64,000 nucleotides of DNA, from positions 1-64,000 of the forward strand of contig DASZWM010000006.1 of NCBI GenBank assembly GCA_035546615.1, read 5' to 3'. The notes under the pieces were generated by a model, which saw only the letters and a program-made list of their open reading frames with translations, had not been told where the DNA came from and did not search any database. The DNA comes from Minisyncoccota bacterium (GTDB lineage: Bacteria > Patescibacteriota > Minisyncoccia > Phycocordibacterales > SBAW01). Positions 1 through 64,000 of the stretch are shown one piece after another (position 1 is the first letter of the stretch; each line of letters begins with the position of its first letter). The position numbers were made by a program, and so were the translations under genes.

Positions 1-1
1 C

Positions 2-1054
2 ACGGGTTCAGCCTCCAGCACGTGGCAGAGTAGCGCTACCTACACCGACACCGGCCTCCAGACCAACAAATGCTACGGCTACAAGGTGCAGGCAAGGGAC
101 GGCCTCCTTAACTACGGCGCCACCACGACGGCTTCGACCACCTACTCGGGAGCTGCGACACCGGGGGCGCCTGTTGCTACTCCTTTGGCGACTAGCAGCA
201 CCTTTACCAACAACGCCAACGGCAACCCGTCTTCGAACCCCACTACCAACTTTGCGGCGCAGATCGTCGCCACCTCACCGACCGACTCTACCTGGCTCAA
301 CAAATATATCGATTCCTCCGGCAATCCGCAGTCTGCCAAGCAGTGGCTCTCGGATGCTCAGCTGGACAGCGTAACCATCCAAAGCCTCACGCCCGGCACC
401 ACCTACACCATCCAGGTTATGGCGCGCAATGAGTCTCTACAAGAGACCGCCTCCAGTACCCAGACCGTCTTCCTTACTGCTCCTGCCGCTCCCGGCACAC
501 CCACCTACTCCAACATTACCGACTCCTCCATGACTGTCTCGTGGAGCGCAGCAACGGGCGCCACCTCCTACAAGCTCGAGCGCTGCTCGGGCGGCGGGTG
601 CAGTGCAGTGCAAATAGCGAGCGGCATCGCAGGCACCTCGTACAACGATTCCGGCCTCACGGGCAATACCACCTACTACTACCGGGTGCGGGGGAGCAAC
701 GCAGGCGGTGATGGCGCGTACTCCGCTACATCGAGCCAGCTTACCTTGCCAAGCCAGTCTGCTCCTCCTACCTACACCAATGTCACAACGAATAGTCTGA
801 GAGTTAATTGGTCTGCTCCCTCCGGCGGAGCCGTCTCCTACAAAGTAGAGCGCTGCCAGGGCGACCAGTGCACCAACTTCTCTGAAATAGCCGCGGGAGT
901 TACCACGCTCTACTACGACGACTCGGGGCTCACCCCTAACGTCAACTACCGCTACCGCATCCGGGCTACCAATGCGACAGGGGATGGGGTGTACTCGGGG
1001 ATTACTAACACTCTCTTATATAACGCACCCGCAGGCAGTGTCCGCTTCCGCTGA
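2..1054 (+). CDS. Fibronectin type III-like repeat surface protein (5' partial, continues upstream of window)
   Basis: Open frame runs from nt 2. Tandem ~90-aa modules with FN3-like signatures (TYKLERCSGGGCS...YYYRVRGSNAGGDGAYS; SYKVERCQGDQCT...YRYRIRATNATGDGVYS). S/T/N-rich. Confidence 0.55.
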   Translation, partial: TGSASSTWQSSATYTDTGLQTNKCYGYKVQARDGLLNYGATTTASTTYSGAATPGAPVATPLATSSTFTNNANGNPSSNPTTNFAAQIVATSPTDSTWLNKYIDSSGNPQSAKQWLSDAQLDSVTIQSLTPGTTYTIQVMARNESLQETASSTQTVFLTAPAAPGTPTYSNITDSSMTVSWSAATGATSYKLERCSGGGCSAVQIASGIAGTSYNDSGLTGNTTYYYRVRGSNAGGDGAYSATSSQLTLPSQSAPPTYTNVTTNSLRVNWSAPSGGAVSYKVERCQGDQCTNFSEIAAGVTTLYYDDSGLTPNVNYRYRIRATNATGDGVYSGITNTLLYNAPAGSVRFR

Positions 1055-1068
1055 AGTGACGTCAACTT

Positions 1069-1841
1069 TGAGCAAGGTTTCACCTTGCTCAGACTCAGAA
1101 CTACTCTTTATAGGATAGCCACTCCGTTATGTTTTGCCTGAAGTTCTCCGGCGTTTCAAAATACCGTGGGAGGGCCGTTGATTCCAATACTGTCGCTTCC
1201 GGGCGCCCACGCCCCAGGTAATCGGGATAGCTTGAGTACGCATACCTCTCCAAATATGCGTCGGTTTTTTTCCTATTCTTGATCCCGTGCTCTCTCCAGT
1301 TTTTGTCGATGAGTTTTACCGGATTCAGATGTATATACGAAAGGAGATATTTCAGATACCGGTCTTCTTCGGCGTGTTCCGATTTGAATACCCCCTGGAA
1401 CAGTGCGCCATTCCTTTCGTAGCGTTTATTAAAATACATCGTGTATCCCGTCGTCAGTTTCTGCATGAATCTGCTGATACCGTCGCCACCTTTCTCGCGT
1501 ACCAGCAGGTGAAAGTGGTTCGGCATCAGGCAATATGCAACGATATCGACGAGCGTCTCTCCGCGTTCTTGCGTCAACGCGCGCCCAAGCAAGGTGAAAT
1601 CTTTCGCAGGGTGGGCACGCTGCATATTGTCGATGCGAATTGGTTCTTTAGAATTGGCGAGATAGAGCAGGCATATAAAACGCTCGTAATCTTCCGTATG
1701 CACGAATACCTTTCTTTTGTCCGTGCCGCGGTTGTATAGGTGATAGAACTCTTGGGGAGCGAAAGGCGCGCGATTGGTCATAGGGGCAATATAGTAATGA
1801 ATCCCCATTTGAGCAAGGTTTAACCTTGCTCAAATGGGGAT
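1069..1841. mobile_element. tnpA-only IS200-like / RAYT unit bounded by near-identical palindromic hairpins
   Basis: Left hairpin TGAGCAAGGT-ttc-ACCTTGCTCA (~1069..1091). Right 41-nt perfect palindrome ATCCCCATTTGAGCAAGGTT-t-AACCTTGCTCAAATGGGGAT (~1801..1841) containing the tnpA start codon. Both share core GAGCAAGGTT. Confidence 0.6.
1101..1808 (-). CDS. IS200/IS605-family HUH (Y1) transposase, REP-associated tyrosine transposase (RAYT)-like
   Basis: YHLYNRG N-terminal motif; HUH motif in MPNHFHLLV; downstream Tyr-containing region. Locally lower GC. Flanked by hairpins. Confidence 0.7.
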   Translation of the reverse strand: MGIHYYIAPMTNRAPFAPQEFYHLYNRGTDKRKVFVHTEDYERFICLLYLANSKEPIRIDNMQRAHPAKDFTLLGRALTQERGETLVDIVAYCLMPNHFHLLVREKGGDGISRFMQKLTTGYTMYFNKRYERNGALFQGVFKSEHAEEDRYLKYLLSYIHLNPVKLIDKNWREHGIKNRKKTDAYLERYAYSSYPDYLGRGRPEATVLESTALPRYFETPENFRQNITEWLSYKE

Positions 1842-1871
1842 AGGAGAAAAAGAAGCTATATACTACTGGCT

Positions 1872-2891
1872 ATGGCGGTACGCGTTGCTATTAACGGGTT
1901 CGGGCGCATCGGACGCGCTTTTTTGCGCGCTTCCTGGGACGACCCGGCAGTAGAAGTAGTAGCTATCAACGACCTCGGCGATATCTCAAACTTGGTGTAT
2001 CTCCTCCAGTACGACAGCGTATACCGCACGTTCTCGCAGAAAGTCTCGGTTGAGAGCGGCCAGCTGATGGTTGGCGACAAGCATATCCATATCACCGCGG
2101 AAAAAGACCCGACCAAGCTGCCGTGGAGCTCTCTTAACATAGACGTGGCGGTAGAATCCACAGGAGTATTCGACTCCTACGAGAAGGCGAGCGCGCATCT
2201 GACCGCCGGCGCCAAGCATGTGGTCATTTCAGCTCCCGTGAAGGACGAAATGGCGGGTGCGGGGACAGTGCTCATGGGGGTGAACGAGGACAAGCTCGGC
2301 GCCTGCCAGATAACCTCCAACGCCTCGTGCACCACCAATTCAGTCTCGCCGCTCATCGCAATACTCGACGAAAAGATCGGCATCGAGAAGGCATTGCTCA
2401 ATACCACGCACGCCTATACCGCGACGCAGTCGATAGTCGACTCGCCGGTCAAGGGCTCCGACTTTCGCCGAGGCCGCGCCGCCGCGCAGAACATGTCGCC
2501 GTCATCGACGGGCGCCGCGGTCGCGGTGACAAAGGCGTACGAGCAGCTTACCGGAAAATTCGACGGCATTTCCATTCGCGTGCCGGTGGTGGCGGGCTCT
2601 ATCGCCGATGTTACCTTCCTCGCCAAGCGCGATACGACCGCCGAGGAAGTGAATTCGATACTCGAAGCCGCCGCACAAGAGGACCGCTGGAAGGGTATAT
2701 TCGACGCCACGCGCGAACAGCTGGTTTCGGGCGACATCATCGGCAACGGCCACGCGTCCATCGCCGACCTGGGGCTAACGCGCGTCGTGGGCGGCAACCT
2801 GGTGAAGGTCCTGGCCTGGTACGATAACGAAATGGGGTATACGCACACCCTCATCAGGCACGTAAAGAAAGCGGGCGCCCAAGCCAAGTAA
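1872..2891 (+). CDS. gap: Glyceraldehyde-3-phosphate dehydrogenase
   Basis: N-terminal NGFGRIGR Rossmann motif; active-site SNASCTTN; 339 aa. Confidence 0.92.
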   Translation: MAVRVAINGFGRIGRAFLRASWDDPAVEVVAINDLGDISNLVYLLQYDSVYRTFSQKVSVESGQLMVGDKHIHITAEKDPTKLPWSSLNIDVAVESTGVFDSYEKASAHLTAGAKHVVISAPVKDEMAGAGTVLMGVNEDKLGACQITSNASCTTNSVSPLIAILDEKIGIEKALLNTTHAYTATQSIVDSPVKGSDFRRGRAAAQNMSPSSTGAAVAVTKAYEQLTGKFDGISIRVPVVAGSIADVTFLAKRDTTAEEVNSILEAAAQEDRWKGIFDATREQLVSGDIIGNGHASIADLGLTRVVGGNLVKVLAWYDNEMGYTHTLIRHVKKAGAQAK

Positions 2892-2898
2892 TTTCTGT

Positions 2899-3339
2899 AT
2901 GACAAAAGTCTTTCTGGCATCCGACCATGCAGGCTACGAATTGAAAGAAGCGCTTACGCCGTTCCTCGCGGAGCGCGGATTTGCCGTTGAGGACCTTGGA
3001 CCTTCTTCGCTTGACCCCAACGACGACTATCCGGATTACCTTGGGTCATTGGGCCGAAAAGTGGCTGAAAATAAGGGTTCCTTCGGCATCGGCATCGGCG
3101 GCTCCGGCCAGGGGGAGGCTATGGCGGTGAACCGCAGCCTCGGCGCGCGCGCCGCAGTGTATTACGGCGGGCCCGAGGAAATAGTGAAGCTCTCGCGTCA
3201 GCACAACGACGCCAATGTGCTGAGCCTCGGCGCGCGCTTTTTGTCGGCTGACGAGGCGAAGAAAGCCGTCGAGCTCTGGCTCGCCACTCCTTTTTCCGGC
3301 GACGAGCGGCACGCGCGACGCATACAGAAGCTCGGATAA
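2899..3339 (+). CDS. rpiB: Ribose-5-phosphate isomerase B
   Basis: MTKVFLASDHAGYELKE... matches the RpiB/LacAB family; 146 aa. Confidence 0.85.
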   Translation: MTKVFLASDHAGYELKEALTPFLAERGFAVEDLGPSSLDPNDDYPDYLGSLGRKVAENKGSFGIGIGGSGQGEAMAVNRSLGARAAVYYGGPEEIVKLSRQHNDANVLSLGARFLSADEAKKAVELWLATPFSGDERHARRIQKLG

Positions 3340-3348
3340 TCTTCGGCC

Positions 3349-4050
3349 ATGGTAGAGATAATCCCCGCCATTCTCACGAAGTCGTACAAGGAGCTGGAGC
3401 GCCAGGCTGAAATCGCGCATGCGTTCGCTAAAAAGATCCAGATAGACGTGGTAGACGGCGTCTTCGCCAAGCACGCAACCTGGCCGTACAAGGACGGCTC
3501 TAATTTTCAGAAAATAAAAGAGGAAGAGCACGGCCTGCCGTTCTGGGAGGACCTCGATTTCGAGTTCGACCTCATGATAGAGAACCCGCACGAGCACGCG
3601 ATGGACTACGTTCGCGCGGGCGCCTCGCACATCGTCATCCATGCGGAGGCGACCGGCGCGGTCGAGGCCTTGCAGAAGCTTGCGGAGCTGCGGGGGGACG
3701 ACGCCGGCGCGTTTTCCATCACGACGGGCCTGGCGCTTCTGCCGAACATGCAGCCCGACGTGCTGGAGTCATTCGATACGCTGTTCGATTATGTGCAGGT
3801 GATGGGGATAAACACCGTCGGCCGCCAGGGCGAGCCGTTCGACGCTCACTCCGTGGCGCTTGTGGAGCGCCTGCGTCACCGCTACCCGGACCTTGTCATA
3901 CAGGTGGACGGCGGCGTGAATACGGAGACGGCCGGAGCGCTCGCGCACGCAGGTGCGAACCGGCTTATCGCCGGCTCCGCTATTTTTGGTGCGGATAACC
4001 CGGAGGAGGCGTACAAAGCGTTGTATACTTTAGCGAATGGCTCTCAGTGA
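3349..4050 (+). CDS. rpe: Ribulose-phosphate 3-epimerase-like
   Basis: IIPAIL.., IDVVDG, FDLM, ASHIVIHAEA, VDGGV, AGSAIF motifs parallel Rpe TIM-barrel motifs; 233 aa. Confidence 0.7.
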   Translation: MVEIIPAILTKSYKELERQAEIAHAFAKKIQIDVVDGVFAKHATWPYKDGSNFQKIKEEEHGLPFWEDLDFEFDLMIENPHEHAMDYVRAGASHIVIHAEATGAVEALQKLAELRGDDAGAFSITTGLALLPNMQPDVLESFDTLFDYVQVMGINTVGRQGEPFDAHSVALVERLRHRYPDLVIQVDGGVNTETAGALAHAGANRLIAGSAIFGADNPEEAYKALYTLANGSQ

Positions 4051-4894
4051 GGCGCGTATCGTTGAAATAGAGGATAAGGCTCGGGCAATACGCGAGACGA
4101 TACTCGAAATGCTCGTTGCCGCAGGCTCCGGCCATACGGCCGGCCCTCTGGGCATGGCCGATATCTTCGCCTCGTTCTACTTTCATATCCTCAACCACGA
4201 TCCGCAGAACCCGGAGCTTCCGGAGCGCGACCGTCTCATACTTTCAAACGGCCACATCGTACCGGTTCGCTATGCCGCAATGGCCCACGCGGGCTATTTT
4301 CCGGTGGAAGAATGCCTGACGCTGCGTAAGTTCGGCAGCCGGCTCCAGGGCCACCCCGAGCGCACGAGGCTTCCGGGGCTTGAGACCACCTCAGGCCCGC
4401 TCGGTTCAGGTTTGGGCCAGGCGGCAGGCATCGCTTACGGCGCGCGCATGGACAAGAAGCGCTTCAGAACCTACGTTGCCATGTCCGACGGCGAGCAGGA
4501 TGCCGGAAATATCTGGGAGTCGGCGATGTTCGCGGGCAACAACAAGCTCAGCAACCTCACCGCGGTCATCGACCGCAACAACATCCAGATAAACGGCATG
4601 ACGGAGGACGTGATGCCGGTCGAGAACCTGCGCGCCAAGTACGAGGCCTTCAATTGGCACGTGCTTGAGGTGGACGGGCACAATATAAAGCAGTTCTGCG
4701 ATGCGGTGGACGAGGCAAAAGCCATTTACGAAAAGCCGACGGTCATCATCGCGCACACCATACCGGGCAAGGGGGTGAAGGAGATAGAATTCGACTACAA
4801 GTGGCACGGCAAGCCGCCCACCAAGGACGAGGCGAAGAAGTTCCTCAACGAACTGCGCACCATGGGCGGGAAAATTGAGAGCGAACATCAGTAA
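4037..4894 (+). CDS. tkt: Transketolase, N-terminal (TPP-binding) subunit of split enzyme
   Basis: GSGHTAGPLGMADIF; GHPE; SDGEQDAGNIWE. 285 aa split form as in archaea and some reduced bacteria. Confidence 0.88.
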   Translation: MALSEARIVEIEDKARAIRETILEMLVAAGSGHTAGPLGMADIFASFYFHILNHDPQNPELPERDRLILSNGHIVPVRYAAMAHAGYFPVEECLTLRKFGSRLQGHPERTRLPGLETTSGPLGSGLGQAAGIAYGARMDKKRFRTYVAMSDGEQDAGNIWESAMFAGNNKLSNLTAVIDRNNIQINGMTEDVMPVENLRAKYEAFNWHVLEVDGHNIKQFCDAVDEAKAIYEKPTVIIAHTIPGKGVKEIEFDYKWHGKPPTKDEAKKFLNELRTMGGKIESEHQ

Positions 4895-4897
4895 ATT

Positions 4898-5899
4898 ATG
4901 CTTAATCCCGATGCAAAACTAGCCGCAAATACCTTCGACAAACCGGAGCAGGCGCCCACGCGCGACGGCCTCGGCAAGGGGCTTTTGGAATTAGGCGAAT
5001 CGAACCCGAACGTCGTTGCGGTATGCGCCGACCTGGCCGAAAGCACGCGCATTTTGCCGTTCAAGGAAAAGTATCCGGCCCGCTACATTGAAGCCGGCGT
5101 GGCCGAGCAGAATCTTGCCACTATTGCCTCAGGTTTGGCTAACTACGGGAAGATTCCGTTTATAGCCTCGTATGCCACGTTCAGTCCCGGCCGCAATAAC
5201 GAGCAGATACGCACGACTATTTCAATAAATAATGTGGCCGTAAAGATAGCCGGAAGCCACGCAGGCCTTTCGGTCGGCCCCGACGGCGCTACCCACCAGG
5301 CTCTTGAGGACATCGCGCTCATGCGCGTTCAGCCGAATATGACGGTACTGAGTCCTTGTGATGCCGAAGAAGCCCGCAAAGCTACGCTCGCCGCCGCCGC
5401 GCATCCGGGCCCGGTGTACTTACGCTTCGGACGCGAGAAGACGCCCGTCATGACGACGGCTGAGACGCCGTTTGAGTTCGGAAAGGCAAGCGTCGTATGG
5501 CAGCAGGCCGACCGCCGCAAGAATCCGGATGTCGCCGTGTTCGCTACGGGGCCGCTCCTATATAACGCCCTTATGGCGGCCAAGGAGGTCGAAGCAGAAG
5601 TCTCCTGCGTGGTAGTGAATATCCATACCATCAAGCCCTTGGACGAAGCGGCGGTCGTAGCCTGGGCCAAGAAGGCCGGCGCGGTCGTAACGGTCGAGGA
5701 GCATCAGATAGCCGGAGGCCTGGGCGGCGCCATTGCGGAAGTCCTTGCGCGCCAGTGCCCGGTGCCTATGGAATTCATCGGCGTGCACGACCGGTTCGGG
5801 CAGTCAGGCACGCCGGAGGAGCTGTTAAAGCACTATCGCATGGATGTGCCCAATATTGTGGATATCATGAAGACGGCGAAAAAGCGCAAGGTACACTAA
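4898..5899 (+). CDS. tkt: Transketolase, C-terminal (pyrimidine-binding/C-terminal domain) subunit
   Basis: Immediately follows the N-terminal subunit; FIEAGVAEQN, GPDGATHQALEDIA motifs; 333 aa. Confidence 0.88.
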   Translation: MLNPDAKLAANTFDKPEQAPTRDGLGKGLLELGESNPNVVAVCADLAESTRILPFKEKYPARYIEAGVAEQNLATIASGLANYGKIPFIASYATFSPGRNNEQIRTTISINNVAVKIAGSHAGLSVGPDGATHQALEDIALMRVQPNMTVLSPCDAEEARKATLAAAAHPGPVYLRFGREKTPVMTTAETPFEFGKASVVWQQADRRKNPDVAVFATGPLLYNALMAAKEVEAEVSCVVVNIHTIKPLDEAAVVAWAKKAGAVVTVEEHQIAGGLGGAIAEVLARQCPVPMEFIGVHDRFGQSGTPEELLKHYRMDVPNIVDIMKTAKKRKVH

Positions 5900-6099
5900 G
5901 GCCATGTTCGAAACCTTTACCCCCGTGCGCGGCAGCCTCTGGAAGCAGCGCGTCAACGCGGGGATAGGGAGCCTTTTCCTCGGCTCCGTCGCCTTGTGGG
6001 CCGCCCTTTTGATGTTCGAGATAGGCTGGGGGATGAATCCGGTCGCTAAAGCCTTCGCCGCCGCCGTCGCCCATGAGACGGCGCTTTCAAATAACTAAG

Positions 6100-7104
6100 C
6101 TAGCTAAGCGGCTCTATTGCGAACGCCGCAGGAGGGTTCGCGAGATTCTTTTGCAGTTGGTCGAGCTTGAGCAGGCCCTTTTGCGCGCCGATGCCCTGCA
6201 GTACTGAGGAGGCGTTCGTTGCGCCCCACATGAGCGCTTCTTCAAGCGGCTTGCCCAGCGCCAATGCCACGACGGTGGTGGAGGCAAGCGCATCGCCGGC
6301 GCCGGTTATCTCGTACGGCGGCCGCGGGTCCGGATAGCGCGGGCAATGCAGCATCTTTCCGTCCGGCGCGAGCGAGTAGGAGCCGCGGGTGTCGTCGGTT
6401 ATGACGACGGTCTTGGGGCCGAGCGCCTGCACGGCCTTGAGCAGGTCCTTGATGTCGCTTCCGGCGGGCTTATTCAGTATCTTTTCGGCCTCCTCCTTGT
6501 TGCAGAAGAAGATGTCCGCGCGCCCGTACACGGGCTTGAGCGCTTCGACGCCCATTTTCATCTGGAACGTTCCGGGCTGGAACGCGAGCTTCGTATCCGG
6601 CCACTCTTTGAGCTTCTCCATGAGCGCGAGATGGTACGGAAGGCTGTTCTCGCCCAGGCTTGAAAGGTAGAGCCACTTCGGACCGGCCCCCATCTGCGGC
6701 ACCGTATACTCGAACGCGTCGTGCTTTACCAGAATAGTGCGCTGGCTCTCGAACCACAGCACGTAGTGGTAGTTGGTGTGCTTGCCCGGCACTTTCTCTA
6801 TATAGTCGAGGCTCACGTTGTCTATTTGGAGCGCCGCGTAGCACTGCGTGGCGTACATGTCGTCGCCGACATAGGCGCGAAGCGCCGATGAGAGCCCTAG
6901 CCGGGCCGCCGCGACCGCCGCATTGGCGGAATTGCCGACTGCAGGCACCACTTCGGCGAACTCGTAGGGGATCTTGTCGCCCCAGCGCATGCATATCTCG
7001 CAGTCCTCGTTGTCCAGCCGGCAGTGCACGCTCGCGTCGTGGAGCCTGATGAACGCGTCTACGACGATATCGCCTACGGCGAAGAAATCCACGGCCTTTT
7101 CCAT
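6100..7104 (-). CDS. PfkB-family carbohydrate/ribokinase-like kinase
   Basis: N-terminal VGDIVVD; C-terminal TGAGDALAS (DTxGAGD motif); 334 aa; embedded in sugar-phosphate gene cluster. Confidence 0.75.
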   Translation of the reverse strand: MEKAVDFFAVGDIVVDAFIRLHDASVHCRLDNEDCEICMRWGDKIPYEFAEVVPAVGNSANAAVAAARLGLSSALRAYVGDDMYATQCYAALQIDNVSLDYIEKVPGKHTNYHYVLWFESQRTILVKHDAFEYTVPQMGAGPKWLYLSSLGENSLPYHLALMEKLKEWPDTKLAFQPGTFQMKMGVEALKPVYGRADIFFCNKEEAEKILNKPAGSDIKDLLKAVQALGPKTVVITDDTRGSYSLAPDGKMLHCPRYPDPRPPYEITGAGDALASTTVVALALGKPLEEALMWGATNASSVLQGIGAQKGLLKLDQLQKNLANPPAAFAIEPLS

Positions 7105-7157
7105 GCCCTTAGTATACCCGCTTTTTTTGCGCCGGCCGGAAATGGTACACTACATAT

Positions 7158-8018
7158 ATGAAGACACTGCGCGAAACGATAGGCGAGTTCAGGGCGGCGG
7201 GGAAGGCTATAGGCCATTTTAATTTTTCCGACTCCAACCAGCTCAAGGCTATCGCCGAGGCGGCGCGCGAGACGGGACTTCCGGTCATCGCGGGGCTTTC
7301 CGAAGGCGAGCGCACCTACTTTCACACCTCGCATGCGCGCGCCGTCATCGATATCTATCGCGCGGAAGGCGTGGAGATCTTCCTGAATGCCGACCATACC
7401 TACAGCGTCGAGAAAGTCCAGCGAGCTATTTCCGCGGGTGTCGATTCGGTCGTCGTGGACGGCGCGAAGCTCCCGTTTGAGGAGAATGTGCACATGCTCA
7501 CCGCCTGCGTTAAGTACGCCCGCGCGGCCGGGCGCGATGTCGTGATGGAAGGCGAGCTCGGCTACATCGGCCAGTCTTCCCAGCAGCTCGACTCTCTCCC
7601 CGAAGGCGTTACCGAGGGGAATCTCACGACCGTAGAGGACGCCAAGCGGCTCGTGTCGGAAAGCGGCATCGACTGCTTCGCTCCGGCCGTAGGCAACGTG
7701 CACGGCATGCTCAAGTCTGCCAAGGAACCGCGCCTCCACCCGGACCGAGTGAAGGAAATAGCAGAAGCCGTCGGCATCCCGCTGGTGCTTCATGGAGCGT
7801 CCGGCAATACCGAAGCGGAAATAGCGGAGTGCATCAAGGCGGGCGTGGCGATTGTCCATATAAACACCGAGCTGCGCGTCGCCTACCGCGACGCCCTTAA
7901 AAGGTCGCTCATGGAGCACCCGGAGGAGACCACGCCGTACAAGTTCCTCACTCCCGCCGTAGACGAGATGAAAGCGTTTCTCATGGGCAAGATGAAGGTA
8001 TTCGCAGGACAAGCATAA
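7158..8018 (+). CDS. fba: Class II fructose-bisphosphate aldolase
   Basis: FNFSDSNQ..; LHGASG; class II aldolase/tagatose-bisphosphate aldolase family length (286 aa). Confidence 0.85.
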   Translation: MKTLRETIGEFRAAGKAIGHFNFSDSNQLKAIAEAARETGLPVIAGLSEGERTYFHTSHARAVIDIYRAEGVEIFLNADHTYSVEKVQRAISAGVDSVVVDGAKLPFEENVHMLTACVKYARAAGRDVVMEGELGYIGQSSQQLDSLPEGVTEGNLTTVEDAKRLVSESGIDCFAPAVGNVHGMLKSAKEPRLHPDRVKEIAEAVGIPLVLHGASGNTEAEIAECIKAGVAIVHINTELRVAYRDALKRSLMEHPEETTPYKFLTPAVDEMKAFLMGKMKVFAGQA

Positions 8019-8058
8019 AGTTGCCAGATAGCCATACATCTGTTACATTATTCAGGCA

Positions 8059-8718
8059 ATGGAACTGGCAGTCACAAAGCGCGATACCTCGACGAAGGCG
8101 AAATCCTTGCGCAGCAAGGGCCTTTTGCCTGGCGTCATATACGGCCGTTCCGAGGAGTCCACTCCCATCACTGTAGACCGCAAGACCTTCGACAAGCTCT
8201 TCCACGCGGCGGGCGAGTCCACCGTCATCACGCTCTCGGGCCTCGGCGAGGAGAAGGACGCGCTCATCCACGAAGTGGCTGTTGACGCCGTTACCGGCAC
8301 GGCGGTCCATGTCGATTTTTACGCGATTCAGAAGGGCCAGACCGTTACCGTATCCATTCCGCTGGAGTTTGACGGCGAGTCCCAGGCGGTGAAGGAGCTC
8401 GGCGGCATTTTGGTGAAGGTCATGCACGAGCTTGAGATAGAATGCCAGCCGAAGGACCTCCCGCACGCCATCCATGTCGATATTTCGAAGCTCGCGACGC
8501 TTGAGGACCAGATAAAGGTGAAGGACCTCCAGGGCATTCCCGCATCGGCCAAGATCTCCGTCGACCCCGAGGAAGTCGTGGCCATGATCGACGTCGCCAA
8601 GGAGGAGCCGGTCGAGGAAGCCGCGGCCGACATCTCCGCTATCGAGATCTCCGAAGACCGCGGCAAGAAGGAAGAGGAAGGCGAAGGAGCCGCTCCGGCC
8701 GCAGAAGCGAAAGAATAG
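8059..8718 (+). CDS. rplY: 50S ribosomal protein L25 / general stress protein Ctc, with acidic C-terminal tail
   Basis: TKAKSLRSKGLLPGVIYG N-terminus typical of L25/Ctc; E/A-rich tail. Confidence 0.85.
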   Translation: MELAVTKRDTSTKAKSLRSKGLLPGVIYGRSEESTPITVDRKTFDKLFHAAGESTVITLSGLGEEKDALIHEVAVDAVTGTAVHVDFYAIQKGQTVTVSIPLEFDGESQAVKELGGILVKVMHELEIECQPKDLPHAIHVDISKLATLEDQIKVKDLQGIPASAKISVDPEEVVAMIDVAKEEPVEEAAADISAIEISEDRGKKEEEGEGAAPAAEAKE

Positions 8719-8753
8719 AAAGACCCGGGGAAACCCGGGTTTTATCGTGCGAG

Positions 8754-9074
8754 TTGTATAAGCGTATGAAAACGAAACCGTTCTATAACGCCGCGCTCGC
8801 CGCAGGCTACATCGTCGGGCTCGTGTATTTCATTTTCACGTTCGTGGCGCAGCCCAATACGCCGGATAGCGAATCGTCGCTGCTTGTGCCCATAGCCATG
8901 CTGTCCCTGTTCGTCCTCTCCGCGGCGGTCATGACGTACCTCTTTCTCTATGAACCGCTCACGCTGTATTTTGAGGGCAAGCGCCAGGAGGCGGTCCGGT
9001 TTTTCCTGGAAACCACGGGCATATTCGCGTTCATAACGTGCGCGTTCCTGGTTTTGCTTCTCATATTCCGGTAA
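8754..9074 (+). CDS. Small hypothetical membrane protein (3 TM)
   Basis: Hydrophobic segments; ORF only. Confidence 0.35.
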   Translation: MYKRMKTKPFYNAALAAGYIVGLVYFIFTFVAQPNTPDSESSLLVPIAMLSLFVLSAAVMTYLFLYEPLTLYFEGKRQEAVRFFLETTGIFAFITCAFLVLLLIFR

Positions 9075-9111
9075 GCGATAGCGCGCGTCGCCGTCTGTTA
9101 TACTTGTATAT

Positions 9112-10491
9112 ATGACGGTCGGATTACGGGGGACGTTGGCGCTCTTTTTGCTTGCGGCAAGCGCGCTCATGTGCGCCGGCGCGGCGTACTCCCTGGCTGT
9201 TTCCGCGCCTTTGGCGCATGCCGACGAGCTGACGCCCGAGCAGAAGGCAAAGCTCCAGGCCGAATACGACCAGCTCCAGGTCGAGATAGCGCAGTGGCAG
9301 AAGGTGCTCGACGATACGCGCGCCAAAAAAGGGACGCTCCAGGGCGACGTGACGCTCTTGGACGCGCAGATAAAGAAGGCGGAGGCCGAAATAAAGCAGC
9401 GCACCGCCACCATCACCACGCTCGCAAGCGAGATACAGGAAAAGAACGCGCGCATCTCAAGCCTTGAGGACAGCATCGAGGCGGGCCATGAGTCGCTCGC
9501 GAAGCTCCTGCGGCAGAAAAATGACGCCGAGACGCGCTCGCTGGTCCTGCTCGCGTTCTCCTCGCAGAGCCTTTCGGATTTTTTCTCCGACGTCGACTCG
9601 ATAGACTCCATAGACCGGAACCTCCAGGACCAGTTCGCCGAGCTGCGCGATACCCGCAGCGAGACCGAGAAGGAGCGCGCCGCGCTGGATGCCAAAAAGA
9701 ATCAGGAGCTCGACGCCCAGCACGAGGTGCAGGCAAAAAAGACCGCCATTGCGAACGACCAGACGCAGAAGAAGGAGCTTTTGGCCGTTACCGCCACGCA
9801 GGAGAAGACCTACGCCCAGGTGCTTGCGGCAAACCAGGCGAAGGCCGCGGCGATACGCGCGGCCCTCTTCCCCCTGCGCGACGCGTCGGCGATACAGTTC
9901 GGCGACGCCCTTACGTACGCGCAGGCCGCACAGAAGAAGACCGGCGTCGACCCGGCGCTCGTGCTGGCTATCCTGACGCAAGAATCCAATCTCGGCACCA
10001 ATGTAGGGCAATGCTACCTGGTCAACGACGCGACGGGTGCCGGCAAGGGAAAGAACACCGGCACCCCGTTCGCCGCCACCATGAACCCGACGCGCGATGT
10101 GCCGCCTTTCCTCGCGCTTTCAAGGCAGCTCGGCTTCGACCCGCACGCCCAAGTGGTCTCGTGTCCCATCGCGAGCGCCGGCGGCTGGGGCGGCGCCATG
10201 GGTCCCGCGCAATTCATTCCGTCTACCTGGGCAGGGCTGGCGAGCCGCATCGCGGCCGCGCGGGGCGTCTCGGTCGCCAACCCCTGGGACCCGCAGGATG
10301 CTATTGCCGCTATGTCGATATTCCTCGGCGATTTGGGCGCGGGCGCGGGCGGCTACACAGCCGAGCGCACCGCCGCGGCGAAATATTACGCCGGAGGAGC
10401 ATGGGCGACCGCGGGGCAGACCTACGCGACGCAGGTTATGGCTAAGGTCGCGCAGATACAACAGAATATTGATTTCCTTACCAATAATTAG
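9112..10491 (+). CDS. Secreted/membrane-anchored coiled-coil protein with C-terminal lytic transglycosylase (SLT/lysozyme-like) domain
   Basis: Signal anchor; long heptad coiled coil; C-terminal ILTQESN ... GAMGPAQFIPSTW ... YYAGG (ES/GLMQ/AYNxG-like SLT motifs). Confidence 0.6.
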   Translation: MTVGLRGTLALFLLAASALMCAGAAYSLAVSAPLAHADELTPEQKAKLQAEYDQLQVEIAQWQKVLDDTRAKKGTLQGDVTLLDAQIKKAEAEIKQRTATITTLASEIQEKNARISSLEDSIEAGHESLAKLLRQKNDAETRSLVLLAFSSQSLSDFFSDVDSIDSIDRNLQDQFAELRDTRSETEKERAALDAKKNQELDAQHEVQAKKTAIANDQTQKKELLAVTATQEKTYAQVLAANQAKAAAIRAALFPLRDASAIQFGDALTYAQAAQKKTGVDPALVLAILTQESNLGTNVGQCYLVNDATGAGKGKNTGTPFAATMNPTRDVPPFLALSRQLGFDPHAQVVSCPIASAGGWGGAMGPAQFIPSTWAGLASRIAAARGVSVANPWDPQDAIAAMSIFLGDLGAGAGGYTAERTAAAKYYAGGAWATAGQTYATQVMAKVAQIQQNIDFLTNN

Positions 10492-10534
10492 CCGGGGATT
10501 TGCATAAGCCGCTCAAAAGTGCTATTGTATTGAT

Positions 10535-10762
10535 ATGAAAGCTGATACCCATCCGACATATTTCCCGGAGGCCAAGGTTACCTGCGCATGCGGGAATACC
10601 TTTACCGTGGGCTCCACGAAGGAGGATATCCGCGTGGAAATCTGCTCTAACTGCCACCCGTTCTACACCGGCAACGACAAGATTATGGACACCGCCGGCC
10701 GCGTTGAGAAGTTCAAGGCCCGCCGCGCAGCCGCATCGACCAAGACTCCCAAGTCGAAGTAG
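10535..10762 (+). CDS. rpmE: 50S ribosomal protein L31
   Basis: [11 protein letters not shown]..Cx[11 protein letters not shown] zinc-ribbon L31 signature; 75 aa. Confidence 0.92.
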
Positions 10763-11737
10763 ATGGACCTGACCCCGTACAAGGAAAATCCCAAGACGGC
10801 CTTTCTGGCCCAGGAATATGAGCGTCTCCTCGCCGAGGAGATGGAGATTCGCGCCATAGACGACGCGGAGCTTCGCGACTTGGCGAAGGACGACATCGCG
10901 CGCATCGACGAGCAGAAAACCGCCCTCTTGGCCCAGATGGACAAGATACTCGATAGCGAGAAGGAAGAGGAGGAATTTCCGAACGAGATAATATTGGAAG
11001 TCCGCGCCGGCGTGGGCGGGGAAGAGGCCGCGCTCTTCGCCGAACAGCTCGCGCAAATGTACCGCGCCTACGCCGAAAGCGAGGGCTGGAACGTGCGCGT
11101 GCTTTCGGAATCGAAATCGGAGCTCGGCGGCTATAAGGAAGTGATGTTCGAGGTAAAGGGCCTCGGCGTCTACAAGCGCCTGCGCTACGAGACCGGCGTG
11201 CACCGCATCCAGCGCGTGCCCGCCACCGAGAAAAGCGGCCGCATCCACACCTCGACCGCGTCCGTGGCTATCATGCCCATCCGCAAGAAGCACAAGATAG
11301 AGGTGAATCCCGGCGACATCGACATGGAGTTCTCGCGCTCGGGAGGCGCCGGCGGCCAGAACGTCAACAAGGTCGAAACGGCCGTGCGCCTCATCCACCG
11401 CCCGACCGGCGTGGACGCGCGCTCGACCTCCGAGCGCAGCCAGGCCGCCAACCGCGAAAAGGCGATGGCAGTGCTCCTCGCCAAGCTCGAAGTGCTCGAG
11501 GAAGAGCGTACCCGCGCGAAGCTTTCAAGCGACCGCAAAGAGCAGATAGGCACCGGCGACCGCTCCGAGAAGATACGCACCTACAACAGCCTCCAGGACC
11601 GCGTTACCGACCACCGCATCAAGGAGTCGTGGCACAACCTGCCGGGCATCCTGGGGGGCAATCTCGCTCCCATACTGGACGCCCTTGAAACGGCGGCCCG
11701 GGCGGGGGTGCCTGTTGCAGAAGGGGCGGAAGAATGA
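10763..11737 (+). CDS. prfA: Peptide chain release factor 1
   Basis: GGQ motif ([11 protein letters not shown]); PAT tripeptide (RF1-type PxT); 324 aa. Confidence 0.88.
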
Positions 11738-11759
11738 TATTCTTGAGCCTCGTTCACCC

Positions 11760-12494
11760 ATGGAGAAAGACCAGATCATAGAGAAGCTTTTTTCGGTTGG
11801 AGCCCACTTCGGCTACAGCCCTTCGCGCCGCCACCCTTCGACGGCGCCCTTTATCTATGGCTCCAAGGGCGGCACCGAGCTCTTCGACCTCGAAAAGACG
11901 GCCGGCTGCCTTGAGGGCGCGCTCGCGTTCGTAAAATCGCTCGCGCAAGAGCGCAAGGTCATCCTCTTCGTCGGCGGCAAGGCGGAGGCCCGCGGCGCGC
12001 TCAAGCGCGTCGCCGAGCGTCTTAATCTCCCGTACGTCGCATCCCGCTGGATAGGCGGCACCCTCACGAACTTCGGCGAGATCCGCAAGCGCCTCAACCG
12101 CCTGACCGAGCTTTCCGACATGCGCGAGAAGGGCGAGCTCGGCAAGTTCACCAAGCTTGAGCGCCTGCTCATCGACCGCGAGATAACGGAGCTTGACCTC
12201 ATGTTCGGAGGCCTGCGCGGCATGAACAAGCTCCCCGACGCCGTGGTCGTCATTGACCCGCGCCAGGAGGACGGCGTCGTCCGCGAGGCGCGCCAGTTCG
12301 GCATCCCGGTCATCGCGCTCCTCAACTCCGACTGCGACCGCTCTCTCATCACGTACCCCATTCCCGCCAACGACGCGTCGGTAGACAACATCACGTTCAT
12401 ACTCGACAAGATAGGCGAGGCATACGCGGACAATCTCGCTCCCGCGCCGACAGCCGCCCCCGCCGAGGCTCCCGCGCACGACGCGCGCGCATAA
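11760..12494 (+). CDS. rpsB: 30S ribosomal protein S2
   Basis: LFSVGAHFGYSPSRRHP...LEKT; start moved to internal ATG at 11760 (ORF upstream portion overlaps prfA). Confidence 0.88.
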   Translation: MEKDQIIEKLFSVGAHFGYSPSRRHPSTAPFIYGSKGGTELFDLEKTAGCLEGALAFVKSLAQERKVILFVGGKAEARGALKRVAERLNLPYVASRWIGGTLTNFGEIRKRLNRLTELSDMREKGELGKFTKLERLLIDREITELDLMFGGLRGMNKLPDAVVVIDPRQEDGVVREARQFGIPVIALLNSDCDRSLITYPIPANDASVDNITFILDKIGEAYADNLAPAPTAAPAEAPAHDARA

Positions 12495-12497
12495 CCT

Positions 12498-12953
12498 ATG
12501 GCAGTTTCCGCAGAGCAGGTAAAGACGCTTCGCGACCAGACCGGCGTCTCCATGATGGAGTGCAAGAAGGCGCTTGAAGCGGCCGACGGCGACATGGACA
12601 AGGCGCTCGCAATACTCAGCACCCGCAGCGTCGAGATAATGGCCAAGAAGGCCGACCGCACGCTTGCCGCCGGCGTCATTTCTTCCTACATACACATCAC
12701 GGGGCAGGTCGGGGCGATGGTGGCCCTTTCCTGCGAGACCGACTTCGTCGCCAAGAACGAGGAATTCGTGGCGCTTGCGCGCGACATCGCGATGCATGCG
12801 GCCGCCATGCGCCCCGAGAGCGTCGAGGCGCTCCTCGCCCAGCCGTTCATCAAGGACGCGGAGAAGACCGTTACCGATCTCATATCGGCGGCAACGCAGA
12901 AATTCGGCGAGCGCATCGAAATAGGCTCGCTTTCGGTAGCCTCGATAGGGTAG
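12498..12953 (+). CDS. tsf: Elongation factor Ts (short form)
   Basis: VKTLRDQTGVSMMECKKALEAADGDMDKA UBA-like N-terminus; only 151 aa. Confidence 0.85.
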   Translation: MAVSAEQVKTLRDQTGVSMMECKKALEAADGDMDKALAILSTRSVEIMAKKADRTLAAGVISSYIHITGQVGAMVALSCETDFVAKNEEFVALARDIAMHAAAMRPESVEALLAQPFIKDAEKTVTDLISAATQKFGERIEIGSLSVASIG

Positions 12954-12995
12954 GCAGAGGCTCAAAGGGCTTTGCTATACTAAGAGGATACTCCT

Positions 12996-13412
12996 ATGGC
13001 GTCTTTCCTCACCATAACCCTCGTCGTTTCCGCATCCGGGCTTATTCTCATGCTTGCCCTTAAGTGCTACGAGATGCGGCGCGGCCGGCTTATCCTCGCC
13101 TCTGTCCGGCCCAAAGTCGGCGGCGCGGCGCACAACGCGGTCATGTTCATAGAGTCCGTTCTGCCCGCGCTCTTCCTGCGCGGCGCGCGCGGGCTCGTGG
13201 CCGGCGCGCGGGGCCTCGCGCGCCGGATCGTGGCCCGCAGCATAGTGCTCTTCGAGCGCCTGCTGCATAAGATGCTCGTGTTCATGCACGACATGACGCG
13301 CCCGCCGCAGGCCGGCGGCCCGGCTTCGGCCTTCCTCCAGGAGGTAGCGGAGCACAAGCGCGCGCTTCAGAAGCGCGCGCCGGGAAAGCGCATGATCCTG
13401 GACGACAATTAG
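12996..13412 (+). CDS. Hypothetical membrane protein
   Basis: ORF with N-terminal TM; Arg-rich; no recognisable motif. Confidence 0.3.
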   Translation: MASFLTITLVVSASGLILMLALKCYEMRRGRLILASVRPKVGGAAHNAVMFIESVLPALFLRGARGLVAGARGLARRIVARSIVLFERLLHKMLVFMHDMTRPPQAGGPASAFLQEVAEHKRALQKRAPGKRMILDDN

Positions 13413-13422
13413 CCCGCAGCGT

Positions 13423-13495
13423 GCCGGAGTAGCTCAGTTGGTAGAGCGCCGCTTTTGTAAAGCGAGGGTCGTCGGTTCAAGCCCGACCTCCGGCT
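13423..13495 (+). tRNA. tRNA-Thr (anticodon UGU), CCA not encoded
   Basis: Cloverleaf by hand: acceptor GCCGGAG/CTCCGGC, D arm GCTC-AGTTGGTA-GAGC, anticodon stem CCGCT/AGCGA with loop TTTGTAA (anticodon TGT), T arm GTCGG-TTCAAGC-CCGAC, discriminator T. Confidence 0.85.
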
Positions 13496-13561
13496 CAAGT
13501 AAAATTCCTCGTTTAGGCAATGCTATACTTTTTGCATACCCATTAATATCGGTACGCATAT

Positions 13562-14011
13562 ATGAATCAGCCCGAACGAGCGCCGCATCTGAGAGGCCCT
13601 ATAACGCCCCGGCAGATGGAAGATCCGGCCATAGCACTGGAAGACCTTACCCTTGCCCTTAAGAACGGAAGCCCGGAGAGCGTATATAAGACCGTTACCG
13701 AAAAGGCGGAGTATGGCGCTATAACTCCCGAAATCCGCGATGCCGTAAGCCATCTCGCGGAAGAATGGGTTATTGGCATGTTCGGGCCCTCATCCGGCGC
13801 GACTCCGTATGACGAGGAGTCCATTGGAAAGATACTCAAAACCGTACAGCGGCTGGAGGAAATTCAGCTCCTCAAGAAGGGGCAGCTTGCGGAAAGTCAG
13901 GAATTTGCGGATGCCGCCGCCGCTCGGCTTCAGGAATATGAGGCAAATGCTTTTTTAAGCTCGCTTGAAGCGTTCAAGAAATTTCTCTCCGCTGTAGGCC
14001 TCCAGCCCTAG
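13562..14011 (+). CDS. Hypothetical protein
   Basis: ORF downstream of an AT-rich promoter-like region following the tRNA; no motif recognised. Confidence 0.4.
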   Translation: MNQPERAPHLRGPITPRQMEDPAIALEDLTLALKNGSPESVYKTVTEKAEYGAITPEIRDAVSHLAEEWVIGMFGPSSGATPYDEESIGKILKTVQRLEEIQLLKKGQLAESQEFADAAAARLQEYEANAFLSSLEAFKKFLSAVGLQP

Positions 14012-14697
14012 CGCGTAGAGGTCGCGGCCTTTGTGGTGGCTCCGGTGGTCGTTGCCAGGGTCTTGAGTTCCGGTATCAGCTTCTCCATCTCGTCGAGGCT
14101 TTTGAAGCCGTATACAGGCGCGCGCGTTCCGGCGATGAACGCCGGCAGCTGTCCGTCCACCTTCCGCAGGGCGATCAGGGTCTGGAGCGCGGAAAGGTCG
14201 AGGTTGTAGTCAAAGGAATATACGCGCAGCTCGGGGTACGTCTGGCGCAGGTAGGTAAGCACGTCGCCCATGCGCCCGCAGTCGGGGCAATCGCCGGTGT
14301 TCGAGTAGAAATACAGCACTGCAACGGGCTTCGTCTTGCACTTGGCGGTTATCTGCTGCATCAGAAGGTAATCCTTTATCTCAAGCAGGGAGTACTGCTT
14401 CTTGAGCTGTATCACCTCCGCGTTGTCGGAGCCCAGGCGATTCTCGGTGAAGGAAAGCCGGTCGGCCAGGCCGTTGAGCTCATCGGTCAGTATCGGGTGG
14501 GCCGAGAGCGTCTCGCAGTCTAGGTTTCCGAGGAGCTCGAACTGCACTTCGGAGGACAGCAGGTCGATCGAAATGGCTTCGCCGGTGGCGCGTATGTCGG
14601 CCACCCGCGTGGAGTCGATGCGGGAGGCGATATAAAAAGCCGTGCCGAAAATGGCTGCGGTTATCGCGAACGCGACTACATAGCGGTTCAAGTTCAT
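14008..14697 (-). CDS. Membrane-anchored CxxC-motif protein (thioredoxin-like?)
   Basis: Start set at internal Met (MNLNRYVV) 4 nt after the GT2 stop; N-terminal TM; CPDC motif. Confidence 0.45.
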   Translation of the reverse strand: MNLNRYVVAFAITAAIFGTAFYIASRIDSTRVADIRATGEAISIDLLSSEVQFELLGNLDCETLSAHPILTDELNGLADRLSFTENRLGSDNAEVIQLKKQYSLLEIKDYLLMQQITAKCKTKPVAVLYFYSNTGDCPDCGRMGDVLTYLRQTYPELRVYSFDYNLDLSALQTLIALRKVDGQLPAFIAGTRAPVYGFKSLDEMEKLIPELKTLATTTGATTKAATSTR

Positions 14698-14701
14698 AGG
14701 G

Positions 14702-15937
14702 TTATACCAGCCAGCCGGTCTCCTTGGCGCGCAGCGTGTCCCAGGTCGCGCGCGCGAGCCAGAGCGGCGCAACCAGCCCGAAGAGCGCGAAGTACGTGAC
14801 GAGGGAGGTTGCGGAAATCCGGCTCCCCGCGATGCGGCTGCCGACCACGACCGCCACAAGCGTCAGGCCGGTCACCGCGATAACGAGGAAGGAGAGCATG
14901 CTGGTATCGAGGTAGAACCACTCAAAGTGAGGCAGATGGAATTGGGGCGGGATGCCGGTTACCCAGAAATCGATGCCGCGGGCCAGGAGCATCTTCACGA
15001 TGCCGTACAGGCCCCATGCGGCGGTGTAGAGGCCGCCGACGAACGCCAGCAGGCCGAAGGGGAGCGCGAACAGGCCAAGGTGGCCGAATCGCGGATTGAA
15101 GTACATATAGTAATAGTCCCGCGAGTTCTCAAGGAAGCCGCGCGACCACCGCACGCGCTGGCGCACGAGCCCGCCTATCGTGGTCGGGACCTTCGTTTCT
15201 ACCACCGCGGTGTGCGCGTTGGCGATTACCATGCGGTTGGCATGCAGGCGGAAGGCCATTTCCATGTCCTCAGTGTGATGCGCATGGCGGAAGAGGCCTA
15301 TCTTCTCAAATACGTCGCGGCGGTAGAAGGAGAACGGCCCCGGCAGGACGTTTATGGCCGAAAGGTTGTCGAACATCTTGCGGTAGAACACGCCGAATAT
15401 ATATTCCACCGACTGCATGCGCTCCAGGAGCGTTCGCGGCTCAAATACTTTCATGGCCGGCGTCACCGCCATGATGTTGGGGTCGCTCTCGAACTTCTTT
15501 ACCATCTCGATAAGCGCGTCGGGCGCCACGAACGAGTCGGCATCAAGGCATCCGACCAGCTCGCTGTCGGTATGCTTGAGGCCGAAGTTGAGCGCAGAGA
15601 ATTTGCTGCCCTCGTTCTCTTTGGCGAGTATGCGCACCTGCGCGTGCCCGGCGAATTCTTGCGCGGCCGCCAGCGTGCCGTCGGTCGAGCCGTCGTCGAT
15701 TATCAAAATAGAGAGCCGGTCGGCGGGGTACTCAAGCGCGAGGAGCGAATGCATGGTCGCTCCCAAAGTCTTTGCCTTGTTCCAGCAGGGCACCAAAATA
15801 GCCACGCTCGGGTAGCGTGCGGGCATCGCGGCGGTCTTCGCGTGCGGCCGCTTTTCGAGGAAGGAAATCAGCAGAAATACCTCGAAATACAGCCCCATGA
15901 ACAAGCATATATACATGCCTATAGCCCCTACTTCCAT
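14702..15937 (-). CDS. Processive family-2 glycosyltransferase (NodC/PgaC/cellulose-synthase-like), integral membrane
   Basis: DDGSTDGT, DAD, and QRVRWSRG (Q-x-x-RW) motifs; multiple TM segments. Confidence 0.8.
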   Translation of the reverse strand: MEVGAIGMYICLFMGLYFEVFLLISFLEKRPHAKTAAMPARYPSVAILVPCWNKAKTLGATMHSLLALEYPADRLSILIIDDGSTDGTLAAAQEFAGHAQVRILAKENEGSKFSALNFGLKHTDSELVGCLDADSFVAPDALIEMVKKFESDPNIMAVTPAMKVFEPRTLLERMQSVEYIFGVFYRKMFDNLSAINVLPGPFSFYRRDVFEKIGLFRHAHHTEDMEMAFRLHANRMVIANAHTAVVETKVPTTIGGLVRQRVRWSRGFLENSRDYYYMYFNPRFGHLGLFALPFGLLAFVGGLYTAAWGLYGIVKMLLARGIDFWVTGIPPQFHLPHFEWFYLDTSMLSFLVIAVTGLTLVAVVVGSRIAGSRISATSLVTYFALFGLVAPLWLARATWDTLRAKETGWLV

Positions 15938-15965
15938 GATGGAAAGTATAGCATTTTAGGGCTTT

Positions 15966-16727
15966 TTGAGCGATACTTTACGAATCCGTATGTCAGACAC
16001 GCCTACCGGCCACATCCATCCGATTTCAAGCCTTATCCGCGAGGCAAACCGCATATTTGCGGGCATGGGATTCTCCTTCGCCGAGGGCCCGCTCCTGGAG
16101 ACAGAATGGTACAACTTCGACGCGCTCAACGTGCCGAAGGACCATCCCGCGCGCGACATGCAGGACACCTTTTTTATAAAGGACGCGCCGGGCCACGTAT
16201 TGCGCACGCACACCTCGCCTGTCCAGGTGCGCTATATGGAAGCGCAGGCGAAGAAGGGCATCATGCCGCCGTATCGCATCATCGTGCCGGGCCGCGCGTT
16301 CCGCAACGAGGCGACCGACATGACGCACGAGGCCGAGTTCTTCCAGATAGAAGGGCTGGCGGTCGGGCCTGACATCACGCTTGGCAATCTCAAGGGCACG
16401 CTCGAGCAATTCTTCAAGGAATTATTCAAAGGCTCGGTCGAAGTGCGCTTCCGCCCGAGCTTCTTCCCGTTCGTCGAGCCGGGAGTCGAGGTTGATATGC
16501 GCCTGAGCGGCAATGACGTGCCCGAAAAGCTCAAGGATAAGTGGATAGAGATAATGGGCGCCGGCATGGTGCATCCGAATGTGCTAAAGAGCGCTGGGGT
16601 AGATCCGGTTCAGTACCGCGGTTTCGCCTTCGGCATGGGCCTCGACCGCCTCGCGATGCTCCGGTGGGGCATCGACGATATCCGCCTCATGCACTCCGCC
16701 GACCTGCGCTTCATCAATCAATTCTAG
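15966..16727 (+). CDS. pheS: Phenylalanyl-tRNA synthetase alpha subunit, catalytic core only (N-terminal coiled-coil arm absent)
   Basis: Class II core motifs (DHPARDMQDTFF; FRNEATDMTHEAEFFQIEG; GMGLDRLAML); 253 aa. Confidence 0.88.
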   Translation: MSDTLRIRMSDTPTGHIHPISSLIREANRIFAGMGFSFAEGPLLETEWYNFDALNVPKDHPARDMQDTFFIKDAPGHVLRTHTSPVQVRYMEAQAKKGIMPPYRIIVPGRAFRNEATDMTHEAEFFQIEGLAVGPDITLGNLKGTLEQFFKELFKGSVEVRFRPSFFPFVEPGVEVDMRLSGNDVPEKLKDKWIEIMGAGMVHPNVLKSAGVDPVQYRGFAFGMGLDRLAMLRWGIDDIRLMHSADLRFINQF

Positions 16728-16729
16728 AT

Positions 16730-17029
16730 ATGTGGAATATTGATTGGAGCTTAATAGGAATCGTAGGTCTTGCAGTAGCCACTATGTCTATTGCTATTAA
16801 GATTATCGGAGTACCTGACCAGATAAAAAGGAATTATCGTCGCAAATCAACGGAAGGAGTTTCTCTTTTATTCTATGTAATGTCTTTTGCCACTTATTTT
16901 CTCTGGGCATTATATGGATTTTTAAAAGATGATTGGGTTGTGTTTCTCGCTCAAGGTTCTTTAGGCTGTGTCACAAGTGGCATCATTCTTTGGCAATTTT
17001 TTGTGTATAGAAAAAACAAAAAGATATGA
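16730..17029 (+). CDS. SemiSWEET / PQ-loop family small transporter (AT-rich insert in pheST operon)
   Basis: 99 aa, 3 TM; architecture and motifs parallel to SemiSWEETs (…IGVPDQIKRNYRRKSTEGVSLLFYVM…LWALYGFLKDD…); stop overlaps pheT start (ATGA). Confidence 0.6.
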   Translation: MWNIDWSLIGIVGLAVATMSIAIKIIGVPDQIKRNYRRKSTEGVSLLFYVMSFATYFLWALYGFLKDDWVVFLAQGSLGCVTSGIILWQFFVYRKNKKI

Positions 17030-18849
17030 AAATCTCGCGCCGCTGGATTCAAAACTTTTTCAATGACGAACTGTCGAACACGCAGGCGCTTGCCGACGCG
17101 CTTACGTTCCACGCCTTCGAGATAGACGGCATCGAGCCGTATTCTGGACTTACGAAGTCCAGAATTTTGGACGAGATACTGGACGTTAAGGTTACCCCTA
17201 ACCGCGGGCACGATTGCCTGTGTCACCGCGGCATCGCAAAAGAACTTTCAGCCATTCTTAAGCTTCCGCTTAAGCAAGACCCGCTCGGCAAGAAGCCGGA
17301 GCTTGTCCCAGCTACCGATGCCGTTTCCGTAACGCTTGAGGACCCGGCGCTTAGCCCGCGCTACATCGCCGGATACATGAAGAACGTGAAGGTCGGTCCG
17401 TCGCCTGACTGGCTTGTAGAGGCCCTTGAAGCCATGGGCCAGCGCTCAATCAACAATGTCGTTGATGCGACGAACATGGTGATGTTCAATCTCGGCCAGC
17501 CCTTGCACGCCTTTGACGCGGGCAAGCTCGCGCAGAAAGACGGCAAATATGGCATCGTCGTCCGCAGGGCGCGTGCGGGAGAGAAGATCCTCGCGCTCGA
17601 CCAGAAAGAGTATGTCCTTCAGGATTCCATGCTCGTTATTGCCGACGGCAACAAGGACGAAGCTATCGGCATCGCCGGCGTGAAGGGCGGCACGCCGGCG
17701 GGCATTACCGAAGCGACGACCGACATCATCATCGAGTCCGCCAACTTCAACGGCGTGTCCGTCCGTAAGACCGCCCAGGCGCTGAAGCTGCGCACCGACG
17801 CGTCCAGCCGCTTTGAGCAGGGCCTCAGCCCCGAGCTGTGCGCATACGGCATGCAGCAGGTCGTTGATCTCATAAAAACAATCGCAAGCGGGGAACTGGT
17901 CGGCTTTGCCGATGTATATCCGGCGCCCCAAGGGCCCGCCTATGCTGCAGTATCGGTAGAGAAGGTCAATCAGATACTGGGTACTCAGCTCACCGGCACG
18001 GAGGTGGCGGACGCTTTTGCGCGCCTCGGCTTCGCATACAAAGAAGAGAATGGAGTATTCCAGGTCACGGTCCCGTTCGAGCGCCTCGACATAACGATCC
18101 CGGAAGATTTGGTCGAGGAGGTCGGCCGCATCGTCGGCTACGACAAGGTACCCGCTGTGCCTCTGCCTCCCATGCCCCCCTCTTCCCAAGCAAGCGCGAG
18201 CTTCTCGGCGACAGAGCGCGTCCGCGCGGATCTCATAAAGCAGGGATATTCGGAAGTTCTTACGTCCGTATTTTCAGACAAGGGCGAGCGCGCGGTGTTA
18301 AATAAAGTGGACAGCGTAAAGCCGTATTTGCGCAGCAATCTCACCGATGGACTTACCGAAGCTCTGAAAAAGAACATTCCGAACAAAGACCTGCTTGGAC
18401 TTAAGGAAGTAAAGCTGTTCGAGATAGGAACTGTCTGGAAAGGTGATAAGGAGGAAGTAGTGGTCGGCACCGTAAGCGAAAAGAAGCAGGCCGAAGAAAA
18501 AGCGCTGAGCGAATATGCGGCTGATTCGGCTCCTGTACAAGACCTGCCGCTTTCGCAAACGGAGCGGTACCAGTCATTCTCCAAGTATCCCTACATCGTG
18601 CGCGATATCGCTATGTGGACTCCTGCACGTACGACGCCCGAATCGGTTCAGGAACTTATACAGGCTGAGGCGGGGGAGTTGTGCACAAAAGTATCGCTCT
18701 TCGACCAGTTCCAAAAAGGAGAAAAGACTTCGCTCGCGTTCCGCCTAATATTCCAATCATTTGAAAAGACGCTCACGGAAGGGGATGCAAACCAGGCGAT
18801 GGAAAAGGTAGCGGCAAAACTGAAAGAAAAAGGCTTCGAGATCAGGTAA
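17026..18849 (+). CDS. pheT: Phenylalanyl-tRNA synthetase beta subunit (short, 607 aa)
   Basis: N-terminal tRNA-binding (VTPNRGHDCL), B5 domain, C-terminal FSKYPYIVRDIAMW anticodon-binding region. Confidence 0.88.
   Translation: MKISRRWIQNFFNDELSNTQALADALTFHAFEIDGIEPYSGLTKSRILDEILDVKVTPNRGHDCLCHRGIAKELSAILKLPLKQDPLGKKPELVPATDAVSVTLEDPALSPRYIAGYMKNVKVGPSPDWLVEALEAMGQRSINNVVDATNMVMFNLGQPLHAFDAGKLAQKDGKYGIVVRRARAGEKILALDQKEYVLQDSMLVIADGNKDEAIGIAGVKGGTPAGITEATTDIIIESANFNGVSVRKTAQALKLRTDASSRFEQGLSPELCAYGMQQVVDLIKTIASGELVGFADVYPAPQGPAYAAVSVEKVNQILGTQLTGTEVADAFARLGFAYKEENGVFQVTVPFERLDITIPEDLVEEVGRIVGYDKVPAVPLPPMPPSSQASASFSATERVRADLIKQGYSEVLTSVFSDKGERAVLNKVDSVKPYLRSNLTDGLTEALKKNIPNKDLLGLKEVKLFEIGTVWKGDKEEVVVGTVSEKKQAEEKALSEYAADSAPVQDLPLSQTERYQSFSKYPYIVRDIAMWTPARTTPESVQELIQAEAGELCTKVSLFDQFQKGEKTSLAFRLIFQSFEKTLTEGDANQAMEKVAAKLKEKGFEIR
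17141..17165. repeat. 25-nt perfect palindrome ATTCTGGACTTACGAAGTCCAGAAT inside pheT (codes YSGLTKSRI)
   Basis: Read directly; same core recurs at 43719 and 27626. Confidence 0.9.
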
Positions 18850-18858
18850 AAAGAAATC

Positions 18859-18884
18859 AGGCCGGCCCCGAAGGGGCCGGCCTG
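18859..18884. terminator. Bidirectional hairpin CAGGCCGGCCCC-gaag-GGGGCCGGCCTG between convergent pheT and a minus-strand gene
   Basis: Perfect 12-bp GC stem; a second 8-bp hairpin follows. Confidence 0.55.
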
Positions 18885-18907
18885 AACACTTGCCTGAACG
18901 CGGGTGT

Positions 18908-19492
18908 TCAGTTCGGCGAGACGAAGCTAGTGAACTCGCCCTTTTCGTTGACGTCCCAGATCTTCGCCGGGACGGCAAAGAGACTGAAGGCTGAGGGAGC
19001 GATCCACAGGATGGGATCCTTCCCGACGAACGAGAGCAGGAACTTCGCGTCCGGACGCTCCGCATGGACATTATCCAGGAGGCGTACAGCCTGTTCGGGA
19101 ACATAGAAGACCTTGTCGCGCTGCCCTGGCTGCCGCCACACCGTCATGTAGCCGGACAGATTGTGCGAAAGCGGGCGCGTGCGCCACGCGTTCCCGCGGA
19201 ACAGTGCAAAGATCAGCATGAGGTAGAGCAGGATGCCGCAGATGATGAGCGAGTTATCCTGCACGTCCGGCCCAAGTGCCAACAACGCCAGCGCAGGGAA
19301 CAGGCTAACTGCCAGCGCACGCCGGCCGAAAGCGAATGTAAGCGCCTTCAGGATCGGGTTGTCGACCTGCGCCGCCATGTGCCGGCGGACCTTCCAGAAA
19401 CTCCACGAGTCGGCCCCCGCGGCGATGAGCGCCGCGCGGAACGAAGTCGGAGCGGCAAAAACCCGCCCAAGCTCAAGGACATATGAACTCAT
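18908..19492 (-). CDS. Hypothetical membrane protein (2 TM + soluble domain)
   Basis: ORF with hairpin terminators downstream (18859..18884). Confidence 0.45.
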   Translation of the reverse strand: MSSYVLELGRVFAAPTSFRAALIAAGADSWSFWKVRRHMAAQVDNPILKALTFAFGRRALAVSLFPALALLALGPDVQDNSLIICGILLYLMLIFALFRGNAWRTRPLSHNLSGYMTVWRQPGQRDKVFYVPEQAVRLLDNVHAERPDAKFLLSFVGKDPILWIAPSAFSLFAVPAKIWDVNEKGEFTSFVSPN

Positions 19493-19679
19493 TGCAGGAC
19501 CTCCAAAAGTTCCATTGCCGGTTCGAACTCGCCCGCCTAAAAAAGAGCGTCGAACCTGCCCGCAACCTTACCACATTCTCCTTATTTATCAAGCTATTTT
19601 CACTGTCCACACCCTTTCAATCCGGTCTTGAATTTGCTATAATAAGGAGGTAAAGCCTTGGCGGGCTTTCTTCAATTCT

Positions 19680-21737
19680 GTGGCTGAAAACAAGGACAAA
19701 ACCAAGGCAAAAAAATCCTCCTACGGCGCCGATTCCATCACCGTCCTCGAAGGGCTCGAGGCGGTCCGCCGCCGCCCGGGCATGTACATCGGCACCACCG
19801 GCCCGGAAGGCCTCCACCATCTCATCTGGGAAGTCTTCGACAACTCGCGCGACGAGGCCATGGGCGGCTTCGCCAATGATGTCGAGGTGGCGCTCCTGCC
19901 CGGCAACATCGTGCGCGTGGCGGATAACGGCCGCGGCATTCCGGTCGAGGTCCACAAGCAGACCAAGGTCTCGACCCTTGAGACCGTCATGACAATTCTC
20001 CATGCCGGCGGCAAGTTCGGCGGCGACGGCTACAAGGTGTCCGGCGGCCTCCACGGCGTGGGCGTTTCGGTAGTGAACGCGCTTTCCACCTGGCTGCGCG
20101 CCGAGGTCCACCGCGACGGCGGCGCATACGTGCAGGACTACGCCATCGGCAAGAAAAAGGCCGCGGTAAAGAAGGTAGGCCCCAGCAAGCTCACCGGCAC
20201 CGTCATTTCTTTCACTCCCGACGCGAGCATTTTCGAGAAGACCGATTTCGATTTCGACAAAATAGTGGCCCACCTGCGCGAGCAGGCATACCTCGTTAAG
20301 GGGATGCGCATCACGATAATCGACGCGCGCGAATCCGGCCTCAAGTTCACCGACGCCGGGAAAGAACTGTACCTGCGCGACTACCTCACGCAGAGCCCGT
20401 CGCAGACGTTCTACTTCGAAGGCGGCCTGCGCTCGCTCATCTCCTTCTACAACCGCTACCAAAAACCGGTCCACAAGAATATTTTCTACATCGAGAAAGA
20501 AGTCGATAACGTCGCGGTCGAGGTTGCGCTCCAGTACGCCGACGACATATCCTCGCGCGTCTTCGCCTTCGCCAACAACATCTTCAACAACGAGGGCGGC
20601 ACGCACGTGACCGGCTTCCGCACCGCGCTTACCCGCACGCTCAATACGTACGCGCGCAAGGGCAATTCGGCTAAAGACAGCGACGAGAACTTCACCGGCG
20701 ACGACGTGCTCGAGGGCCTGACCGCCGTGGTATCCATCAAGATGCGCGAGATACAGTTCGAGGGCCAGACCAAGGGCAAGCTCGGCTCCGTCGAGGCGCG
20801 CAGCGCCGTGGAGACCGTGTTCGGCGAGGCGTTCAGCCTTTTCCTCGAGGAGAATCCCGACGATGCGCGCGCGATAATCTCAAAATCCCTCCTCGCGCTC
20901 AAGGCCCGCAAGGCCGCGAAGGCCGCCAAGGACTCCGTCATGCGCAAGGGCGCGCTTGAGGGCATGTCGCTTCCGGGCAAGCTGGCCGACTGCCAGACCA
21001 AGGACGCTTCCGAATCGGAGCTCTTCGTTGTGGAGGGCGACTCGGCAGGCGGCTCGGCCAAGATGGGCCGCGACCGCCGCACGCAGGCAATACTCCCGCT
21101 GCGCGGGAAAATTCTCAACGTCGAGCGCGCGCGTTTGGACAAGATGATCGCCTCCGAGCAGATACGCAACCTCGTGGTGGCGCTCGGCACAGCAATCGGC
21201 GACGTGTTCGACATCTCGAAGCTCCGCTATCACAAGATAATTATCGCGACCGATGCCGACGTGGACGGCGCGCACATCCGCACGCTTCTCCTTACGCTCA
21301 TGTACCGCCATTTCCGCTCCATCGTGGACGGCGGCTACGTCTACATCGCACAGCCGCCGCTCTATAAGATAAAGCGCGGCAAGGAGGTCATGTACGCGTA
21401 TTCCGACGACGAGAAGGCGAAGCTCTTGGGCAAAGACGCCGCCAACGTGCAGGAAGACGGCGCCGAAGAAGGGGATGAGCCTGCGGAAGAAGCCGAAGAG
21501 GAAACAGCGAAGAAATCCGGCAAAATCCGCATCCAGCGCTACAAGGGTCTTGGCGAAATGAACCCGGAGGAGCTCTGGGAAACGACCATGAATCCGGCCA
21601 ACCGCATTCTCAAGCAGGTAACGGTGGAGGACGCGCAGGATGCCGACCACGTGTTCGACATCCTCATGGGCGAGGACGTTCCCTCCCGCAAGAGCTTCAT
21701 TCAAAGCAACGCGAAGCTCGCGAATCTCGACATCTAA
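19680..21737 (+). CDS. gyrB: DNA gyrase subunit B
   Basis: GHKL ATPase motifs (EVFDNSRDEA, GLHGVG), Toprim EGDSAGG, C-terminal QRYKGLGEMN; non-ATG (GTG) start likely. Confidence 0.93.
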   Translation: MAENKDKTKAKKSSYGADSITVLEGLEAVRRRPGMYIGTTGPEGLHHLIWEVFDNSRDEAMGGFANDVEVALLPGNIVRVADNGRGIPVEVHKQTKVSTLETVMTILHAGGKFGGDGYKVSGGLHGVGVSVVNALSTWLRAEVHRDGGAYVQDYAIGKKKAAVKKVGPSKLTGTVISFTPDASIFEKTDFDFDKIVAHLREQAYLVKGMRITIIDARESGLKFTDAGKELYLRDYLTQSPSQTFYFEGGLRSLISFYNRYQKPVHKNIFYIEKEVDNVAVEVALQYADDISSRVFAFANNIFNNEGGTHVTGFRTALTRTLNTYARKGNSAKDSDENFTGDDVLEGLTAVVSIKMREIQFEGQTKGKLGSVEARSAVETVFGEAFSLFLEENPDDARAIISKSLLALKARKAAKAAKDSVMRKGALEGMSLPGKLADCQTKDASESELFVVEGDSAGGSAKMGRDRRTQAILPLRGKILNVERARLDKMIASEQIRNLVVALGTAIGDVFDISKLRYHKIIIATDADVDGAHIRTLLLTLMYRHFRSIVDGGYVYIAQPPLYKIKRGKEVMYAYSDDEKAKLLGKDAANVQEDGAEEGDEPAEEAEEETAKKSGKIRIQRYKGLGEMNPEELWETTMNPANRILKQVTVEDAQDADHVFDILMGEDVPSRKSFIQSNAKLANLDI

Positions 21738-21854
21738 GTAAAACGCGATCGAGCGACGGCGAGGAAGTGCCGGAATACAGCAGTCTATTCTGGCCAAAAC
21801 TGGCAAACCTCGATATTTAAAAGTTGGGGAAGTCAGACTTCCACAAAAGCAAAA

Positions 21855-21885
21855 GGCGCCGGAGAAATCCGGCGCCTTCTTCATT
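21855..21885 (+). terminator. Rho-independent terminator after gyrB
   Basis: GGCGCCGGA-gaaa-TCCGGCGCC followed by TTCTTCATTT. Confidence 0.6.
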
Positions 21886-21913
21886 TGCGTTCAGTGTCGA
21901 ATGCCTGCTTACA

Positions 21914-22225
21914 TCAGGCCGCGACGGGCGTCCGGCGCTTCTCGATTTCGGGCTTCCAAGCCGCCGTGAGCTCGGCGTACTCGTCATCGACCGGAGTACC
22001 GTCGATTCCCTTGGCCTGAGCTTCGCTGAAAAAGCCGTTGGAAATCGGGGCTTTCTTCAGATCGGCGGGTGCCCCGTTGTAGCTGCCGACGAGCTGTCCT
22101 AGGACGCAAGACTGGTCGTACTGAATGTCGAGTTCGCCGGTGTCGATATGACCGGCCCACCCGGGCATCAATTGGTCGAGCAAGGTAGCGCCTGCGGCTG
22201 CGCGTGCTGCTGAAACATGAAACAT
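21914..22225 (-). CDS. Hypothetical protein
   Basis: Start moved to Met preceded by GGAGGG RBS. Confidence 0.35.
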   Translation of the reverse strand: MFHVSAARAAAGATLLDQLMPGWAGHIDTGELDIQYDQSCVLGQLVGSYNGAPADLKKAPISNGFFSEAQAKGIDGTPVDDEYAELTAAWKPEIEKRRTPVAA

Positions 22226-22386
22226 TGAAGAACCCTCCAATCCATTGTTGCGGGATTCGGAGATGGTCACGATACTAGTGTGACTCCCCAAGATAACAAT
22301 ACTCCTCACCCGATTTTTATCAAACTAGAGTATAAGCAAAAACTCCGGCGCTTGGCCGGAGTTTTTGCTACCTTATTATTTAAGAT

Positions 22387-23553
22387 TTAGTTCGTGCGGA
22401 CCGAGACAGTGTTATTGCCCTCGTTGAGCTCGCGGACCCAGTTGCGCGGGTCGGCGGTGATAGTGAGCGTGCCGCCGCGGGAATCATAGCGGTCATCGTT
22501 GCGATCGTAGTCGTCGCAGTACTCGTCATACCAGTCCTCCCACTCGTCGGTGTCCCAGTCGTCGCGGCTGTGGCTCGAGGTGTCCCAGGCATCCTGGTAC
22601 CAGTCCATCCAATCCTCCTCGTCCCAGCTGTTGTGGCTCTCGTCGCACTCGTCGTAGCGCTCGTCATCGGAGCGGCTGTCGCGCGAGCGGTAGCCCTCGT
22701 CGAAGGTCAGGGTGTAGACGATGCGGTCGCCCGGGTAGAGCGCCTGCTGCGCGGGGGAGCTGTAGGCGTAGCCGCCGTCAACCGGAATGTCCGCGGAAAG
22801 GTTCCAGCCGGCCGGCACGGTATTGGAGCCGACGTTCGCTATCTCGAACTGCGCCGCGGTGCTGCCGTAGCGCGAGGAAAGGGAATTGACCGAAAGGATG
22901 CGGACAGAAAGGTCCGGGTAGCCGTACAGCGCGGTCGCGCGCGGCGCGGCATAGTAGGTGGCGCCGGCGTAGCTGGCACCGGTCGAGGCGGGAGCCGTGA
23001 CAGGAGCCGCCGCGGCAACCGCGGGATTAACGGTCACGTCGGCCGATGCGCTTGCGGTGATGGCTCCGTCGCTGAGGCGCGTCGCAAGCACGGTTATGGT
23101 CGTATTAGCCGCCTGCTTAGCCGTGTTCTTCGCGGTAAGCGTCATGTTGGAGGTCGCGCCCGTGTAATTGAAGGACGAGCCGCATGCGACGGTCTGCGAT
23201 TTGCCCGCCGGGGTAGGGGCCTGAATGGAGAGGCCGCTTGCGCACGAGAAGGAGAGCGCGTAGCTATACTCGCCGTCCTTGTTCGAGTGGTTCCAGGAAA
23301 CGCTGAACGACTGTCCGGAGGCGACAGCGGAGCTCGGCACGGTAAGAGTCATCTCTTCGGTGCCGTTATCGTTCGTGTCGTGCGCGGTGCCGGTCATGAG
23401 CGAGGTAAGGCTTGAGCCCACGCCGCCGACGATGGAGGAAAGGTTAAACGCGAGCAGGATAATGCCCCAAGCGCCCAAAAGCAGCACAAGAATAACCCCG
23501 AGGAGGGCTACGACGCGCAGAAAGGTGTCCCGGAAAGTCTTTTTTTCGTGCAT
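22387..23553 (-). CDS. Cell-surface protein with CARDB-like domains and an Asp/Trp/Glu-rich low-complexity insert
   Basis: N-terminal signal anchor; S/T/A-rich linker; FEIANVGSNTV... and C-terminal ...RELNEGNNTVSV (CARDB E-x-NE-x-NN hallmark); ~70-aa D/W/E/Y-rich segment. Confidence 0.55.
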   Translation of the reverse strand: MHEKKTFRDTFLRVVALLGVILVLLLGAWGIILLAFNLSSIVGGVGSSLTSLMTGTAHDTNDNGTEEMTLTVPSSAVASGQSFSVSWNHSNKDGEYSYALSFSCASGLSIQAPTPAGKSQTVACGSSFNYTGATSNMTLTAKNTAKQAANTTITVLATRLSDGAITASASADVTVNPAVAAAAPVTAPASTGASYAGATYYAAPRATALYGYPDLSVRILSVNSLSSRYGSTAAQFEIANVGSNTVPAGWNLSADIPVDGGYAYSSPAQQALYPGDRIVYTLTFDEGYRSRDSRSDDERYDECDESHNSWDEEDWMDWYQDAWDTSSHSRDDWDTDEWEDWYDEYCDDYDRNDDRYDSRGGTLTITADPRNWVRELNEGNNTVSVRTN

Positions 23554-23609
23554 ACGGTGCTGAAAGCGGATAAATGTTTACGAGCGCATCGTATCATGGG
23601 CATTTTAGC

Positions 23610-23654
23610 GTGTCAAGCCCTGTACTTGACAAAATGTCAATTCTGGTATAAGAT
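23610..23654 (+). promoter_or_regulatory. Sigma70-like promoter TTGACA-17-TAAGAT with overlapping operator-like palindrome TTGACAAAATGTCAA (and upstream TGTCAA)
   Basis: Sequence read directly; lies in the divergent intergenic region between the CARDB protein gene and the sortase gene. Confidence 0.45.
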
Positions 23655-23720
23655 AGTAATAGTCCTTTAAAACAGGCCATACAGTGCCTGACCGGCAAGC
23701 GGCCGGGAGGGCTACAACGT

Positions 23721-24344
23721 ATGACCCAGACTCACGGCAAAAAGCAGAGTGCAGCGGCGAAGACGGGGGCATTCCTGCTCACCTTCGTTATGCTCTTTGC
23801 TATTACGTACGGCTTCCTCGCGGTTGTCGACGTGTTGCCTGAGGACGGTCAAAAGGACGCGGCACCTTCCCATATCGCAGCGCAGGACGCAGGCGCTATA
23901 GAGGCTCCGGTTCGCGTGAAGGCTCTTGATGTCGGGCTTGATGCCAATGTCACGAACCCGAACACGACCGACCTCGACGCTTTGGACGCGGCGCTTGAAA
24001 ACGGCGCAGTGCGCTATCCGACCTCGGCGATGCTTGGCCAGGAGGGTACGGTGCTCCTTTTCGGGCACTCGTCCTACCTGCCGGTCGTGTACCACCAGTA
24101 CTACAAGACCTTCAATAAGGTGCAGAACCTTACGAAAGGCCAGGTAATAAGCGTCTATTCCGGCACCATGGAATACCGCTATGCGGTCACGAATGTCCGG
24201 GTTGCCGATGCGACCGAGGATGTGGTAGAACTTGCATCAAACGGCAAGCACCTTGTCTTGGTCACTTGCGACTCGTTCAAGTCCAAATCCAGCCGCTTCG
24301 TGGTTACAGCGGACTTTGTAGGGACGTATTCTCTCGCCAACTAA
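23721..24344 (+). CDS. Sortase-family transpeptidase
   Basis: N-terminal TM anchor; LLFGHSS (His) and LVLVTCDSF (TLxTC catalytic Cys) motifs; 207 aa. Confidence 0.65.
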   Translation: MTQTHGKKQSAAAKTGAFLLTFVMLFAITYGFLAVVDVLPEDGQKDAAPSHIAAQDAGAIEAPVRVKALDVGLDANVTNPNTTDLDALDAALENGAVRYPTSAMLGQEGTVLLFGHSSYLPVVYHQYYKTFNKVQNLTKGQVISVYSGTMEYRYAVTNVRVADATEDVVELASNGKHLVLVTCDSFKSKSSRFVVTADFVGTYSLAN

Positions 24345-24480
24345 CGTTGACGGGCGGATACCTCCTCGCAATGCGAGGAAAATTCACCAAGCGCTCGCCG
24401 AAAGGCTTGAAGCGAGGAGGGAATTGGAAAATGCACATTGATAGCCCTGAAAGGGGCAGAAACCAAGAGAAGGTTCAGAG

Positions 24481-24873
24481 ATGAACGACCACGGTAAAAA
24501 GGGGGTTCTGAAGCAAGTCATTGCTGAGGACCTCGGTGGCAAGACTCAGAAGTGGTGGCAAGGCAAGCTGCATGTTTACATGCGGCAAACCGAGCTTGCC
24601 CGGGAAGATCTTACAACGGTCAAAACCGAACTCGCAGCTGCTGTCGCCAAGGGCGAATCGGCCAAGAGCCAGGTTGCAGCCCTGGAAGAGCGCGTTACTC
24701 GCCTCGAAACCGAACTGGCTGAAGCCGGACGGAAAGAGAGCGAGTTCCGCGCGCAGATCGCTGAACTGGAAACGGAACAGTGGGAACCTGGTGATGTTGA
24801 AGATATCTTCAACATGATGACGGGTCCCTGGGAGACTGCCATCGCCAGCATGGAAAAGGAGCACGGGCTTTGA
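24481..24873 (+). CDS. Coiled-coil protein
   Basis: Heptad-rich ELA/ELE repeats; overlaps next ORF by 4 nt. Confidence 0.45.
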   Translation: MNDHGKKGVLKQVIAEDLGGKTQKWWQGKLHVYMRQTELAREDLTTVKTELAAAVAKGESAKSQVAALEERVTRLETELAEAGRKESEFRAQIAELETEQWEPGDVEDIFNMMTGPWETAIASMEKEHGL

Positions 24874-25757
24874 AAGATTCGTATCACAAGGCATTCGCGA
24901 CCCTGATCCTGTTCGGCGGGGTTCTGATTATCGGTGCCTGCCTTTACTGGGCTGGGGGAGTGGGCCGCGGTGGCCAGCTGACTCAGGACCAGGTCAATGC
25001 GCAAATCGCAGCCAAGGTTCCGACCAAGGAAGCGATCGTTGCAGGCATCGTCGCTGATCCGAACTTCACTACCGCCGCAAAAGCGGCAGTGAAGCCGGAA
25101 CTCGACACAAAGGCCAACATCGTCGACGTCATGTTCAAGAATGACTTCGAGGGCCTGGTCAAGCCGATCAACGACCGCCTCGCGGCGAACGAAACCGCTG
25201 TAGCGTCGAAGGTCGAGCAATCGGCCTTCGACGAAGAGTTCAAGCCTCTGAACGACAAGATTGCCGCGCTTGAGCCGAGGGTGAAAACCCTCGAAGATGC
25301 GCAGCAGGAAGCTCCGGCGCCTACGGCCGAAGCCGCTCCGCGTTCCAATCCGGATACGGCGGACGCAGTAACTTCACCGGTCGCCGGCAACCCGCCGGCG
25401 ACCAGCGATGACAGCTACGCGTCGTCGCACTACATCTCGATGAATGGCTACCGGCCGTGGACGAACTCGACGGCTTCCGAGCCTACAGAGAAGCCCAGCC
25501 GCGACGCCGCCTGGATGGATCGTATCGTGGCCAAGTGCCACATCGACCCGCCCGATCTGGAGACCGGAAAGTCCGAGATGAACATGGAGATGATCCATAA
25601 GACTCCGGACGACGTTCTCCAGAAGCTCTACGACGGGTGCCTAACCGAGGAGCAATACCAAGCCTCGTTGGACATCCCGACCGAAACCACAGAGATTTCA
25701 GTCTCATCAATACCTGAACCTACACCCGAAGAGATGAGTATCCTCGAAGGCTTCTAG
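24870..25757 (+). CDS. Membrane-anchored coiled-coil protein
   Basis: N-terminal TM, central coiled coil, acidic C-terminus; translationally coupled to the upstream ORF. Confidence 0.45.
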   Translation: MKDSYHKAFATLILFGGVLIIGACLYWAGGVGRGGQLTQDQVNAQIAAKVPTKEAIVAGIVADPNFTTAAKAAVKPELDTKANIVDVMFKNDFEGLVKPINDRLAANETAVASKVEQSAFDEEFKPLNDKIAALEPRVKTLEDAQQEAPAPTAEAAPRSNPDTADAVTSPVAGNPPATSDDSYASSHYISMNGYRPWTNSTASEPTEKPSRDAAWMDRIVAKCHIDPPDLETGKSEMNMEMIHKTPDDVLQKLYDGCLTEEQYQASLDIPTETTEISVSSIPEPTPEEMSILEGF

Positions 25758-25796
25758 CCAAGGTTCTCGTCTCCTCGATAATTGGAGTGAAGGAAG

Positions 25797-26069
25797 ATGA
25801 ATCGGAAGATAATCGGACTATTCTTTCTCGCTGCGATGACCGCCTCGGCCACAGCCGGCCAGAGCGTTCCTCCGCCAACCGGGCAAGAGCTCGAGGTGTT
25901 CCGGAACCGCGCTCAGCTGGTTCTCGGACACCACCTCGACGACTACTACTTCATGGGGCATAACGCGGGGCCGCCGCCGCGTCCCGGCTGCGTTCTCGAC
26001 AAGCGGGTGAAGGATCCGCATGTTCCGAACCTCTACCATGCGGGCTGGCGTTGCCCGAAACAGCACTGA
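25797..26069 (+). CDS. Small secreted hypothetical protein
   Basis: Signal peptide; followed by a 31-nt perfect palindrome. Confidence 0.35.
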   Translation: MNRKIIGLFFLAAMTASATAGQSVPPPTGQELEVFRNRAQLVLGHHLDDYYFMGHNAGPPPRPGCVLDKRVKDPHVPNLYHAGWRCPKQH

Positions 26070-26091
26070 CGTTCTTCGTTACTCTTTGTGC

Positions 26092-26122
26092 GCAGAGCGA
26101 TCGATATGATCGATCGCTCTGC
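26092..26122. promoter_or_regulatory. 31-nt perfect palindrome GCAGAGCGATCGAT-atg-ATCGATCGCTCTGC
   Basis: Read directly; between small secreted ORF and the repeat-protein gene; not followed by a clean T-run. Confidence 0.4.
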
Positions 26123-26232
26123 CACAAAATTTTTTCGCTATTTTCTGATTACAAATCTCTGTACGAGGTTTGTAGCCAGACTCTCGCGAAGGGAGTCGAG
26201 ATTATTACTAGTTTGATTTAGAAGAAAGTATT

Positions 26233-27531
26233 ATGAACAGCAATATTATAAACATAGGTCGTAAGATAAGCGTTGCTCTTATAGCGCTTATAGTTCTCGT
26301 GTTGCCTTTCGCTTCGGTGCAGGCAGCTGACTACTCTGACTATGATTATGTCGGGACCTCGTATTATGGTTCTGACTCTTCTAGCGATTACGTCGGGACT
26401 TCCTATTATGATTCCGGTTCTTCAAATAGTGGGAGCGATTACGTAGGAACGTCTTACTATACTCCTGATACTTCCAATGACTATGATTACGTTGGAACTT
26501 CGTACTATGAAGATAACTCTTCTGACTATGATTATGTCGGAACCTCCTATTATGGCTCTGGCTGCACCACGAACTGTGGCGGCGGTGGAGGTGGCGGCGG
26601 GGGCGGCGGATGCCGTTCTAACTGCACCCCTCCTCCTCCGAAGCCGGCCCCGGTTTGCGACCTCTCGGTCAGCCCTTCGCGCGTAGATTACGGCGATTCC
26701 GTAACTATCTCCTGGACCACGTCCAACGCCATCAGCGCCTTCCTCGCCGGTTTCGGCACGGTGTCCACTAACGGCTCCCGCACCAGCGGCGCTATCTATG
26801 GCACCAAGACCTACACTCTTACCGCGACCGCAAGCGGCGGCCGCACGGTAACCTGCTCCAAGACCGTTACAGTCGAGCGCGAGCATGAGCACACGCCCGA
26901 TCTCGAGTGCAAGCTTAAGGCTTCCGACACGAGCATCGAGCGCGGAGACTCGGTCCGCATCACCTGGTCTAGCGACGGCGCTGACTACGGCTACATCACT
27001 CCGGATATCGGTGATGTCGATGAAAGCGGTTCCGACACGGTAGAACCTCGCTCTGATACGACTTACAAGGGTACCTTCTACAACGACGACGGCGACAAGG
27101 TTACCTGCTCGGTCAAGGTAAACGTTGACCGCGAGTACAATCCGCCGGTCTACGAGAATCCGACTCCGTACATTAACCTCTCCGCTGTTCCGTACACCGG
27201 CCTTGACCTCGGTCCTGTCGGTACGGTTCTCTACTGGGCGTTCCTCATCGCATGGTGCCTCGTTGCCGCATACCTTATCGCGGTCAAGCGCGTCCACATG
27301 AGCGTGTACCGCTGGTACAAGAAGGCGCTCTTCGGCGAGGAGGTGCACTTCGCGCCGGCGCAGGAAGTCTCCTTCGCAGGGTTCTCCCACGCTGATGTCG
27401 CAAAGCTCGCAGAGATGCTTCGCGGCGCAGTCGCTCCCTCGCACGCTTCGGCACCTGTTGCTGCAGCTCCCGCAGGCGATGCGATAGACCCGTTCATCCT
27501 CTCGCAGATCCATCGCACTCCGCGCTCCTAA
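26233..27531 (+). CDS. Surface repeat protein: 5x DYVGTSYY repeats, poly-Gly/Cys spacer, two Ig-like C...C domains, TM, cytoplasmic tail
   Basis: Signal peptide; repeats D-Y-(D-Y)-V-G-T-S-Y-Y separated by S/D-rich spacers; CGGGGGGGGGGGGC; PPPPKP; two ~70-aa Cys-bounded beta-rich modules; VLYWAFLIAWCLVAAYLIAV TM. 5' third is AT-rich. Confidence 0.5.
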   Translation: MNSNIINIGRKISVALIALIVLVLPFASVQAADYSDYDYVGTSYYGSDSSSDYVGTSYYDSGSSNSGSDYVGTSYYTPDTSNDYDYVGTSYYEDNSSDYDYVGTSYYGSGCTTNCGGGGGGGGGGGCRSNCTPPPPKPAPVCDLSVSPSRVDYGDSVTISWTTSNAISAFLAGFGTVSTNGSRTSGAIYGTKTYTLTATASGGRTVTCSKTVTVEREHEHTPDLECKLKASDTSIERGDSVRITWSSDGADYGYITPDIGDVDESGSDTVEPRSDTTYKGTFYNDDGDKVTCSVKVNVDREYNPPVYENPTPYINLSAVPYTGLDLGPVGTVLYWAFLIAWCLVAAYLIAVKRVHMSVYRWYKKALFGEEVHFAPAQEVSFAGFSHADVAKLAEMLRGAVAPSHASAPVAAAPAGDAIDPFILSQIHRTPRS

Positions 27532-27590
27532 AGCGCCGAAGCGGATGCCTCTGCGCAAGCAGGGAACAAGCCTCCAAAATATTGTCAGCA

Positions 27591-27617
27591 AAATCCCGCC
27601 GTATGGCGGGATTTTGC
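27591..27617. terminator. Bidirectional terminator AAAATCCCGCC-gtat-GGCGGGATTTT
   Basis: A/T tracts on both sides of GC stem; between convergent repeat-protein gene and thrS. Confidence 0.6.
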
Positions 27618-27625
27618 GTTACAAC

Positions 27626-27652
27626 TATTCTGGACTTCGTAAGTCCAGAATA
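27626..27652. repeat. Palindromic element copy TATTCTGGACTTCGTAAGTCCAGAATA (opposite centre orientation), abutting thrS stop codon
   Basis: 27-nt palindrome; centre CGT instead of ACG; intergenic between convergent genes. Confidence 0.9.
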
Positions 27653-28900
27653 TTATTTGCGCTCGGCTATCTCTTCCTTCAGTTTTGAAACTATTTCGGC
27701 AATGGGGAGTGCTCCAAGTTTGCCTTCGCGGCCCTCAAGGCTTGCGGTGTTGGCTGCAACTTCCGCGTCGCCGATCACAAGCGTGTAGGGGATTTTCTGC
27801 GTCTTTGCCTCGCGTATCTTCTTGCCTAGGCTCTCATTGCTTTCGTCGATGTCCGCGCGGATGCCAGCCCTCTTGAGCTCCTGCGCGACCTTTGCGGCAA
27901 ATTCTTTGTGCGGCTCGGCAATAGGAATGACGCGAGCCTGAAGGGGAGAAAGCCAGGTGGGAAGCGTGCCGTCGTAGTGCTCAAGCAGTACCGCGATGCA
28001 GCGCTCGAGGCTGCCGGCTATAGCCGCGTGCACCATCACGATGCGCTCCTTCTCGCCCTTTTCATTGATGCAGGTAAGGTCGAAGCGCTCGGGGATGTTC
28101 ATGTCGAGCTGGATGGTCGCGACCTGCCACTCGCGCCCGGCGGAATTCTTTGCCATGAAATCGAGCTTGGGCCCGTAGAGCGCCGCCTCGCCCGGGCCTT
28201 CAAACGTGTCGGCCCCGCGTTCCTCGGCAAGGCTGCGCAACTCGCTCTCGGCCTTGTCCCATATCTCCGGGGTACCTAGATATTTCTCGGGAGTCGCCGG
28301 GTCGCGGAAGGAAAGCCGTATACGCAATGTGAAGCCGAATGTCTTGTAGAAGGTGTCAACGATATCCCAGATCTTTAGGAATTCCTCGCGCACCTGACTA
28401 GTGCGGCAGAATACGTGTGCGTCGTCCTGAGCAAAACCCAAAACGCGAGTGAGGCCGCCAAGCTCTCCGGACTGCTCGTCGCGGTAGACCATGGTGGTCT
28501 CGGCGTAGCGCTGCGGCATCTCGCGGTACGAGAACGGCCGCCGCGCGAATATCTGCGTGTGGTGCGGGCAATTCATCGGCTTCATCGCGTACTCGCGGCC
28601 CTCGCGCGACGTTATCTTGAAGAGGTCATCGGCGAACTTTTCCCAGTGGCCGCTTGTCTCATAGAGGTCTTTCTTGGTGATGTGGGGGATGGTGACGCGC
28701 TCGTAGCCTCGCGCTTCGCGCATCTCCCAAATAAAGCGGTCGAGCTCCTGGCGCAGAATAGTGCCGCGCGGGGTCCACAGCGGCAGGCCCGAGCCGACGA
28801 GGTCGGAGAAGGTGAAGAGGTCGAGCTCCTGGCCAATTTTGCGGTGGTCGCGTTCTTCCATAGATAGTTCCAAGAGTATCAAGTGTGGGGATTTTTGCAA
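27653..28900 (-). CDS. thrS: Threonyl-tRNA synthetase, catalytic + anticodon-binding domains only (no N-terminal TGS/editing domains)
   Basis: PMNCPHH, RVLGFAQDDAHVFC class II motifs; 415 aa versus ~640 aa canonical. Confidence 0.88.
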   Translation of the reverse strand: MQKSPHLILLELSMEERDHRKIGQELDLFTFSDLVGSGLPLWTPRGTILRQELDRFIWEMREARGYERVTIPHITKKDLYETSGHWEKFADDLFKITSREGREYAMKPMNCPHHTQIFARRPFSYREMPQRYAETTMVYRDEQSGELGGLTRVLGFAQDDAHVFCRTSQVREEFLKIWDIVDTFYKTFGFTLRIRLSFRDPATPEKYLGTPEIWDKAESELRSLAEERGADTFEGPGEAALYGPKLDFMAKNSAGREWQVATIQLDMNIPERFDLTCINEKGEKERIVMVHAAIAGSLERCIAVLLEHYDGTLPTWLSPLQARVIPIAEPHKEFAAKVAQELKRAGIRADIDESNESLGKKIREAKTQKIPYTLVIGDAEVAANTASLEGREGKLGALPIAEIVSKLKEEIAERK

Positions 28901-28956
28901 AAGAAAAAGAGGGCGGCCCGGCCTTCTTGTCGAAGGCCGGGCCGGCAGGAAAACCG

Positions 28957-29328
28957 TCAGGCGTAGCGCCGTTCAGTTTGCTGTACGCACGCAAGAGGGA
29001 GGTCAACGCAGGCGCTCAGCAGCTCGCGTACGCGCTGGAACTGCTGCGGGCTCCGGGAGCCTGCGGTGAAATCCATCAAGACATGGGTTTCGGTAGCGAC
29101 GGTGCGGCGTACGGAGGCCGCTTTGTCGTTCAGGACGCGCTGCAACTTGCGGCCGATCTCGGTATCCAGAAGCGGAAGCAGCTTCATGCTGAATGCACGC
29201 ATCTCGCTGTAGAAGGATTTCTCCTGCGCGTGATTCAGTCCTTCGTGGAATTTTTCCGCTTCCGCGGCAAGTTCGGTGGCTGTGCGGCGGAGATCCTCCG
29301 GTCGCGTGAGCTGCACAACTGTATTCAT
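28957..29328 (-). CDS. Hypothetical protein
   Basis: AAAGGA RBS upstream of ATG; hairpin + T-run terminator downstream (28908..28946). Preferred over an overlapping + strand ORF. Confidence 0.4.
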   Translation of the reverse strand: MNTVVQLTRPEDLRRTATELAAEAEKFHEGLNHAQEKSFYSEMRAFSMKLLPLLDTEIGRKLQRVLNDKAASVRRTVATETHVLMDFTAGSRSPQQFQRVRELLSACVDLPLACVQQTERRYA

Positions 29329-29458
29329 CTCGAACTTTTCCTTTCAGAAACGATGTTTAGGTTCGAGCCGCACCGAAATCTTTGTACGACCTCGACAACT
29401 ATCGCACGCATGGAAAATATTAAAAGGCTTTTGCGCCGAAAAACTGTGGAAAAAGTCT

Positions 29459-29492
29459 CGACCCGGCGCCCTCCAACGAGGGCGCCGGGTCG
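29459..29492 (-). terminator. Hairpin CGACCCGGCGCCC-tccaacga-GGGCGCCGGGTCG downstream of minus-strand ORF 29515..29802
   Basis: Perfect 13-bp stem; T-rich on the minus-strand continuation. Confidence 0.5.
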
Positions 29493-29514
29493 TGTTGTCG
29501 GAAATCGGGCGCGA

Positions 29515-29802
29515 TTAAACGGTATGGTAGGCGACGCTACGGCAGAGATTCTGCAGCTCGGTCCATGCCCCGATGCACTCTCCTCCGCTTGAAGGAGCGT
29601 TGCGGAACCGGACCACTGCGTGCTCGATCTTGATATCCCCGGTGTATGTCGATTGGGCATACGCCGTTTCGAGCTCGATGAGCATTCCGTCGGTAATGAT
29701 GTCTTCCTGGGGGTCGGCGTCGGCAATCGCCTTGGCCGCCTTTCGGAACCGGTCATCCTTCAGGCTGTCATGAATGAGGCGGGGGCGTTGAGCTGTATGC
29801 AC
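29515..29802 (-). CDS. Hypothetical protein
   Basis: GGGAGGG RBS; perfect 13-bp hairpin terminator just downstream (29459..29492). Confidence 0.4.
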   Translation of the reverse strand: MHTAQRPRLIHDSLKDDRFRKAAKAIADADPQEDIITDGMLIELETAYAQSTYTGDIKIEHAVVRFRNAPSSGGECIGAWTELQNLCRSVAYHTV

Positions 29803-29886
29803 GTTTCGTCCCTCCCGTGTACGAGTGATGTGCCGCTTACTGAAAAGTATTATACCACTAGGACATGAAAAAACAACTCTCCTGCG

Positions 29887-32871
29887 CTACAGCGCCTTCA
29901 GCTTGTCGGCCACCATCGAAAGCTCGCCGTTGCGGCTGGAAAGGCGGCCCTTCAGCGCGATGACCGTCTCGGGCTTGAGAATGTCGCGGAATTCCTTGTA
30001 GATGCGCGGAAAGACGGCCGCCTCTATCGTGCCGTCAAAGTCGGTCAGCCTTACGAACGCCATCTGGTCGCCGCCGCGCGTCAGTATCATGCGCACGTCC
30101 TCTATCATTCCCGCGGCCACGGCCGTCATGCCCGGGGCCAGGTCGCGGCGCATCTGCCCCAGCGTCATCGGGCGCTTGGAGAGCTGTTCCTTGAACCGGT
30201 CAAGCGGATGCCCGGACACGTAGAGGCCCAGCAATTCTTTCTCCCACGCCAGGCGGTCTGCCATAGGCGCTTCAGGCGCGGCGGGGAGCGTTATGTCGCT
30301 GACGGCCAAGTCGCTGCCGAAGAGGGAATCGTGCTGCTGCTCTTTGCAATTCTCGCGGTGATATTCCAAAAGCAATTCTATGGATGAGAGCATCTGGCCG
30401 CGCTCGCCCAAGGAATCAAGCGCCCCGCACTGGATGAGCGACTCGAGGCCCTTCTTGTTGAGGTTCTGGTCCTTCACGCGGCGCAGGAAATCGGAGAGGC
30501 TCACGAAGCGACCATTCGCCTTGCGCTCGCTGATTATCGCGTCGGCTACGCCGCGGCCGAAGTTCTTGATGGAATACAGCCCGAAGCGGATGGAATCGGT
30601 TTCGATATCGCCCGCGACCGCCGCCGCCTTTTCAGTGCGCGGGGTGTTCTTGCTGACGAGCGCGGTGAAGTCGCCGAAGCTCTCGTTCACGTCGGGAGGC
30701 AGCACCGGAAGCCCCAGGCGCTTGCACTCGCCGACCATTATGGAGACGGTCTCGACGTCGCCCGCTTCCGCCGTGAGCACCGCCGACATGTACTCGACCG
30801 GGTAGTTGGCCTTCATGTACGCGGTCTGGTACGCGACCTTGCCGTATGAGGCGGCATGGGCCTTGTTGAATCCGTACGCGGCGAACGGCTCGATGAGCTT
30901 CCACAGCTGCTCGCCGAGCGCCGGCGAGAGCCGGCCGTATTCCTTGAATCCCTTGATGAGCTTTTCTTTTTCCGCGGCCATGACCTCGGGAATCTTCTTG
31001 CCCATAGCCTTGCGCAGCTTGTCCGCCTCGAGCCACGAGTACCCCGCGAGCTTGATGGAGGTCAGGAGCACGTCGTCCTGGTACACGAGACAGCCGTAGG
31101 AGAAGTCGAGGAACTCCTTCATCCGCGGGTCGAGATACTTGATGAGCGCCGGATTATGCTTGCGCTCGATGTACTGCGGGATGGTTTCCATCGGCCCCGG
31201 GCGGAAGAGCGCCACCATGGCGTTTATGTCGTGGATGGTCGATGGCTTCAGTTCCTTCAAATAGCGCGTCATGCCGGCGCCGTTCAATTGGAACGTGCCT
31301 TCAGTCTCGCCGCGCGCGAGCATTTCGAACGTTTTCTTGTCGTCAACCGGCACGTTCTCGATATCGAGCGTAATGCCGCGCGTCGTTTCAACGAGCTCGA
31401 CCGCGTGAGCCAAAATTGCCAGGTTGCGGATGCCGAGGAAGTCGAATTTCAGGAGCCCCGCTTCCTCAATGGAGTACATATCGTACTGGGTGATGAGCTT
31501 GCCGCCCTTGGGGTCGCGCTGTATCGGTGCGTATTCGACAAGCGGCTTGGGGGCGATAACGACGCCGGCGGCGTGCACGGAGATGTGCCGCGCGCAGCCT
31601 TCTATTGTTTTGCCGAGGTCGATGATGTCCTTAACGTCGGGCTCCTCGTTATATATTTTTGCCAGCTCCGGGGTTTCGGCGATGGCGCGCTCCAGCGTCA
31701 TGGGGAAGCCCTGGCTGCCGAAGGGAATGAGCTTTGCAATGCGGTCGCCCACCCCGTAGGGGTAGCCCAAGGCGCGCGCCACGTCGCGCACGACGCCGCG
31801 CGCGAGCATGGTGCCGAAGGTGCCTATCTGCGCGACCTTCTCGTCGCCGTACTTGGCCCTGGCGTACTCGATTACCTCGTCGCGCCTGTTGTCGGCGTAG
31901 TCCATGTCGATGTCCGGCGCCGAGGGGCGCTCGGGGTTGAGGAAGCGCTCGAACGGCAGCTTGTACTCAAGCGGGTTCACGTTGGTGATGCCGGTCACAT
32001 AGGTTACGAGCGAGCCTGCGACCGAGCCGCGGATGGTGGTAAGTATCTTGTTGGCGCGCGCGAACGCGAGCAGGTCGGCCACCACCATGAAATACGGCGA
32101 GTAGCCTTTCTTGCAGATGATGCCGTACTCATACTCGATGCGCTCGCGTACCGCCGGATCGTCCAGGAGGCCGCGCTTCTCAATGCCCGCTTCGATAAGC
32201 TTTCGCAATTCCGCGTCATAGGTTGAGCCGTCAGGAATTTTCAGGTCGGGGAACACCCAGGTGCCGAGCGCAAGCTCCAGTTCGCACTGGCTCGCTATTT
32301 CGAGCGTTCGTGCAAGCTGGGCGGGGGTAAAGCGTTCCTCCATTTCGGCGGCTGAAGGAAAGTGATGGTCCGTATCCTCGGCGTCTATATCGCCGCCTTC
32401 GTTGGCGCCCTTGTTTTCGATAGCCCGCATCGTTTCCCACGCGCGCTGGTCTTCGGGCTTCAGGTAATAGATCTCAGGCAGGGCGATGGTTTGGTCGGCC
32501 GGGTCGAGCGTGATGATGCCGCTCGCGTGCGCTTTAAGCATCGCGTCGGTCACCGTCGGGTTGTCGGGGAACTCAAGCTGCGAGTCGGTGACAATCTTGA
32601 GCAGATTCTGGTAGCCTTCGAGGTTCTTGGCGTACAAAAGCACGCGCTTGCCGTCGCCCAAGTGGGCGGAGAGCCCGATAATGGGCTTGATGCCGGCGCC
32701 CTTGCACTCCTTGTAGAATTCGATGGCGCCGTAGAGGTTGCCGAGGTCGGTGAGCGCGAGCGCCTCGCAGCCTTCCGCTTTCGCGCGCTTCACGAGGTCC
32801 GGAATCTTCGGCAGGGCCCTGAGCAAAGAGTAGTGCGAGTGGACGTGGAGGAGTGCGAATCGAGCGGCCAT
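29887..32871 (-). CDS. dnaE: DNA polymerase III alpha subunit (short, 994 aa)
   Basis: N-terminal PHP domain (LHVHSHYSLL); polymerase core motifs; OB-fold region near C-terminus. Confidence 0.9.
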   Translation of the reverse strand: MAARFALLHVHSHYSLLRALPKIPDLVKRAKAEGCEALALTDLGNLYGAIEFYKECKGAGIKPIIGLSAHLGDGKRVLLYAKNLEGYQNLLKIVTDSQLEFPDNPTVTDAMLKAHASGIITLDPADQTIALPEIYYLKPEDQRAWETMRAIENKGANEGGDIDAEDTDHHFPSAAEMEERFTPAQLARTLEIASQCELELALGTWVFPDLKIPDGSTYDAELRKLIEAGIEKRGLLDDPAVRERIEYEYGIICKKGYSPYFMVVADLLAFARANKILTTIRGSVAGSLVTYVTGITNVNPLEYKLPFERFLNPERPSAPDIDMDYADNRRDEVIEYARAKYGDEKVAQIGTFGTMLARGVVRDVARALGYPYGVGDRIAKLIPFGSQGFPMTLERAIAETPELAKIYNEEPDVKDIIDLGKTIEGCARHISVHAAGVVIAPKPLVEYAPIQRDPKGGKLITQYDMYSIEEAGLLKFDFLGIRNLAILAHAVELVETTRGITLDIENVPVDDKKTFEMLARGETEGTFQLNGAGMTRYLKELKPSTIHDINAMVALFRPGPMETIPQYIERKHNPALIKYLDPRMKEFLDFSYGCLVYQDDVLLTSIKLAGYSWLEADKLRKAMGKKIPEVMAAEKEKLIKGFKEYGRLSPALGEQLWKLIEPFAAYGFNKAHAASYGKVAYQTAYMKANYPVEYMSAVLTAEAGDVETVSIMVGECKRLGLPVLPPDVNESFGDFTALVSKNTPRTEKAAAVAGDIETDSIRFGLYSIKNFGRGVADAIISERKANGRFVSLSDFLRRVKDQNLNKKGLESLIQCGALDSLGERGQMLSSIELLLEYHRENCKEQQHDSLFGSDLAVSDITLPAAPEAPMADRLAWEKELLGLYVSGHPLDRFKEQLSKRPMTLGQMRRDLAPGMTAVAAGMIEDVRMILTRGGDQMAFVRLTDFDGTIEAAVFPRIYKEFRDILKPETVIALKGRLSSRNGELSMVADKLKAL

Positions 32872-32972
32872 AAACCCAGTATAACAAACAAGGGCCGATT
32901 GTTTTTGCGAGGAATCGTGGTACTTTTTAAGCGGGAAGGGAACTCAGCACCTGCTACTCAGGGGAGGAAAAA

Positions 32973-33287
32973 ATGCATCCGATCGTTATCGTTCTTGCCA
33001 TAATCGCCGTCATCGTATTGTTTGCCGTTCTCCAGGCCGGCTCGGCGGGCTTGACCCCTGTCGTCTTCGCTGCGGCTTGGCAGGAATGGCGCTGCCGCCG
33101 GGCGCACGCCTATCTAATGCGGCACGACCCGGATTTCAGGGACCGGGAAGAGAAGCATGCGCGACACCAACGGAACCATGCCGTAGCGCGCGAGCGCGAG
33201 GAGTTGTATACCGAGGGCGTATCGCCGGACGATCCCCGCATCCCCAATTTTGAGTATCCAGGGGAACGCGATCTGAAATTCCTCTAG
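32973..33287 (+). CDS. Small hypothetical membrane protein
   Basis: ORF with one TM, His/Arg-rich tail. Confidence 0.3.
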   Translation: MHPIVIVLAIIAVIVLFAVLQAGSAGLTPVVFAAAWQEWRCRRAHAYLMRHDPDFRDREEKHARHQRNHAVAREREELYTEGVSPDDPRIPNFEYPGERDLKFL

Positions 33288-33361
33288 CGAGGGCGTGGAA
33301 CAAGGAAAAACGGGCGCTTGCGCGAGCGAGCGCCTGTTTTCTTTTTATATACAATAGGTAG

Positions 33362-33964
33362 GTGAAAAAGTTTTTAGCAGGCATAGACGAGGCAGGGCGC
33401 GGGCCTTTGGCGGGGCCGGTTTCGGTGGGCGTGGTAGTTGTGCCTATTGATTTCGACTTCAAGCTTTTTGACGGCGTGCGGGATTCAAAGCTCATGACCG
33501 AAGCCGCTCGCGAAGAATGGTTTCAGCGGCTGCCGGCGCTTGAGACATCTGCGGGCGTTCGGTGGAGCGTGCAATTCTCCTCCGCTCTATATATAGACAC
33601 ATACGGGATAGTGCCCGCGGTGAAGCGCGCCATCGCGCATGCGCTTCGGGAACTTGCGCTTGATCCGGAAGAGACCGAAATACGCCTCGACGGCTCGCTC
33701 AAGGCGCCCGCCGAATTTTTGCATCAGACGACCATCATCCGCGGCGACCAGACGCAGCCGGTAATAAGCATGGCGTCGGTCGCGGCCAAGGTCAGCCGCG
33801 ACCGGCTTATGAAAAAGCTCGCCGTAAAGTATCCGGAGTACGGCTTCGATATCCACAAGGGCTACGGCACCAAAAAACACCGAGAATTGATAGGGAAACT
33901 GGGGGTATGTAGCCTTCATCGCAAGACCTTCTGCAAGGTTGAAAAACAGGCACAAAAGGAGTAA
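33362..33964 (+). CDS. rnhB: Ribonuclease HII
   Basis: GIDEAGRGPLAGPV catalytic motif; 200 aa. Confidence 0.88.
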   Translation: MKKFLAGIDEAGRGPLAGPVSVGVVVVPIDFDFKLFDGVRDSKLMTEAAREEWFQRLPALETSAGVRWSVQFSSALYIDTYGIVPAVKRAIAHALRELALDPEETEIRLDGSLKAPAEFLHQTTIIRGDQTQPVISMASVAAKVSRDRLMKKLAVKYPEYGFDIHKGYGTKKHRELIGKLGVCSLHRKTFCKVEKQAQKE

Positions 33965-34048
33965 GGTTAATAGCCGGAATAGCTTAAGTACGTGCCTATG
34001 ACTAAAGCGGCGCAATAAGCGCAAGAATTCTGTTTTGGGAGAACAACC

Positions 34049-34246
34049 TTGCCTTTCGAACAACTTGCGAAAAATGTTGTCGGTGAAAACGCCGACCTTC
34101 AGAACCTCGCGCAGCAATGCTGTAACAAGTTCGGCCTTCCCGGAGGCTGTACGTGTGCCGACGAGGTGATCAACACGACTGCTTGGCAGGACTGGCCTCC
34201 GGGCCCTCTTGCCGAACTGCTGACACAGGCGAAACACCCGCACTAG
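34049..34246 (+). CDS. Small Cys-rich hypothetical protein (TTG start)
   Basis: GGGAGA RBS 6 nt upstream of TTG; CCNKFGLPGGCTC motif; followed by hairpin + T-run terminator (~34274..34313). Confidence 0.3.
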   Translation: MPFEQLAKNVVGENADLQNLAQQCCNKFGLPGGCTCADEVINTTAWQDWPPGPLAELLTQAKHPH

Positions 34247-34363
34247 CGGTTCCGCTTGTCATCAGCCTAAAAGGACCCAGCCCCTCGATTTCGGGGGACT
34301 GGGCCTTTTGCTTTATACCCAGTCTAAATTGCGTTTTAAGCCATATTTTGGTATAGTCTCGCC

Positions 34364-34600
34364 ATGGTCGTCCGAATGAGACATAACAGGAGCCAGACCG
34401 GTCAGCACCGGGCTCATCTCGCGCTTAAGGCGAAGTCGCTTATGAAGTGCGAATGCGGCGCCATGCGCGTGTCTCATAGGGCATGCCCGGAATGCGGCCG
34501 TTACAACGGCCGCGTCGTGGTTGACCTGGCGGGCAAAAAGCAGGCCCGCGCCGCAAAGAAGTCGAAGAAGGAAGGAGTTAAGAGCGAGGCGCAGAAGTAG
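34364..34600 (+). CDS. rpmF: 50S ribosomal protein L32
   Basis: RHNRSQ..HRACPECGRYNGRVV zinc-ribbon L32 signature; promoter-like TTGCGT-17-TATAGT upstream. Confidence 0.85.
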   Translation: MVVRMRHNRSQTGQHRAHLALKAKSLMKCECGAMRVSHRACPECGRYNGRVVVDLAGKKQARAAKKSKKEGVKSEAQK

Positions 34601-34677
34601 TTGTCTGCCTTTGGCTCTTAGGTCTATCTGAAGTTCGGTCGCTTGGCGCAGGTTCGAAAGCAGCTCTTTCATAAACA

Positions 34678-35586
34678 ATGGCAAATAGGCACCTATCCCG
34701 CTCAGTTGTCCTACAGACGCTCTTTGAGTGGGACATCCGCAATGCTTCGTCCGAAGGGGCGGGGGATGCCCTTGCGCGCAATGCCGCGGAGTTTGCTCCG
34801 GCGGCGGGCGACCTGCCGTTTATGGAAGACTTGCTCAAGGGAACTCTTTCCCGCAAAGCGGACCTTGATATGGTCATTGAAAAGGCGGCGCCCGAGTGGC
34901 CGCTTGATCGCATCGCGCCTGTGGACCGCAATGTCCTGAGGCTCGGGCTCTACGAGCTTCTTTTTGCCGACCGCGACAAGGTTCCGGCAAAGGTGGCGAT
35001 AAACGAGGCTATTGAGCTGGCGAAGTCCTTCGGCGGCGAGAATTCCGGACGCTTCGTCAACGGCGTGCTCGGCGCCGTGTACAAGGAGCTCGGCGAGCCG
35101 GGCAAGGACGAAGTCTCCAAGAAAAAGAAGGACGTTCCGTACGAGGAAATGCCGGTCCAGCACCTGGGCGGCGCTGTCGTCTACGCGCGCCAGGGCAAGG
35201 ACCTGTATCTGGCGCTCGTGCACGATATCTTCGGCCACTGGACGCTCTCTAAGGGCAAAATAGGCGACAAGCCCGAATTCGCCAACGAAACGGTGGAGGA
35301 AGGCACGATACGCGAGATAAAAGAGGAGATAGGCCTGGACATAACGCTCAAGGAGAAGATAGGCGAGAACGAGTACGTCGCAAGCGACCCGAAGACCGGC
35401 AAGAAGCGCAAGCACGTCACCTACTTCCTTGCGGAGTCGCCGTTCGCCGAAGTAAAGCTCGAGCAGAAAGGCGGGCTCGACGACGCGCGATGGTTCAAGC
35501 TACAGGACGCGCTCGACCTCAATTTCTACGAAGATATGCTCCCGCTCGTTACAAAAGCAGTGCAAAGATTAGCCCAAGAGAAATAG
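34678..35586 (+). CDS. nusB: NusB antitermination factor fused in-frame to a C-terminal Nudix hydrolase domain
   Basis: N-terminal ~140 aa NusB (RSVVLQTLFEWDIR...); C-terminal Nudix box GHWTLSKGKIGDKPEFANETVEEGTIREIKEEIGLD (G-x5-E-x7-REuxEExGu). Confidence 0.8.
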   Translation: MANRHLSRSVVLQTLFEWDIRNASSEGAGDALARNAAEFAPAAGDLPFMEDLLKGTLSRKADLDMVIEKAAPEWPLDRIAPVDRNVLRLGLYELLFADRDKVPAKVAINEAIELAKSFGGENSGRFVNGVLGAVYKELGEPGKDEVSKKKKDVPYEEMPVQHLGGAVVYARQGKDLYLALVHDIFGHWTLSKGKIGDKPEFANETVEEGTIREIKEEIGLDITLKEKIGENEYVASDPKTGKKRKHVTYFLAESPFAEVKLEQKGGLDDARWFKLQDALDLNFYEDMLPLVTKAVQRLAQEK

Positions 35587-35651
35587 GGTATAGCCACTAG
35601 CCAATAGTGAGCTCCCTACACCCTAAACCCTAACCACCAAACCCTACTCCC

Positions 35652-36344
35652 ATGCAGAAAGACTTTACGGCATTTGAGGCTTCCCTCGGCCTGACCTTCC
35701 GCGACCCGGCGCTTTTGCGCCAGGCTTTTACGCATCGCTCGTACCTCAATGAACACCGTTCTGAGGGCAGCGCGCACAACGAACGCCTCGAGTTCCTCGG
35801 CGACGCCGTGCTCGAGCTCATCGCCACGCACTTTTTGTACGAGAAATTCCCCGCGCATCCGGAGGGCGACCTGACGGCATTCCGCGCCTCGCTCGTGAAT
35901 GCCGTAACGCTCGGCGGCGTGGCGGCGGAAATAGGCATGAACGACTACCTGCTTCTTTCAAAGGGCGAAAGCAAGGACAACGGTCGCGCCCGCAGCGTGC
36001 TCCTGGCCAATGCCATTGAGGCGCTGGTGGGCGCGATATATCTTGACCAGGGCTATGATGCCGCGAAGGCCTTTATCGAAAAGCATCTCTTCCCCAAACT
36101 CGACGAGATAGTGCAGAAGAAGCTTTGGCGCGACGCCAAGTCGGTGCTTCAGGAGCGCGCGCAGGAAACGGAAGGCGCCACGCCATCGTACTCGGTCATG
36201 ACCGAGTCCGGCCCCGACCACGACAAGCAGTTCGTCGTCGGCGTCTACGTAAAAGACACGATGCTGGCCAAGGGAAGCGGCAAGTCAAAGCAGGAGGCGG
36301 AGCAGGACGCCGCCCGCAACGCGCTTGAAGCCAAGGGGTGGTAA
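35652..36344 (+). CDS. rnc: Ribonuclease III
   Basis: ERLEFLGDAVLEL catalytic signature; C-terminal dsRBD; 230 aa. Confidence 0.9.
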   Translation: MQKDFTAFEASLGLTFRDPALLRQAFTHRSYLNEHRSEGSAHNERLEFLGDAVLELIATHFLYEKFPAHPEGDLTAFRASLVNAVTLGGVAAEIGMNDYLLLSKGESKDNGRARSVLLANAIEALVGAIYLDQGYDAAKAFIEKHLFPKLDEIVQKKLWRDAKSVLQERAQETEGATPSYSVMTESGPDHDKQFVVGVYVKDTMLAKGSGKSKQEAEQDAARNALEAKGW

Positions 36345-36381
36345 GAGTACTGTTACTCCAGATCCAACGGAGGATGCAGGC

Positions 36382-36576
36382 ATGGCGATGTTTCTGGTAT
36401 CGGATTCTTCGCGGCGCGAAGCCCTGAGAAGAATGCACAGAGAACAGGTTGAGCCGATGATGCGAAGGCTGGCGTTCATCAGGAGCCCGGCTTTCGCTCG
36501 CGCGGTCAATGCGGCCAACCGAAAGGGCGAGCATCTGTGGAATAAAAGGAAGCGCGAGCAAGAGGGTGTCCGATGA
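36382..36576 (+). CDS. Small hypothetical protein
   Basis: GGAGGA RBS upstream of ATG; basic 64-aa ORF. Confidence 0.25.
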   Translation: MAMFLVSDSSRREALRRMHREQVEPMMRRLAFIRSPAFARAVNAANRKGEHLWNKRKREQEGVR

Positions 36577-36607
36577 GGGCATCCTAAACTTTTGCTACAA
36601 TAGCCCT

Positions 36608-38872
36608 ATGCGCTTAAAAAGCATCGAGCTGTCGGGCTTCAAGTCTTTTGCCAAAAAGACGACGCTTGAATTCGGCACGTCCATAACCTCCATCGTGGGC
36701 CCCAACGGCTCGGGCAAATCGAATACCGCCGAATCCTTCCGCTTCGTGCTCGGCGAGCAGTCGATGAAGTCGATGCGCGGGCGAAAAGGCGAGGACATGA
36801 TCTGGAACGGTTCGGCTTCGGTGCCGCGCGCGGGCCGCGCCAGCGTGAAGCTCATTTTCGACAACGCCGACCGGGCGCTCAATCTCGACTTCGACGAGGT
36901 GTCTATCGAGCGCGTCGTATACCGCGACGGCGGCAACGACTATCTGCTTAACGGCAGCCAGGTGCGCCTGCGCGATATTTCCGAGCTTTTGGCCCAGGCC
37001 AATATCGGCGCTTCCGGCCACCACATTATTTCCCAGGGCGAAGCAGACCGCGTGCTGACGGCGTCTTCCCGCGAGCGGCGCGAGATGATAGAGGACGCGC
37101 TGGGGCTGACCGCTTTTTTGTATAAGCGCGAGGAGGCCGAGCGCAAGCTCGAGAAGGCGGCGGAGAACATGCGCGAGGTGGGGGCCCTCAGGCGCGAGCT
37201 CATGCCGCATTTGAAGTTCCTCGCAAGCCAGGTAAAGAAAATAGAGGAGGCGCAGACGCTCAAAGACACGCTTGCGGAAAAGTTCGCCGAGTATCTGAAG
37301 CGGGAAAGCGTATATCTCGCCGCCGCCGAAGCGGAACTGAAGGAAGAAGAGGCCGCTCCGCATGCAGAGCACCGCGAGCTCGATTCCCGTATCGAACATC
37401 TTCGTCACGAGCTTGCGGGCAAGGGCAAGAAAGATGCTGAAACCCACGAACTCATCGCGCTTGAGGCAGAGGGCCGCACGCTCGCGGGAAAGCGCGATGC
37501 CCGGGCCCGCGAACTGGGGCGGGTGGAAGGCGAGATTGCCGCGCAGGAGCGCATGTCGCATGTAGTGGTGAGTACGGTGCCGATGGAGGAGGCAAATACA
37601 TTCGCTAACCGCGTGCAGGAAGAGCTTGAACTGTTTCTGACGCTCGAAGGCCAGCCGCTCAAGGCGCGGATACACGCGCTTGTCGTGCTTGCCAAGGACT
37701 TCCTGCGCCGCATCAAGGAGCGCGGCATGCCGCAGGGGACTAGCGTGGAATCGCTCAAGGCAAAGCATGCGGAGCTTGAACAGGAGCTGAAAGAACTCCA
37801 GGCCGGGGAAGCCCGCGTCGCCCGAGAGGTGGAAGCCCTGCGCCGCAAGATAGAAGGAGAAAAGGACGCTTCGCGCGAAGCGGAGCGCGAGCTCTTCCAG
37901 GCGATGGCAAAGCGCAGCGAGCTTGAGGTGGAACTTGCCCGTCTTAAGAACCGACGCGACATCCTGGCGCGCGAACGCGAGCAATTTAAGGCGGAAGTAA
38001 CTGAAGCAGGCGTTCTAGTAGGCCGCGCCGCGCTCGACTACGCCGACTACAGGGTGCAGGAAGGTTCCGGCGAAGCGGTTTCCGAGGCGGATATGGCAAG
38101 CGAGGAGCGCGGCGTGCAGTCCGACCGCCGCCGCAAGCTTGAGCGCATGAAGATAAAGCTTGAGGAAATAGGCGCGGGGAACTCGGAGGAAGTCTTGCGC
38201 GAGCACAAAGAGACGACCGAGCGGGACGAGTTCTTGGCACGCGAGCTGCTGGATCTTGAATCATCGTCCGAGAAGCTGCACGGCCTCATCAATGAGCTCA
38301 CCGCAACGCTTGAGACGCGCTTCTCCGAAGGCATCGAGAAGATAAATACCGAATTCGATACGTACTTCAAGCTCATGTTCGGCGGCGGCAACGCCAGCCT
38401 CACGCTTGTTAAGGAAAAGAAGGCGCGCCGCGCGGTGCCCACAGGCCTGCTCGGCGATTTTGAAGAGGACAGCGAACATGAAGAAACACGCGCTGATGCT
38501 GAGGAAGAGGATATAGAGGAGGGAATCGAGATAGCCGTTACCCTGCCGCACAAGCGCATCAAGGGCCTCCATATGCTCTCGGGCGGCGAACGCGCGCTTA
38601 CGTCCATCGCGCTCATATTCGCGATGAGCCAGGTCAACCCGCCCCCCTTCCTGATACTCGACGAGACCGACGCGGCGCTGGACGAGGCGAACTCGCGCCG
38701 CTATGGCGACATGATAGAGAATCTTGCCAAAAAGTCCCAGCTTATTTTGATAACGCACAACCGCGAGACCATGGCCCGCGCCGGCATCCTCTACGGAGTA
38801 ACGATGGGCAGCGACGGCGCGTCCAAGCTCTTGTCAGTCCGATTTGAAGACGCGCTCGCAGTGGCGAAATAA
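36608..38872 (+). CDS. smc: SMC-family chromosome segregation ATPase (short, ~754 aa)
   Basis: Walker A GPNGSGKSN at N-terminus; long coiled coils; C-terminal LSGGERALTSIAL signature + Walker B LILDETDAALD. Start moved to internal ATG (MRLKSIELSGFKSF). Confidence 0.8.
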   Translation: MRLKSIELSGFKSFAKKTTLEFGTSITSIVGPNGSGKSNTAESFRFVLGEQSMKSMRGRKGEDMIWNGSASVPRAGRASVKLIFDNADRALNLDFDEVSIERVVYRDGGNDYLLNGSQVRLRDISELLAQANIGASGHHIISQGEADRVLTASSRERREMIEDALGLTAFLYKREEAERKLEKAAENMREVGALRRELMPHLKFLASQVKKIEEAQTLKDTLAEKFAEYLKRESVYLAAAEAELKEEEAAPHAEHRELDSRIEHLRHELAGKGKKDAETHELIALEAEGRTLAGKRDARARELGRVEGEIAAQERMSHVVVSTVPMEEANTFANRVQEELELFLTLEGQPLKARIHALVVLAKDFLRRIKERGMPQGTSVESLKAKHAELEQELKELQAGEARVAREVEALRRKIEGEKDASREAERELFQAMAKRSELEVELARLKNRRDILAREREQFKAEVTEAGVLVGRAALDYADYRVQEGSGEAVSEADMASEERGVQSDRRRKLERMKIKLEEIGAGNSEEVLREHKETTERDEFLARELLDLESSSEKLHGLINELTATLETRFSEGIEKINTEFDTYFKLMFGGGNASLTLVKEKKARRAVPTGLLGDFEEDSEHEETRADAEEEDIEEGIEIAVTLPHKRIKGLHMLSGGERALTSIALIFAMSQVNPPPFLILDETDAALDEANSRRYGDMIENLAKKSQLILITHNRETMARAGILYGVTMGSDGASKLLSVRFEDALAVAK

Positions 38873-38943
38873 AAAAGCCGTGGTATAAAAGTAAGAATTC
38901 CGCGAATTTGGGCGGAAGCGAACATTTCCTAGGGAGAATCTAG

Positions 38944-39174
38944 ATGCAGCAGGCTCCGGTAGAGGTGCAGACCGCTGACGGGTCGTTCCTTGTCTCGAAA
39001 ATCGGGTACGAGCAGTTTCGGTGTCAACGCCAGACGCCCGAAGGGATCGTCGACGTTAATTACTGGAACGACATTCCCAGCAGCTCTTGGCCCCCGATCC
39101 AGCGGGCTGTTGAAGATCTTGCGCGCAGTCCGGCATTTCCTCCGGCTGCCAACACTAACCTCCGCTGGGATTAG
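38944..39174 (+). CDS. Hypothetical protein
   Basis: ORF followed by GC hairpin + T-run terminator (~39193..39230). Confidence 0.35.
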   Translation: MQQAPVEVQTADGSFLVSKIGYEQFRCQRQTPEGIVDVNYWNDIPSSSWPPIQRAVEDLARSPAFPPAANTNLRWD

Positions 39175-39242
39175 TCCGGTTCGAAATTCAAGGGTGCGGG
39201 CCGCAAGGCCCGCCCTTTTCTTTTTGACCCCTGGCGCATTCT

Positions 39243-39602
39243 ATGAAACAGTGGGAAGCGGCTGAATCGTTGGCAAGGAGAATGAGCATGCTGCAAAGAA
39301 TGCATGAGCCGGTGCCGTCAGCCGATATGGCAACGGGGCCCTATCTGGAAACAAGATCGGCCGAGGACGGCAAGCTCTACCGTTTGGTAGCCGCTCAGGG
39401 CGCCATCACCGCCTATGTTCACAACCGCGCTTTCGGCGCGTGGGAGCCGGTGAGTATTATTCCGCGCGACATGCGTGCGTTCGCGAGCCGGATGAGCGCT
39501 ACCCCGCAGGAAAACCGGTTCACGGAAGGCCGGTCCATCTTGTCCTTCAACCAGAAAAATTGGATAGGCAACAAGATGGCCAAAGACTATTACGGGCGCT
39601 AA
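39243..39602 (+). CDS. Hypothetical protein
   Basis: ORF followed by bidirectional terminator 39617..39650. Confidence 0.35.
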   Translation: MKQWEAAESLARRMSMLQRMHEPVPSADMATGPYLETRSAEDGKLYRLVAAQGAITAYVHNRAFGAWEPVSIIPRDMRAFASRMSATPQENRFTEGRSILSFNQKNWIGNKMAKDYYGR

Positions 39603-39616
39603 TAATGCCCGTAACC

Positions 39617-39650
39617 GGGACGCCCGCGCAACAGCGCGGGCGTCCTTTCT
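39617..39650. terminator. Bidirectional terminator GGACGCCCGCG-caaca-GCGCGGGCGTCC + T-run
   Basis: Between convergent hypothetical gene and rnr. Confidence 0.6.
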
Positions 39651-39652
39651 TT

Positions 39653-41614
39653 TTATTTTACCAATTCGAAATCCAGCTGGCGGCTGCCGAGGTCGGCTGC
39701 GACCAGCTTAACCTTCACTTTGTCGCCGAGCGTGTATTTCTGCTTCGTGCGCTGGCCTATGAGCGCGTACTCCTTTGCGGAGTAGTTATAAAAATCATTG
39801 CCTATGGTACGCACGCGCACGAGGCCTTCGGCGGCGGACTCCTTATCTTCCACGTACAGGCCCCAGTCGGTCACGCCGGAAATCACGCCCTCGAATGTTT
39901 GGCCAATTTTCCCCATCATGAACTCCACCTGCTTGTAGCGGATGGATTCGCGCTCGGCGTCAACGGCTTCGGCTTCGCGGGCGGAAGCTGCGATGCACAT
40001 CTTCTCCAGGTTTCCGTATTCCGTGCGGGTCATAGGCTTGCCGTCCAAATGGCTGGCGAGGATGCGGTGCGCGAGCATGTCCGGGTAGCGGCGGATGGGG
40101 GAGGTGAAGTGCGTGTAGTAATCGAACGCGAGACCGAAGTGCCCGATGTTCTTGGTCGAGTAAATAGCCTTGGCCATAGAGCGAAGGGTGGCGGTGCGGA
40201 TAAGATGCTCCTCCGGCTTGCCCTGGATATCCTTCAAAAGCTTCCCGATGTCGCGCGCGGATTTCTTCTTTTGCGTATTGAATTCGTAGCCTATCGCGCG
40301 CACGAACGTGGAAAGCTCCTCGATGCGGTCCTCTTTCGGCTGGTCGTGGATGCGGTAGAGGAAGACATAATTTTTTTCCGGAAGCTTTTCCGCAAGCTTC
40401 GATACGTACAGCGCAACTTCGCGGTTCGCCAAAAGCATGAACTCCTCGATCATGAGCATTGTCTCGATGCGGACCTTGCGGATGACCTTGAGCGGCTTTC
40501 CGGATTCGTCGAGCACGAATTTCACTTCGTTGTCGCCGAAGTCTATCGCGCCTTCCTTCTCGCGCTCGCGGCGCAGTATCCGCGCCAGCGCCCGCATCTG
40601 GCCGAGCTCTTCCACATAGGGGCCTTTGCCCGCATTCAAAACTTCCTGCGCCTCCTCGTAGGTAAAGCGTTTGTTGGACCGAATGACCGACTTCGTAAAG
40701 CGGCGGTCGAGCACCTCCGCCTGCGCGTTCATGCGGAATACCGCGGAGAACGCGAGCCGGTCCTCGTCGGCCTTGAGGCTGGCGATGCCGGCCGAAAGGC
40801 TGTGGGGAAGCATGGGAATGGTCGCGTCTACCAGGTACACGCTTGTGCCGCGCTTCACGGCCTCCTCGTCCAGGGCGGTCCCGGGGCGCACGAAGTGCGT
40901 GGCATCGGCGATATGCACGCCTATCTCGAACTCGCCGTTCGGGAGCGGCTTAACCGAAATGGCATCGTCGAAGTCCTTCGCGTCGGCCGGGTCGATAGTG
41001 AAGGTTGTCGTGTCGCGAAAGTCTTCCCGCTTAGGAAGCTCTTCCTCGATTATTTTCGCATGATTAGCCTCAAGTTCGCGCGCCTCGGCTTCCGCCGCTT
41101 CGGGAAATTCGGTGCGGAAGCCGTGCTCGAGCACGATGGCGTTCATCTCCACCCGGTGCTCGCCCGCGCGGCCCAGGTGCTGAGTTATGGAGCCGACCGG
41201 GTCGGTCTTTCCGTCAAAAGATATCAAATGCACGATGACCTTCTCTCCCTCCTCGTATTTGCTGTCGTCCGACAGCGTGATGGGGCGGTAGAATTTCACG
41301 TCCGCAGGCACGGCAACGATGCGGCCGCCTTGCTGGCGCAGCGTTGCGACGAAGTCTTCTTTGGCGCGGGCAACAATTTTTACCATCTTGCCTTTGGGGC
41401 GGGGGAATAGGCCCAGCACTTCTGCTTCGACAGTGTCGCCATTGAGCGCCCCAGACAGGTCGGGAGTCTGTATCTCTATATCCTCCTTCTCAGGGTCCTC
41501 AGGCCACGAAAGATAACCGACGCCTTTGCGGGTTACTTGGACGATTCCGGAAATGGTCTTCTTCTTGCCCGCTTGGGGGGCCGGTTTCTTGCTAGGAGGC
41601 ATTAACCCGCGCAC
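39653..41614 (-). CDS. rnr: Ribonuclease R / RNase II family 3'-5' exoribonuclease
   Basis: RNB domain motifs (FTIDPADAKDFDDAISV), cold-shock/S1-like flanks, K-rich N-terminus; 653 aa. Confidence 0.85.
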   Translation of the reverse strand: MRGLMPPSKKPAPQAGKKKTISGIVQVTRKGVGYLSWPEDPEKEDIEIQTPDLSGALNGDTVEAEVLGLFPRPKGKMVKIVARAKEDFVATLRQQGGRIVAVPADVKFYRPITLSDDSKYEEGEKVIVHLISFDGKTDPVGSITQHLGRAGEHRVEMNAIVLEHGFRTEFPEAAEAEARELEANHAKIIEEELPKREDFRDTTTFTIDPADAKDFDDAISVKPLPNGEFEIGVHIADATHFVRPGTALDEEAVKRGTSVYLVDATIPMLPHSLSAGIASLKADEDRLAFSAVFRMNAQAEVLDRRFTKSVIRSNKRFTYEEAQEVLNAGKGPYVEELGQMRALARILRREREKEGAIDFGDNEVKFVLDESGKPLKVIRKVRIETMLMIEEFMLLANREVALYVSKLAEKLPEKNYVFLYRIHDQPKEDRIEELSTFVRAIGYEFNTQKKKSARDIGKLLKDIQGKPEEHLIRTATLRSMAKAIYSTKNIGHFGLAFDYYTHFTSPIRRYPDMLAHRILASHLDGKPMTRTEYGNLEKMCIAASAREAEAVDAERESIRYKQVEFMMGKIGQTFEGVISGVTDWGLYVEDKESAAEGLVRVRTIGNDFYNYSAKEYALIGQRTKQKYTLGDKVKVKLVAADLGSRQLDFELVK

Positions 41615-41687
41615 TATACCACGGTTGACCGAATATATCTACTCTGATACAGTATGAGCCAAGCCCGAGAGGGCCTATTTTTAAGAA

Positions 41688-42122
41688 ATGCTTACCATCC
41701 GACTCCAGCGCCGCGGACGCAAGAACGACCCGTCTTTCCGGGTTATTCTCGTTGAGTCCAAGCGTGCAGCAAAGACCGGCAGCTTCCAGGAGGTCCTCGG
41801 CTCATACGACCCGCGCGTTGACCGCACCGACCTCAAGGCCGACCGCATCAAGCACTGGATAGGCATGGGCGCGACCGTTTCCGACACCGTGCACAACATC
41901 CTCATCAATCAGAAAGTCATCGAGGGCAAGAAGATAAACGTGCTCCCGCGCAAGAGCCCGCCGAAGAAGGCGGAAGAGGCGGCTGCAGCCGCTCCCGCAG
42001 CAGAAGCGGCAGCTCCTGAAGCAGCCGAGACCACTGAAGAAAAGGCAGAGGCGACGTCTCCCGAGGCAAAAGCGGAAGAAGCTGTGAATACCGAGGTTGC
42101 TGAGGAAACTCCCGCACAATAG
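41688..42122 (+). CDS. rpsP: 30S ribosomal protein S16 with K/A/E-rich C-terminal extension
   Basis: MLTIRLQRRGRKNDPSFRVILVESKRA S16 signature. Confidence 0.9.
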   Translation: MLTIRLQRRGRKNDPSFRVILVESKRAAKTGSFQEVLGSYDPRVDRTDLKADRIKHWIGMGATVSDTVHNILINQKVIEGKKINVLPRKSPPKKAEEAAAAAPAAEAAAPEAAETTEEKAEATSPEAKAEEAVNTEVAEETPAQ

Positions 42123-42235
42123 AATAGAGGCAGGGATTTATCATCAAACGAGTGAGGAACAAAAACGAGTTTTTGATTCCGAGCGAGAGCAGATGATACA
42201 GATTTCCTAATCTTTAATAAACTAAATATACTGAA

Positions 42236-42622
42236 ATGGCAGCAGAGAGAGATCAGGAGTTTTTGGAATTTGTCGTAAAAGGTCTTGTCGAGAATCCGGA
42301 CGCGGTTAAGATAACTCGCGCCGTAGACGAAATGGGCGTTCTTTTGACGCTCGACCTCCATCCGGATGACATGGGCAAGGTTATCGGCCGCTCGGGCAAT
42401 ACCGCCAAGGCAATACGCACGCTTCTTCGCGTCGTTGGCATGAAGCACAATGCCCGCGTGAACCTTAAGATAAACGAACCGGCAGGAGGGCTTCGCGATC
42501 CTGCTATGAGCGCTCCGAGCGGCGGCAGCGCTGCCCAGGGCTGGGACGGCAGCCACGAGGCTCCCGCAACCCCTGCGATGAAGTCGGTGGACGAGGCGAT
42601 GGACGAGCTCTCAAAGTTCTAA
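42236..42622 (+). CDS. KH-domain RNA-binding protein (YlqC-like) with C-terminal extension
   Basis: GKVIGRSGNTAKAIRTLLRVVG KH motif; classic position downstream of rpsP. Confidence 0.75.
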   Translation: MAAERDQEFLEFVVKGLVENPDAVKITRAVDEMGVLLTLDLHPDDMGKVIGRSGNTAKAIRTLLRVVGMKHNARVNLKINEPAGGLRDPAMSAPSGGSAAQGWDGSHEAPATPAMKSVDEAMDELSKF

Positions 42623-42660
42623 TCTCAGATATTTTAGCAAAGGCCGCCGCAAGGCGGCTT

Positions 42661-43500
42661 TTGCTTTTCCCGCCCTCCTTTATACTGTGGAGTATGTATC
42701 CTCCTGTTTCTGACCTGCTCGCAGAGCTCTCTTTATTTCCCGGAAGGGAAGACGGCTTGCGGAAAATTAAAAGGTATAGCAATGAGAAAGTAGCTTTTTA
42801 CCGCTCTTCTGATTTTTCTCATAGCAAGAGAGTGGCGTGGCTTGTATATAGTCTCATCCCATTATTATCAGAGGTAGATAAGACTTTTGATATAGGGCGC
42901 GCTGTGGCTATGGCGCTCGTGCACGACGATGCTGAACTGATAACGGGTGATCATCAAGCTGGTAATAAAAGCAAAATGACCAAAGAGCAGCTTGCTGCAA
43001 TTGCTGACGAAGAACGTGAAGCGATTGCCGCTTTGGCAAAGAGATATCCAAAAACTCTCGGCGGATATGTCTATCAGGACCTAGTACAAGATCTCGCTGA
43101 TCTAAAGAATTCTGAAGCTCATTTTGTTAAGTACTTTGATCGTTTTGATGCTTTGGGGGAGACTTACCATGAACTCTTTGCAGGGAATGTGGTTTGGACG
43201 CAAAACGTAGTTAATGAGTGGGGCATCATTCCCACACCTTTTATGTATTACTACGATAGGCTGCCGCCCATGGTTGAGAAGTATCCGATCCTGACTGCTT
43301 TAAAAGGAAAACATGTATTCTTCGATGTCCCTGAAGCCAGAGAATGGGAATCATTTGTCCTGACTCGTCAGCCTCATACAAAGGATTCAATACTTGCGTC
43401 TACTGGTCATAGGCAATATGATGCCTGGCGCTCTGTTGTTATTGATTCTGCAGATCAAGAAGAAATCGCAAATCTCTACTCTCAACAAGAATACCTATGA
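42661..43500 (+). CDS. HD-domain phosphohydrolase (YfbR/5'-deoxynucleotidase-like), AT-rich insert
   Basis: H...HD motif (ALVHDDAELITGDH); gene visibly AT-rich relative to flanks; stop overlaps trmD start (ATGA). Confidence 0.65.
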   Translation: MLFPPSFILWSMYPPVSDLLAELSLFPGREDGLRKIKRYSNEKVAFYRSSDFSHSKRVAWLVYSLIPLLSEVDKTFDIGRAVAMALVHDDAELITGDHQAGNKSKMTKEQLAAIADEEREAIAALAKRYPKTLGGYVYQDLVQDLADLKNSEAHFVKYFDRFDALGETYHELFAGNVVWTQNVVNEWGIIPTPFMYYYDRLPPMVEKYPILTALKGKHVFFDVPEAREWESFVLTRQPHTKDSILASTGHRQYDAWRSVVIDSADQEEIANLYSQQEYL

Positions 43501-44153
43501 ATTTCCATGTCGTAACGCTTTTTCCGGAAGTTATCGAGGCCTATACGAACGCTTCGATACTGGGCCGTGCCCAGAAAGAGAAGAAGTTTTCCGTTAAGAC
43601 CTACCAGCTGCGCGATTTCGTCAGCAATAAATGGGGCAAGGTAGACGAGCGCCCATACGGCGGCGGCCCGGGCATGGTTATCCAGGCCGAGCCGGTCATC
43701 AGGGCAGTCCAGAAAATATCTGGACTTACGAAGTCCAGAATTCGGCCGAAGGTCATTATTACTGCGGCAGGCGGCAAGCCTTTGACCAACGCGTATGCCA
43801 AAGCGCTTTTGAAGCAAAAGGACGTCATAATCGTTTGCGGCAGGTACGAAGGCATCGACGCCCGGGCAAAAAAAGTGCTCAAGGCCGAAGAAGTCTCCGT
43901 TGGGCCGTACATTCTGACCGGGGGCGAGGTTCCGGCCTTGGCAATCATTGATGCGACCGCTCGGCAGATAAAGGGCGTTTTGGGCAAGTTCGAGTCCCTC
44001 GAGGAGTCCCGGGTCGCAAGCCACGAGATATACACCCGCCCCGAGGTCCTGAAAGCAAAAGGAAAGAACTACGCGGTCCCGAAGGTCCTCCTCTCCGGCC
44101 ATCATGCAAAGATGGACCAGTGGAAAGAAAAGAAACGCAGCAAACCCCTATAA
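43497..44153 (+). CDS. trmD: tRNA (guanine37-N1)-methyltransferase
   Basis: MNFHVVTLFPEV...; RPYGGGPGMV; CGRYEGIDAR SPOUT-knot motifs. Confidence 0.9.
   Translation: MNFHVVTLFPEVIEAYTNASILGRAQKEKKFSVKTYQLRDFVSNKWGKVDERPYGGGPGMVIQAEPVIRAVQKISGLTKSRIRPKVIITAAGGKPLTNAYAKALLKQKDVIIVCGRYEGIDARAKKVLKAEEVSVGPYILTGGEVPALAIIDATARQIKGVLGKFESLEESRVASHEIYTRPEVLKAKGKNYAVPKVLLSGHHAKMDQWKEKKRSKPL
43719..43739. repeat. Palindromic element copy TCTGGACTTACGAAGTCCAGA inside trmD (codes ISGLTKSRI)
   Basis: Identical 21-nt core and identical reading frame as the pheT copy. Confidence 0.9.
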
Positions 44154-44171
44154 ATAGGGGTGGATAGCCCC

Positions 44172-44199
44172 TTGACGGGCCTTCCCAGGCGCGTATACT
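44172..44199 (+). promoter_or_regulatory. Putative promoter TTGACG-16-TATACT upstream of rpoBC
   Basis: Consensus-like hexamers; followed by an inverted repeat TGTATCGA-N10-TCGATACA (44233..44258). Confidence 0.4.
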
Positions 44200-44315
44200 G
44201 GTATATGAAACCAAAGCGGGGCAGATGATTGTGTATCGAGTGGCGCGGTTTCGATACAAACAGTGGTGAGTGCATCCACCTAAATATTGCTTGAGAAATC
44301 GGGCAAGGGAGCTTC

Positions 44316-51293
<6,978 letters not shown>

Positions 51294-51343
51294 GAAGAAA
51301 GCCACTAGCCACTAGGGTATAGCCAATAGCAAATAAAAAAGCG

Positions 51344-51376
51344 AACGGGCGCGGAGTTTTTAATTCCGCGCCCGTT
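51344..51376. terminator. Bidirectional terminator AACGGGCGCGGA-gttttta-TCCGCGCCCGTT between rpoBC and a minus-strand small ORF
   Basis: 12-bp stem; A-run upstream, T-run on the minus-strand side. Confidence 0.55.
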
Positions 51377-51390
51377 TGGCGTACATGAGG

Positions 51391-51633
51391 CTACGTCCGG
51401 GTGCTCTTGATGAGTTTTTCGACCTTCTCGAAGATACCCAGGATGAGCAGAGGAATGGCAATGCTCAGAGAAATGGTCCCCCAGACAAACGCGTCCATCG
51501 CCTGCTCTGGGGGCACAGTCATGAACATCGCCCGTGCGACTGTAATCCCTATTCCCACCGCCCCACAAATGATATATATCATGGCCAAATTCTCCTTCTG
51601 TTGGCCGACTATATATGCATAGTGTACACCCAA
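51391..51633 (-). CDS. Small hypothetical membrane protein
   Basis: 2 TM; hairpin + T-run terminator downstream on minus strand (51344..51376). Confidence 0.35.
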   Translation of the reverse strand: MGVHYAYIVGQQKENLAMIYIICGAVGIGITVARAMFMTVPPEQAMDAFVWGTISLSIAIPLLILGIFEKVEKLIKSTRT

Positions 51634-51678
51634 AGATGTATTTTGTCAAGTGGTATACTAAAGCGGTAAACTCTATAT

Positions 51679-53292
51679 ATGGACTCCCAGGTACAGCAAA
51701 TTAAGGACAAGCTCAATATCACCGATGTTATCGGCGAGTATATCCAGCTCAAGCGCTCCGGCCGCACCTACACGGCGCGCTGCCCTTTCCATAAGGAGAA
51801 GACGCCGAGCTTCCATGTCTCGGCCGAGCGCGGCACCTACAAGTGCTTCGGCTGCGGCGAAGGCGGCGATATCTTCACCTTTGTGGAGAAGATGGAAGGC
51901 ATAGACTTTCCGACCGCGCTTAAGCAATTGGCCGACAAAGCCGGGATTAAGCTTGAGCGCCAAGCTGTGCCGAATCCGGAACACAAGGAGCGCGACGAGC
52001 GCTTGCGGGAAGTGTGCGAGGAGGCGGTGAAATTCTTCGAATCCGTGCTCGCGAAGCGCTCTGACGTACGGGACTATCTGCATGCCCGCGGCGTGCACGA
52101 TGAGACTATAGCGAGCTGGCGGCTTGGCTACGCTCCGGCGGCATGGGAAGAGCTTTCAAAGCACCTGCTCATGCGCGGATTCTCGAAAGACGACATCGCT
52201 GATGCCGGCTTCGGCGTGAAGTCGGAGAAAAAGCCCGGCGAGATATTTGATCGCTTCCGCGGCCGCATCATGTTCCCGATATTCGACGCCGCCGGGCAGC
52301 CTATCGCGGTGTCGGGGCGCTTCTTCGAAAAGGTTCCGGGCCAGAAGGACGATGTGGAGCCGGCCAAGTATGTGAACAGTCCCGAAACATCGCTCTTCAA
52401 AAAATCGAAAACGCTCTACGGCTACGACCGGGCGAAGAATGCTATCCGCAAGGCCGACTGCATTCTCTTGGTCGAGGGCCAGTTCGATCTTATCTTATCC
52501 CACCAATCCGGGCTGCCGTTCACGGTGGCGCTTTCGGGCACCGCGCTCACTCCCGAGCATTTGTCGCTTCTTGGCAGGCTCTCCAAGCGCCTGGTATTGG
52601 CGCTCGATGCCGACGAGGCGGGCATACGCGCCGGTCTGCGCAGCGCGCAGATGGCCATCGCGGCGGGCTTCGACGTGAAAGTGCCGACCTTCCCGCAGGG
52701 CAAGGACCCGGCGGACGTGGCGCGCGAGAATCCGGAGCTGCTGAAGCAGGCAATACGCACGTCCCAGACCGCTGTTGAATTCTTTCTCGCCGCGCTCAGG
52801 CCTGCCGCGCGCGACGAACGGGCGTACGCCAAGCTGGTGGAAGCGCAGGTGGTGCCGCTTATTGCCGTAATGGGGAGCGCGATAGAGCAGGAACAGTTCG
52901 CGCGCATCGTTGCAAGCAAGCTCGGCGTGTCCGACGCCGCCGTACGAGCTTCTGTTGCAAAGGCGCCAAAGACTCCTTTTGAGCCCAGCACCACTTCACC
53001 GGAAACTCAGCCGCAAAGCGCAGACTCGATAGCGGGCTTCGAGCGCAAAGCGGGAATGCTTCTCTTCCGCTTCGGGACGGAGTCCGACATCGGCCGGCAG
53101 CTCTCGGAACTGCTCGGGCCTGAGCGTATTGCCGCCCTTGAGCAGACCCTTGCGCCCCGAAGCGAGGAGCTGCGTTTTATGTTCGACAGGGAAGTGGGCG
53201 AGCACTCGAGCGAAGAGGCCATAGCCAAGGATATGCTCGATGCCATAGGCGCCGTGGTGGCGAAGGAGCGTTTCAAAATGAAATTTGTGTGA
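51679..53292 (+). CDS. dnaG: DNA primase
   Basis: Zinc-ribbon CPFHKEKTPSFHV...CFGCG; Toprim EGQFD/DADEAG; 537 aa. Confidence 0.9.
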   Translation: MDSQVQQIKDKLNITDVIGEYIQLKRSGRTYTARCPFHKEKTPSFHVSAERGTYKCFGCGEGGDIFTFVEKMEGIDFPTALKQLADKAGIKLERQAVPNPEHKERDERLREVCEEAVKFFESVLAKRSDVRDYLHARGVHDETIASWRLGYAPAAWEELSKHLLMRGFSKDDIADAGFGVKSEKKPGEIFDRFRGRIMFPIFDAAGQPIAVSGRFFEKVPGQKDDVEPAKYVNSPETSLFKKSKTLYGYDRAKNAIRKADCILLVEGQFDLILSHQSGLPFTVALSGTALTPEHLSLLGRLSKRLVLALDADEAGIRAGLRSAQMAIAAGFDVKVPTFPQGKDPADVARENPELLKQAIRTSQTAVEFFLAALRPAARDERAYAKLVEAQVVPLIAVMGSAIEQEQFARIVASKLGVSDAAVRASVAKAPKTPFEPSTTSPETQPQSADSIAGFERKAGMLLFRFGTESDIGRQLSELLGPERIAALEQTLAPRSEELRFMFDREVGEHSSEEAIAKDMLDAIGAVVAKERFKMKFV

Positions 53293-53302
53293 TAAAAACT
53301 CC

Positions 53303-53330
53303 GGTATATGCAGTGTGCCCTGCATATACC
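53303..53330. other. Perfect 11-bp-stem hairpin GGTATATGCAG-tgtgcc-CTGCATATACC after dnaG, no T-run
   Basis: Read directly; lies between dnaG and the rpoD promoter region. Confidence 0.4.
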
Positions 53331-53399
53331 CGTCGCGGCGTTCGCAAATAAAGGAGGCCTTTATTTTCTCACTTTGCTAGGGTATAATATCTCCCATCA

Positions 53400-54632
53400 A
53401 TGGCTGCTAAAAAGAAGAAAAAGCCGGCCCCCCGTAAGGCGGGGTTGAAGGCGAAGAAGTTCCGCGCCGCCGCCGCAAAGCGCCGGGCAAAGCTCGCGCC
53501 CAAGAAGCCGGCCAAGAAGGCGGCGGCTCCGGCGGCCAAGATCAACCCGAAGATCGCCAAAAAGGTTGAGGAGCAGAACAAGAAGGCCGAAGCGCTTATG
53601 GCGCGCGGCCGCGAGCGCGGATTCGTCACCTACGACGAGATCTTGAAGGCGTTCCCGAATATCGAGACGGACGTCATGTTCCTTGAGGACCTCTATGAGA
53701 AGTTCTCGACCGCGCATATCGACGTGCTCGAAGGCGGCGGCATGCTTGAAATAGCCGAGGAGCCGGCAGAAAAGGGCTACTCGCGCTCCGACTCGCAGTA
53801 CGATTCCATCCAGATGTACCTGCGCGAGATAGGCAAGTACCCGCTGCTTAACGCGCAAAGCGAGCGCGATCTCGCAAAGCGCATTGTCGAGGGCGACGAT
53901 GAAGCCCGCAACCTGCTTGCCCGCGCGAACCTGCGCCTCGTGGTTTCCATCGCCAAGAAGTACGTAGGCCGCTCGCCGGACCTTACCCTTTTGGACCTCA
54001 TTCAGGAGGGCAACCTCGGCCTCTTCAAGGCCGTGGACAAGTTCGACTACTCCAAGGGCTTCAAATTCTCGACCTACGCCACCTGGTGGATACGCCAGGC
54101 CATTACCCGCGCGCTCGCCGACCAGAGCCGCACCATCCGCATTCCGGTGCACATGGTCGAGACCATCGCCAAATACAAGCAGGTCTCGCGCCGCCTTTCC
54201 CAGGATCTCGGCCGCGACCCGCTTGCGGAGGAAATCGCGCTTGAGATGGGCGTGGACGTCGACAAGATCTACCAGATAGAAAAGATCGACCAGGATACTA
54301 TTTCGCTTGAGAGCCCGGTCGGGTCCGACGACGGCGACGACGGCAAGTCGGTGCTCGGCGATTTCATAAAGGACGACAAGATACTCTCGCCGGACCAGGA
54401 AGTGGCCCGCCGCATACTCGCCGACCAGCTCAAGGAGATCCTTGAAGAACTGAGCCCCAAGGAGCGCGAGATCCTCAAGCTGCGCCACGGCCTTGAAGAC
54501 GGCATTTATCACACGCTTGAGGAAGTGGGGAAGAAGTTCGGGGTTACCCGCGAGCGCATCCGCCAGATCGAGGCGAAGGCCCTGGAGCGCATACGCACGC
54601 ACGAGAAGGCAAAGCGCCTCCGCAGCTACTAA
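53400..54632 (+). CDS. rpoD: RNA polymerase sigma-70 factor with Lys/Ala/Pro-rich N-terminal extension
   Basis: Regions 1.2-4 ([11 protein letters not shown]; region 2.4 [14 protein letters not shown]; region 4.2 [18 protein letters not shown]); first ~55 aa are AKKP-rich. Confidence 0.9.
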
Positions 54633-54703
54633 TTCATCTCTATAATAAAAACCGCGCCGGATGGGGCGCGGTTTATGTTCTTGTAAACATTGGTGTCTCC
54701 TAT

Positions 54704-54988
54704 TTAGTCGGTAAAGTTCTCTTCTTCGAAGTCGTCCATCTCTCTGCCCATTTGCTTAAGCCCTTCTTCGAAAAAATTGTGGGCTCTCGCGATTTCTGGG
54801 CTTAGCAGGACACTATTCTTCTCGGAAAACGCTTTGAATTTCCGAAGAAGAAAAGGTACAGGTTCCATAGAAGGATTCCACTCTATTGTTCCGGGTAGGA
54901 ACAGGTGAGTGAGGACTACCGTGCCATCTGGTTTGGTTGCCCGCGTAAAATCCTCTTTTTTGAGGACATAGTTTTCAACTTCTCCCAC
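54704..54988 (-). CDS. Hypothetical protein in AT-rich segment
   Basis: ORF; region 54640..55110 visibly AT-rich. Confidence 0.3.
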   Translation of the reverse strand: MGEVENYVLKKEDFTRATKPDGTVVLTHLFLPGTIEWNPSMEPVPFLLRKFKAFSEKNSVLLSPEIARAHNFFEEGLKQMGREMDDFEEENFTD

Positions 54989-55047
54989 GAAATATCTCCT
55001 TTGGTTGCGGACGAAAAAGTGTGTCCGCTTTCTTTATATCATGATAC

Positions 55048-56295
55048 TTAAATCATGTCAAATTTTTTATTAGGAAGTGCCTGATACAAATCCCAAATAA
55101 CGGCTGCAACATTATGCGGCTCGCCTTCAAACGGCAGATGATGATTGTCGAAGAACGGCCGGCCGTTTGTCTCTATGACGCCGCACTTGGGCGTTTCCTT
55201 CCACGAGCGGCTGATATCGCTCGTGATAAAGTCGATGCCGACGATGGGCGCATGCAAGACCCGCGCTATCTCCTCGAACAGCGCCTTATTGTCGGGATGC
55301 ACTTTTTCCGTCACGTCGGTGGTGGTGCCGCCGAGCGCCCAGTTTATTTTAGGATGCAGATAGACAGCACGGCCTTGTTCGGGAATGCTCTGCAAAGTCA
55401 ATCCTTGAAGCTTGAGTTCCTGCTCGCCTAGTGCGGTTAGTTTGATATGCGAGAAGTACGGGCCCTGGCGCTTGGGATGCGTGTTCGCCTGCGCAATAAG
55501 TTCCTCTATAGTATGCTCGCCGTCGCCCACCACGCGCGGCGGGTCGCGACGGATGGTAGCGACAAGTTTTCCATCCACCAGCGTCGGCCGATAGACGGAG
55601 CCTTCGAGTTCTTCCTCTATGACGACCAGCGGAGAAACCTCTTTAGCTATTTTGAATCCGCGCTCAAGCGCAGTTTCGTCGCTGATATGGAGCGTGGTGT
55701 GCCGCGAGGCCGAGCCTTCGGCGGGCTTTGCTATGACCGTGCCGTTGATTTCCTTGAATATGCGGTTTGCCTTGGCGAGCGAGAATGCGGACTCGCCGCG
55801 GGCAACCGGCAGGCCGAGCGCCCGGAACTTCTTCTTCATGACGGTCTTGTTGTCTATCCACCAGACCGGCTGCTCCATCCGCGCGGGGAACGGGATGCTT
55901 TCGAATCCGATCCGCCGGCCGCCCGGAAACGTTGCCAGGAAGCTTGCGGTAGGGAGGCCGAGCAGGCGGAACTCCCGCATACGGATGCCGCGTTTTTTCG
56001 CTTCTTCCCAAAGGACCAGATCAAGCAGGAGCGTTTTATCATCCGGCTCTTCAAGCAGTTCCGCCAAACCAAGACGCGCTAAGCCCTCAGCCACGAGACC
56101 CTTGCTGTCCCGCTTCGGCAAAAGCCTGGAGGCGCCGTCCGTTATCCGCCCCATCAGCGCCGAAAAAGGCGTAGCGGCAAGGCCGATAAGAAGCGTGAAG
56201 TACTGGATACGATGATGTATCGCATCGCCGCCGCATTCGATGCAGGGTTTTGCGGCGGGAAGTGCGATGCGCATATTCCTAAAGCATACGGGCAT
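55048..56295 (-). CDS. ATP-grasp domain protein resembling the N-terminal ATP-grasp module of cyanophycin synthetase (no Mur-ligase part)
   Basis: …GIRMREFRLLGLPTASFL…KTVMKKKFRALGLPVARG…VIAKPAEGSASRHTTLHIS…PLVVIEEELEGSVYRPTLVDGKLVAT…VVGDGEHTIEELI parallels the CphA N-terminal ATP-grasp layout. True start may be internal. Confidence 0.55.
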   Translation of the reverse strand: MPVCFRNMRIALPAAKPCIECGGDAIHHRIQYFTLLIGLAATPFSALMGRITDGASRLLPKRDSKGLVAEGLARLGLAELLEEPDDKTLLLDLVLWEEAKKRGIRMREFRLLGLPTASFLATFPGGRRIGFESIPFPARMEQPVWWIDNKTVMKKKFRALGLPVARGESAFSLAKANRIFKEINGTVIAKPAEGSASRHTTLHISDETALERGFKIAKEVSPLVVIEEELEGSVYRPTLVDGKLVATIRRDPPRVVGDGEHTIEELIAQANTHPKRQGPYFSHIKLTALGEQELKLQGLTLQSIPEQGRAVYLHPKINWALGGTTTDVTEKVHPDNKALFEEIARVLHAPIVGIDFITSDISRSWKETPKCGVIETNGRPFFDNHHLPFEGEPHNVAAVIWDLYQALPNKKFDMI

Positions 56296-56333
56296 TCCGC
56301 GTACATGAAAAGTCCATACGGGTGGGGTAGTAT

Positions 56334-57149
56334 GTGCCTATGGAAGCGCCTATAAAGCACTGGAGCCACTCCAGCCTCATGGCGTACCTGCGCAATCCGC
56401 TTGCGTGGTACAAGCGCTACGTCGAGGAGGTCTACGATACGCCCTATACCCCTGCTTCAATTGTGGGCCGGGCCGGGCATATCGCGCTCGAGCATTTTTA
56501 CGGCGGGCTTCCCAAGGAGGCGGCCGTGGCGCTGGGGCTTGAGTACCTCCAGAAGGTCCCTGATTTTGAGATACATTTCGGCCGGGCATCCACCCGCAAG
56601 GCCAGGAAGGAAAAACGGCTCTCTATGGAGCGTGAATACCTCCAGGCGATCGGCTTTTTCCTAAAGCGGCCCCCAAAGTACAAGGTGCTCGGAGTCGAAG
56701 TGAAAGGGCTGGTGGAAGTGAAGGGCCTGCCGCTGCCGCTTAAGGCCGTATCGGACCTCGTGGTGAAATCTAAGGTTGATTCGCGGGGCGTGGATATTGT
56801 CGACCACAAGTTCGTCGACTCCTTCAGCCCGGCCCGCGAGTACAAGGCGCTGTTCGTCATCCAGGCGATATTCAACTACTACACCGTCCGCGAGAAGTTC
56901 AAGAAGCCGGTTAGGCGCTTTATCGTGCATGAGTGCAAGAAATCGAAGAACAAGGACGGCAAGAGCCAGCTCAGGACCTACAAAATAGACTTCCGCGAGC
57001 ACAAGGCCGAGTTCGCCGTGTTCCACCGGCTTGTTAAGGACGCGACCGCGGAGATAAGCCGGCCCCGCGTGTATCTGCCGAACCCGTCTGACATGTTCGA
57101 GGGCGAGAACTCATTTGATATCTACCGCCTCGGGCTGGGGGAAGAGTAG
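56334..57149 (+). CDS. PD-(D/E)XK nuclease superfamily protein (Cas4/RecB-like N-terminal motif, no Cys cluster)
   Basis: WSHSSLMAYLRNPLAWY (SxSxLxxYxxCPxxYY-like), GRAGHIALEHF, VDIVDHKFV (D-x-K). Confidence 0.5.
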   Translation: MPMEAPIKHWSHSSLMAYLRNPLAWYKRYVEEVYDTPYTPASIVGRAGHIALEHFYGGLPKEAAVALGLEYLQKVPDFEIHFGRASTRKARKEKRLSMEREYLQAIGFFLKRPPKYKVLGVEVKGLVEVKGLPLPLKAVSDLVVKSKVDSRGVDIVDHKFVDSFSPAREYKALFVIQAIFNYYTVREKFKKPVRRFIVHECKKSKNKDGKSQLRTYKIDFREHKAEFAVFHRLVKDATAEISRPRVYLPNPSDMFEGENSFDIYRLGLGEE

Positions 57150-57203
57150 AACGAAAACGGCGGCCTTTTAGGCCGCCGTTTTTCGATCAGTGTAGTGTTC
57201 CGT

Positions 57204-57917
57204 TTATTGAGCCGTAGTAGAGGCGTTCTGGACCGCCGGGTTGCCCTGGAGCACCGCGTCGATAGCCGCGCGCATGGAGTCGTAGGGCTGGTTGCCCGCA
57301 AGCGTTACCGCTTCGCCGCCGACCATGATGAGCGTGAACGGCGTCCCCTGGGCACCGAGCGCGAGGGCCTCATTGTAGGAGTCGGTTATCTTTTTGGTGT
57401 ACTTGCCGCTGTTGAGGCAGGTGTTGAACGCGTTCACATCAAGCCCGATACCCTGCGCGATTATGGGAAGCTGGGCCAGATCGAGGCCGTTGTTGGACGG
57501 CGTCACTTCGAACACCTTCTCGACGAACTGCCAGTATGCCGTGTTGCCGCCCAGGTCAGCCGCGCATTCCGCGCCTTCGGCCTCCTTGGGAGCCTTGGAG
57601 TGTATCGAGCCGAGCGGGAAGGGGCGCTGGACCCACGCCACGTTGCCGGAGGCGCCGTAGTAGCTCATAACCTGGTTCATCGTGCCTTCGAACGTCTTGC
57701 AGTGCGGGCACTCAAGATCCATGTATTCGACGACCTTTACCGCGGCGCCGGGGTTCCCCAGGATATGGTCTATAGACGGATCATACTCGCGCGCCGTAAC
57801 CGTGGTGGACGCATTCCCGTTGGTCGGGACGTTTACCTTGCCGACCAGGAACACTGCGCCTGCGATAAGCAACCCTGCGACGATAATGGTAACGGGCAAT
57901 ACGTATTGGCTTTTCAT
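57204..57917 (-). CDS. DsbA-family thiol:disulfide oxidoreductase (membrane-anchored)
   Basis: N-terminal TM; CPHCK thioredoxin-fold active site; 237 aa. Confidence 0.75.
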   Translation of the reverse strand: MKSQYVLPVTIIVAGLLIAGAVFLVGKVNVPTNGNASTTVTAREYDPSIDHILGNPGAAVKVVEYMDLECPHCKTFEGTMNQVMSYYGASGNVAWVQRPFPLGSIHSKAPKEAEGAECAADLGGNTAYWQFVEKVFEVTPSNNGLDLAQLPIIAQGIGLDVNAFNTCLNSGKYTKKITDSYNEALALGAQGTPFTLIMVGGEAVTLAGNQPYDSMRAAIDAVLQGNPAVQNASTTAQ

Positions 57918-57987
57918 ATACCCTCAAGTATAGTACCAGCGGGAAAATTCATCAACGGCCCGAGGAGGCCTGTTTTGGGAGGTTCTG

Positions 57988-58461
57988 ATGCGGTTCTTTG
58001 CGCTATTTCTTCTGGCGTTTGGGGCGTTCATATCCGCCGCCCGGGCGGACGCGCGCGTATTCCATCTCAACAAGTACGTCGATTGCGCCACCAATTCGGC
58101 TTCTGTCACCGGCCTGCGGGTCGCCAAAGTGGCCTACGAGATCTCGTGGAATAAGGACGGCTCTTTCAAGAAGGCGTCCGGCACGGCGGAGGTGTACCTT
58201 GAGCAGGAAGGAAAATCCGACGAGCGCTACATCGTGAAGGCCGTTGCTGTGCCGGCAGCGCAGCATATCGAACCGAACGCCACGCTGCCGTTTGTTTCGT
58301 ATCGCGGCGTGCGCTGTACGGCGCATCATTGGGCGCTTGTTTCAGCGAAGCGACTCCGGTCAGGCGGAAACAGGACAGCCTATCTGGCCGGCGCCGACTT
58401 CTTCGGCATCCGCTTCTGGGTCGATGTGTCGGTCACGGTCTCGCGGGTTCGCGCGCCGTAG
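57988..58461 (+). CDS. Secreted hypothetical protein
   Basis: Cleavable signal peptide (FALFLLAFGAFISAARA). Confidence 0.4.
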   Translation: MRFFALFLLAFGAFISAARADARVFHLNKYVDCATNSASVTGLRVAKVAYEISWNKDGSFKKASGTAEVYLEQEGKSDERYIVKAVAVPAAQHIEPNATLPFVSYRGVRCTAHHWALVSAKRLRSGGNRTAYLAGADFFGIRFWVDVSVTVSRVRAP

Positions 58462-58506
58462 AACGTTCGAAGCCCGGGCCGCTATGCGGCCCGGGCTTTC
58501 TGCATC

Positions 58507-59079
58507 TCAAAACGGCAGGGTATGGGTCAGCGCGGCCCCCTCGGCCTCCTCCCATTTGCTCGTGTCGAGCTTTATTTCGCGCGGTCCGGCGAAGTCTTGG
58601 TATTTGAGGCTGCCGTGCTTTCGCGCGTAGTCATATATTTCTTTCGTGATGCGTACGTCGTCCAGGCAGTACTCGCGGATCTTTTCTATATTGCCCTCCT
58701 TCCACCAGACGATGGCCTCGGTGCCGTGCGCTATCTTGCCCTTGCCGAGCGTTGCCTGCGCAATCGAGTCGAGCCTGAGCCGCCTGCCGAGCACGTTCTT
58801 TATTTCCTTCAACAGGTCGAGACTTTTTATCTTCGTGAGGTCCCCGGCGTAATATTTGTTGAGTATGGGGATGTCGAAGTGGTCGGAATTGTAGCCCACC
58901 AGCATGTCCGCCGATTCGATAAGCGGCCACAGCTGCGGCAATTCCTCCTTGAGGTAGCTTGAATAGGTGTCCGTCTGCGAGTCGTGCACGCCGACGATGG
59001 TCAGCTCCTGCTTGGAGAAGTCGAACACGCCGTTCGTCATCTCGCCTGTGGTCTCGATATCGAAAGTAATGCGCCGCAT
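58507..59079 (-). CDS. DEDDy-type 3'-5' exonuclease (PolB-exonuclease-like/YprB family)
   Basis: Exo I FDIETTG, Exo II YNSDHFDIPIL, Exo III YCLDDVRITKEIY. Confidence 0.65.
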   Translation of the reverse strand: MRRITFDIETTGEMTNGVFDFSKQELTIVGVHDSQTDTYSSYLKEELPQLWPLIESADMLVGYNSDHFDIPILNKYYAGDLTKIKSLDLLKEIKNVLGRRLRLDSIAQATLGKGKIAHGTEAIVWWKEGNIEKIREYCLDDVRITKEIYDYARKHGSLKYQDFAGPREIKLDTSKWEEAEGAALTHTLPF

Positions 59080-59106
59080 GGGAAAAATCTTACAACGGAT
59101 ACGAAG

Positions 59107-60354
59107 CTACAGGCTCAGGAAGAACGAGGCTAATTCTTCGCGCGAAAGCTTCTTTTCCTCCCCGGAGGCCAGGTCTTTTACCTTGAACGCGCCCGAGGCG
59201 AGCTCGTCCTCGCCGACCACCAGCACGTAGGGCACCTTGTGCTTGGCTGCCGTCCTTATCTGGTCGCCTAGGCGCTTTTCCCCCAAGTCCACCGCCACGG
59301 CCACGTTCTCGCGGCGCAGAGCGTCGGCGAGCTTCATAGCCTCGGGCACGAACTCCGGGCCGGCCACGGCCATATATACCTTTGTGGTCGGTAGGTAAGA
59401 GGGAAGCAATCCGCGGACTTCGAGAAAATCCCGCAGAGTGGCGTCGCCCGCCGCGCAGCCCACCGCCGGCAGCGCTTCGTCGTCAAACAGCTGGGTCAGC
59501 CCGTCGTAGCGGCCGCCGCCGAAGACGGAGCGGTTGTTGTCCGGGTGCGTATCGAACACCTCGAACACGACGCCGGTGTAGTAGTCGAATCCGCGCACGA
59601 TGGAGGGGTCAAAGACCGCATTGGTAATCCCGAGTTCCCGCAGCATGTCGAGCACGAGCGCCACGTCTTCGGGCGGCTTCTCGTCCGACAGCATCTCCGC
59701 GGCAACGCCGAGGTCGGCAATGTCGCGCTCGAAGTCGCCTGCGGGCATCTTGGCGCGGCGGTCCAGAAGGCCGCGCAGCTTCTTGCCGCCTTCCTCATCA
59801 AGTCCCAGCTCGCGGACGACGCCGTCCAGGAAATTACGGCTGCCTATCTTTATGACGAAGTCGCTTTCCTTGGCGCCCAGGGCCGTCATGATGGCATGCG
59901 CCACCGCCATTACTTCCGCGTCGGCCGCCAGCGACTTGGAGCCGAAGATGTCGATGTTGAGCTGCCAGTGCTCGCGCAGGCGGCCCCGCTGCGGCCGCTC
60001 GTAGCGGAAAAGGTTGGGGATGGAATACCAGCGCAAGGGGAAGCCGAGCTCGCGGCGCTTGCCGGCCACCATGCGCGCCACGGTCGGCGTCATCTCGGGG
60101 CGCAGGGTCACTTCGCGGCCGCCGCGGTCGAGGAAGGTGTAGGTTTGCTCGTTCACCATCTCCTCGTTCTCCGCGCCTTTTGATTTGTAGAGCTCCGCGG
60201 GCTCCAGCACGGACGCGTGGTACTCCACATAGCCGTAGCGCTCGACGACCCCGCGCATAGTGGCGAGCAGGTAGGTAAGGAACGCCTGGTCCTCCGGGTA
60301 GAAGTCGCGCACGCCCTTGTAGCTTTCTGTAGACAGCTTCTCTTTTTTGGACAT
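59107..60354 (-). CDS. hisS: Histidyl-tRNA synthetase
   Basis: Class II motifs (YKGVRDF; RPEMTPTVAR; GGGRYDGL); C-terminal anticodon-binding domain; 415 aa. Confidence 0.9.
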   Translation of the reverse strand: MSKKEKLSTESYKGVRDFYPEDQAFLTYLLATMRGVVERYGYVEYHASVLEPAELYKSKGAENEEMVNEQTYTFLDRGGREVTLRPEMTPTVARMVAGKRRELGFPLRWYSIPNLFRYERPQRGRLREHWQLNIDIFGSKSLAADAEVMAVAHAIMTALGAKESDFVIKIGSRNFLDGVVRELGLDEEGGKKLRGLLDRRAKMPAGDFERDIADLGVAAEMLSDEKPPEDVALVLDMLRELGITNAVFDPSIVRGFDYYTGVVFEVFDTHPDNNRSVFGGGRYDGLTQLFDDEALPAVGCAAGDATLRDFLEVRGLLPSYLPTTKVYMAVAGPEFVPEAMKLADALRRENVAVAVDLGEKRLGDQIRTAAKHKVPYVLVVGEDELASGAFKVKDLASGEEKKLSREELASFFLSL

Positions 60355-60384
60355 ATGGGCCTTTGCTGGTACATTGTATCAGAA

Positions 60385-61233
60385 ATGGCGGATTTGGAGC
60401 ACGGCGAAAAAAAGCATACGAAGATTCTTTCATCTGAAGGCAATTCCAAGGAAGCGGGCAGCTTTAAGCACGAGGGCGGCGTGGTAAATCTCTACAAAGT
60501 CCTGGGCGAGACGCCGCTTGAGCGCCTGGACCGCCTGCGCCTTCAGAAGGCCCATTACGCGCACGAGGTGCTGTCTTACGCCGGGCGGCTGGACCCGATG
60601 GCCGAAGGCGTGCTCCTGTGCCTGGTAGGCGCCGCCAACAAGCGCCGCGAGCAGTACATGGACCTGTCGAAGGAATACGTGCTCGACATACTCTTCGGGT
60701 TCTCCACCGACACGTACGACGTGCTTGGCCGCGTCATGGACACCGGCGATCCTTCCAGCGTGCGAAAGAAGACTATTGAGAAAGCGCTCAACGAATTCCG
60801 CGGCCACGTGGCGCAGGAATATCCGCCGTTCTCAAGCAAGACCGTCGGCGGCAAATCTTTGTTCGAGTGGGCGCGCGGCAACGCGCTTGGAGCGCTCGTG
60901 CTCCCAGAGCGTTCGGTGCTGGTGTACGACATCGCGCTTGAGGGCGTGTACAAGATAAAAGAGCCGGACTTGCTGGCGTACATCGACTCCGGCGTGAACA
61001 AGGTGCAGGGCGACTTCCGCCAGGAGGAGATATTGCGCCTTTGGAAGCGCAACCTCAAGCCCGCGGGCGAGCGCGAGTTCCCGTGCGCCACGGTGCGCGT
61101 GGCGTGCTCCAGCGGCACCTATATGCGCTCCATAGCCCATGCGCTCGGGCGTGAGCTCGGCGTGCCGGCCCTGGCGCTCCATATTTTGCGGACGAAGGTG
61201 GGGGAGTACAGCGTCGAAAATTCGCTGAAATAA
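60385..61233 (+). CDS. truB: tRNA pseudouridine(55) synthase-like
   Basis: YAGRLDPMAEGVLLCLVG (HxGTLDPxAxGxL catalytic Asp motif); start moved to internal ATG after hisS end. Confidence 0.65.
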   Translation: MADLEHGEKKHTKILSSEGNSKEAGSFKHEGGVVNLYKVLGETPLERLDRLRLQKAHYAHEVLSYAGRLDPMAEGVLLCLVGAANKRREQYMDLSKEYVLDILFGFSTDTYDVLGRVMDTGDPSSVRKKTIEKALNEFRGHVAQEYPPFSSKTVGGKSLFEWARGNALGALVLPERSVLVYDIALEGVYKIKEPDLLAYIDSGVNKVQGDFRQEEILRLWKRNLKPAGEREFPCATVRVACSSGTYMRSIAHALGRELGVPALALHILRTKVGEYSVENSLK

Positions 61234-61349
61234 AGGGCTTTTCTGCACCTCAGTGCGTCTATTGACTTTTTTATAGTTTAGGTGTATAATAGCACTTGAA
61301 TGGCCTTTGTAAGTTCCGCATCGTAGCAGCCCGCAGGAGGGGCATACAA

Positions 61350-61829
61350 ATGAGAATGGTTCCGATACTGTTTTTTGCAGTGCCGATCATCATGTTGCTT
61401 GTCGGCTGGATCTTCGGCCGGGCACGCATCGCGCGGGCTATCGTGTTCTACGCCGTCTGGATCTTCGGATGCGAGGCGCTTGCCTTTGTGTCGCTGGTCG
61501 AGTTTCCGCTCGACCCGCGCGCCCTGATCGGCGTCATCGCCTCGTGCATTCTGGCGCTGTTGGGAGCCTGGCTCGCCGTTGCCTTCAGCGTCTGGACCAG
61601 CAAGCCCGTTTCGCCGGCACCCGGTGCGGTCATCGCGAAAGCGGCGATCGACGGAGGGCGTACGACCTACGGCCTGTACCAGGGCTTGAACGAAGAGGAC
61701 CAGCGGCGCGTGCGGTCCGCGGGGCGGATGGGCGTCAAGCTCGGCCTGTCCGGATTCGCCGACTATCTGCGCCGCACGGGCCGGCCTTCCGCCGCGCACG
61801 CGTTGCGCGCCGGAAGCCGGATACTCTAG
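61350..61829 (+). CDS. Hypothetical membrane protein
   Basis: AGGAGG RBS then ATG; 4 TM; terminator hairpin GGGCGCCGAC-ttg-GTCGGCGCCC-T5 at 61853..61880. Confidence 0.45.
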   Translation: MRMVPILFFAVPIIMLLVGWIFGRARIARAIVFYAVWIFGCEALAFVSLVEFPLDPRALIGVIASCILALLGAWLAVAFSVWTSKPVSPAPGAVIAKAAIDGGRTTYGLYQGLNEEDQRRVRSAGRMGVKLGLSGFADYLRRTGRPSAAHALRAGSRIL

Positions 61830-61956
61830 CCGCACGGCAGGAAAAGTTTGAAGGGCGCCGACTTGGTCGGCGCCCTTTTTGCGCTCGTGCGGCAGTTGAA
61901 AAAAAGCCGATTGTATCGTACTTTCGATACAGACCCTTCAACCGGCGGAGATTCCG

Positions 61957-62280
61957 ATGGATAACGTTTATGATTTTGAGGCGGAGCGCAGTCGGTTGCG
62001 CAGCGCCGCGGGCTTGCCGCGCAAAAAGCCTTTCCGGCCGTGCTACTGCATTGCCGTCAATATCTTCCAAGACGGCCGCGGCGGCCTTTACTACCTTGAC
62101 GTCAGGTATCACGGCACCGGCAGGAAAAGGAGGATCAACCTTGAGTATTTTGAGGAGGTGGGGAAAAAGCACGTTCCGGCACTCGAGGAGGAAATGCCCG
62201 ATGTCCCGATCCGCGTCTTCAACTGGACGGGCCTGCTCAGCGATATCTTCTGGGTCGAGTGCGAAGCGGCTCAGAAGTGA
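61957..62280 (+). CDS. Hypothetical protein
   Basis: ORF only. Confidence 0.3.
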   Translation: MDNVYDFEAERSRLRSAAGLPRKKPFRPCYCIAVNIFQDGRGGLYYLDVRYHGTGRKRRINLEYFEEVGKKHVPALEEEMPDVPIRVFNWTGLLSDIFWVECEAAQK

Positions 62281-62742
62281 GTGCCATGTCCGCCGCGGTC
62301 TTCCGCGGCGGCTTTTTTACGTCCCTGGGCCGCCCTTGAGTTTGCAGGTGCCCGGGTATAGAGTGGCGGCGGGAAGGAAACATAGGGAGAAGTACATGAC
62401 CGACAAGGTCGTTACGCTTGTGCCCGGCTCCGGCCGGCGGAGTACCCAAGGGCAGACGGGGCAGGTGCTTCCTTTTACCGGGGTGCATGCCGACCGGCTG
62501 GACGCGTATCTGGGAGAGCCTGAGCCGCATGTCAGCTGCGAGCCGTTGGATGCCGTAGCACTGCTTGACTGCGATTTCCCGCTTGATCTCAAGCACGCCT
62601 GACCTATATCGAAAGGGCCGGCCCAATCTGGGGCCGGCGTTCGTTGTTTGTACTCTCTTGATATTGACAAGAGTCTCTTCTCGAAGTAATGTATTTTGGG
62701 TTTGGCGTTCCTTATCATCTCAACGTAGGGGAGTGCACGCGC

Positions 62743-63528
62743 ATGCGACTTGGCAGCCTTATGTTCAAGATCTTCACGGCCTTTCTGTTTCCGGTAGCGC
62801 TTTCGTTTACCTTGACGCAGAGGGCAGCGACCGACGGCCTTCTGTATCCGGCGACGGTTATTGCCGCCGGAGCGGTTCTTCTCTTCTGGGCAGTGATCGA
62901 CCTGCTGAACATGAAGAAGAGCTTCATCCCCGGCGTGATACTGTCTTCGGCTGCGACGGCGATGCTCGCTGTTTCGTTCGCCTTCTACGCCGCGCCCTCC
63001 ATGAGCAGCCAGGTACTGCTTTTTGTCGCGGTCCTTGCCGCATTGGCAGGTCTTCCGGTGTTCATTCTGGTCGCGGGCGCGGGACGCGTCAAAGCCGAGC
63101 TTCTCGAAGATAAGATCAGCGGCGTCTACGAGACAGCCTTGGATATTATCGGCAATGCGTCCAGCGAGCCGGTGCTGGAAAAATTGCGCGAAGAAAGCAG
63201 GCCCCTTTCCAGCGGGTACGTCGTATTCCTTGGGCTGGTCCCCCCGGTATTTGCCGCGTGGGCCTGGGAGGTCCTCGCATGGATGCCGTCGATCACCATG
63301 ATGCCGCCGTGGACTGCGGTTCTGCTCTTCTCTGCGGCCGGGTTCGTCGTCGCGCTGATTCTCGTCCTTGCGGTGCGGGAAATATGCGACGAAACGGGCA
63401 AGAAAGACTTCAAGGATGCGTGGTACGCGCTTCATGATCCTGGGCTTCTTCCCACCCTGGTCGGAGACGGCCCGGTTTCGGAAGAGGGGCAGGCTGCTCC
63501 TATGGCTGCCGCTTCGGCAAGCGCCTAA
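62743..63528 (+). CDS. Hypothetical polytopic membrane protein
   Basis: Start at internal Met; ~6 TM; no motif. Confidence 0.4.
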   Translation: MRLGSLMFKIFTAFLFPVALSFTLTQRAATDGLLYPATVIAAGAVLLFWAVIDLLNMKKSFIPGVILSSAATAMLAVSFAFYAAPSMSSQVLLFVAVLAALAGLPVFILVAGAGRVKAELLEDKISGVYETALDIIGNASSEPVLEKLREESRPLSSGYVVFLGLVPPVFAAWAWEVLAWMPSITMMPPWTAVLLFSAAGFVVALILVLAVREICDETGKKDFKDAWYALHDPGLLPTLVGDGPVSEEGQAAPMAAASASA

Positions 63529-63591
63529 GCGCGAATCGCCGAAAACAAAAATGCCGCCGCGGTATCCCGCGGCGGCATTTTCTTTTTTATA

Positions 63592-64000
63592 TTACCAATC
63601 CAATTCTCCAGTTTTATATTCCGTCACGCGTGTCTCGAAGAAGTTCTTCTCCTTCGGCATGTCGGCTATCTCAGACATCCAGGGGAACGGGTTATCGACA
63701 TGATACTGGCGCTCAAGCCCGATGCGCTCCAGCCGGCGGTCGGCCACGTGCTCGACGTACTGCTTCACGCTGGCCGGGGCCAAACCCAGCACCCCGCGCG
63801 GCAGCGCGTCGTCGGCATACTTCTTTTCAAGCTCCACGCCGCGCTTTATGTTGTCGGTCAGCGTCTTTTTGAATTCGGCCGTCCAGATCTCCGGATTCTC
63901 GGCCACGATGGTATTGATGAGGTCCGCGCCGAAAGCCAGGTGCACCGACTCGTCGCGCAGGATGAACTGGAACTGCTCGCCCACGCCCACCATGCGGTTC
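63592..64000 (-). CDS. Ribonucleotide reductase class I small (R2/beta) subunit, C-terminal part (N-terminus beyond window end)
   Basis: …GEQFQFILRDESVHLAFG… ferritin-like diiron motif (E-x-x-H), C-terminal tail. Confidence 0.7.
   Translation of the reverse strand, partial: NRMVGVGEQFQFILRDESVHLAFGADLINTIVAENPEIWTAEFKKTLTDNIKRGVELEKKYADDALPRGVLGLAPASVKQYVEHVADRRLERIGLERQYHVDNPFPWMSEIADMPKEKNFFETRVTEYKTGELDW

What the first reader, a model, noticed from the sequence alone, without database searches (positions are those of the whole stretch)
27653..28900. Domain-stripped aminoacyl-tRNA synthetases: ThrRS lacking N1/N2 editing domains; PheS lacking N-terminal arm; short PheT
ThrRS is 415 aa, i.e. 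catalytic plus anticodon-binding domains only. PheS (253 aa) starts directly at the catalytic core. PheT is 607 aa versus ~795 aa in canonical bacterial enzymes. Loss of the ThrRS editing domain implies either a freestanding trans-editing factor (as in some archaea) or tolerated Ser mischarging. This matters for proteome fidelity in reduced genomes.
Basis: partly seen in the sequence, partly recalled or inferred. Interest (0 to 1): 0.5.

Follow-up and report, generated by a model that had tools for sequence, protein, structure and literature searches.

The report
Editing-domain-free ThrRS in a Paceibacteria genome
This small-genome bacterium (Candidate Phyla Radiation, Paceibacteria) makes its threonine-charging enzyme without the usual proofreading domain and its phenylalanine-charging enzyme without two accessory RNA-binding modules; this is real and shared by many related species, but it is a new case of a known kind of reduction.

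Summary
ThrRS is 402 aa (ATG 28861, not the 415-aa TTG ORF), identical to GenBank HVV15309.1 from a Candidatus Paceibacterota MAG. It holds only the class II core and the anticodon-binding domain and aligns to E. coli residues 241-635. PheS is 245 aa with no N-terminal arm. PheT is 607 aa, lacking B2 and half of B6/B7.

This is not an artefact. 69 of the 80 best related GTDB species loci have the same short ThrRS, with stops shortly upstream. Sister lineages in the same DnaE-ThrRS-GyrB synteny carry an intact N2 editing domain, so N2 was lost in situ, probably twice. All zinc and catalytic residues are invariant.

No tRNA_SAD, YbaK, DTD or ThrRS-ED protein lies in the 64-kb window. No N2, YbaK, Dtd, YeaK or AlaRS-editing homologue lies within 10 kb of ThrRS in the relatives. 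The whole genome could not be checked.

PheRS keeps an intact B3/4 editing site, so only ThrRS lost proofreading. B2 loss in CPR PheRS-beta is already published. Natural editing-free ThrRS is known from yeast mitochondria and Crenarchaeota. I found no paper on the CPR ThrRS case. Verdict: new member of a known kind, of moderate interest.

The parts
27653..28861 (-). thrS: minimal threonyl-tRNA synthetase, 402 aa (GenBank HVV15309.1), with no N1 (TGS) and no N2 (editing) domain
   Evidence: TIGR00418 scores 492 bits, matching profile positions 167-564 of 565. The protein aligns to E. coli residues 241-635.
27974..28621 (-). Class II catalytic core (Pfam tRNA-synt_2b), including zinc ligands Cys98, His149 and His278 (E. 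coli C334, H385, H511)
   Evidence: residues 94-309 of the 415-aa ORF; 16 of 17 active-site residues checked are invariant in all 70 N2-less sequences, and the 17th (S517) is Ser in 68 of 70.
27671..27940 (-). HGTP anticodon-binding domain of ThrRS
   Evidence: PF03129, E = 2.7e-22.
28914..28944 (-). Terminator-like hairpin (13-bp stem followed by a T-run) that ends the upstream small ORF about 50 nt before the thrS start, making thrS its own transcription unit
28957..29328 (-). 123-aa ORF with no family match. It occupies part of the DnaE-ThrRS gap where sister lineages encode the N2 domain, and it is found only in the closest relatives.
   Evidence: no Pfam match. (no similarity to N2). (homologues only in L007 and L078).
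29515..29802 (-). 95-aa lineage-specific ORF followed by a second strong hairpin (29459-29492)
29887..32871 (-). dnaE, the conserved upstream synteny anchor of thrS
15990..16727 (+). pheS: PheRS alpha subunit, 245 aa (GenBank HVV15298.1), catalytic core only, without the N-terminal coiled-coil arm
   Evidence: The protein aligns to E. coli residues 103-326. Relatives have PheS of 235-253 aa.
16730..17029 (+). Small SWEET/PQ-loop membrane protein gene inserted between pheS and pheT
   Evidence: MtN3_slv 8e-12, PQ-loop 2e-9.
17026..18849 (+). pheT: PheRS beta subunit, 607 aa (GenBank HVV15300.1). It has B1, B3/4 (editing site intact), B5, half of B6/B7 and B8. B2 and about 85-90 residues of B6/B7 are absent.
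13423..13496 (+). tRNA-Thr(UGU), a substrate of the enzyme

Best explanation
This is the organism's housekeeping threonyl-tRNA synthetase in a minimal two-domain form: class II catalytic core plus anticodon-binding domain. It became fixed in a large part of the Paceibacteria (Parcubacteria) when the N-terminal N2 editing domain was lost in situ.

Shown: the architecture; the absence of any N-terminal coding potential; conservation across about 70 species; conserved synteny with N2-bearing orthologues; and invariance of the zinc and active-site residues.

Inferred: the enzyme works like the engineered E. coli delta-N ThrRS (residues 242-642). It activates threonine on the catalytic zinc, which excludes valine, and charges tRNA-Thr. 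It has no cis post-transfer editing of Ser-tRNA-Thr. Serine errors are then limited only by active-site discrimination, possibly with Ser-AMP hydrolysis in the synthetic site as in yeast mitochondrial MST1, and the rest is tolerated.

PheRS in the same genome is also trimmed: alpha lacks the coiled-coil arm, and beta lacks B2 and part of B6/B7. It keeps a complete B3/4 editing site, so its proofreading against tyrosine is probably retained.
For: - Domain content and boundaries. The natural N-terminus coincides with that of the crystallised delta-N constructs 1EVK and 4HWO.
- Not an artefact: the product is identical to a GenBank protein of 402 aa. The top 120 homologues are 402-460 aa, all but one of them 416 aa or shorter. 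In 69 of 80 GTDB species loci no N2 domain is present and at most 108 codons are open upstream of the core. A terminator hairpin lies directly upstream.
- In-situ loss: sister loci with the same DnaE-ThrRS-GyrB order carry N2 fused to a core that is 61-67% identical. Close full-length relatives keep the HxxxH and CxGGH editing motifs.
- Functional enzyme: the 17 catalytic and zinc residues checked are invariant or nearly so in all 70 N2-less sequences.
- No editing partner nearby: Pfam scans of essentially all window ORFs find none. The N2 profile finds nothing in the six-frame window. E. coli YbaK, Dtd, YeaK and AlaRS-editing seeds find nothing in the window or in 1.4 Mb of relatives' loci.
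- Short N2-only proteins in the database are contig-end fragments or frameshift-split thrS genes, not free-standing factors.
- PheT editing residues are conserved.
Against: - Only 64 kb of a contig of at least 208 kb, and none of the rest of the genome, could be searched. A trans-editing factor elsewhere (AlaX, ProXp-ST, a ThrRS-ED-like protein or an unknown fold) is not excluded.
- No biochemical data exist. Serine misactivation, pre-transfer editing and actual Thr-to-Ser error rates are all inferred from E. coli and yeast mitochondrial enzymes.
- I could not verify that this is the only thrS copy in the genome.
Confidence: 0.7

Rival explanations
1. The editing function was outsourced. A free-standing trans-editing protein elsewhere in the genome (AlaX-type, ProXp-ST/YbaK-type, archaeal ThrRS-ED/DTD-like, or a new fold) clears Ser-tRNA-Thr, as ThrRS-ed does for ThrRS-cat in Crenarchaeota.
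For: - There is precedent for split ThrRS-cat and ThrRS-ed in archaea (review PMC7373986).
- The catalytic pocket is identical to that of editing-proficient enzymes, so serine misactivation is expected and there would be selection to clear it.
- Most of the genome was not searchable.
Against: - None is present in the 64-kb window.
- Searches with the N2 profile and with E. coli YbaK, Dtd, YeaK and AlaRS-editing seeds find none within 10 kb of thrS in 80 related species.
- A CPR N2-profile search of 5.8 billion proteins returned only fragments or frameshift-split thrS among the short hits examined.
- No conserved neighbour accompanies the short thrS.
Confidence: 0.22
2. The short protein is an auxiliary ThrRS paralogue, for example an inhibitor-resistant or stress isoform, that coexists with a canonical full-length ThrRS.
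For: - Short ThrRS paralogues exist in other bacteria. One 413-aa representative comes from a Myxococcaceae MAG.
- Duplicated ThrRSs are known in cyanobacteria (PMC4787780, listed).
Against: - The short gene sits in exactly the syntenic position (DnaE-ThrRS-GyrB) that the full-length orthologue holds in sister lineages.
- It scores above the thrS equivalog cut-off.
- The GTDB scan returned one locus per genome among the 80 listed.
- The one closed relative is only 0.86 Mb (CP066682.1), and from my own knowledge CPR genomes are generally under about 1 Mb, so aaRS duplication is unlikely.
Confidence: 0.05
3. The truncation is an assembly or annotation artefact: a frameshift, a mis-called start, or a chimeric contig.
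For: Frameshift-split thrS genes do occur in some long-read assemblies.
Against: - The same architecture is found in 69 independent species-level genomes from many studies.
- No N2-like sequence occurs in any frame of the window.
- Two terminator hairpins and unrelated ORFs fill the upstream gap.
Confidence: 0.01

Closest known systems
Yeast mitochondrial ThrRS MST1 (PDB 3UGQ, 3UH0, 4EO4)
   Same: A natural ThrRS made only of the catalytic core and the anticodon-binding domain, with no N1 or N2. It is the homologue found at E = 6.6e-73. From my own knowledge, it proofreads Ser-AMP in the synthetic site.
   Different: It is eukaryotic and organellar, and much more divergent than bacterial ThrRS is from this protein. 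The window protein is a bacterial chromosomal housekeeping gene. Its closest solved relatives are S. aureus and E. coli ThrRS (384 and 324 bits).
Crenarchaeal split system ThrRS-cat / ThrRS-ed (e.g. Aeropyrum pernix ThrRS-1, PDB 3A31)
   Same: thrS is shortened so that the synthetase lacks the N-terminal editing domain (PMC7373986). It was hit at E = 6.8e-55.
   Different: There, a separate DTD-like ThrRS-ed gene supplies editing in trans, and the enzyme is of the archaeal type. Here the enzyme is of the bacterial type (TIGR00418 at 492 bits, against archaeal PRK03991 at 212 bits, below its cut-off). No partner was found in the window or near thrS in relatives.
Engineered E. coli delta-N ThrRS (residues 242-642; PDB 1EVK, 1EVL, 1FYF, 1KOG)
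   Same: The boundaries are the same to within a residue or two: window residues 4-401 align to construct residues 1-394. Zinc ligands and pocket residues are identical.
   Different: The E. coli form is a laboratory construct. From my own knowledge, it charges tRNA-Thr with serine. The Paceibacteria form is natural and conserved across many species.
Mollicutes aaRSs with degenerate or deleted editing domains (ThrRS, PheRS, LeuRS)
   Same: Small-genome, host-dependent bacteria that lose aaRS proofreading and lack YbaK, ProX and AlaX (PMC4014445; PMC7373986).
   Different: PMC4014445 and PMC7373986 describe the Mollicute editing domains as mutated, deleted or degenerate, and PheRS editing is among the functions affected. 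Here N2 is cleanly absent from ThrRS and PheRS editing residues are intact.
CPR PheRS-beta lacking the B2 domain (Mukai et al. 2017, Life 7:8)
   Same: This is exactly the PheT feature seen here. [quoted passage not shown]
   Different: That paper does not mention the additional B6/B7 shortening, the arm-less PheS or the ThrRS truncation.

Membership tests
Bacterial-type threonyl-tRNA synthetase (NCBIfam TIGR00418 thrS) | Whole-protein score above the curated equivalog cut-off | tested here: met
   492.2 bits against a cut-off of 383.65.
Bacterial-type threonyl-tRNA synthetase (NCBIfam TIGR00418 thrS) | Class II catalytic core with zinc ligands Cys334, His385 and His511, plus motif 2 and motif 3 arginines | tested here: met
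   These residues are all present and invariant in 70 N2-less relatives.
Bacterial-type threonyl-tRNA synthetase (NCBIfam TIGR00418 thrS) | C-terminal HGTP anticodon-binding domain | tested here: met
   PF03129, E = 2.7e-22.
Bacterial-type threonyl-tRNA synthetase (NCBIfam TIGR00418 thrS) | N2 editing domain (tRNA_SAD fold, HxxxH and CxxxH motifs) | tested here: not met
   No PF07973 hit. Profile positions 1-166 are unmatched. The CPR N2 profile finds nothing in the six-frame window; the best E-value is 2.2.
Bacterial-type threonyl-tRNA synthetase (NCBIfam TIGR00418 thrS) | N1 TGS domain | tested here: not met
   No TGS hit. It is also absent from the N2-bearing CPR relatives of 586-590 aa.
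Bacterial-type threonyl-tRNA synthetase (NCBIfam TIGR00418 thrS) | Threonylation of tRNA-Thr | not testable with these tools
   This needs an aminoacylation assay. A tRNA-Thr(UGU) gene is present at 13423-13496.
Split archaeal-style system ThrRS-cat + ThrRS-ed | Synthetase lacking the N-terminal editing domain | tested here: met
Split archaeal-style system ThrRS-cat + ThrRS-ed | Separate gene for a ThrRS editing domain (PF08915 or a DTD-like protein) in the same genome | tested here: inconclusive
   It is absent from the 64-kb window. An E. coli Dtd seed also finds nothing within 10 kb of thrS in 80 relatives.
Split archaeal-style system ThrRS-cat + ThrRS-ed | Archaeal-type ThrRS sequence | tested here: not met
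   Archaeal model PRK03991 scores 212 bits against a cut-off of 484.
Bacterial (alpha-beta)2 phenylalanyl-tRNA synthetase | PheS and PheT equivalog scores above their cut-offs | tested here: met
   pheS TIGR00468 scores 299.7 against 237.45. pheT TIGR00472 scores 448 against 402.65.
Bacterial (alpha-beta)2 phenylalanyl-tRNA synthetase | Alpha-subunit N-terminal coiled-coil arm (PF02912) | tested here: not met
   There is no Pfam hit. The alignment starts at E. coli residue 103. Only 28 bp of upstream intergenic DNA are available.
Bacterial (alpha-beta)2 phenylalanyl-tRNA synthetase | Beta-subunit B2 OB-fold (tRNA_bind) | tested here: not met
   E. coli residues 41-154 and T. thermophilus residues ~40-134 have no counterpart.
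Bacterial (alpha-beta)2 phenylalanyl-tRNA synthetase | Beta-subunit B3/4 editing domain with catalytic residues (E. coli R244, N254, H265, G318, E334, T354, A356) | tested here: met
   PF03483, E = 1.5e-58. All seven residues are conserved in the alignment.
Bacterial (alpha-beta)2 phenylalanyl-tRNA synthetase | Beta-subunit B8 FDX-ACB anticodon-binding domain | tested here: met
   PF03147, E = 1.4e-20.

The most novel reading that the evidence does not exclude
A very large radiation of environmental bacteria translates threonine codons with no post-transfer proofreading of Ser-tRNA-Thr at all. This includes Paceibacteria such as the Adler-, Kaiser-, Nomura-, Zambryski- and Moranbacteria. N2 would have been shed at least twice independently.

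The loss would be one step in a graded minimisation of aaRSs. In sister lineages that series may end with the (alpha-beta)2 PheRS being replaced at the same locus by a ~376-aa single-chain, mitochondrial-like PheRS without any editing domain.

Either these organisms live with a 'statistical proteome', or they use an unrecognised proofreading mechanism.
Probability: 0.3. Interest if true: 0.65.

Novelty: new member of a known kind. Interest (0 to 1): 0.35.

Why it matters
ThrRS editing of Ser-tRNA-Thr is regarded as a near-universal fidelity checkpoint. The known natural exceptions are organellar (yeast mitochondria), split (Crenarchaeota) or degenerate (Mollicutes).

A clean, conserved loss across dozens to hundreds of CPR species, with intact-N2 sister lineages in the same synteny, offers a natural comparative system. 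It could be used to ask how much Thr-to-Ser mistranslation a free-standing cell lineage tolerates, or whether the synthetic site alone can proofread.

It also has a practical side. Annotation pipelines and marker-gene sets should expect ~400-aa ThrRS, ~245-aa PheS and ~600-aa PheT in Paceibacteria and should not flag them as fragments.

Tried and rejected
- **Upstream exon or alternative start.** Rejected. The upstream gap holds two unrelated small ORFs and two terminator hairpins, and shows no N2 similarity in any frame.
- **The 123-aa upstream ORF as a new editing partner.** Rejected. It has no family match, looks helical by eye, and is present only in the two closest relatives.
- **Free-standing N2 genes in CPR.** A profile of five CPR N2 domains returned many 170-320-aa tRNA_SAD proteins. 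Most lie on contigs of a few kb, several are annotated 'partial', and they are probably contig-end fragments. All five that I looked up on long contigs sit directly upstream of thrS catalytic fragments. They are frameshift-split genes; L002 is split at an A6 homopolymer.
- **Convergent compensatory substitutions in the catalytic core.** I looked for changes shared by the two N2-less groups. None were found. Group B looks like the N2-bearing clade at nearly all discriminating columns.
- **Extending the window along its own contig.** The source contig is not in the positional index.
- **T-box or other leader RNA upstream of thrS.** Rfam finds only the tRNA in the window.
- **Literature.** Four searches combining ThrRS or aminoacyl-tRNA synthetase terms with CPR, Patescibacteria or Parcubacteria found no paper describing the ThrRS truncation. 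Melnikov et al. [quoted passage not shown]
Full report
**What is at the coordinates**

The minus-strand ORF 27653..28900 (415 aa from a TTG) is a threonyl-tRNA synthetase. Pfam finds only the class II core (tRNA-synt_2b, residues 94-309 of the ORF) and the HGTP anticodon-binding domain (residues 321-410). The NCBIfam thrS equivalog TIGR00418 scores 492 bits against a cut-off of 384, but it matches only profile positions 167-564 of 565.

BLASTP against E. coli ThrRS, fetched as L001, aligns the protein to residues 241-635 at 41% identity. The natural N-terminus therefore coincides with that of the engineered delta-N ThrRS constructs that were crystallised, such as 1EVK and 4HWO.

The true start is almost certainly ATG 28861, giving 402 aa. 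That product is 100% identical to GenBank HVV15309.1, 'threonine--tRNA ligase [Candidatus Paceibacterota bacterium]', on a 208,416-bp MAG contig. The best 120 homologues are 402-416 aa, with one of 460 aa.

**PheS and PheT**

PheS (GenBank HVV15298.1, 245 aa from ATG 15990; 253 aa from the TTG at 15966) matches pheS TIGR00468 positions 62-322 of 324 and E. coli PheS residues 103-326. The divergent upstream glycosyltransferase gene begins 28 bp away, so an N-terminal arm cannot be encoded.

PheT (HVV15300.1, 607 aa) has B3_4, B5, half of the catalytic-like module and FDX-ACB. Against E. coli it aligns as residues 1-40, then 155-517, then 698-788. Against T. thermophilus it aligns as 135-586 and 676-780. 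B2 and roughly 85-90 residues of B6/B7 are therefore missing.

The PheRS editing-site residues R244, N254, H265, G318, E334, T354 and A356 (E. coli numbering) are all conserved. PheRS has lost accessory RNA-binding modules, not its proofreading site. A small SWEET/PQ-loop membrane gene sits between pheS and pheT.

**Is the truncation real?**

Upstream of thrS, on the minus strand, the order is as follows:
- dnaE;
- a 95-aa ORF;
- a 15-bp-stem terminator-like hairpin;
- a 123-aa ORF;
- a 13-bp-stem hairpin with a T-run (28914-28944);
- about 50 nt further on, the thrS ATG.

Neither small ORF has a family match. I built a profile (A1) from the N2 domains of five full-length CPR ThrRSs. It finds nothing in any of the six frames of the whole window; the best E-value is 2.2.

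A scan of GTDB species representatives found 228 genomes encoding relatives. The best 80 loci (63-91% identity) are labelled Paceibacterota, Adler-, Kaiser-, Nomura-, Zambryski-, Lloyd- and Moranbacteria, and they include a closed chromosome, CP066682.1. Only 11 of these 80 carry an N2 domain, fused in frame. The other 69 have no N2 within 10 kb and at most 108 open codons, usually fewer than 30, upstream of the core. Sixteen of the 17 zinc-binding and catalytic residues checked are invariant in all 70 N2-less sequences, and the 17th (S517) is Ser in 68. This is a functional, conserved gene form, not an artefact.

**How it arose**

The gene order is RNase R - SMC - RNase III - NusB/Nudix - L32 - RNase HII - DnaE - (small ORFs) - ThrRS - ... 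- sortase - GyrB - PheT - PheS. It is conserved in relatives at 77-85% ThrRS identity.

In a sister lineage (L002), the same DnaE-ThrRS-GyrB arrangement has a 185-aa N2 domain directly before a core that is 61% identical to ours. The apparent split there is a +1 frameshift next to an A6 run, that is, a sequencing error in a full-length gene.

The nearest 50%-identity cluster representatives form a graded series:
- 418 aa with no N-terminal domain;
- 518 aa with a transmembrane helix and coiled coil in place of N2;
- 586-590 aa with N2 carrying intact HxxxH and CxGGH motifs but no TGS domain;
- 578 aa with N2 whose motifs are degenerate.

A neighbour-joining tree places the N2-bearing loci between two N2-less groups. 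The smaller N2-less group shares nearly all discriminating residues with the N2-bearing clade. N2 was therefore lost in place, probably twice. NJ resolution is limited, so this is inference.

**Is there a trans-editing partner?**

Essentially every plausible ORF in the window was scanned against Pfam. No tRNA_SAD, YbaK/tRNA_edit, Tyr_Deacylase or tRNA-Thr_ED domain was found.

I used E. coli YbaK, Dtd, YeaK (annotated in the record as a mischarged aminoacyl-tRNA deacylase), the AlaRS editing region and the ThrRS N-terminus as phmmer seeds. They found nothing significant in the six-frame window or in 1.4 Mb of relatives' loci, apart from the 11 fused N2 domains and the split thrS controls.

The N2-profile search of the 5.8-billion-protein collection returned many short tRNA_SAD proteins. 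Most lie on contigs of a few kb, several are annotated 'partial', and they are probably contig-end fragments. All five that I examined on long contigs lie directly upstream of thrS catalytic fragments, so they are frameshift-split genes. The two small ORFs upstream of thrS occur only in the two closest relatives.

The source contig is not in the positional index, so I could not look beyond the window. A factor elsewhere in the genome is not excluded.

**Mechanism**

Shown:
- a two-domain ThrRS with an unaltered zinc site and amino-acid pocket;
- no cis editing domain;
- no nearby partner.

Inferred from established knowledge of E. coli ThrRS:
- The zinc site rejects valine but admits serine.
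- The delta-N enzyme produces Ser-tRNA-Thr.
- The Paceibacteria enzyme should therefore misactivate serine at a similar intrinsic rate.

Three outcomes are possible: tolerated Thr-to-Ser mistranslation, as argued for Mollicutes (PMC4014445; PMC7373986); pre-transfer hydrolysis of Ser-AMP in the synthetic site, as reported for yeast mitochondrial MST1 (my own knowledge; the structure was hit); or an unidentified trans factor. I favour the first two together (0.7) over a trans factor (0.22).

**Comparison with what is known**

Natural editing-free ThrRSs are known from yeast mitochondria and, as a split system with ThrRS-ed, from Crenarchaeota (PMC7373986). Degenerate editing domains are known from Mollicutes and other host-restricted bacteria. 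[quoted passage not shown] 2017 (PMC5370408). [quoted passage not shown]

Four searches for ThrRS truncation in CPR, Patescibacteria or Parcubacteria found nothing. Melnikov et al. 2018 is not held. The proteins themselves are deposited and named by PGAP.

The finding is therefore a new member of a known kind. It is a bacterial-type ThrRS by every sequence criterion except the two N-terminal domains, and it works like MST1 or delta-N ThrRS without being a member of those lineages.

**Clade-wide context for PheRS**

In relatives, PheS is 235-253 aa in eleven complete cases and 284 aa in one, including lineages whose ThrRS keeps N2. PheT is 590-646 aa in most. It is 779-783 aa in two N2-bearing lineages and about 460-490 aa in two others.

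Other small-genome trimming is visible in the window. EF-Ts is 151 aa and matches only the first third of the EF_TS profile, SMC is about 787 aa, and rpoB and rpoC are fused into one 2325-aa ORF.

**Verdict**

Novelty is modest and interest moderate (0.35). The more interesting open questions are whether any Ser-tRNA-Thr proofreading remains in these organisms, and the side lead of a single-chain PheRS-like family in sister lineages.

Noticed in passing
L010, L016, L031, L039, L040, L048, L049, L051 (13350-14486), L054, L055, L058 (related Paceibacteria loci, not the window): In these relatives a ~376-aa single-chain protein sits directly next to gyrB, where PheT-PheS sit in the window and other relatives. 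It combines a PheS catalytic core with a C-terminal FDX-ACB domain, the layout of mitochondrial PheRS. No PheT lies within 10 kb. The protein scores below both the pheS_mito and SrmL cut-offs (214-222 bits). More than 100 homologues of 74-100% identity exist in Nomurabacteria and Paceibacterota, and NCBI mostly labels them 'hypothetical protein'. This may be replacement of (alpha-beta)2 PheRS by a monomeric, editing-free PheRS. I did not check whether canonical pheST exists elsewhere in those genomes.
   Followed up: partly
window 44316-51293 (+): A single 2325-aa ORF carries RpoB domains (Rpb2_1 to Rpb2_7, residues 60-1088) followed by RpoC domains (Rpb1_1 to Rpb1_5, residues 1107-2203). It is a fused beta-beta' RNA polymerase subunit, and from my own knowledge of the E. 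coli proteins it is shorter than those two subunits combined.
   Followed up: no
window 12498-12953 (+): EF-Ts is only 151 aa and matches positions 1-72 of the 204-position EF_TS profile. The C-terminal half seems to be absent, another trimmed translation factor.
   Followed up: no
window 16730-17029 (+): A ~99-aa SWEET/PQ-loop (MtN3_slv) membrane protein gene is wedged between pheS and pheT. It starts right after the pheS stop and overlaps the pheT start by 4 nt.
   Followed up: no
P0122 (518 aa, metagenomic; not in the window): A ThrRS core 61% identical to the window's carries an N-terminal transmembrane helix and a coiled-coil segment instead of N2. It may be a membrane-anchored ThrRS or a mis-called start.
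   Followed up: no
P0135 (578 aa, metagenomic): A related ThrRS keeps an N2-length N-terminal region, but the HxxxH and CxxxH editing motifs are degenerate. It looks like an intermediate state between intact and deleted editing domains.
   Followed up: no
window 42000-44000; ORF 42661-43500 (+): A local G+C dip (0.50 against about 0.59) surrounds an HD/YfbR-like 5'-deoxynucleotidase gene with third-position GC of 0.39, while neighbouring genes have 0.7-0.85. It may have been acquired recently.
   Followed up: no
window 1101-1808 (-): An IS200-like Y1 transposase homologue (PF01797, E = 3e-9) lies next to the glycolysis and pentose-phosphate gene cluster.
   Followed up: no
window 26233-27531 (+): A 432-aa protein lies convergent with thrS. 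It has an N-terminal signal-like segment, repeated 'DYVGTSYY' motifs, a Gly run and a C-terminal transmembrane helix. Homologues lie next to thrS in most relatives, often in two or three copies, and a sortase gene is nearby (23721-24344). It may be a sortase substrate or surface protein.
   Followed up: partly
L044 (15354-16775) and L045 (14421-15899): PheT in these two relatives appears to be only about 460-490 aa and lacks the C-terminal FDX-ACB region in the same frame. This is either further truncation or a frameshift.
   Followed up: no

What the first reader, a model, noticed from the sequence alone, without database searches (positions are those of the whole stretch)
34678..35586. NusB fused to a Nudix hydrolase domain
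A single 302-aa ORF has a complete NusB fold signature in its first ~140 aa and a canonical Nudix box (GHWTLSKGKIGDKPEFANETVEEGTIREIKEEIGLD) in its C-terminal half. It lies directly after rpmF and before rnc. A transcription antitermination/rRNA-processing factor covalently linked to a pyrophosphohydrolase (nucleotide sanitising, or (p)ppGpp/Ap4A/NAD-cap hydrolysis) is an unusual architecture. It suggests coupling of rRNA transcription control to nucleotide-alarmone or RNA 5'-cap turnover.
Basis: partly seen in the sequence, partly recalled or inferred. Interest (0 to 1): 0.62.

Follow-up and report, generated by a model that had tools for sequence, protein, structure and literature searches.

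The report
NusB fused to Ap4A-hydrolase-type Nudix domain
This ultra-small (Patescibacteria) bacterium's only visible copy of the rRNA transcription factor NusB really does carry a flexibly tethered Nudix domain of the Ap4A-hydrolase type. The fusion is conserved in thousands of relatives, is labelled only 'NusB' in databases, and has not been studied.

Summary
Window 34678-35586 (+) is one uninterrupted 302-aa ORF with a full-length NusB domain (aa 1-140), a disordered Lys-rich linker (aa 141-157) and a Nudix domain (aa 158-302). It lies between rpmF and rnc.

The fusion is not an artefact. All 240 listed database relatives carry both Pfam domains, as do 31 related genome loci fetched here.

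- **Subfamily:** by sequence and predicted fold the Nudix part belongs with Ap4A/Ap6A hydrolases (Aquifex aq_158, Ndx1, NUDT2, CT771).
- **Box:** it is not strictly canonical. The spacing is G-x10-E-x7-REIKEEIGL, from a clade-specific 5-residue insertion.
- **Gene order:** rnhB-rpmF-nusB-rnc-smc is conserved across Patescibacteria. Saccharibacteria have a separate, canonical Nudix gene between nusB and rnc. Published Tn-seq calls that gene essential, though polarity on rnc is not excluded.
- **Catalytic residues:** among 85 diverse fused proteins only 21 keep the full R-E..E-E set. The domain and other residues persist. The window's own clade keeps the set in 117 of 120.

Best reading (inferred): NusB anchors a nucleoside-polyphosphate-binding domain, here probably hydrolytic, on BoxA RNA. 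Assessment: a new variant of a known kind, of moderate interest.

The parts
34678..35586 (+). nusB::nudix fusion ORF (302 aa plus stop)
   Evidence: Identical to P0001, named by NCBI 'transcription antitermination factor NusB [Candidatus Paceibacterota bacterium]'.
34678..35097 (+). NusB domain (aa 1-140)
   Evidence: PF01029 and TIGR01951 score above their cut-offs. PDB NusB chains match at E 1e-19 to 1e-16, with the NEAIELAKSFGGENS..FVNGVLG motif shared with E. coli NusB. The AF2 model has seven helices at pLDDT about 80-96. Foldseek matches M. tuberculosis NusB 1eyv at TMt 0.79.
35098..35148 (+). Linker PGKDEVSKKKKDVPYEE (aa 141-157)
   Evidence: The AF2 model has pLDDT below 50 for aa 141-152 and pTM 0.68, which fits a flexible tether. 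Sequence confirmed.
35149..35583 (+). Nudix domain (aa 158-302), Ap4A/Ap6A-hydrolase type
   Evidence: PF00293. A profile of the domain matches Aquifex Ap4A hydrolase 3i7u at E 3e-28, Ndx1 at 1e-19 and NUDT2 at 2e-18, followed by CT771 and C. elegans Ap4A hydrolase. Foldseek gives 3i7u TMt 0.87 and Ndx1 0.84.
35254..35337 (+). Nudix box GKIGDKPEFANETVEEGTIREIKEEIGL (aa 193-220): G-x10-E-x7-REUXEEXGU
   Evidence: In the window's own clade, R212/E213/E216/E217 are kept in 117 of 120 close homologues.
35269..35283 (+). Clade-specific 5-residue insertion (KPEFA, aa 198-202) in the G-x5-E loop
   Evidence: These are gap columns in 92-94% of 85 fused relatives. The insertion is present in P0001, L001, L002, L003 and L024. 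Its consensus is KIGD[ANSK]PEIAN in the 120 closest homologues.
34663..34677 (+). BoxA-like element GCTCTTTCATAAACA directly upstream of the start codon (tentative)
   Evidence: It resembles the BoxA consensus GYTCTTTAANA (PMC5725501). The motif G[CT]TCTT[TC] lies within 40 nt upstream of nusB in 12 of 31 fused-clade loci, against 0.66 expected by chance.
34364..34600 (+). rpmF (ribosomal protein L32), upstream neighbour
   Evidence: PF01783. The position is conserved in the related loci.
35652..36344 (+). rnc (RNase III), downstream neighbour
   Evidence: PF14622, PF00636 and dsrm. rnc directly follows nusB or nusB::nudix in nearly all of the 80 loci.
33362..33964 (+). rnhB (RNase HII), probable first gene of the operon
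   Evidence: PF01351. A terminator-like hairpin lies at 33307-33340 just upstream, and no intergenic one was found from rpmF through smc; the only + strand matches there lie inside the nusB and rnc coding sequences.
36509..38872 (+). Short SMC-like ATPase (787 aa), downstream of rnc
   Evidence: SMC_N matches across aa 36-772 with no hinge-domain hit. The synteny is conserved.

Best explanation
**Shown.** The gene is the organism's orthologous, housekeeping nusB. NusB is the factor that, with ribosomal protein S10, binds BoxA RNA in the rRNA antitermination complex. Here it is extended by a disordered, lysine-rich linker of about 17 residues and a Nudix domain of the Ap4A/Ap6A-hydrolase (NUDT2 / Ndx1 / aq_158) type. 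The fusion is old and stable within a large Paceibacteria (Parcubacteria) clade. Saccharibacteria carry the same three functions as separate genes in the order nusB, nudix, rnc. In Southlakia epibionticum the nudix gene overlaps nusB and abuts rnc.

**Inferred.** NusB acts as an anchor that holds the Nudix domain next to BoxA-containing nascent RNA, chiefly the rRNA leader. That leader is handed to RNase III by the same complex. There the Nudix domain binds a purine-nucleoside 5'-polyphosphate group. The most economical candidate is the 5'-triphosphate or Np4N-capped end of the leader RNA; free Ap4A-type dinucleotides are the alternative.

In this lineage the metal-binding residues R212/E213/E216/E217 are intact and under purifying selection. 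The domain is therefore probably an active pyrophosphohydrolase, working like RppH or NUDT2. That would mark or clear the leader's 5' end in step with RNase III processing.

In many sister lineages the catalytic glutamates are gone but the domain persists. The family-wide core role is therefore more likely binding or scaffolding than hydrolysis.

**Confidence split.** Real fusion of NusB with an ApnA-hydrolase-type Nudix domain: about 0.95. Functional integration with NusB: about 0.6. The RNA 5' end as the specific target: about 0.3.
For: - **Domains and intact ORF:**
- **Replication of the fusion:** hundreds of independent assemblies and 31 related genome loci.
- **Orthologous position:** the same dnaE/rnhB/rpmF/nusB/rnc/smc order holds whether NusB is fused or plain. 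No second nusB or second Nudix of this type was found in the 64-kb window.
- **Subfamily:** sequence and profile matches to Ap4A/Ap6A hydrolases and the predicted fold.
- **Flexible tether:**
- **Split and fused forms of the same pair ('Rosetta stone'):** five Saccharibacteria loci have a separate Nudix ORF with a canonical box between nusB and rnc. Plain-NusB lineages have none within 6 kb either side.
- **Experimental data:** in Southlakia epibionticum Tn-seq the nusB-adjacent NUDIX gene SEML1_0593 is called GD/ES/ES. It had 18 insertions in the input DNA and 4, 0 and 1 recovered at T0, T1 and T2, like nusB and rnc. Another NUDIX gene, SEML1_0092, is non-essential (PMC10633639 Table S1).
- **Catalytic set kept in the window's clade:** 117 of 120.
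- **Domain retained after catalytic loss:** in the 33 fused proteins with at most one of the three glutamates, W188, K192, Y249, W272 and Y284 stay at 88-91% and domain length is unchanged. A dead enzyme domain kept in streamlined genomes argues for a role that depends on being part of NusB.
- **Precedent for the activity:** NUDT2 converts PPP-RNA to P-RNA and its E58A mutant does not (PMC8616924). E58 aligns with window E213.
[quoted passage not shown] The leader-trailer helix is essential for active 30S subunit formation, while boxA mutations cut activity only 2- to 3-fold (PMC10250234).
Against: - No biochemical or RNA-binding data exist for any fused protein.
- E. coli RppH-type proteins are not among the 60 PDB sequence matches shown, of 151 found. 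The characterised substrates of the closest relatives are free ApnA dinucleotides.
- Loss of E213 in about 71% of diverse family members shows that hydrolysis is not the conserved function.
- The G-x10-E insertion in this clade could alter or weaken catalysis.
- The conserved aromatic residues may simply be fold core. Their assignment as base-stacking residues (Y233 and Y284 against the NUDT2 Tyr/Phe pair) rests on my memory of the NUDT2 and C. elegans literature, and a paper search for it found nothing.
- The Tn-seq result may reflect polarity on the essential rnc gene, or smoothing by the HMM caller.
- The distance between BoxA and the rRNA 5' end in these organisms is unknown; no rRNA operon lies in the window.
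Confidence: 0.4

Rival explanations
1. Free-nucleotide sensor or hydrolase. The Nudix domain binds (and in some lineages hydrolyses) free Ap4A/ApnA-type stress dinucleotides. It thereby tunes NusB activity or the local nucleotide pool at rRNA operons. This resembles Nudix-related transcriptional regulators (NrtR), in which a degenerate Nudix domain senses ADP-ribose.
For: The closest characterised relatives are free-ApnA hydrolases: aq_158, Ndx1, NUDT2, CT771 and Rv2985. The NrtR Nudix domain 3gz8 is among the top fold matches. Catalytic residues decay while other residues are conserved, as expected for a sensor.
Against: No allosteric interface is predicted: the linker is disordered and pTM is 0.68. 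In Saccharibacteria the two proteins are separate, so intramolecular allostery cannot be ancestral. No ligand data exist.
Confidence: 0.25
2. Mechanistically uncoupled fusion. nusB and an ordinary housecleaning Ap4A hydrolase were overlapping operon neighbours, and loss of a stop codon merged them in a streamlined genome. The two halves work independently, and only co-expression is shared.
For: A split nusB-nudix-rnc arrangement exists in Saccharibacteria; in Southlakia the nudix gene overlaps nusB. The linker is long and disordered. The window's clade keeps a catalytically plausible box.
Against: The nusB-Nudix association, as adjacency or as fusion, is seen in both Saccharibacteria and Paceibacteria. 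The fused domain is kept at full length with conserved residues in lineages that lost the catalytic glutamates. That is hard to explain for a free-standing housecleaning enzyme in reduced genomes. The nusB-adjacent copy gave no viable insertions in Tn-seq, whereas another Nudix gene is dispensable.
Confidence: 0.2
3. Structural subunit. The Nudix domain is a protein-protein module that stabilises the Patescibacteria antitermination complex. This is analogous to SuhB, an inositol-monophosphatase-fold protein that locks the E. coli rrnTAC together. In this view catalysis is incidental.
For: SuhB binds last and stabilises the rrnTAC (bioRxiv 10.64898/2026.03.17.712431; PMC4807359 and PMC6614801, listed). 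Catalytic residues are frequently lost in the fused family.
Against: The catalytic set is strongly conserved in the window's clade (117 of 120) and in all five unfused Saccharibacteria copies. Whether these genomes lack SuhB was not tested. No partner surface has been identified.
Confidence: 0.14
4. Artefact: a frameshift, a chimeric assembly, or a missed stop codon joining two genes.
For: None found.
Against: The reading frame is uninterrupted. The same architecture is seen in all 240 listed database clusters from four independent sources and in 31 genome loci.
Confidence: 0.01

Closest known systems
NusB (TIGR01951 / PF01029), e.g. E. coli NusB in the NusB-S10-BoxA complex and the rrnTAC
   Same: Full-length domain scoring above the equivalog cut-off, seven-helix fold, a conserved NEAIELAK..FVNGVLG motif, and the orthologous genomic position.
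   Different: Carries a C-terminal linker and Nudix domain of about 160 aa that characterised NusB proteins lack. It sits next to rnc, whereas nusB lies directly downstream of ribH in pseudomonads (PMC5725501).
Ap4A/Ap6A Nudix hydrolases: Aquifex aq_158 (3i7u), T. thermophilus Ndx1 (1vc8), human NUDT2 (3u53), C. elegans Ap4A hydrolase (1ktg), Chlamydia CT771 (4mpo), M. tuberculosis Rv2985 (9cxx)
   Same: Best sequence-profile and fold matches. Shares the W-T-x-x-K-G motif, the REUXEEXGU helix and the C-terminal W-F...Y motif.
   Different: Fused to NusB. The window's clade has G-x10-E spacing. Most diverse family members lack the Glu that aligns with NUDT2 E58. The substrate is unknown.
RppH and NUDT2 as RNA 5'-pyrophosphohydrolases
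   Same: The proposed mode of action is the same: removal of 5' phosphates or caps from RNA. NUDT2, a close relative of this domain, does this (PMC8616924).
   Different: E. coli RppH itself is not among the 60 PDB sequence matches shown. No RNA activity has been tested. Known RppH enzymes are free-standing.
RsmB/Sun 16S rRNA m5C967 methyltransferase
   Same: A NusB-like N-terminal RNA-binding domain fused to an enzyme domain, a precedent for this kind of architecture. The NusB part gives sub-threshold hits to RsmB models.
   Different: The catalytic domain is a methyltransferase, not Nudix. The window protein is a true NusB orthologue, not an RsmB N-terminal domain.
Dcp2 (helical regulatory domain plus Nudix) and oomycete WY-Nudix decapping effectors
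   Same: Both have an all-helical N-terminal domain joined by a flexible hinge to a Nudix domain, and Dcp2 acts on RNA 5' caps. Foldseek aligns 258-281 columns.
   Different: The two-domain alignment has an rmsd of 13-15 Å, so this is only an architectural parallel. There is no homology between NusB and the Dcp2 N-terminal domain.
NrtR (Nudix-related transcriptional regulators) and SuhB in the rrnTAC
   Same: Both are precedents for an enzyme-fold domain serving a transcription factor or complex. The NrtR Nudix domain is a top fold match. SuhB stabilises the rrnTAC.
   Different: The window protein has no winged-helix DNA-binding domain and no IMPase fold. The window's own clade keeps its catalytic residues.

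Membership tests
NusB (transcription antitermination factor) | Matches the family HMMs above the curated cut-offs over the full length | tested here: met
   PF01029 scores 121 bits against 23.1 and covers profile positions 3-133 of 133. TIGR01951 scores 122.8 against 88.35.
NusB (transcription antitermination factor) | All-alpha, seven-helix NusB fold | tested here: met
   The AF2 model has helices at 4-17, 25-39, 46-58, 60-70, 81-96, 104-119 and 121-138. Foldseek matches 1eyv at TMt 0.79.
NusB (transcription antitermination factor) | Orthologous locus, and the only copy | tested here: inconclusive
   It occupies the conserved rpmF-nusB-rnc slot shared with plain NusB genes. No second copy is in the 64-kb window. 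The rest of the genome was not available.
NusB (transcription antitermination factor) | Binds S10 (NusE) and BoxA RNA, and supports antitermination | not testable with these tools
   Only sequence conservation of the motif shared with E. coli NusB and a BoxA-like element upstream of the gene.
Nudix hydrolase superfamily (PF00293) | Pfam model above its gathering score, and an alpha/beta/alpha Nudix fold | tested here: met
   49.1 bits against 21.1. The AF2 model has pLDDT of about 85-95 over most of the domain, dipping to 62 around the aa 238-240 loop, and TMt 0.87 to 3i7u.
Nudix hydrolase superfamily (PF00293) | Strict signature G-x5-E-x7-R-E-U-x-E-E-x-G-U | tested here: not met
   The window reads G193-x10-E204-x7-REIKEEIGL, with a 5-residue insertion in the first loop.
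Nudix hydrolase superfamily (PF00293) | Catalytic helix R-E-U-x-E-E-x-G-U with all three glutamates | tested here: met
   R212, E213, E216, E217 and G219 are present. They are kept in 117 of 120 close homologues but in only 21 of 85 diverse fused relatives.
Nudix hydrolase superfamily (PF00293) | Mg2+-dependent pyrophosphohydrolase activity | not testable with these tools
   No biochemical data for any fused member were found in the literature searches.
Ap4A/ApnA hydrolase (NUDT2-like) subfamily | Closest characterised relatives by sequence and by structure are ApnA hydrolases | tested here: met
   Profile matches: 3i7u at 3e-28, Ndx1 at 1e-19, NUDT2 at 2e-18, followed by CT771 and 1kt9. Foldseek gives the same ranking.
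Ap4A/ApnA hydrolase (NUDT2-like) subfamily | Phosphate-binding Lys of the P-K-G motif and the aromatic pair that stacks the adenine | tested here: inconclusive
   K192, Y233 and Y284 align with NUDT2 K42, the Tyr of 'NYVA' and the Phe of 'AQFKEM'. They are 82-96% conserved. Their functional role is from memory and was not verified.
Ap4A/ApnA hydrolase (NUDT2-like) subfamily | Hydrolyses Ap4A or longer ApnA | not testable with these tools
   -
RppH (RNA pyrophosphohydrolase) | Sequence membership of the RppH/NudH family | tested here: not met
   No RppH chain is among the 60 PDB matches shown, of 151 found. No RppH model is among the NCBIfam hits. Only the 'works like' claim remains, through the NUDT2 precedent.
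NrtR-type Nudix transcription regulators | Nudix domain fused to a winged-helix DNA-binding domain | tested here: not met
   The only other domain is NusB. The resemblance is fold-level only, to 3gz8.
RsmB/Sun | NusB-like domain followed by a SAM-dependent m5C methyltransferase domain | tested here: not met
   RsmB models match only aa 8-151 and score far below their cut-offs. There is no methyltransferase domain.

The most novel reading that the evidence does not exclude
In a major branch of Patescibacteria the rRNA antitermination factor NusB carries (or, in Saccharibacteria, is co-translated with) its own RNA 5'-end enzyme. This would be a NUDT2/RppH-like domain that reads or removes the triphosphate or Np4N cap of the BoxA-bearing rRNA leader, co-transcriptionally and inside the antitermination complex. 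That would make 5'-end chemistry an essential, built-in step of rRNA processing with RNase III. Lineages with dead active sites would keep the domain as a 5'-end clamp.
Probability: 0.25. Interest if true: 0.8.

Novelty: new variant of a known kind. Interest (0 to 1): 0.55.

Why it matters
NusB and the rRNA antitermination complex are textbook machinery, and no enzymatic appendage of NusB has been described. A Nudix domain of the Ap4A-hydrolase type, physically tied to NusB and genetically tied to RNase III across a huge uncultivated bacterial radiation, points to an unrecognised step in ribosome biogenesis. That step could be 5'-end or dinucleotide chemistry at the rRNA leader.

The family also offers a natural series running from active to inactive Nudix domains, useful for studying how an enzyme becomes a binding module.

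The question is testable. A cultivated, genetically tractable Saccharibacterium (Southlakia epibionticum) has the split version of the system, and its Nudix gene already scores as essential in Tn-seq. In practical terms, thousands of database entries labelled only 'NusB' miss half of the protein.

Tried and rejected
- **Assembly or frameshift artefact:** rejected.
- **Strict regular expression for the box:** a search for REUxEExGU across representatives first suggested that most relatives lack a Nudix box. An alignment showed the domain is present and only the catalytic residues vary.
- **Literature:** searches for NusB plus Nudix, NusB plus Patescibacteria, and CT771 found no paper on this architecture. 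A search to verify the adenine-stacking residues of Ap4A hydrolases found nothing, so that mapping is marked as being from memory.
- **afdb50 fold search:** the library was not installed, so UniProt naming and taxonomy of structural neighbours could not be checked.
- **The listing of cluster members on 10 divergent fused representatives:** gave no taxonomy.
- **Sigma-70 promoter scan of 33000-39200:** found none, so the promoter of the operon is unassigned.
- **Rfam scan:** found no rRNA or leader in the window, so the geometry between BoxA and the rRNA 5' end could not be examined.
- **NJ tree of the NusB domain:** most fused genes group together, consistent with one main fusion event. L044, a fused gene with a canonical box, sits among plain NusB genes. 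The tree rests on only 140 residues and is too weak to count events.
- **(p)ppGpp or NAD-cap hydrolase readings:** no specific support. NudC and NAD-diphosphatase similarities are weak.
Full report
**1. The observation**

Window 34678-35586 (+) is a single open reading frame of 302 codons with an ATG start and no internal stop.
- Pfam finds a full-length NusB domain at aa 7-136 (E 5.4e-35, profile positions 3-133 of 133). It also finds a NUDIX domain at aa 165-290 (E 7.7e-13, 49 bits against a cut-off of 21).
- NCBIfam's NusB equivalog TIGR01951 is passed at 122.8 bits against 88.35.
- The upstream gene is L32 (rpmF, 34364-34600) and the downstream gene is RNase III (rnc, 35652-36344). RNase HII lies before them and a short SMC-like ATPase after them.

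**2. The fusion is not an artefact**
- The identical protein is in NCBI as 'transcription antitermination factor NusB [Candidatus Paceibacterota bacterium]'.
- All 120 closest 90%-identity clusters (81-93% identical, 297-323 aa, from NCBI, JGI, ENA and Logan assemblies) carry both Pfam domains.
- A profile of diverse members retrieved 8000 of 8000 scored candidates at E below 1e-20. The best 120 again all have both domains, and every name a source gives is just NusB.
- An exhaustive search of 50%-identity representatives gave about 60 clusters of full-length fusions, down to 32% identity.

**3. Anatomy**

An AlphaFold2 model built on 142 homologues has mean pLDDT 84.7 and pTM 0.68.
- aa 1-138 form a seven-helix NusB domain.
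- aa 141-152 have pLDDT below 50. The linker reads PGKDEVSKKKKDVPYEE.
- aa 158-300 form a Nudix alpha/beta/alpha domain.
- The two domains therefore look flexibly tethered rather than docked.
- The NusB half aligns over its whole length with solved NusB proteins (E 1e-19 to 1e-16). It shares the NEAIELAKSFGGENS..FVNGVLG segment almost verbatim with E. coli NusB.

**4. Which kind of Nudix**
- By single-sequence search the best solved relatives are Chlamydia CT771, T. thermophilus Ndx1 (Ap6A hydrolase), mycobacterial MutT1/Rv2985, Dcp2 and human NUDT2.
- By profile search the order is Aquifex Ap4A hydrolase 3i7u (E 3e-28), Ndx1, NUDT2, CT771 and C. elegans Ap4A hydrolase.
- Foldseek gives the same set, with 3i7u at TMt 0.87 and Ndx1 at 0.84.
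- The domain is therefore of the Ap4A/ApnA-hydrolase type.
- The box is G193-x10-E204-x7-R212-E213-I-K-E216-E217-I-G219-L220. The catalytic helix is canonical, but the first loop carries a 5-residue insertion (aa 198-202).
- That insertion occurs only in the window's own clade, where it is conserved as KIGD[ANSK]PEIAN.

**5. Surroundings and relatives**

A scan of one genome per GTDB species returned 80 loci. The order dnaE(-)/rnhB/rpmF/nusB/rnc/smc is conserved across Patescibacteria. Three states occur:
- **(a) Fused NusB-Nudix (286-333 aa).** Found in genomes named Kaiserbacteria, Zambryskibacteria, Niyogibacteria, Ryanbacteria, Nomurabacteria, Parcubacteria and Paceibacterota.
- **(b) Plain NusB (133-183 aa) followed directly by rnc.** There is no such Nudix gene within 6 kb either side. 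Found in Yanofsky-, Azam-, Wildermuth-, Nealson-, Doudna- and Falkowbacteria and others.
- **(c) Split genes.** In five loci, two named as Saccharibacteria genera (Nanosyncoccus, Saccharimonas) and three labelled only Saccharibacteria, nusB ends normally. A separate Nudix ORF, usually in another frame with its ATG overlapping the end of nusB, sits between nusB and rnc. It has a fully canonical box (GH[IV]E[PE]GE-x7-RE[IV][GR]EE.GL).

This is a classic 'Rosetta stone' pattern: the same pair is split in one lineage and fused in another. A rough NJ tree of the NusB domain groups most fused genes together, with one outlier, L044.

**6. Experimental data point**

The published Tn-seq of the cultivated Saccharibacterium Southlakia epibionticum gives this gene run (PMC10633639 Table S1):
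- SEML1_0595: a 69-aa hypothetical protein in the L32 position.
- SEML1_0594: NusB.
- SEML1_0593: a NUDIX protein that overlaps nusB by 38 nt and abuts rnc.
- SEML1_0592: RNase III.

All four are called GD/ES/ES. The NUDIX gene had 18 insertion sites in the input DNA but only 4, 0 and 1 recovered at T0, T1 and T2. A second NUDIX gene, SEML1_0092, is non-essential. The paper's main text does not mention these genes. Polarity on rnc cannot be excluded.

**7. Catalytic residues decay but the domain stays**

In 85 diverse fused sequences:
- Only 21 keep R-E..E-E.
- E213, which aligns with NUDT2 E58, is kept in 29% and is otherwise K, V, I or A.
- E216 is kept in 68% and E217 in 82%.
- By contrast W188, K192, Y249, W272 and Y284 are 93-96% conserved.

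In the 33 sequences with at most one of the three glutamates, those residues are still at 88-91%. The domain length is unchanged, with a median of 142 aa.

NUDT2 E58A is inactive on PPP-RNA (PMC8616924), and Ndx1 E50Q (aligned with E217) and NUDT2 E58A were both crystallised with bound ligands (PDB titles). These lineages have therefore probably lost or greatly reduced hydrolysis. In contrast:
- The window's own clade keeps the set in 117 of 120 close homologues.
- Of the 120 profile-nearest homologues, 74 keep it.
- All five unfused Saccharibacteria copies keep it.

By alignment, K192, Y233 and Y284 correspond to the P-K-G lysine and the Tyr/Phe pair of NUDT2. I recall these as phosphate-binding and adenine-stacking residues. 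I could not verify that here.

**8. How it most likely works**

*Established knowledge.* NusB with S10 binds BoxA in the rRNA leader. The assembled antitermination complex keeps the leader near RNA polymerase and strongly boosts co-transcriptional RNase III cleavage (bioRxiv 10.64898/2026.03.17.712431; PMC10250234). This explains the tight nusB-rnc linkage seen here.

*Inference.* The Nudix domain is tethered, or co-translated, so that it acts beside BoxA-bound RNA. Given its subfamily and the NUDT2 precedent, the most economical target is a purine-nucleoside 5'-polyphosphate group. That is either the leader's own 5'-triphosphate or Np4N cap, or free ApnA. In the window's lineage the domain is probably hydrolytic; elsewhere it probably only binds.

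The rivals are:
- a free-nucleotide sensor like NrtR;
- an uncoupled fusion of operon neighbours;
- a SuhB-like structural subunit.

Retention of dead domains, the split/fused pattern and the Tn-seq result argue for functional integration. They do not identify the ligand.

**9. Comparison with what is known, and novelty**

The protein is a true NusB and a true Nudix-fold protein of the ApnA-hydrolase type. It is not an RppH, NrtR, RsmB or Dcp2 family member, although each offers a functional or architectural parallel. No paper describing the fusion was found, and databases name it only NusB. I rate it a new variant of a known kind. It is of moderate interest, and higher if the RNA 5'-end model proves right.

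**10. Seen in passing**
- **BoxA-like element.** GCTCTTTCATAAACA lies directly upstream of the start codon. Its core motif is enriched at that position in fused-clade loci: 12 of 31, against 0.66 expected. This hints at NusB autoregulation of the kind shown for E. coli suhB.
- **Fused RNA polymerase subunits.** The window encodes a 2325-aa in-frame rpoB-rpoC fusion.
- **Recoding.** One related AT-rich genome (L032) reads UGA as Trp at five conserved positions.

Noticed in passing
window 44316-51293 (+): A single 2325-aa ORF joins RNA polymerase beta (Rpb2 domains, aa 60-1088) in frame to beta' (Rpb1 domains, aa 1107-2203). This is an rpoB-rpoC fusion.
   Followed up: no
window 34663-34677 (+); also L001, L002, L005, L006, L008, L010-L012, L018, L021, L025, L026 just upstream of nusB: A BoxA-like element (GCTCTTTCATAAACA; L006 and L008 have GTTCTTTAACTA) lies 7-27 nt before the nusB start. 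The motif G[CT]TCTT[TC] occurs there in 12 of 31 fused-clade loci against 0.66 expected, and in 2 of 45 other loci against 0.75 expected. It resembles the consensus GYTCTTTAANA and the suhB autoregulation mechanism (PMC5725501).
   Followed up: partly
L032 (CAZWMQ010000003.1), 6220, 6544, 6844 and within dnaE 1448-4120: In an AT-rich MAG (28.5% GC), in-frame TGA codons fall exactly at conserved Trp positions: three in nusB::nudix and two in dnaE. This suggests UGA=Trp recoding in a Paceibacteria-like genome.
   Followed up: partly
L071, L074, L075, L078, L080 (about 6380-7090); Southlakia epibionticum SEML1_0592-0595: Saccharibacteria keep nusB, a canonical Nudix gene and rnc as three genes. 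In Southlakia the Nudix gene overlaps nusB by 38 nt and abuts rnc. There it gives almost no viable transposon insertions (GD/ES/ES), unlike another Nudix gene. The source paper does not discuss this.
   Followed up: yes
window 36509-38872 (+): The SMC-like protein downstream of rnc is only 787 aa. It matches SMC_N across both ends but gives no hinge-domain hit. Homology starts near aa 34, so the true start is probably the Met of MRLKSIELSGF. The same short gene follows rnc in many related loci.
   Followed up: no
window 33307-33340 (+): A strong terminator-like hairpin (15 pairs, followed by a T run) lies just upstream of rnhB. No intergenic terminator-like site lies between rpmF, nusB::nudix, rnc and smc; the + strand matches in that stretch fall inside coding sequence. 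No sigma-70-like promoter was found in 33000-39200. The genes are likely one operon with an unrecognised promoter type.
   Followed up: no
L044 (JBBIQZ010000012.1) 6001-6909: This is a fused NusB-Nudix with a canonical box whose NusB domain groups with plain NusB genes in the NJ tree. Representatives P0149, P0163, P0240 and P0259 look similar. It may be a second, independent fusion or a deep branch.
   Followed up: partly
window 39653-41614 (-), 42661-44153 (+), 51679-54632 (+): Other housekeeping genes in the window: RNase R, a YfbR-like HD phosphohydrolase, TrmD, DnaG and RpoD. Further upstream are GyrB, PheT, a class II aaRS, a sortase and a GT2 glycosyltransferase. Several long ORFs have no Pfam hit (for example 26233-27531, 22387-23553 and 55048-56295).
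   Followed up: no

What the first reader, a model, noticed from the sequence alone, without database searches (positions are those of the whole stretch)
42661..43500. Second AT-rich foreign gene (HD phosphohydrolase) inside the rpsP-KH-trmD ribosomal operon, replacing the expected rimM slot
The canonical operon is rpsP-(KH/ylqC)-rimM-trmD-rplS. Here rimM and rplS are absent from the locus and an HD-domain hydrolase of strikingly low GC sits in the rimM position, again overlapping the downstream essential gene start by ATGA. Two independent low-GC insertions into conserved operons, both coupled by ATGA overlaps, suggest a recurring mode of gene acquisition, perhaps from AT-rich episymbiont relatives or phage.
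Basis: partly seen in the sequence, partly recalled or inferred. Interest (0 to 1): 0.68.

Follow-up and report, generated by a model that had tools for sequence, protein, structure and literature searches.

The report
Swappable nucleotidase gene upstream of trmD
The AT-rich gene between the KH-protein gene and trmD is an intact nucleotide-cleaning enzyme gene in a slot where related tiny bacteria carry different accessory genes, so it is ordinary accessory-gene turnover and not a fresh foreign insertion that displaced rimM.

Summary
An intact YfbR-like HD phosphohydrolase gene (ATG 42694 to stop 43500) lies between a KhpA-like KH gene and trmD. Its GC is 43.6% against 58.8% for the window, and its GC3 is 0.38 against 0.75±0.065 (z = -5.7). 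Its stop overlaps the trmD start as ATGA.

The window comes from a Paceibacterota (CPR) genome, and RimM is missing from nearly all CPR, so nothing was displaced. Twelve loci, the window included, carry an HD homologue (44-78% identical) in the same position. In 8 of the 9 where the junction can be read, it is the same ATGA.

The gene is nevertheless accessory. The closest relative fetched (L177; rpoBC 93%, trmD 90%) has a NADAR-domain gene in exactly that slot, also AT-rich and also ending in ATGA. Other relatives add NUDIX or unknown ORFs. One HD allele transfer inside the clade is shown by a quartet conflict (1000/1000 each way). The window's own allele is congruent with the core genes.

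No phage relatives were found. The family is small and was seen only in CPR and DPANN genomes. My best reading is an exchangeable nucleotide house-cleaning gene, translationally coupled to trmD. Its AT-richness goes with accessory status.

The parts
41625..41653 (+). sigma-70-like promoter match upstream of rpsP (TTGACC-17-TACAGT, with TG)
   Evidence: consensus match only
41688..42122 (+). rpsP (ribosomal protein S16) with an Ala/Glu/Pro-rich C-terminal tail
   Evidence: PF00886 4e-14 and TIGR00002 71 bits. Conserved upstream of the KH gene in all relatives.
42236..42622 (+). KhpA-like KH-domain RNA-binding protein gene; forms the left border of the slot
   Evidence: PF13083 3e-21. 87.5% identical to L177 (tblastn). 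Homology to L177 ends at its stop codon.
42636..42668 (+). GC-rich hairpin followed by TTTTGCTTTT; terminator-like, just after the KH stop
   Evidence: fold -29 kcal/mol for the intergenic stretch. A comparable hairpin follows KH in L177, L001, L171, L173, L006 and L008. Function is inferred.
42681..42686 (+). TATACT -10-like hexamer 7 nt upstream of the HD ATG; putative promoter of a leaderless HD-trmD transcript
   Evidence: The same hexamer lies 6 nt before the ATG in L170. A TAnnnT hexamer lies 6-8 nt before the start of 18 of 57 window genes. Inferred, not shown.
42694..43500 (+). Long-form YfbR-like HD-domain 5'-(deoxy)nucleotidase gene (268 aa); the AT-rich cargo gene
   Evidence: Residues H43, H77, D78, E81, D86 and D149 are invariant in the family. 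AF2 pLDDT is 97. Fold match to YfbR 2paq/2pau has target-normalised TM 0.76.
43497..43500 (+). ATGA overlap: the HD stop (TGA) overlaps the trmD start (ATG)
   Evidence: The same junction is present in L170, L001, L003, L173, L006 and L175, and with the NADAR cargo in L177.
43497..44153 (+). trmD (tRNA m1G37 methyltransferase); forms the right border of the slot
   Evidence: NF000648 226 bits and TIGR00088 217 bits. No SD-like or -10-like motif lies upstream.
44172..44199 (+). sigma-70-like promoter match (TTGACG-16-TATACT, 10 of 12) upstream of rpoBC
   Evidence: consensus match only
44316..51293 (+). Fused rpoB-rpoC ORF (2325 aa); it follows trmD where rplS is expected
   Evidence: The fused gene is also present in L001, L006 and L177.

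Best explanation
The gene encodes a functional metal-dependent HD-domain 5'-(deoxy)nucleotidase of the YfbR/HDDC2 type. It belongs to a long form of about 265 aa with a roughly 100-residue helical C-terminal extension, seen here only in CPR bacteria and DPANN archaea. I infer that it converts (d)NMPs to nucleosides plus phosphate, for nucleotide salvage or pool cleaning in an organism that must scavenge nucleotides.

Genomically it is an accessory cargo gene in a variable slot. The slot is bounded on the left by the terminator-like hairpin after the KH gene and on the right by the trmD start codon. Different relatives hold HD, NADAR, NUDIX+HD, orf209+HD or HD+orf162 in this slot. In most loci the last cargo codon overlaps the trmD ATG (ATGA).

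The following step is inferred. The genome mostly uses leaderless-type starts and few Shine-Dalgarno sites, and trmD has neither signal. TrmD synthesis would therefore depend on termination-reinitiation from whatever cargo ORF sits upstream.

The AT-richness reflects accessory status. Either the cargo escapes the forces that enrich core genes in GC, or it is exchanged among related lineages of differing GC. It does not reflect a recent arrival from outside the clade or from a phage, and no rimM was displaced.
For: Enzyme identity:
- PF12917 scores 56 bits against a cut-off of 25.9.
- The family profile hits E. coli YfbR 2paq at 2e-13. R18, H33, H68, D69, E72, D77 and D137 of YfbR align to invariant R27, H43, H77, D78, E81, D86 and D149.
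- The AF2 model has pLDDT 97, and its best fold matches are YfbR, HDDC2, PH0347 and OxsA.
- dN is 0.13 with saturated dS against L170, which indicates purifying selection.

Conserved slot:
- KH-HD-trmD order is found in the window, L170, L001/2, L003/4/5, L006, L007/8, L010, L011, L012, L091, L171/2, L173/4 and L175/6.

Variable cargo:
- L177 (rpoBC 92.7%, trmD 90%, KH 87.5%; dS 0.48-1.16) carries NADAR (PF08719, 1.7e-23) with a hairpin and an ATGA junction, and has no HD remnant.
- NUDIX lies in the slot in L175, orf209 in L001 and orf162 in L171.
Among the top 120 trmD hits, no contig other than the window's own matches an HD contig.

Allele exchange:
- HD supports (window,L006)|(L175,L091) in 1000 of 1000 replicates. 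trmD supports (window,L175)|(L006,L091) in 1000 of 1000; KH gives 937 and rpsP 820 for the trmD topology.

Composition:
- The HD GC3 is below that of its neighbouring genes in most relatives, by about 0 to 0.37.
- NADAR GC3 is 0.52 against 0.71-0.92 for the neighbouring genes in L177.

Expression signals:
- 18 of 57 genes have a TAnnnT hexamer 6-8 nt before the start, and only 13 of 57 have an SD-like motif.

Other points:
- RimM absence in CPR is published (PMC6744442, PMC12641178).
- HD, NADAR and NUDIX are also neighbours elsewhere, in L128, L139 and L009.
Against: - No activity, transcript or translation data exist. The leaderless promoter and the translational coupling are inferred from sequence patterns only.
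- Not every relative has the ATGA junction. L171 has an 84-nt gap, L091 about 5 nt and L012 about 386 nt.
- Only one non-HD slot (L177/L178) was verified at the DNA level. The rarity of HD among close relatives rests on matching contig lengths between hit lists, which is indirect.
- A GC3 deficit of 0.37 is far larger than the family-wide median of -0.04. Accessory status does not explain it quantitatively.
- The substrate could be something other than dNMPs. W19 of YfbR is Tyr here, and the C-terminal domain has no characterised counterpart.
Confidence: 0.7

Rival explanations
1. Recent horizontal acquisition by the window's lineage from an AT-rich donor outside its clade (another episymbiont or a phage), inserted into the operon.
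For: - GC3 z = -5.7 and codon-usage z = -6.0.
- The closest relative, L177, lacks the gene.
- Other AT-rich genes in the window include an IS200-like transposase.
Against: - The same position is used in 12 loci, and the same ATGA junction in 8 of the 9 where it can be read.
- All homologues above 44% identity sit in this slot.
- The window allele groups with L170 and then L001+L003, as the core genes do.
- The nearest allele is 78% identical with saturated dS.
- There are no viral relatives, and the only PHROG hit is weak.
- There are no flanking repeats or mobility genes.
- The tetranucleotide signature is only mildly atypical.
Confidence: 0.07
2. Recent allelic replacement from a lower-GC close relative. 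The slot's cargo was swapped in by homologous recombination through the conserved KH and trmD flanks, and it has not yet adjusted to the 59% GC host.
For: - An HD allele transfer inside the clade is demonstrated for L175/L091.
- Slot content differs between the window and L177 at dS of about 0.5-1.2.
- The cargo GC (0.44-0.50) is nearly constant while host GC ranges from 0.47 to 0.62.
- The allele-A relative L170 lies on a 46.7% GC contig.
Against: - No donor-like allele closer than 78% is known.
- The window-L170 HD and trmD divergences look proportionate.
- The KH 3' end and trmD 5' end next to the cargo show no excess divergence from L177.
- A GC3 deficit is seen in almost every host, which fits a standing property of the cargo better than many recent transfers.
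Confidence: 0.2
3. The HD protein is a functional stand-in for RimM or another ribosome or tRNA maturation factor, retained in the rimM position because it acts with S16, KhpA and TrmD.
For: - It is adjacent to rpsP, KH and trmD in a whole clade.
- A distant homologue (28% identical) sits between rpsP and KH in a Nomurabacteria genome, L089.
Against: - The active site is that of a nucleotidase.
- No RNA-binding or PRC-barrel domain was found.
- The slot holds NADAR instead in the closest relative.
- About 150 more distant homologues are not near these genes.
- RimM loss is CPR-wide while this HD family is rare: 381 cluster representatives.
Confidence: 0.03
4. The slot is a miniature defence or counter-defence locus. 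HD, NADAR and NUDIX cargoes would be nucleotide-targeting immunity or anti-toxin enzymes under diversifying turnover.
For: - Cargo varies between close relatives and the alleles are deeply diverged.
- The L175 NUDIX weakly matches the PADLOC candidate PDC-S07 at 2.7e-6.
- The HD protein weakly matches a PHROG dATP triphosphohydrolase at 7e-6.
- From my own knowledge, not tested here: NADAR enzymes can reverse base ADP-ribosylation.
Against: - HD has no PADLOC hit.
- No partner toxin or sensor genes are present.
- The residues are of the YfbR monophosphatase type, not the dNTPase architecture.
- Purifying selection is evident.
Confidence: 0.05

Closest known systems
E. coli YfbR 5'-deoxynucleotidase (PDB 2PAQ/2PAR/2PAU; Pfam PF12917)
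   Same: - HD fold: target-normalised TM about 0.76.
- H...HD...D metal site, with the aligned R18, E72, D77 and D137 equivalents.
- Pfam score above the gathering threshold.
   Different: - Only about 20% identical.
- Fails the NCBIfam equivalog cut-off: 22.7 bits against 122.
- W19 of YfbR is Tyr here.
- About 100 extra C-terminal residues (170-268), with their own invariant Y242, W245 and E266.
- Distribution restricted to CPR and DPANN.
Human HDDC2, yeast YGK1 (YGL101W), archaeal PF0395/PH0347 and OxsA: small HD phosphohydrolases
   Same: Among the best fold and sequence matches, with the same single-HD-domain catalytic core.
   Different: These are shorter proteins of about 170-215 aa. 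None has the C-terminal extension, and none is known in a trmD operon.
Canonical trmD operon, rpsP-(khpA/ylqC)-rimM-trmD-rplS, of E. coli and B. subtilis (established knowledge)
   Same: - The order rpsP-KH-...-trmD is retained.
- A non-ribosomal gene directly precedes trmD.
   Different: - rimM is absent, as it is across CPR.
- rplS is absent from the locus, and a fused rpoBC follows trmD.
- A terminator-like hairpin splits the unit after KH.
- The pre-trmD position is filled by interchangeable accessory genes.
Accessory-gene hotspots between conserved core genes, and the general AT-bias of accessory relative to core genes (established knowledge)
   Same: - Precise conserved flanks.
- Different cargo in close relatives.
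- Cargo is more AT-rich and faster evolving than the flanks.
   Different: - The slot lies inside a translation-related gene cluster.
- Each cargo is a single gene of about 0.4-0.8 kb.
- There are no integrase, tRNA or repeat boundaries.
- The cargo repeatedly ends in an ATGA overlap with an essential gene.

Membership tests
YfbR-like HD 5'-deoxynucleotidase (Pfam PF12917) | Score above the Pfam gathering threshold | tested here: met
   56.3 bits against a cut-off of 25.9, residues 22-169
YfbR-like HD 5'-deoxynucleotidase (Pfam PF12917) | H...HD...D metal-binding motif plus YfbR catalytic and substrate residues (R18, E72, D77, D137) | tested here: met
   R27, H43, H77, D78, E81, D86 and D149 are invariant in 37 family members and align to the YfbR residues
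YfbR-like HD 5'-deoxynucleotidase (Pfam PF12917) | Trp19, which by my recollection of the YfbR structural work (not checked here) enforces deoxyribose specificity | tested here: inconclusive
   The aligned position is Tyr28 in the window protein and W or F in some alleles. The effect on specificity is unknown.
YfbR-like HD 5'-deoxynucleotidase (Pfam PF12917) | YfbR/HDDC2-type all-helical HD fold | tested here: met
   AF2 pLDDT 97. Foldseek target-normalised TM is 0.76 to 2paq/2pau, 0.77 to 2cqz and 0.73 to 1xx7.
E. coli YfbR orthologue (NCBIfam NF003009 equivalog) | Score above the equivalog cut-off of 122 bits; protein of about 200 aa | tested here: not met
   22.7 bits, and 268 aa with an extra C-terminal domain
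YfbR-like HD 5'-deoxynucleotidase (Pfam PF12917) | Co2+/Mn2+-dependent hydrolysis of 5'-dNMPs | not testable with these tools
   Needs enzyme assays
Canonical rpsP-rimM-trmD-rplS operon | rimM directly upstream of trmD | tested here: not met
   An HD gene occupies that position. No RimM Pfam hit was found in the scanned window ORFs. RimM is nearly absent from CPR.
Canonical rpsP-rimM-trmD-rplS operon | rplS directly downstream of trmD | tested here: not met
   trmD is followed by a promoter-like site and a fused rpoBC. The same is true in L001, L006 and L177.
Recently acquired foreign gene (genomic islet) | Atypical base composition and codon usage | tested here: met
   GC3 z = -5.7 and codon-usage z = -6.0
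Recently acquired foreign gene (genomic islet) | Absent from the same site in close relatives | tested here: met
   L177/L178 carry NADAR instead. However, HD is present at the same site in 11 more distant relatives.
Recently acquired foreign gene (genomic islet) | Gene tree incongruent with core genes for this genome's copy | tested here: not met
   The window allele groups with L170 (bootstrap 100) and then L001+L003 (75), as in the trmD and rpoBC trees. Incongruence is seen only for L175/L091.
Recently acquired foreign gene (genomic islet) | Mobility signatures (flanking repeats, integrase or transposase, phage homologues) | tested here: not met
   Only short chance repeats, no viral relatives, and no adjacent mobility gene

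The most novel reading that the evidence does not exclude
In this SD-poor, largely leaderless-type CPR lineage, the interval between the KH terminator and the trmD ATG would be a dedicated exchange slot. Members of a nucleotide house-cleaning guild (long-form HD nucleotidase, NADAR, NUDIX) would be swapped among related genomes there. Whatever ORF occupies the slot would serve as the obligatory translational launcher for the essential TrmD, through ATGA termination-reinitiation. That is a role rimM's position may have played before CPR lost it. The cargo's persistent AT-richness would then be a selected or structural property of the slot and not a sign of recency.
Probability: 0.2. Interest if true: 0.5.

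Novelty: new variant of a known kind. Interest (0 to 1): 0.33.

Why it matters
The finding corrects a tempting misreading: strongly atypical composition here does not mean a recent foreign insertion or a displaced rimM.

It shows that even a core translation-gene cluster of a reduced CPR genome contains a small, precisely bounded slot where accessory nucleotide-metabolism genes turn over.

It also flags an uncharacterised long-form YfbR-like nucleotidase restricted to CPR and DPANN. Both groups depend on scavenged nucleotides, so the enzyme is a reasonable biochemical target.

If the coupling idea holds, it would show how an essential gene (trmD) is expressed in a genome with few Shine-Dalgarno sites.

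Tried and rejected
- Phage origin: the viral-contig scans with the HD alignment and with trmD found nothing. The only PHROG hit is weak, to a dATP triphosphohydrolase.
- Defence role: PADLOC gave nothing for HD, orf209 or orf162.
- Embedded RNA element: Rfam gave only a sub-threshold terminator-like match.
- Site-specific insertion: no meaningful direct or inverted repeats flank the gene.
- Recombination tract dragging divergent flanks: the KH 3' end and trmD 5' end are as similar to L177 as the rest. Only the 3' half of trmD is more divergent.
- rimM and rplS elsewhere in the window: none found among the 24 small ORFs scanned. The rest of the genome was not available.
- Window context look-up: the look-up of encoding contigs for the window's own HD protein returned 'not on record'.
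- The afdb50 fold library was unavailable.
- The metagenome-contig scan returned almost only distant homologues.
- orf209 (L001) and orf162 (L171) as divergent RimM: no Pfam support. orf209 has only a faint CYTH match at 0.054.
- Some rpoBC dN/dS values were out of frame and were discarded.
Full report
**1. What is there**

The window has 58.8% GC. Its HD protein is identical to an NCBI protein from a 'Candidatus Paceibacterota bacterium' MAG on a 208-kb contig. Around the finding the genes are as follows.
- RNase R, 39653-41614, minus strand.
- rpsP, 41688-42122.
- A KhpA-type KH gene, 42236-42622.
- The HD gene.
- trmD, 43497-44153.
- A fused rpoB-rpoC ORF, 44316-51293.

ATG 42694 matches the N-termini of all homologues. 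The HD stop TGA overlaps the trmD ATG as ATGA at 43497-43500.

The protein scores 56 bits on Pfam PF12917 (YfbR-like) against a cut-off of 25.9.

**2. Composition**

I called 55 host-like genes with a self-trained codon model. Their GC3 is 0.752±0.065, with a minimum of 0.58.

The HD gene has GC 0.436 and GC1/2/3 of 0.57/0.36/0.38. That gives z = -5.7 for GC3 and z = -6.0 for synonymous-codon fit. It failed the host codon model outright.

The anomaly lies mostly in third positions. A GC-normalised tetranucleotide signature is only mildly off (r = 0.435 against 0.617±0.118, about the 5th percentile).

Three other ORFs in the window are similarly AT-shifted.
- A SemiSWEET gene between pheS and pheT.
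- An IS200-like transposase gene.
- A 94-codon ORF with no Pfam match.

**3. It is not a one-off insertion**

A search of 5.8 billion proteins found only 60 homologues. I fetched context for the closest homologues that lie on usable contigs.

Every locus whose HD is at least 44% identical has the order (RNase R)-rpsP-KH-HD-trmD-(rpoBC), as far as each contig reaches. These loci are L001/2, L003/4/5, L006, L007/8, L010, L011, L012, L091, L170, L171/2, L173/4 and L175/6. In L001, L003, L006, L170, L173 and L175 the HD stop overlaps the trmD start by the same ATGA.

About 150 more distant homologues from other CPR lineages and from DPANN archaea are not linked to these genes. The exception is L089 (Nomurabacteria). 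There a 28%-identical homologue lies between rpsP and KH on the opposite strand.

**4. rimM was not displaced**

Two published surveys report RimM as missing from most or nearly all CPR genomes (PMC6744442 and PMC12641178). No RimM or L19 domain was found among the small ORFs of the window. The rest of the genome could not be examined.

**5. It is nevertheless accessory**

A trmD search returned hundreds of proteins 79-91% identical to the window's, about 33 of them on contigs of at least 10 kb.

I fetched one of the closest, L177. Its identities to the window are rpoBC 92.7%, trmD 90%, KH 87.5%, RNase R 80% and rpsP 79%, with dS of 0.48-1.16. It has the same gene order.

Between KH and trmD, however, L177 carries an uncalled 147-codon ORF with a NADAR domain (PF08719, 1.7e-23). 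tblastn finds no HD remnant there. That ORF resembles the HD cargo in three ways.
- It is AT-shifted: GC 0.49 and GC3 0.52, against 0.71-0.92 for its neighbours.
- It is preceded by a hairpin after KH.
- It ends in ATGA on the trmD start.

Homology between the window and L177 stops at the KH stop codon and resumes at the trmD ATG.

NADAR homologues occur on contigs whose lengths equal those of five other close trmD hits: 184633, 96317, 8786, 8839 and 6638 bp. This is indirect evidence that NADAR is common among the window's nearest relatives.

Other slot variants were also seen.
- NUDIX+HD in L175.
- orf209+HD in L001/L002.
- HD+orf162 in L171/L172.
- HD followed by an AT-rich gap of about 386 nt in L012.

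**6. Phylogeny**

Bootstrapped NJ trees and quartet tests place the window's allele with L170 (bootstrap 100). That pair then joins L001+L003 (bootstrap 75). This matches the grouping of the window with L001 and L003 by trmD and rpoBC.

The slot has still seen transfer. For the quartet window/L175/L006/L091 the results conflict.
- HD supports (window,L006)|(L175,L091) in 1000 of 1000 replicates.
- trmD supports (window,L175)|(L006,L091) in 1000 of 1000 replicates.
- KH supports the trmD topology in 937 and rpsP in 820.

Two pairs show the mismatch in raw identities.

| Pair | Core-gene identity | HD identity |
|---|---|---|
| L006-L091 | rpoBC 91%, KH 91%, trmD 78% | 47% |
| window-L175 | trmD 89% | 49% |

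**7. Why so AT-rich**

Across 121 loci the HD GC3 tracks the flanks (r = 0.91, slope 0.87), with a median deficit of only 0.04. Within the syntenic clade the deficit ranges from about 0 (L171, L091) to 0.3 (L001) and 0.37 (the window). Cargo GC stays at 0.44-0.50 while host GC ranges from 0.47 to 0.62.

Synonymous sites are saturated between the window and its nearest allele, L170 (78% aa identity; GC3 0.38 and 0.40). The low GC3 is therefore not the trace of a very recent arrival from any sampled source.

Two readings remain.
- **(a) Standing property of accessory genes.** Accessory cargo escapes the force that enriches core genes in GC. That force could be codon selection or biased gene conversion, which needs homologous partners. 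This fits the general knowledge that accessory genes are more AT-rich than core genes.
- **(b) Circulation among relatives.** Cargo moves among related lineages of different GC and never resides long enough to equilibrate.

The flanks immediately next to the cargo show no excess divergence from L177, which does not favour a recent long recombination tract. I favour (a), with some contribution from (b). The size of the window's deficit remains incompletely explained.

**8. Function**

A profile of 37 family members hits E. coli YfbR (2paq) at 2e-13. The YfbR residues R18, H33, H68, D69, E72, D77 and D137 align to invariant R27, H43, H77, D78, E81, D86 and D149. W19 corresponds to Tyr28.

The AlphaFold model is very confident (pLDDT 97, pTM 0.93). 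It matches YfbR, PH0347, PF0395, HDDC2 and OxsA with target-normalised TM of 0.66-0.77.

Residues 170-268 form an extra, mostly helical module with its own invariant residues (Y242, W245, E266). It has no counterpart among the solved structures that matched, all of which are shorter.

The protein misses the NCBIfam equivalog cut-off for YfbR (22.7 bits against 122). It is therefore a family member but not an orthologue.

The long form is rare. It has 381 cluster representatives at E≤1e-3 among 1.84 billion, and 99 at E≤1e-30.

HD, NADAR and NUDIX genes are also neighbours in unrelated CPR and DPANN loci (L128, L139, L009). This suggests a shared nucleotide house-cleaning or salvage role.

I commit to a metal-dependent 5'-(d)NMP phosphohydrolase as the most likely activity. 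This is inferred, not shown.

**9. Expression model (inferred)**

A terminator-like hairpin with a T-run follows KH at 42636-42668. Comparable hairpins follow KH in L177, L001, L171, L173, L006 and L008.

A TATACT hexamer lies 7 nt before the HD ATG, and 6 nt before it in L170. The same TAnnnT-then-ATG arrangement precedes 18 of 57 window genes. SD-like motifs precede only 13 of 57. This pattern suggests mostly leaderless-type starts.

trmD has neither signal. Its translation would therefore depend on reinitiation at the ATGA after the cargo ORF. That would explain why unrelated cargoes (HD and NADAR) share the same junction. Exceptions without an overlap exist (L171, L012, L091).

**10. Negative results**

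No phage relatives were found. HD has no PADLOC match. Rfam found no RNA family. No flanking repeats are present.

**11. Verdict**

It is wrong about rimM displacement, recency and a phage source.

I rate this a new variant of known kinds: a long-form YfbR-like nucleotidase, and a small accessory-gene slot coupled to trmD. It is of modest interest.

Noticed in passing
window 44316-51293 (+): rpoB and rpoC are fused into one 2325-codon ORF. The fusion is also present in relatives L001 (2283 aa), L006 (2286 aa) and L177. The annotated 5' end (44316) may be over-extended, because GC is low until about 44600.
   Followed up: partly
window 16730-17029 (+): A SemiSWEET gene of about 99 codons (MtN3/PQ-loop; PF03083 1.9e-12) is wedged between pheS (15966-16727) and pheT (17026-18849). 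Its GC is 0.35 and GC3 0.29 (z = -7.1), and its stop overlaps the pheT start as ATGA. I did not check whether relatives share it.
   Followed up: partly
window 1101-1808 (-): An IS200-like Y1 transposase gene (PF01797 3e-9) with GC 0.49. The first 1.4 kb of the window are the strongest tetranucleotide outliers (r about 0.01-0.26).
   Followed up: partly
window 54704-54988 (-): A 94-codon AT-shifted ORF (GC3 0.48, z = -4.1) with no Pfam match. It lies downstream of a 415-aa gene that also has no Pfam match (55048-56295), next to an rpoD-like sigma-factor gene (53400-54632; identified from its sequence only, not scanned).
   Followed up: no
window-wide (57 gene starts): A TAnnnT hexamer, often TATACT or TACACT, lies 6-8 nt upstream of the start codon of 18 of 57 genes. 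SD-like motifs precede only 13 of 57. This suggests widespread leaderless-type initiation in this Paceibacterota genome.
   Followed up: partly
L089 5528-7133 (Nomurabacteria MAG): A distant HD homologue (28% identical; PF12917 1.8e-10) sits between rpsP and the KH gene on the opposite strand. This is a second, independent association of the family with the rpsP-KH locus. It could be chance: I estimate an expectation of about 0.2 over roughly 150 loci.
   Followed up: partly
L128 889-2146; L139; L009 2696-6801; L122: In unrelated CPR and DPANN genomes, NADAR or NUDIX genes lie next to or near the HD homologue. The slot's alternative cargoes may belong to one functional guild.
   Followed up: partly
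window 34678-35586 (+); L177 69-992: A NusB-NUDIX fusion protein (PF01029 5e-35 plus PF00293 8e-13), conserved in L177.
   Followed up: no
window 41950-42119 and 42470-42619: S16 and the KH protein both carry low-complexity C-terminal tails of about 50 residues, rich in Ala, Glu, Pro and Ser. The tails diverge quickly between relatives.
   Followed up: no
window 43860-44153 vs L177 8360-8657: The 3' half of trmD has much lower synonymous identity to L177 (0.32-0.45) than the 5' half (about 0.67). L177 also has an extra 148-codon minus-strand ORF between trmD and rpoBC that the window lacks. This may be a second recombination or indel boundary.
   Followed up: partly
window 22200-23200 and 26000-27400: Tetranucleotide outliers (r 0.16-0.28) overlapping two large ORFs with no Pfam match and unusually high GC2 (22387-23553, minus strand, and 26233-27531, plus strand). 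These may be low-complexity or surface proteins.
   Followed up: no
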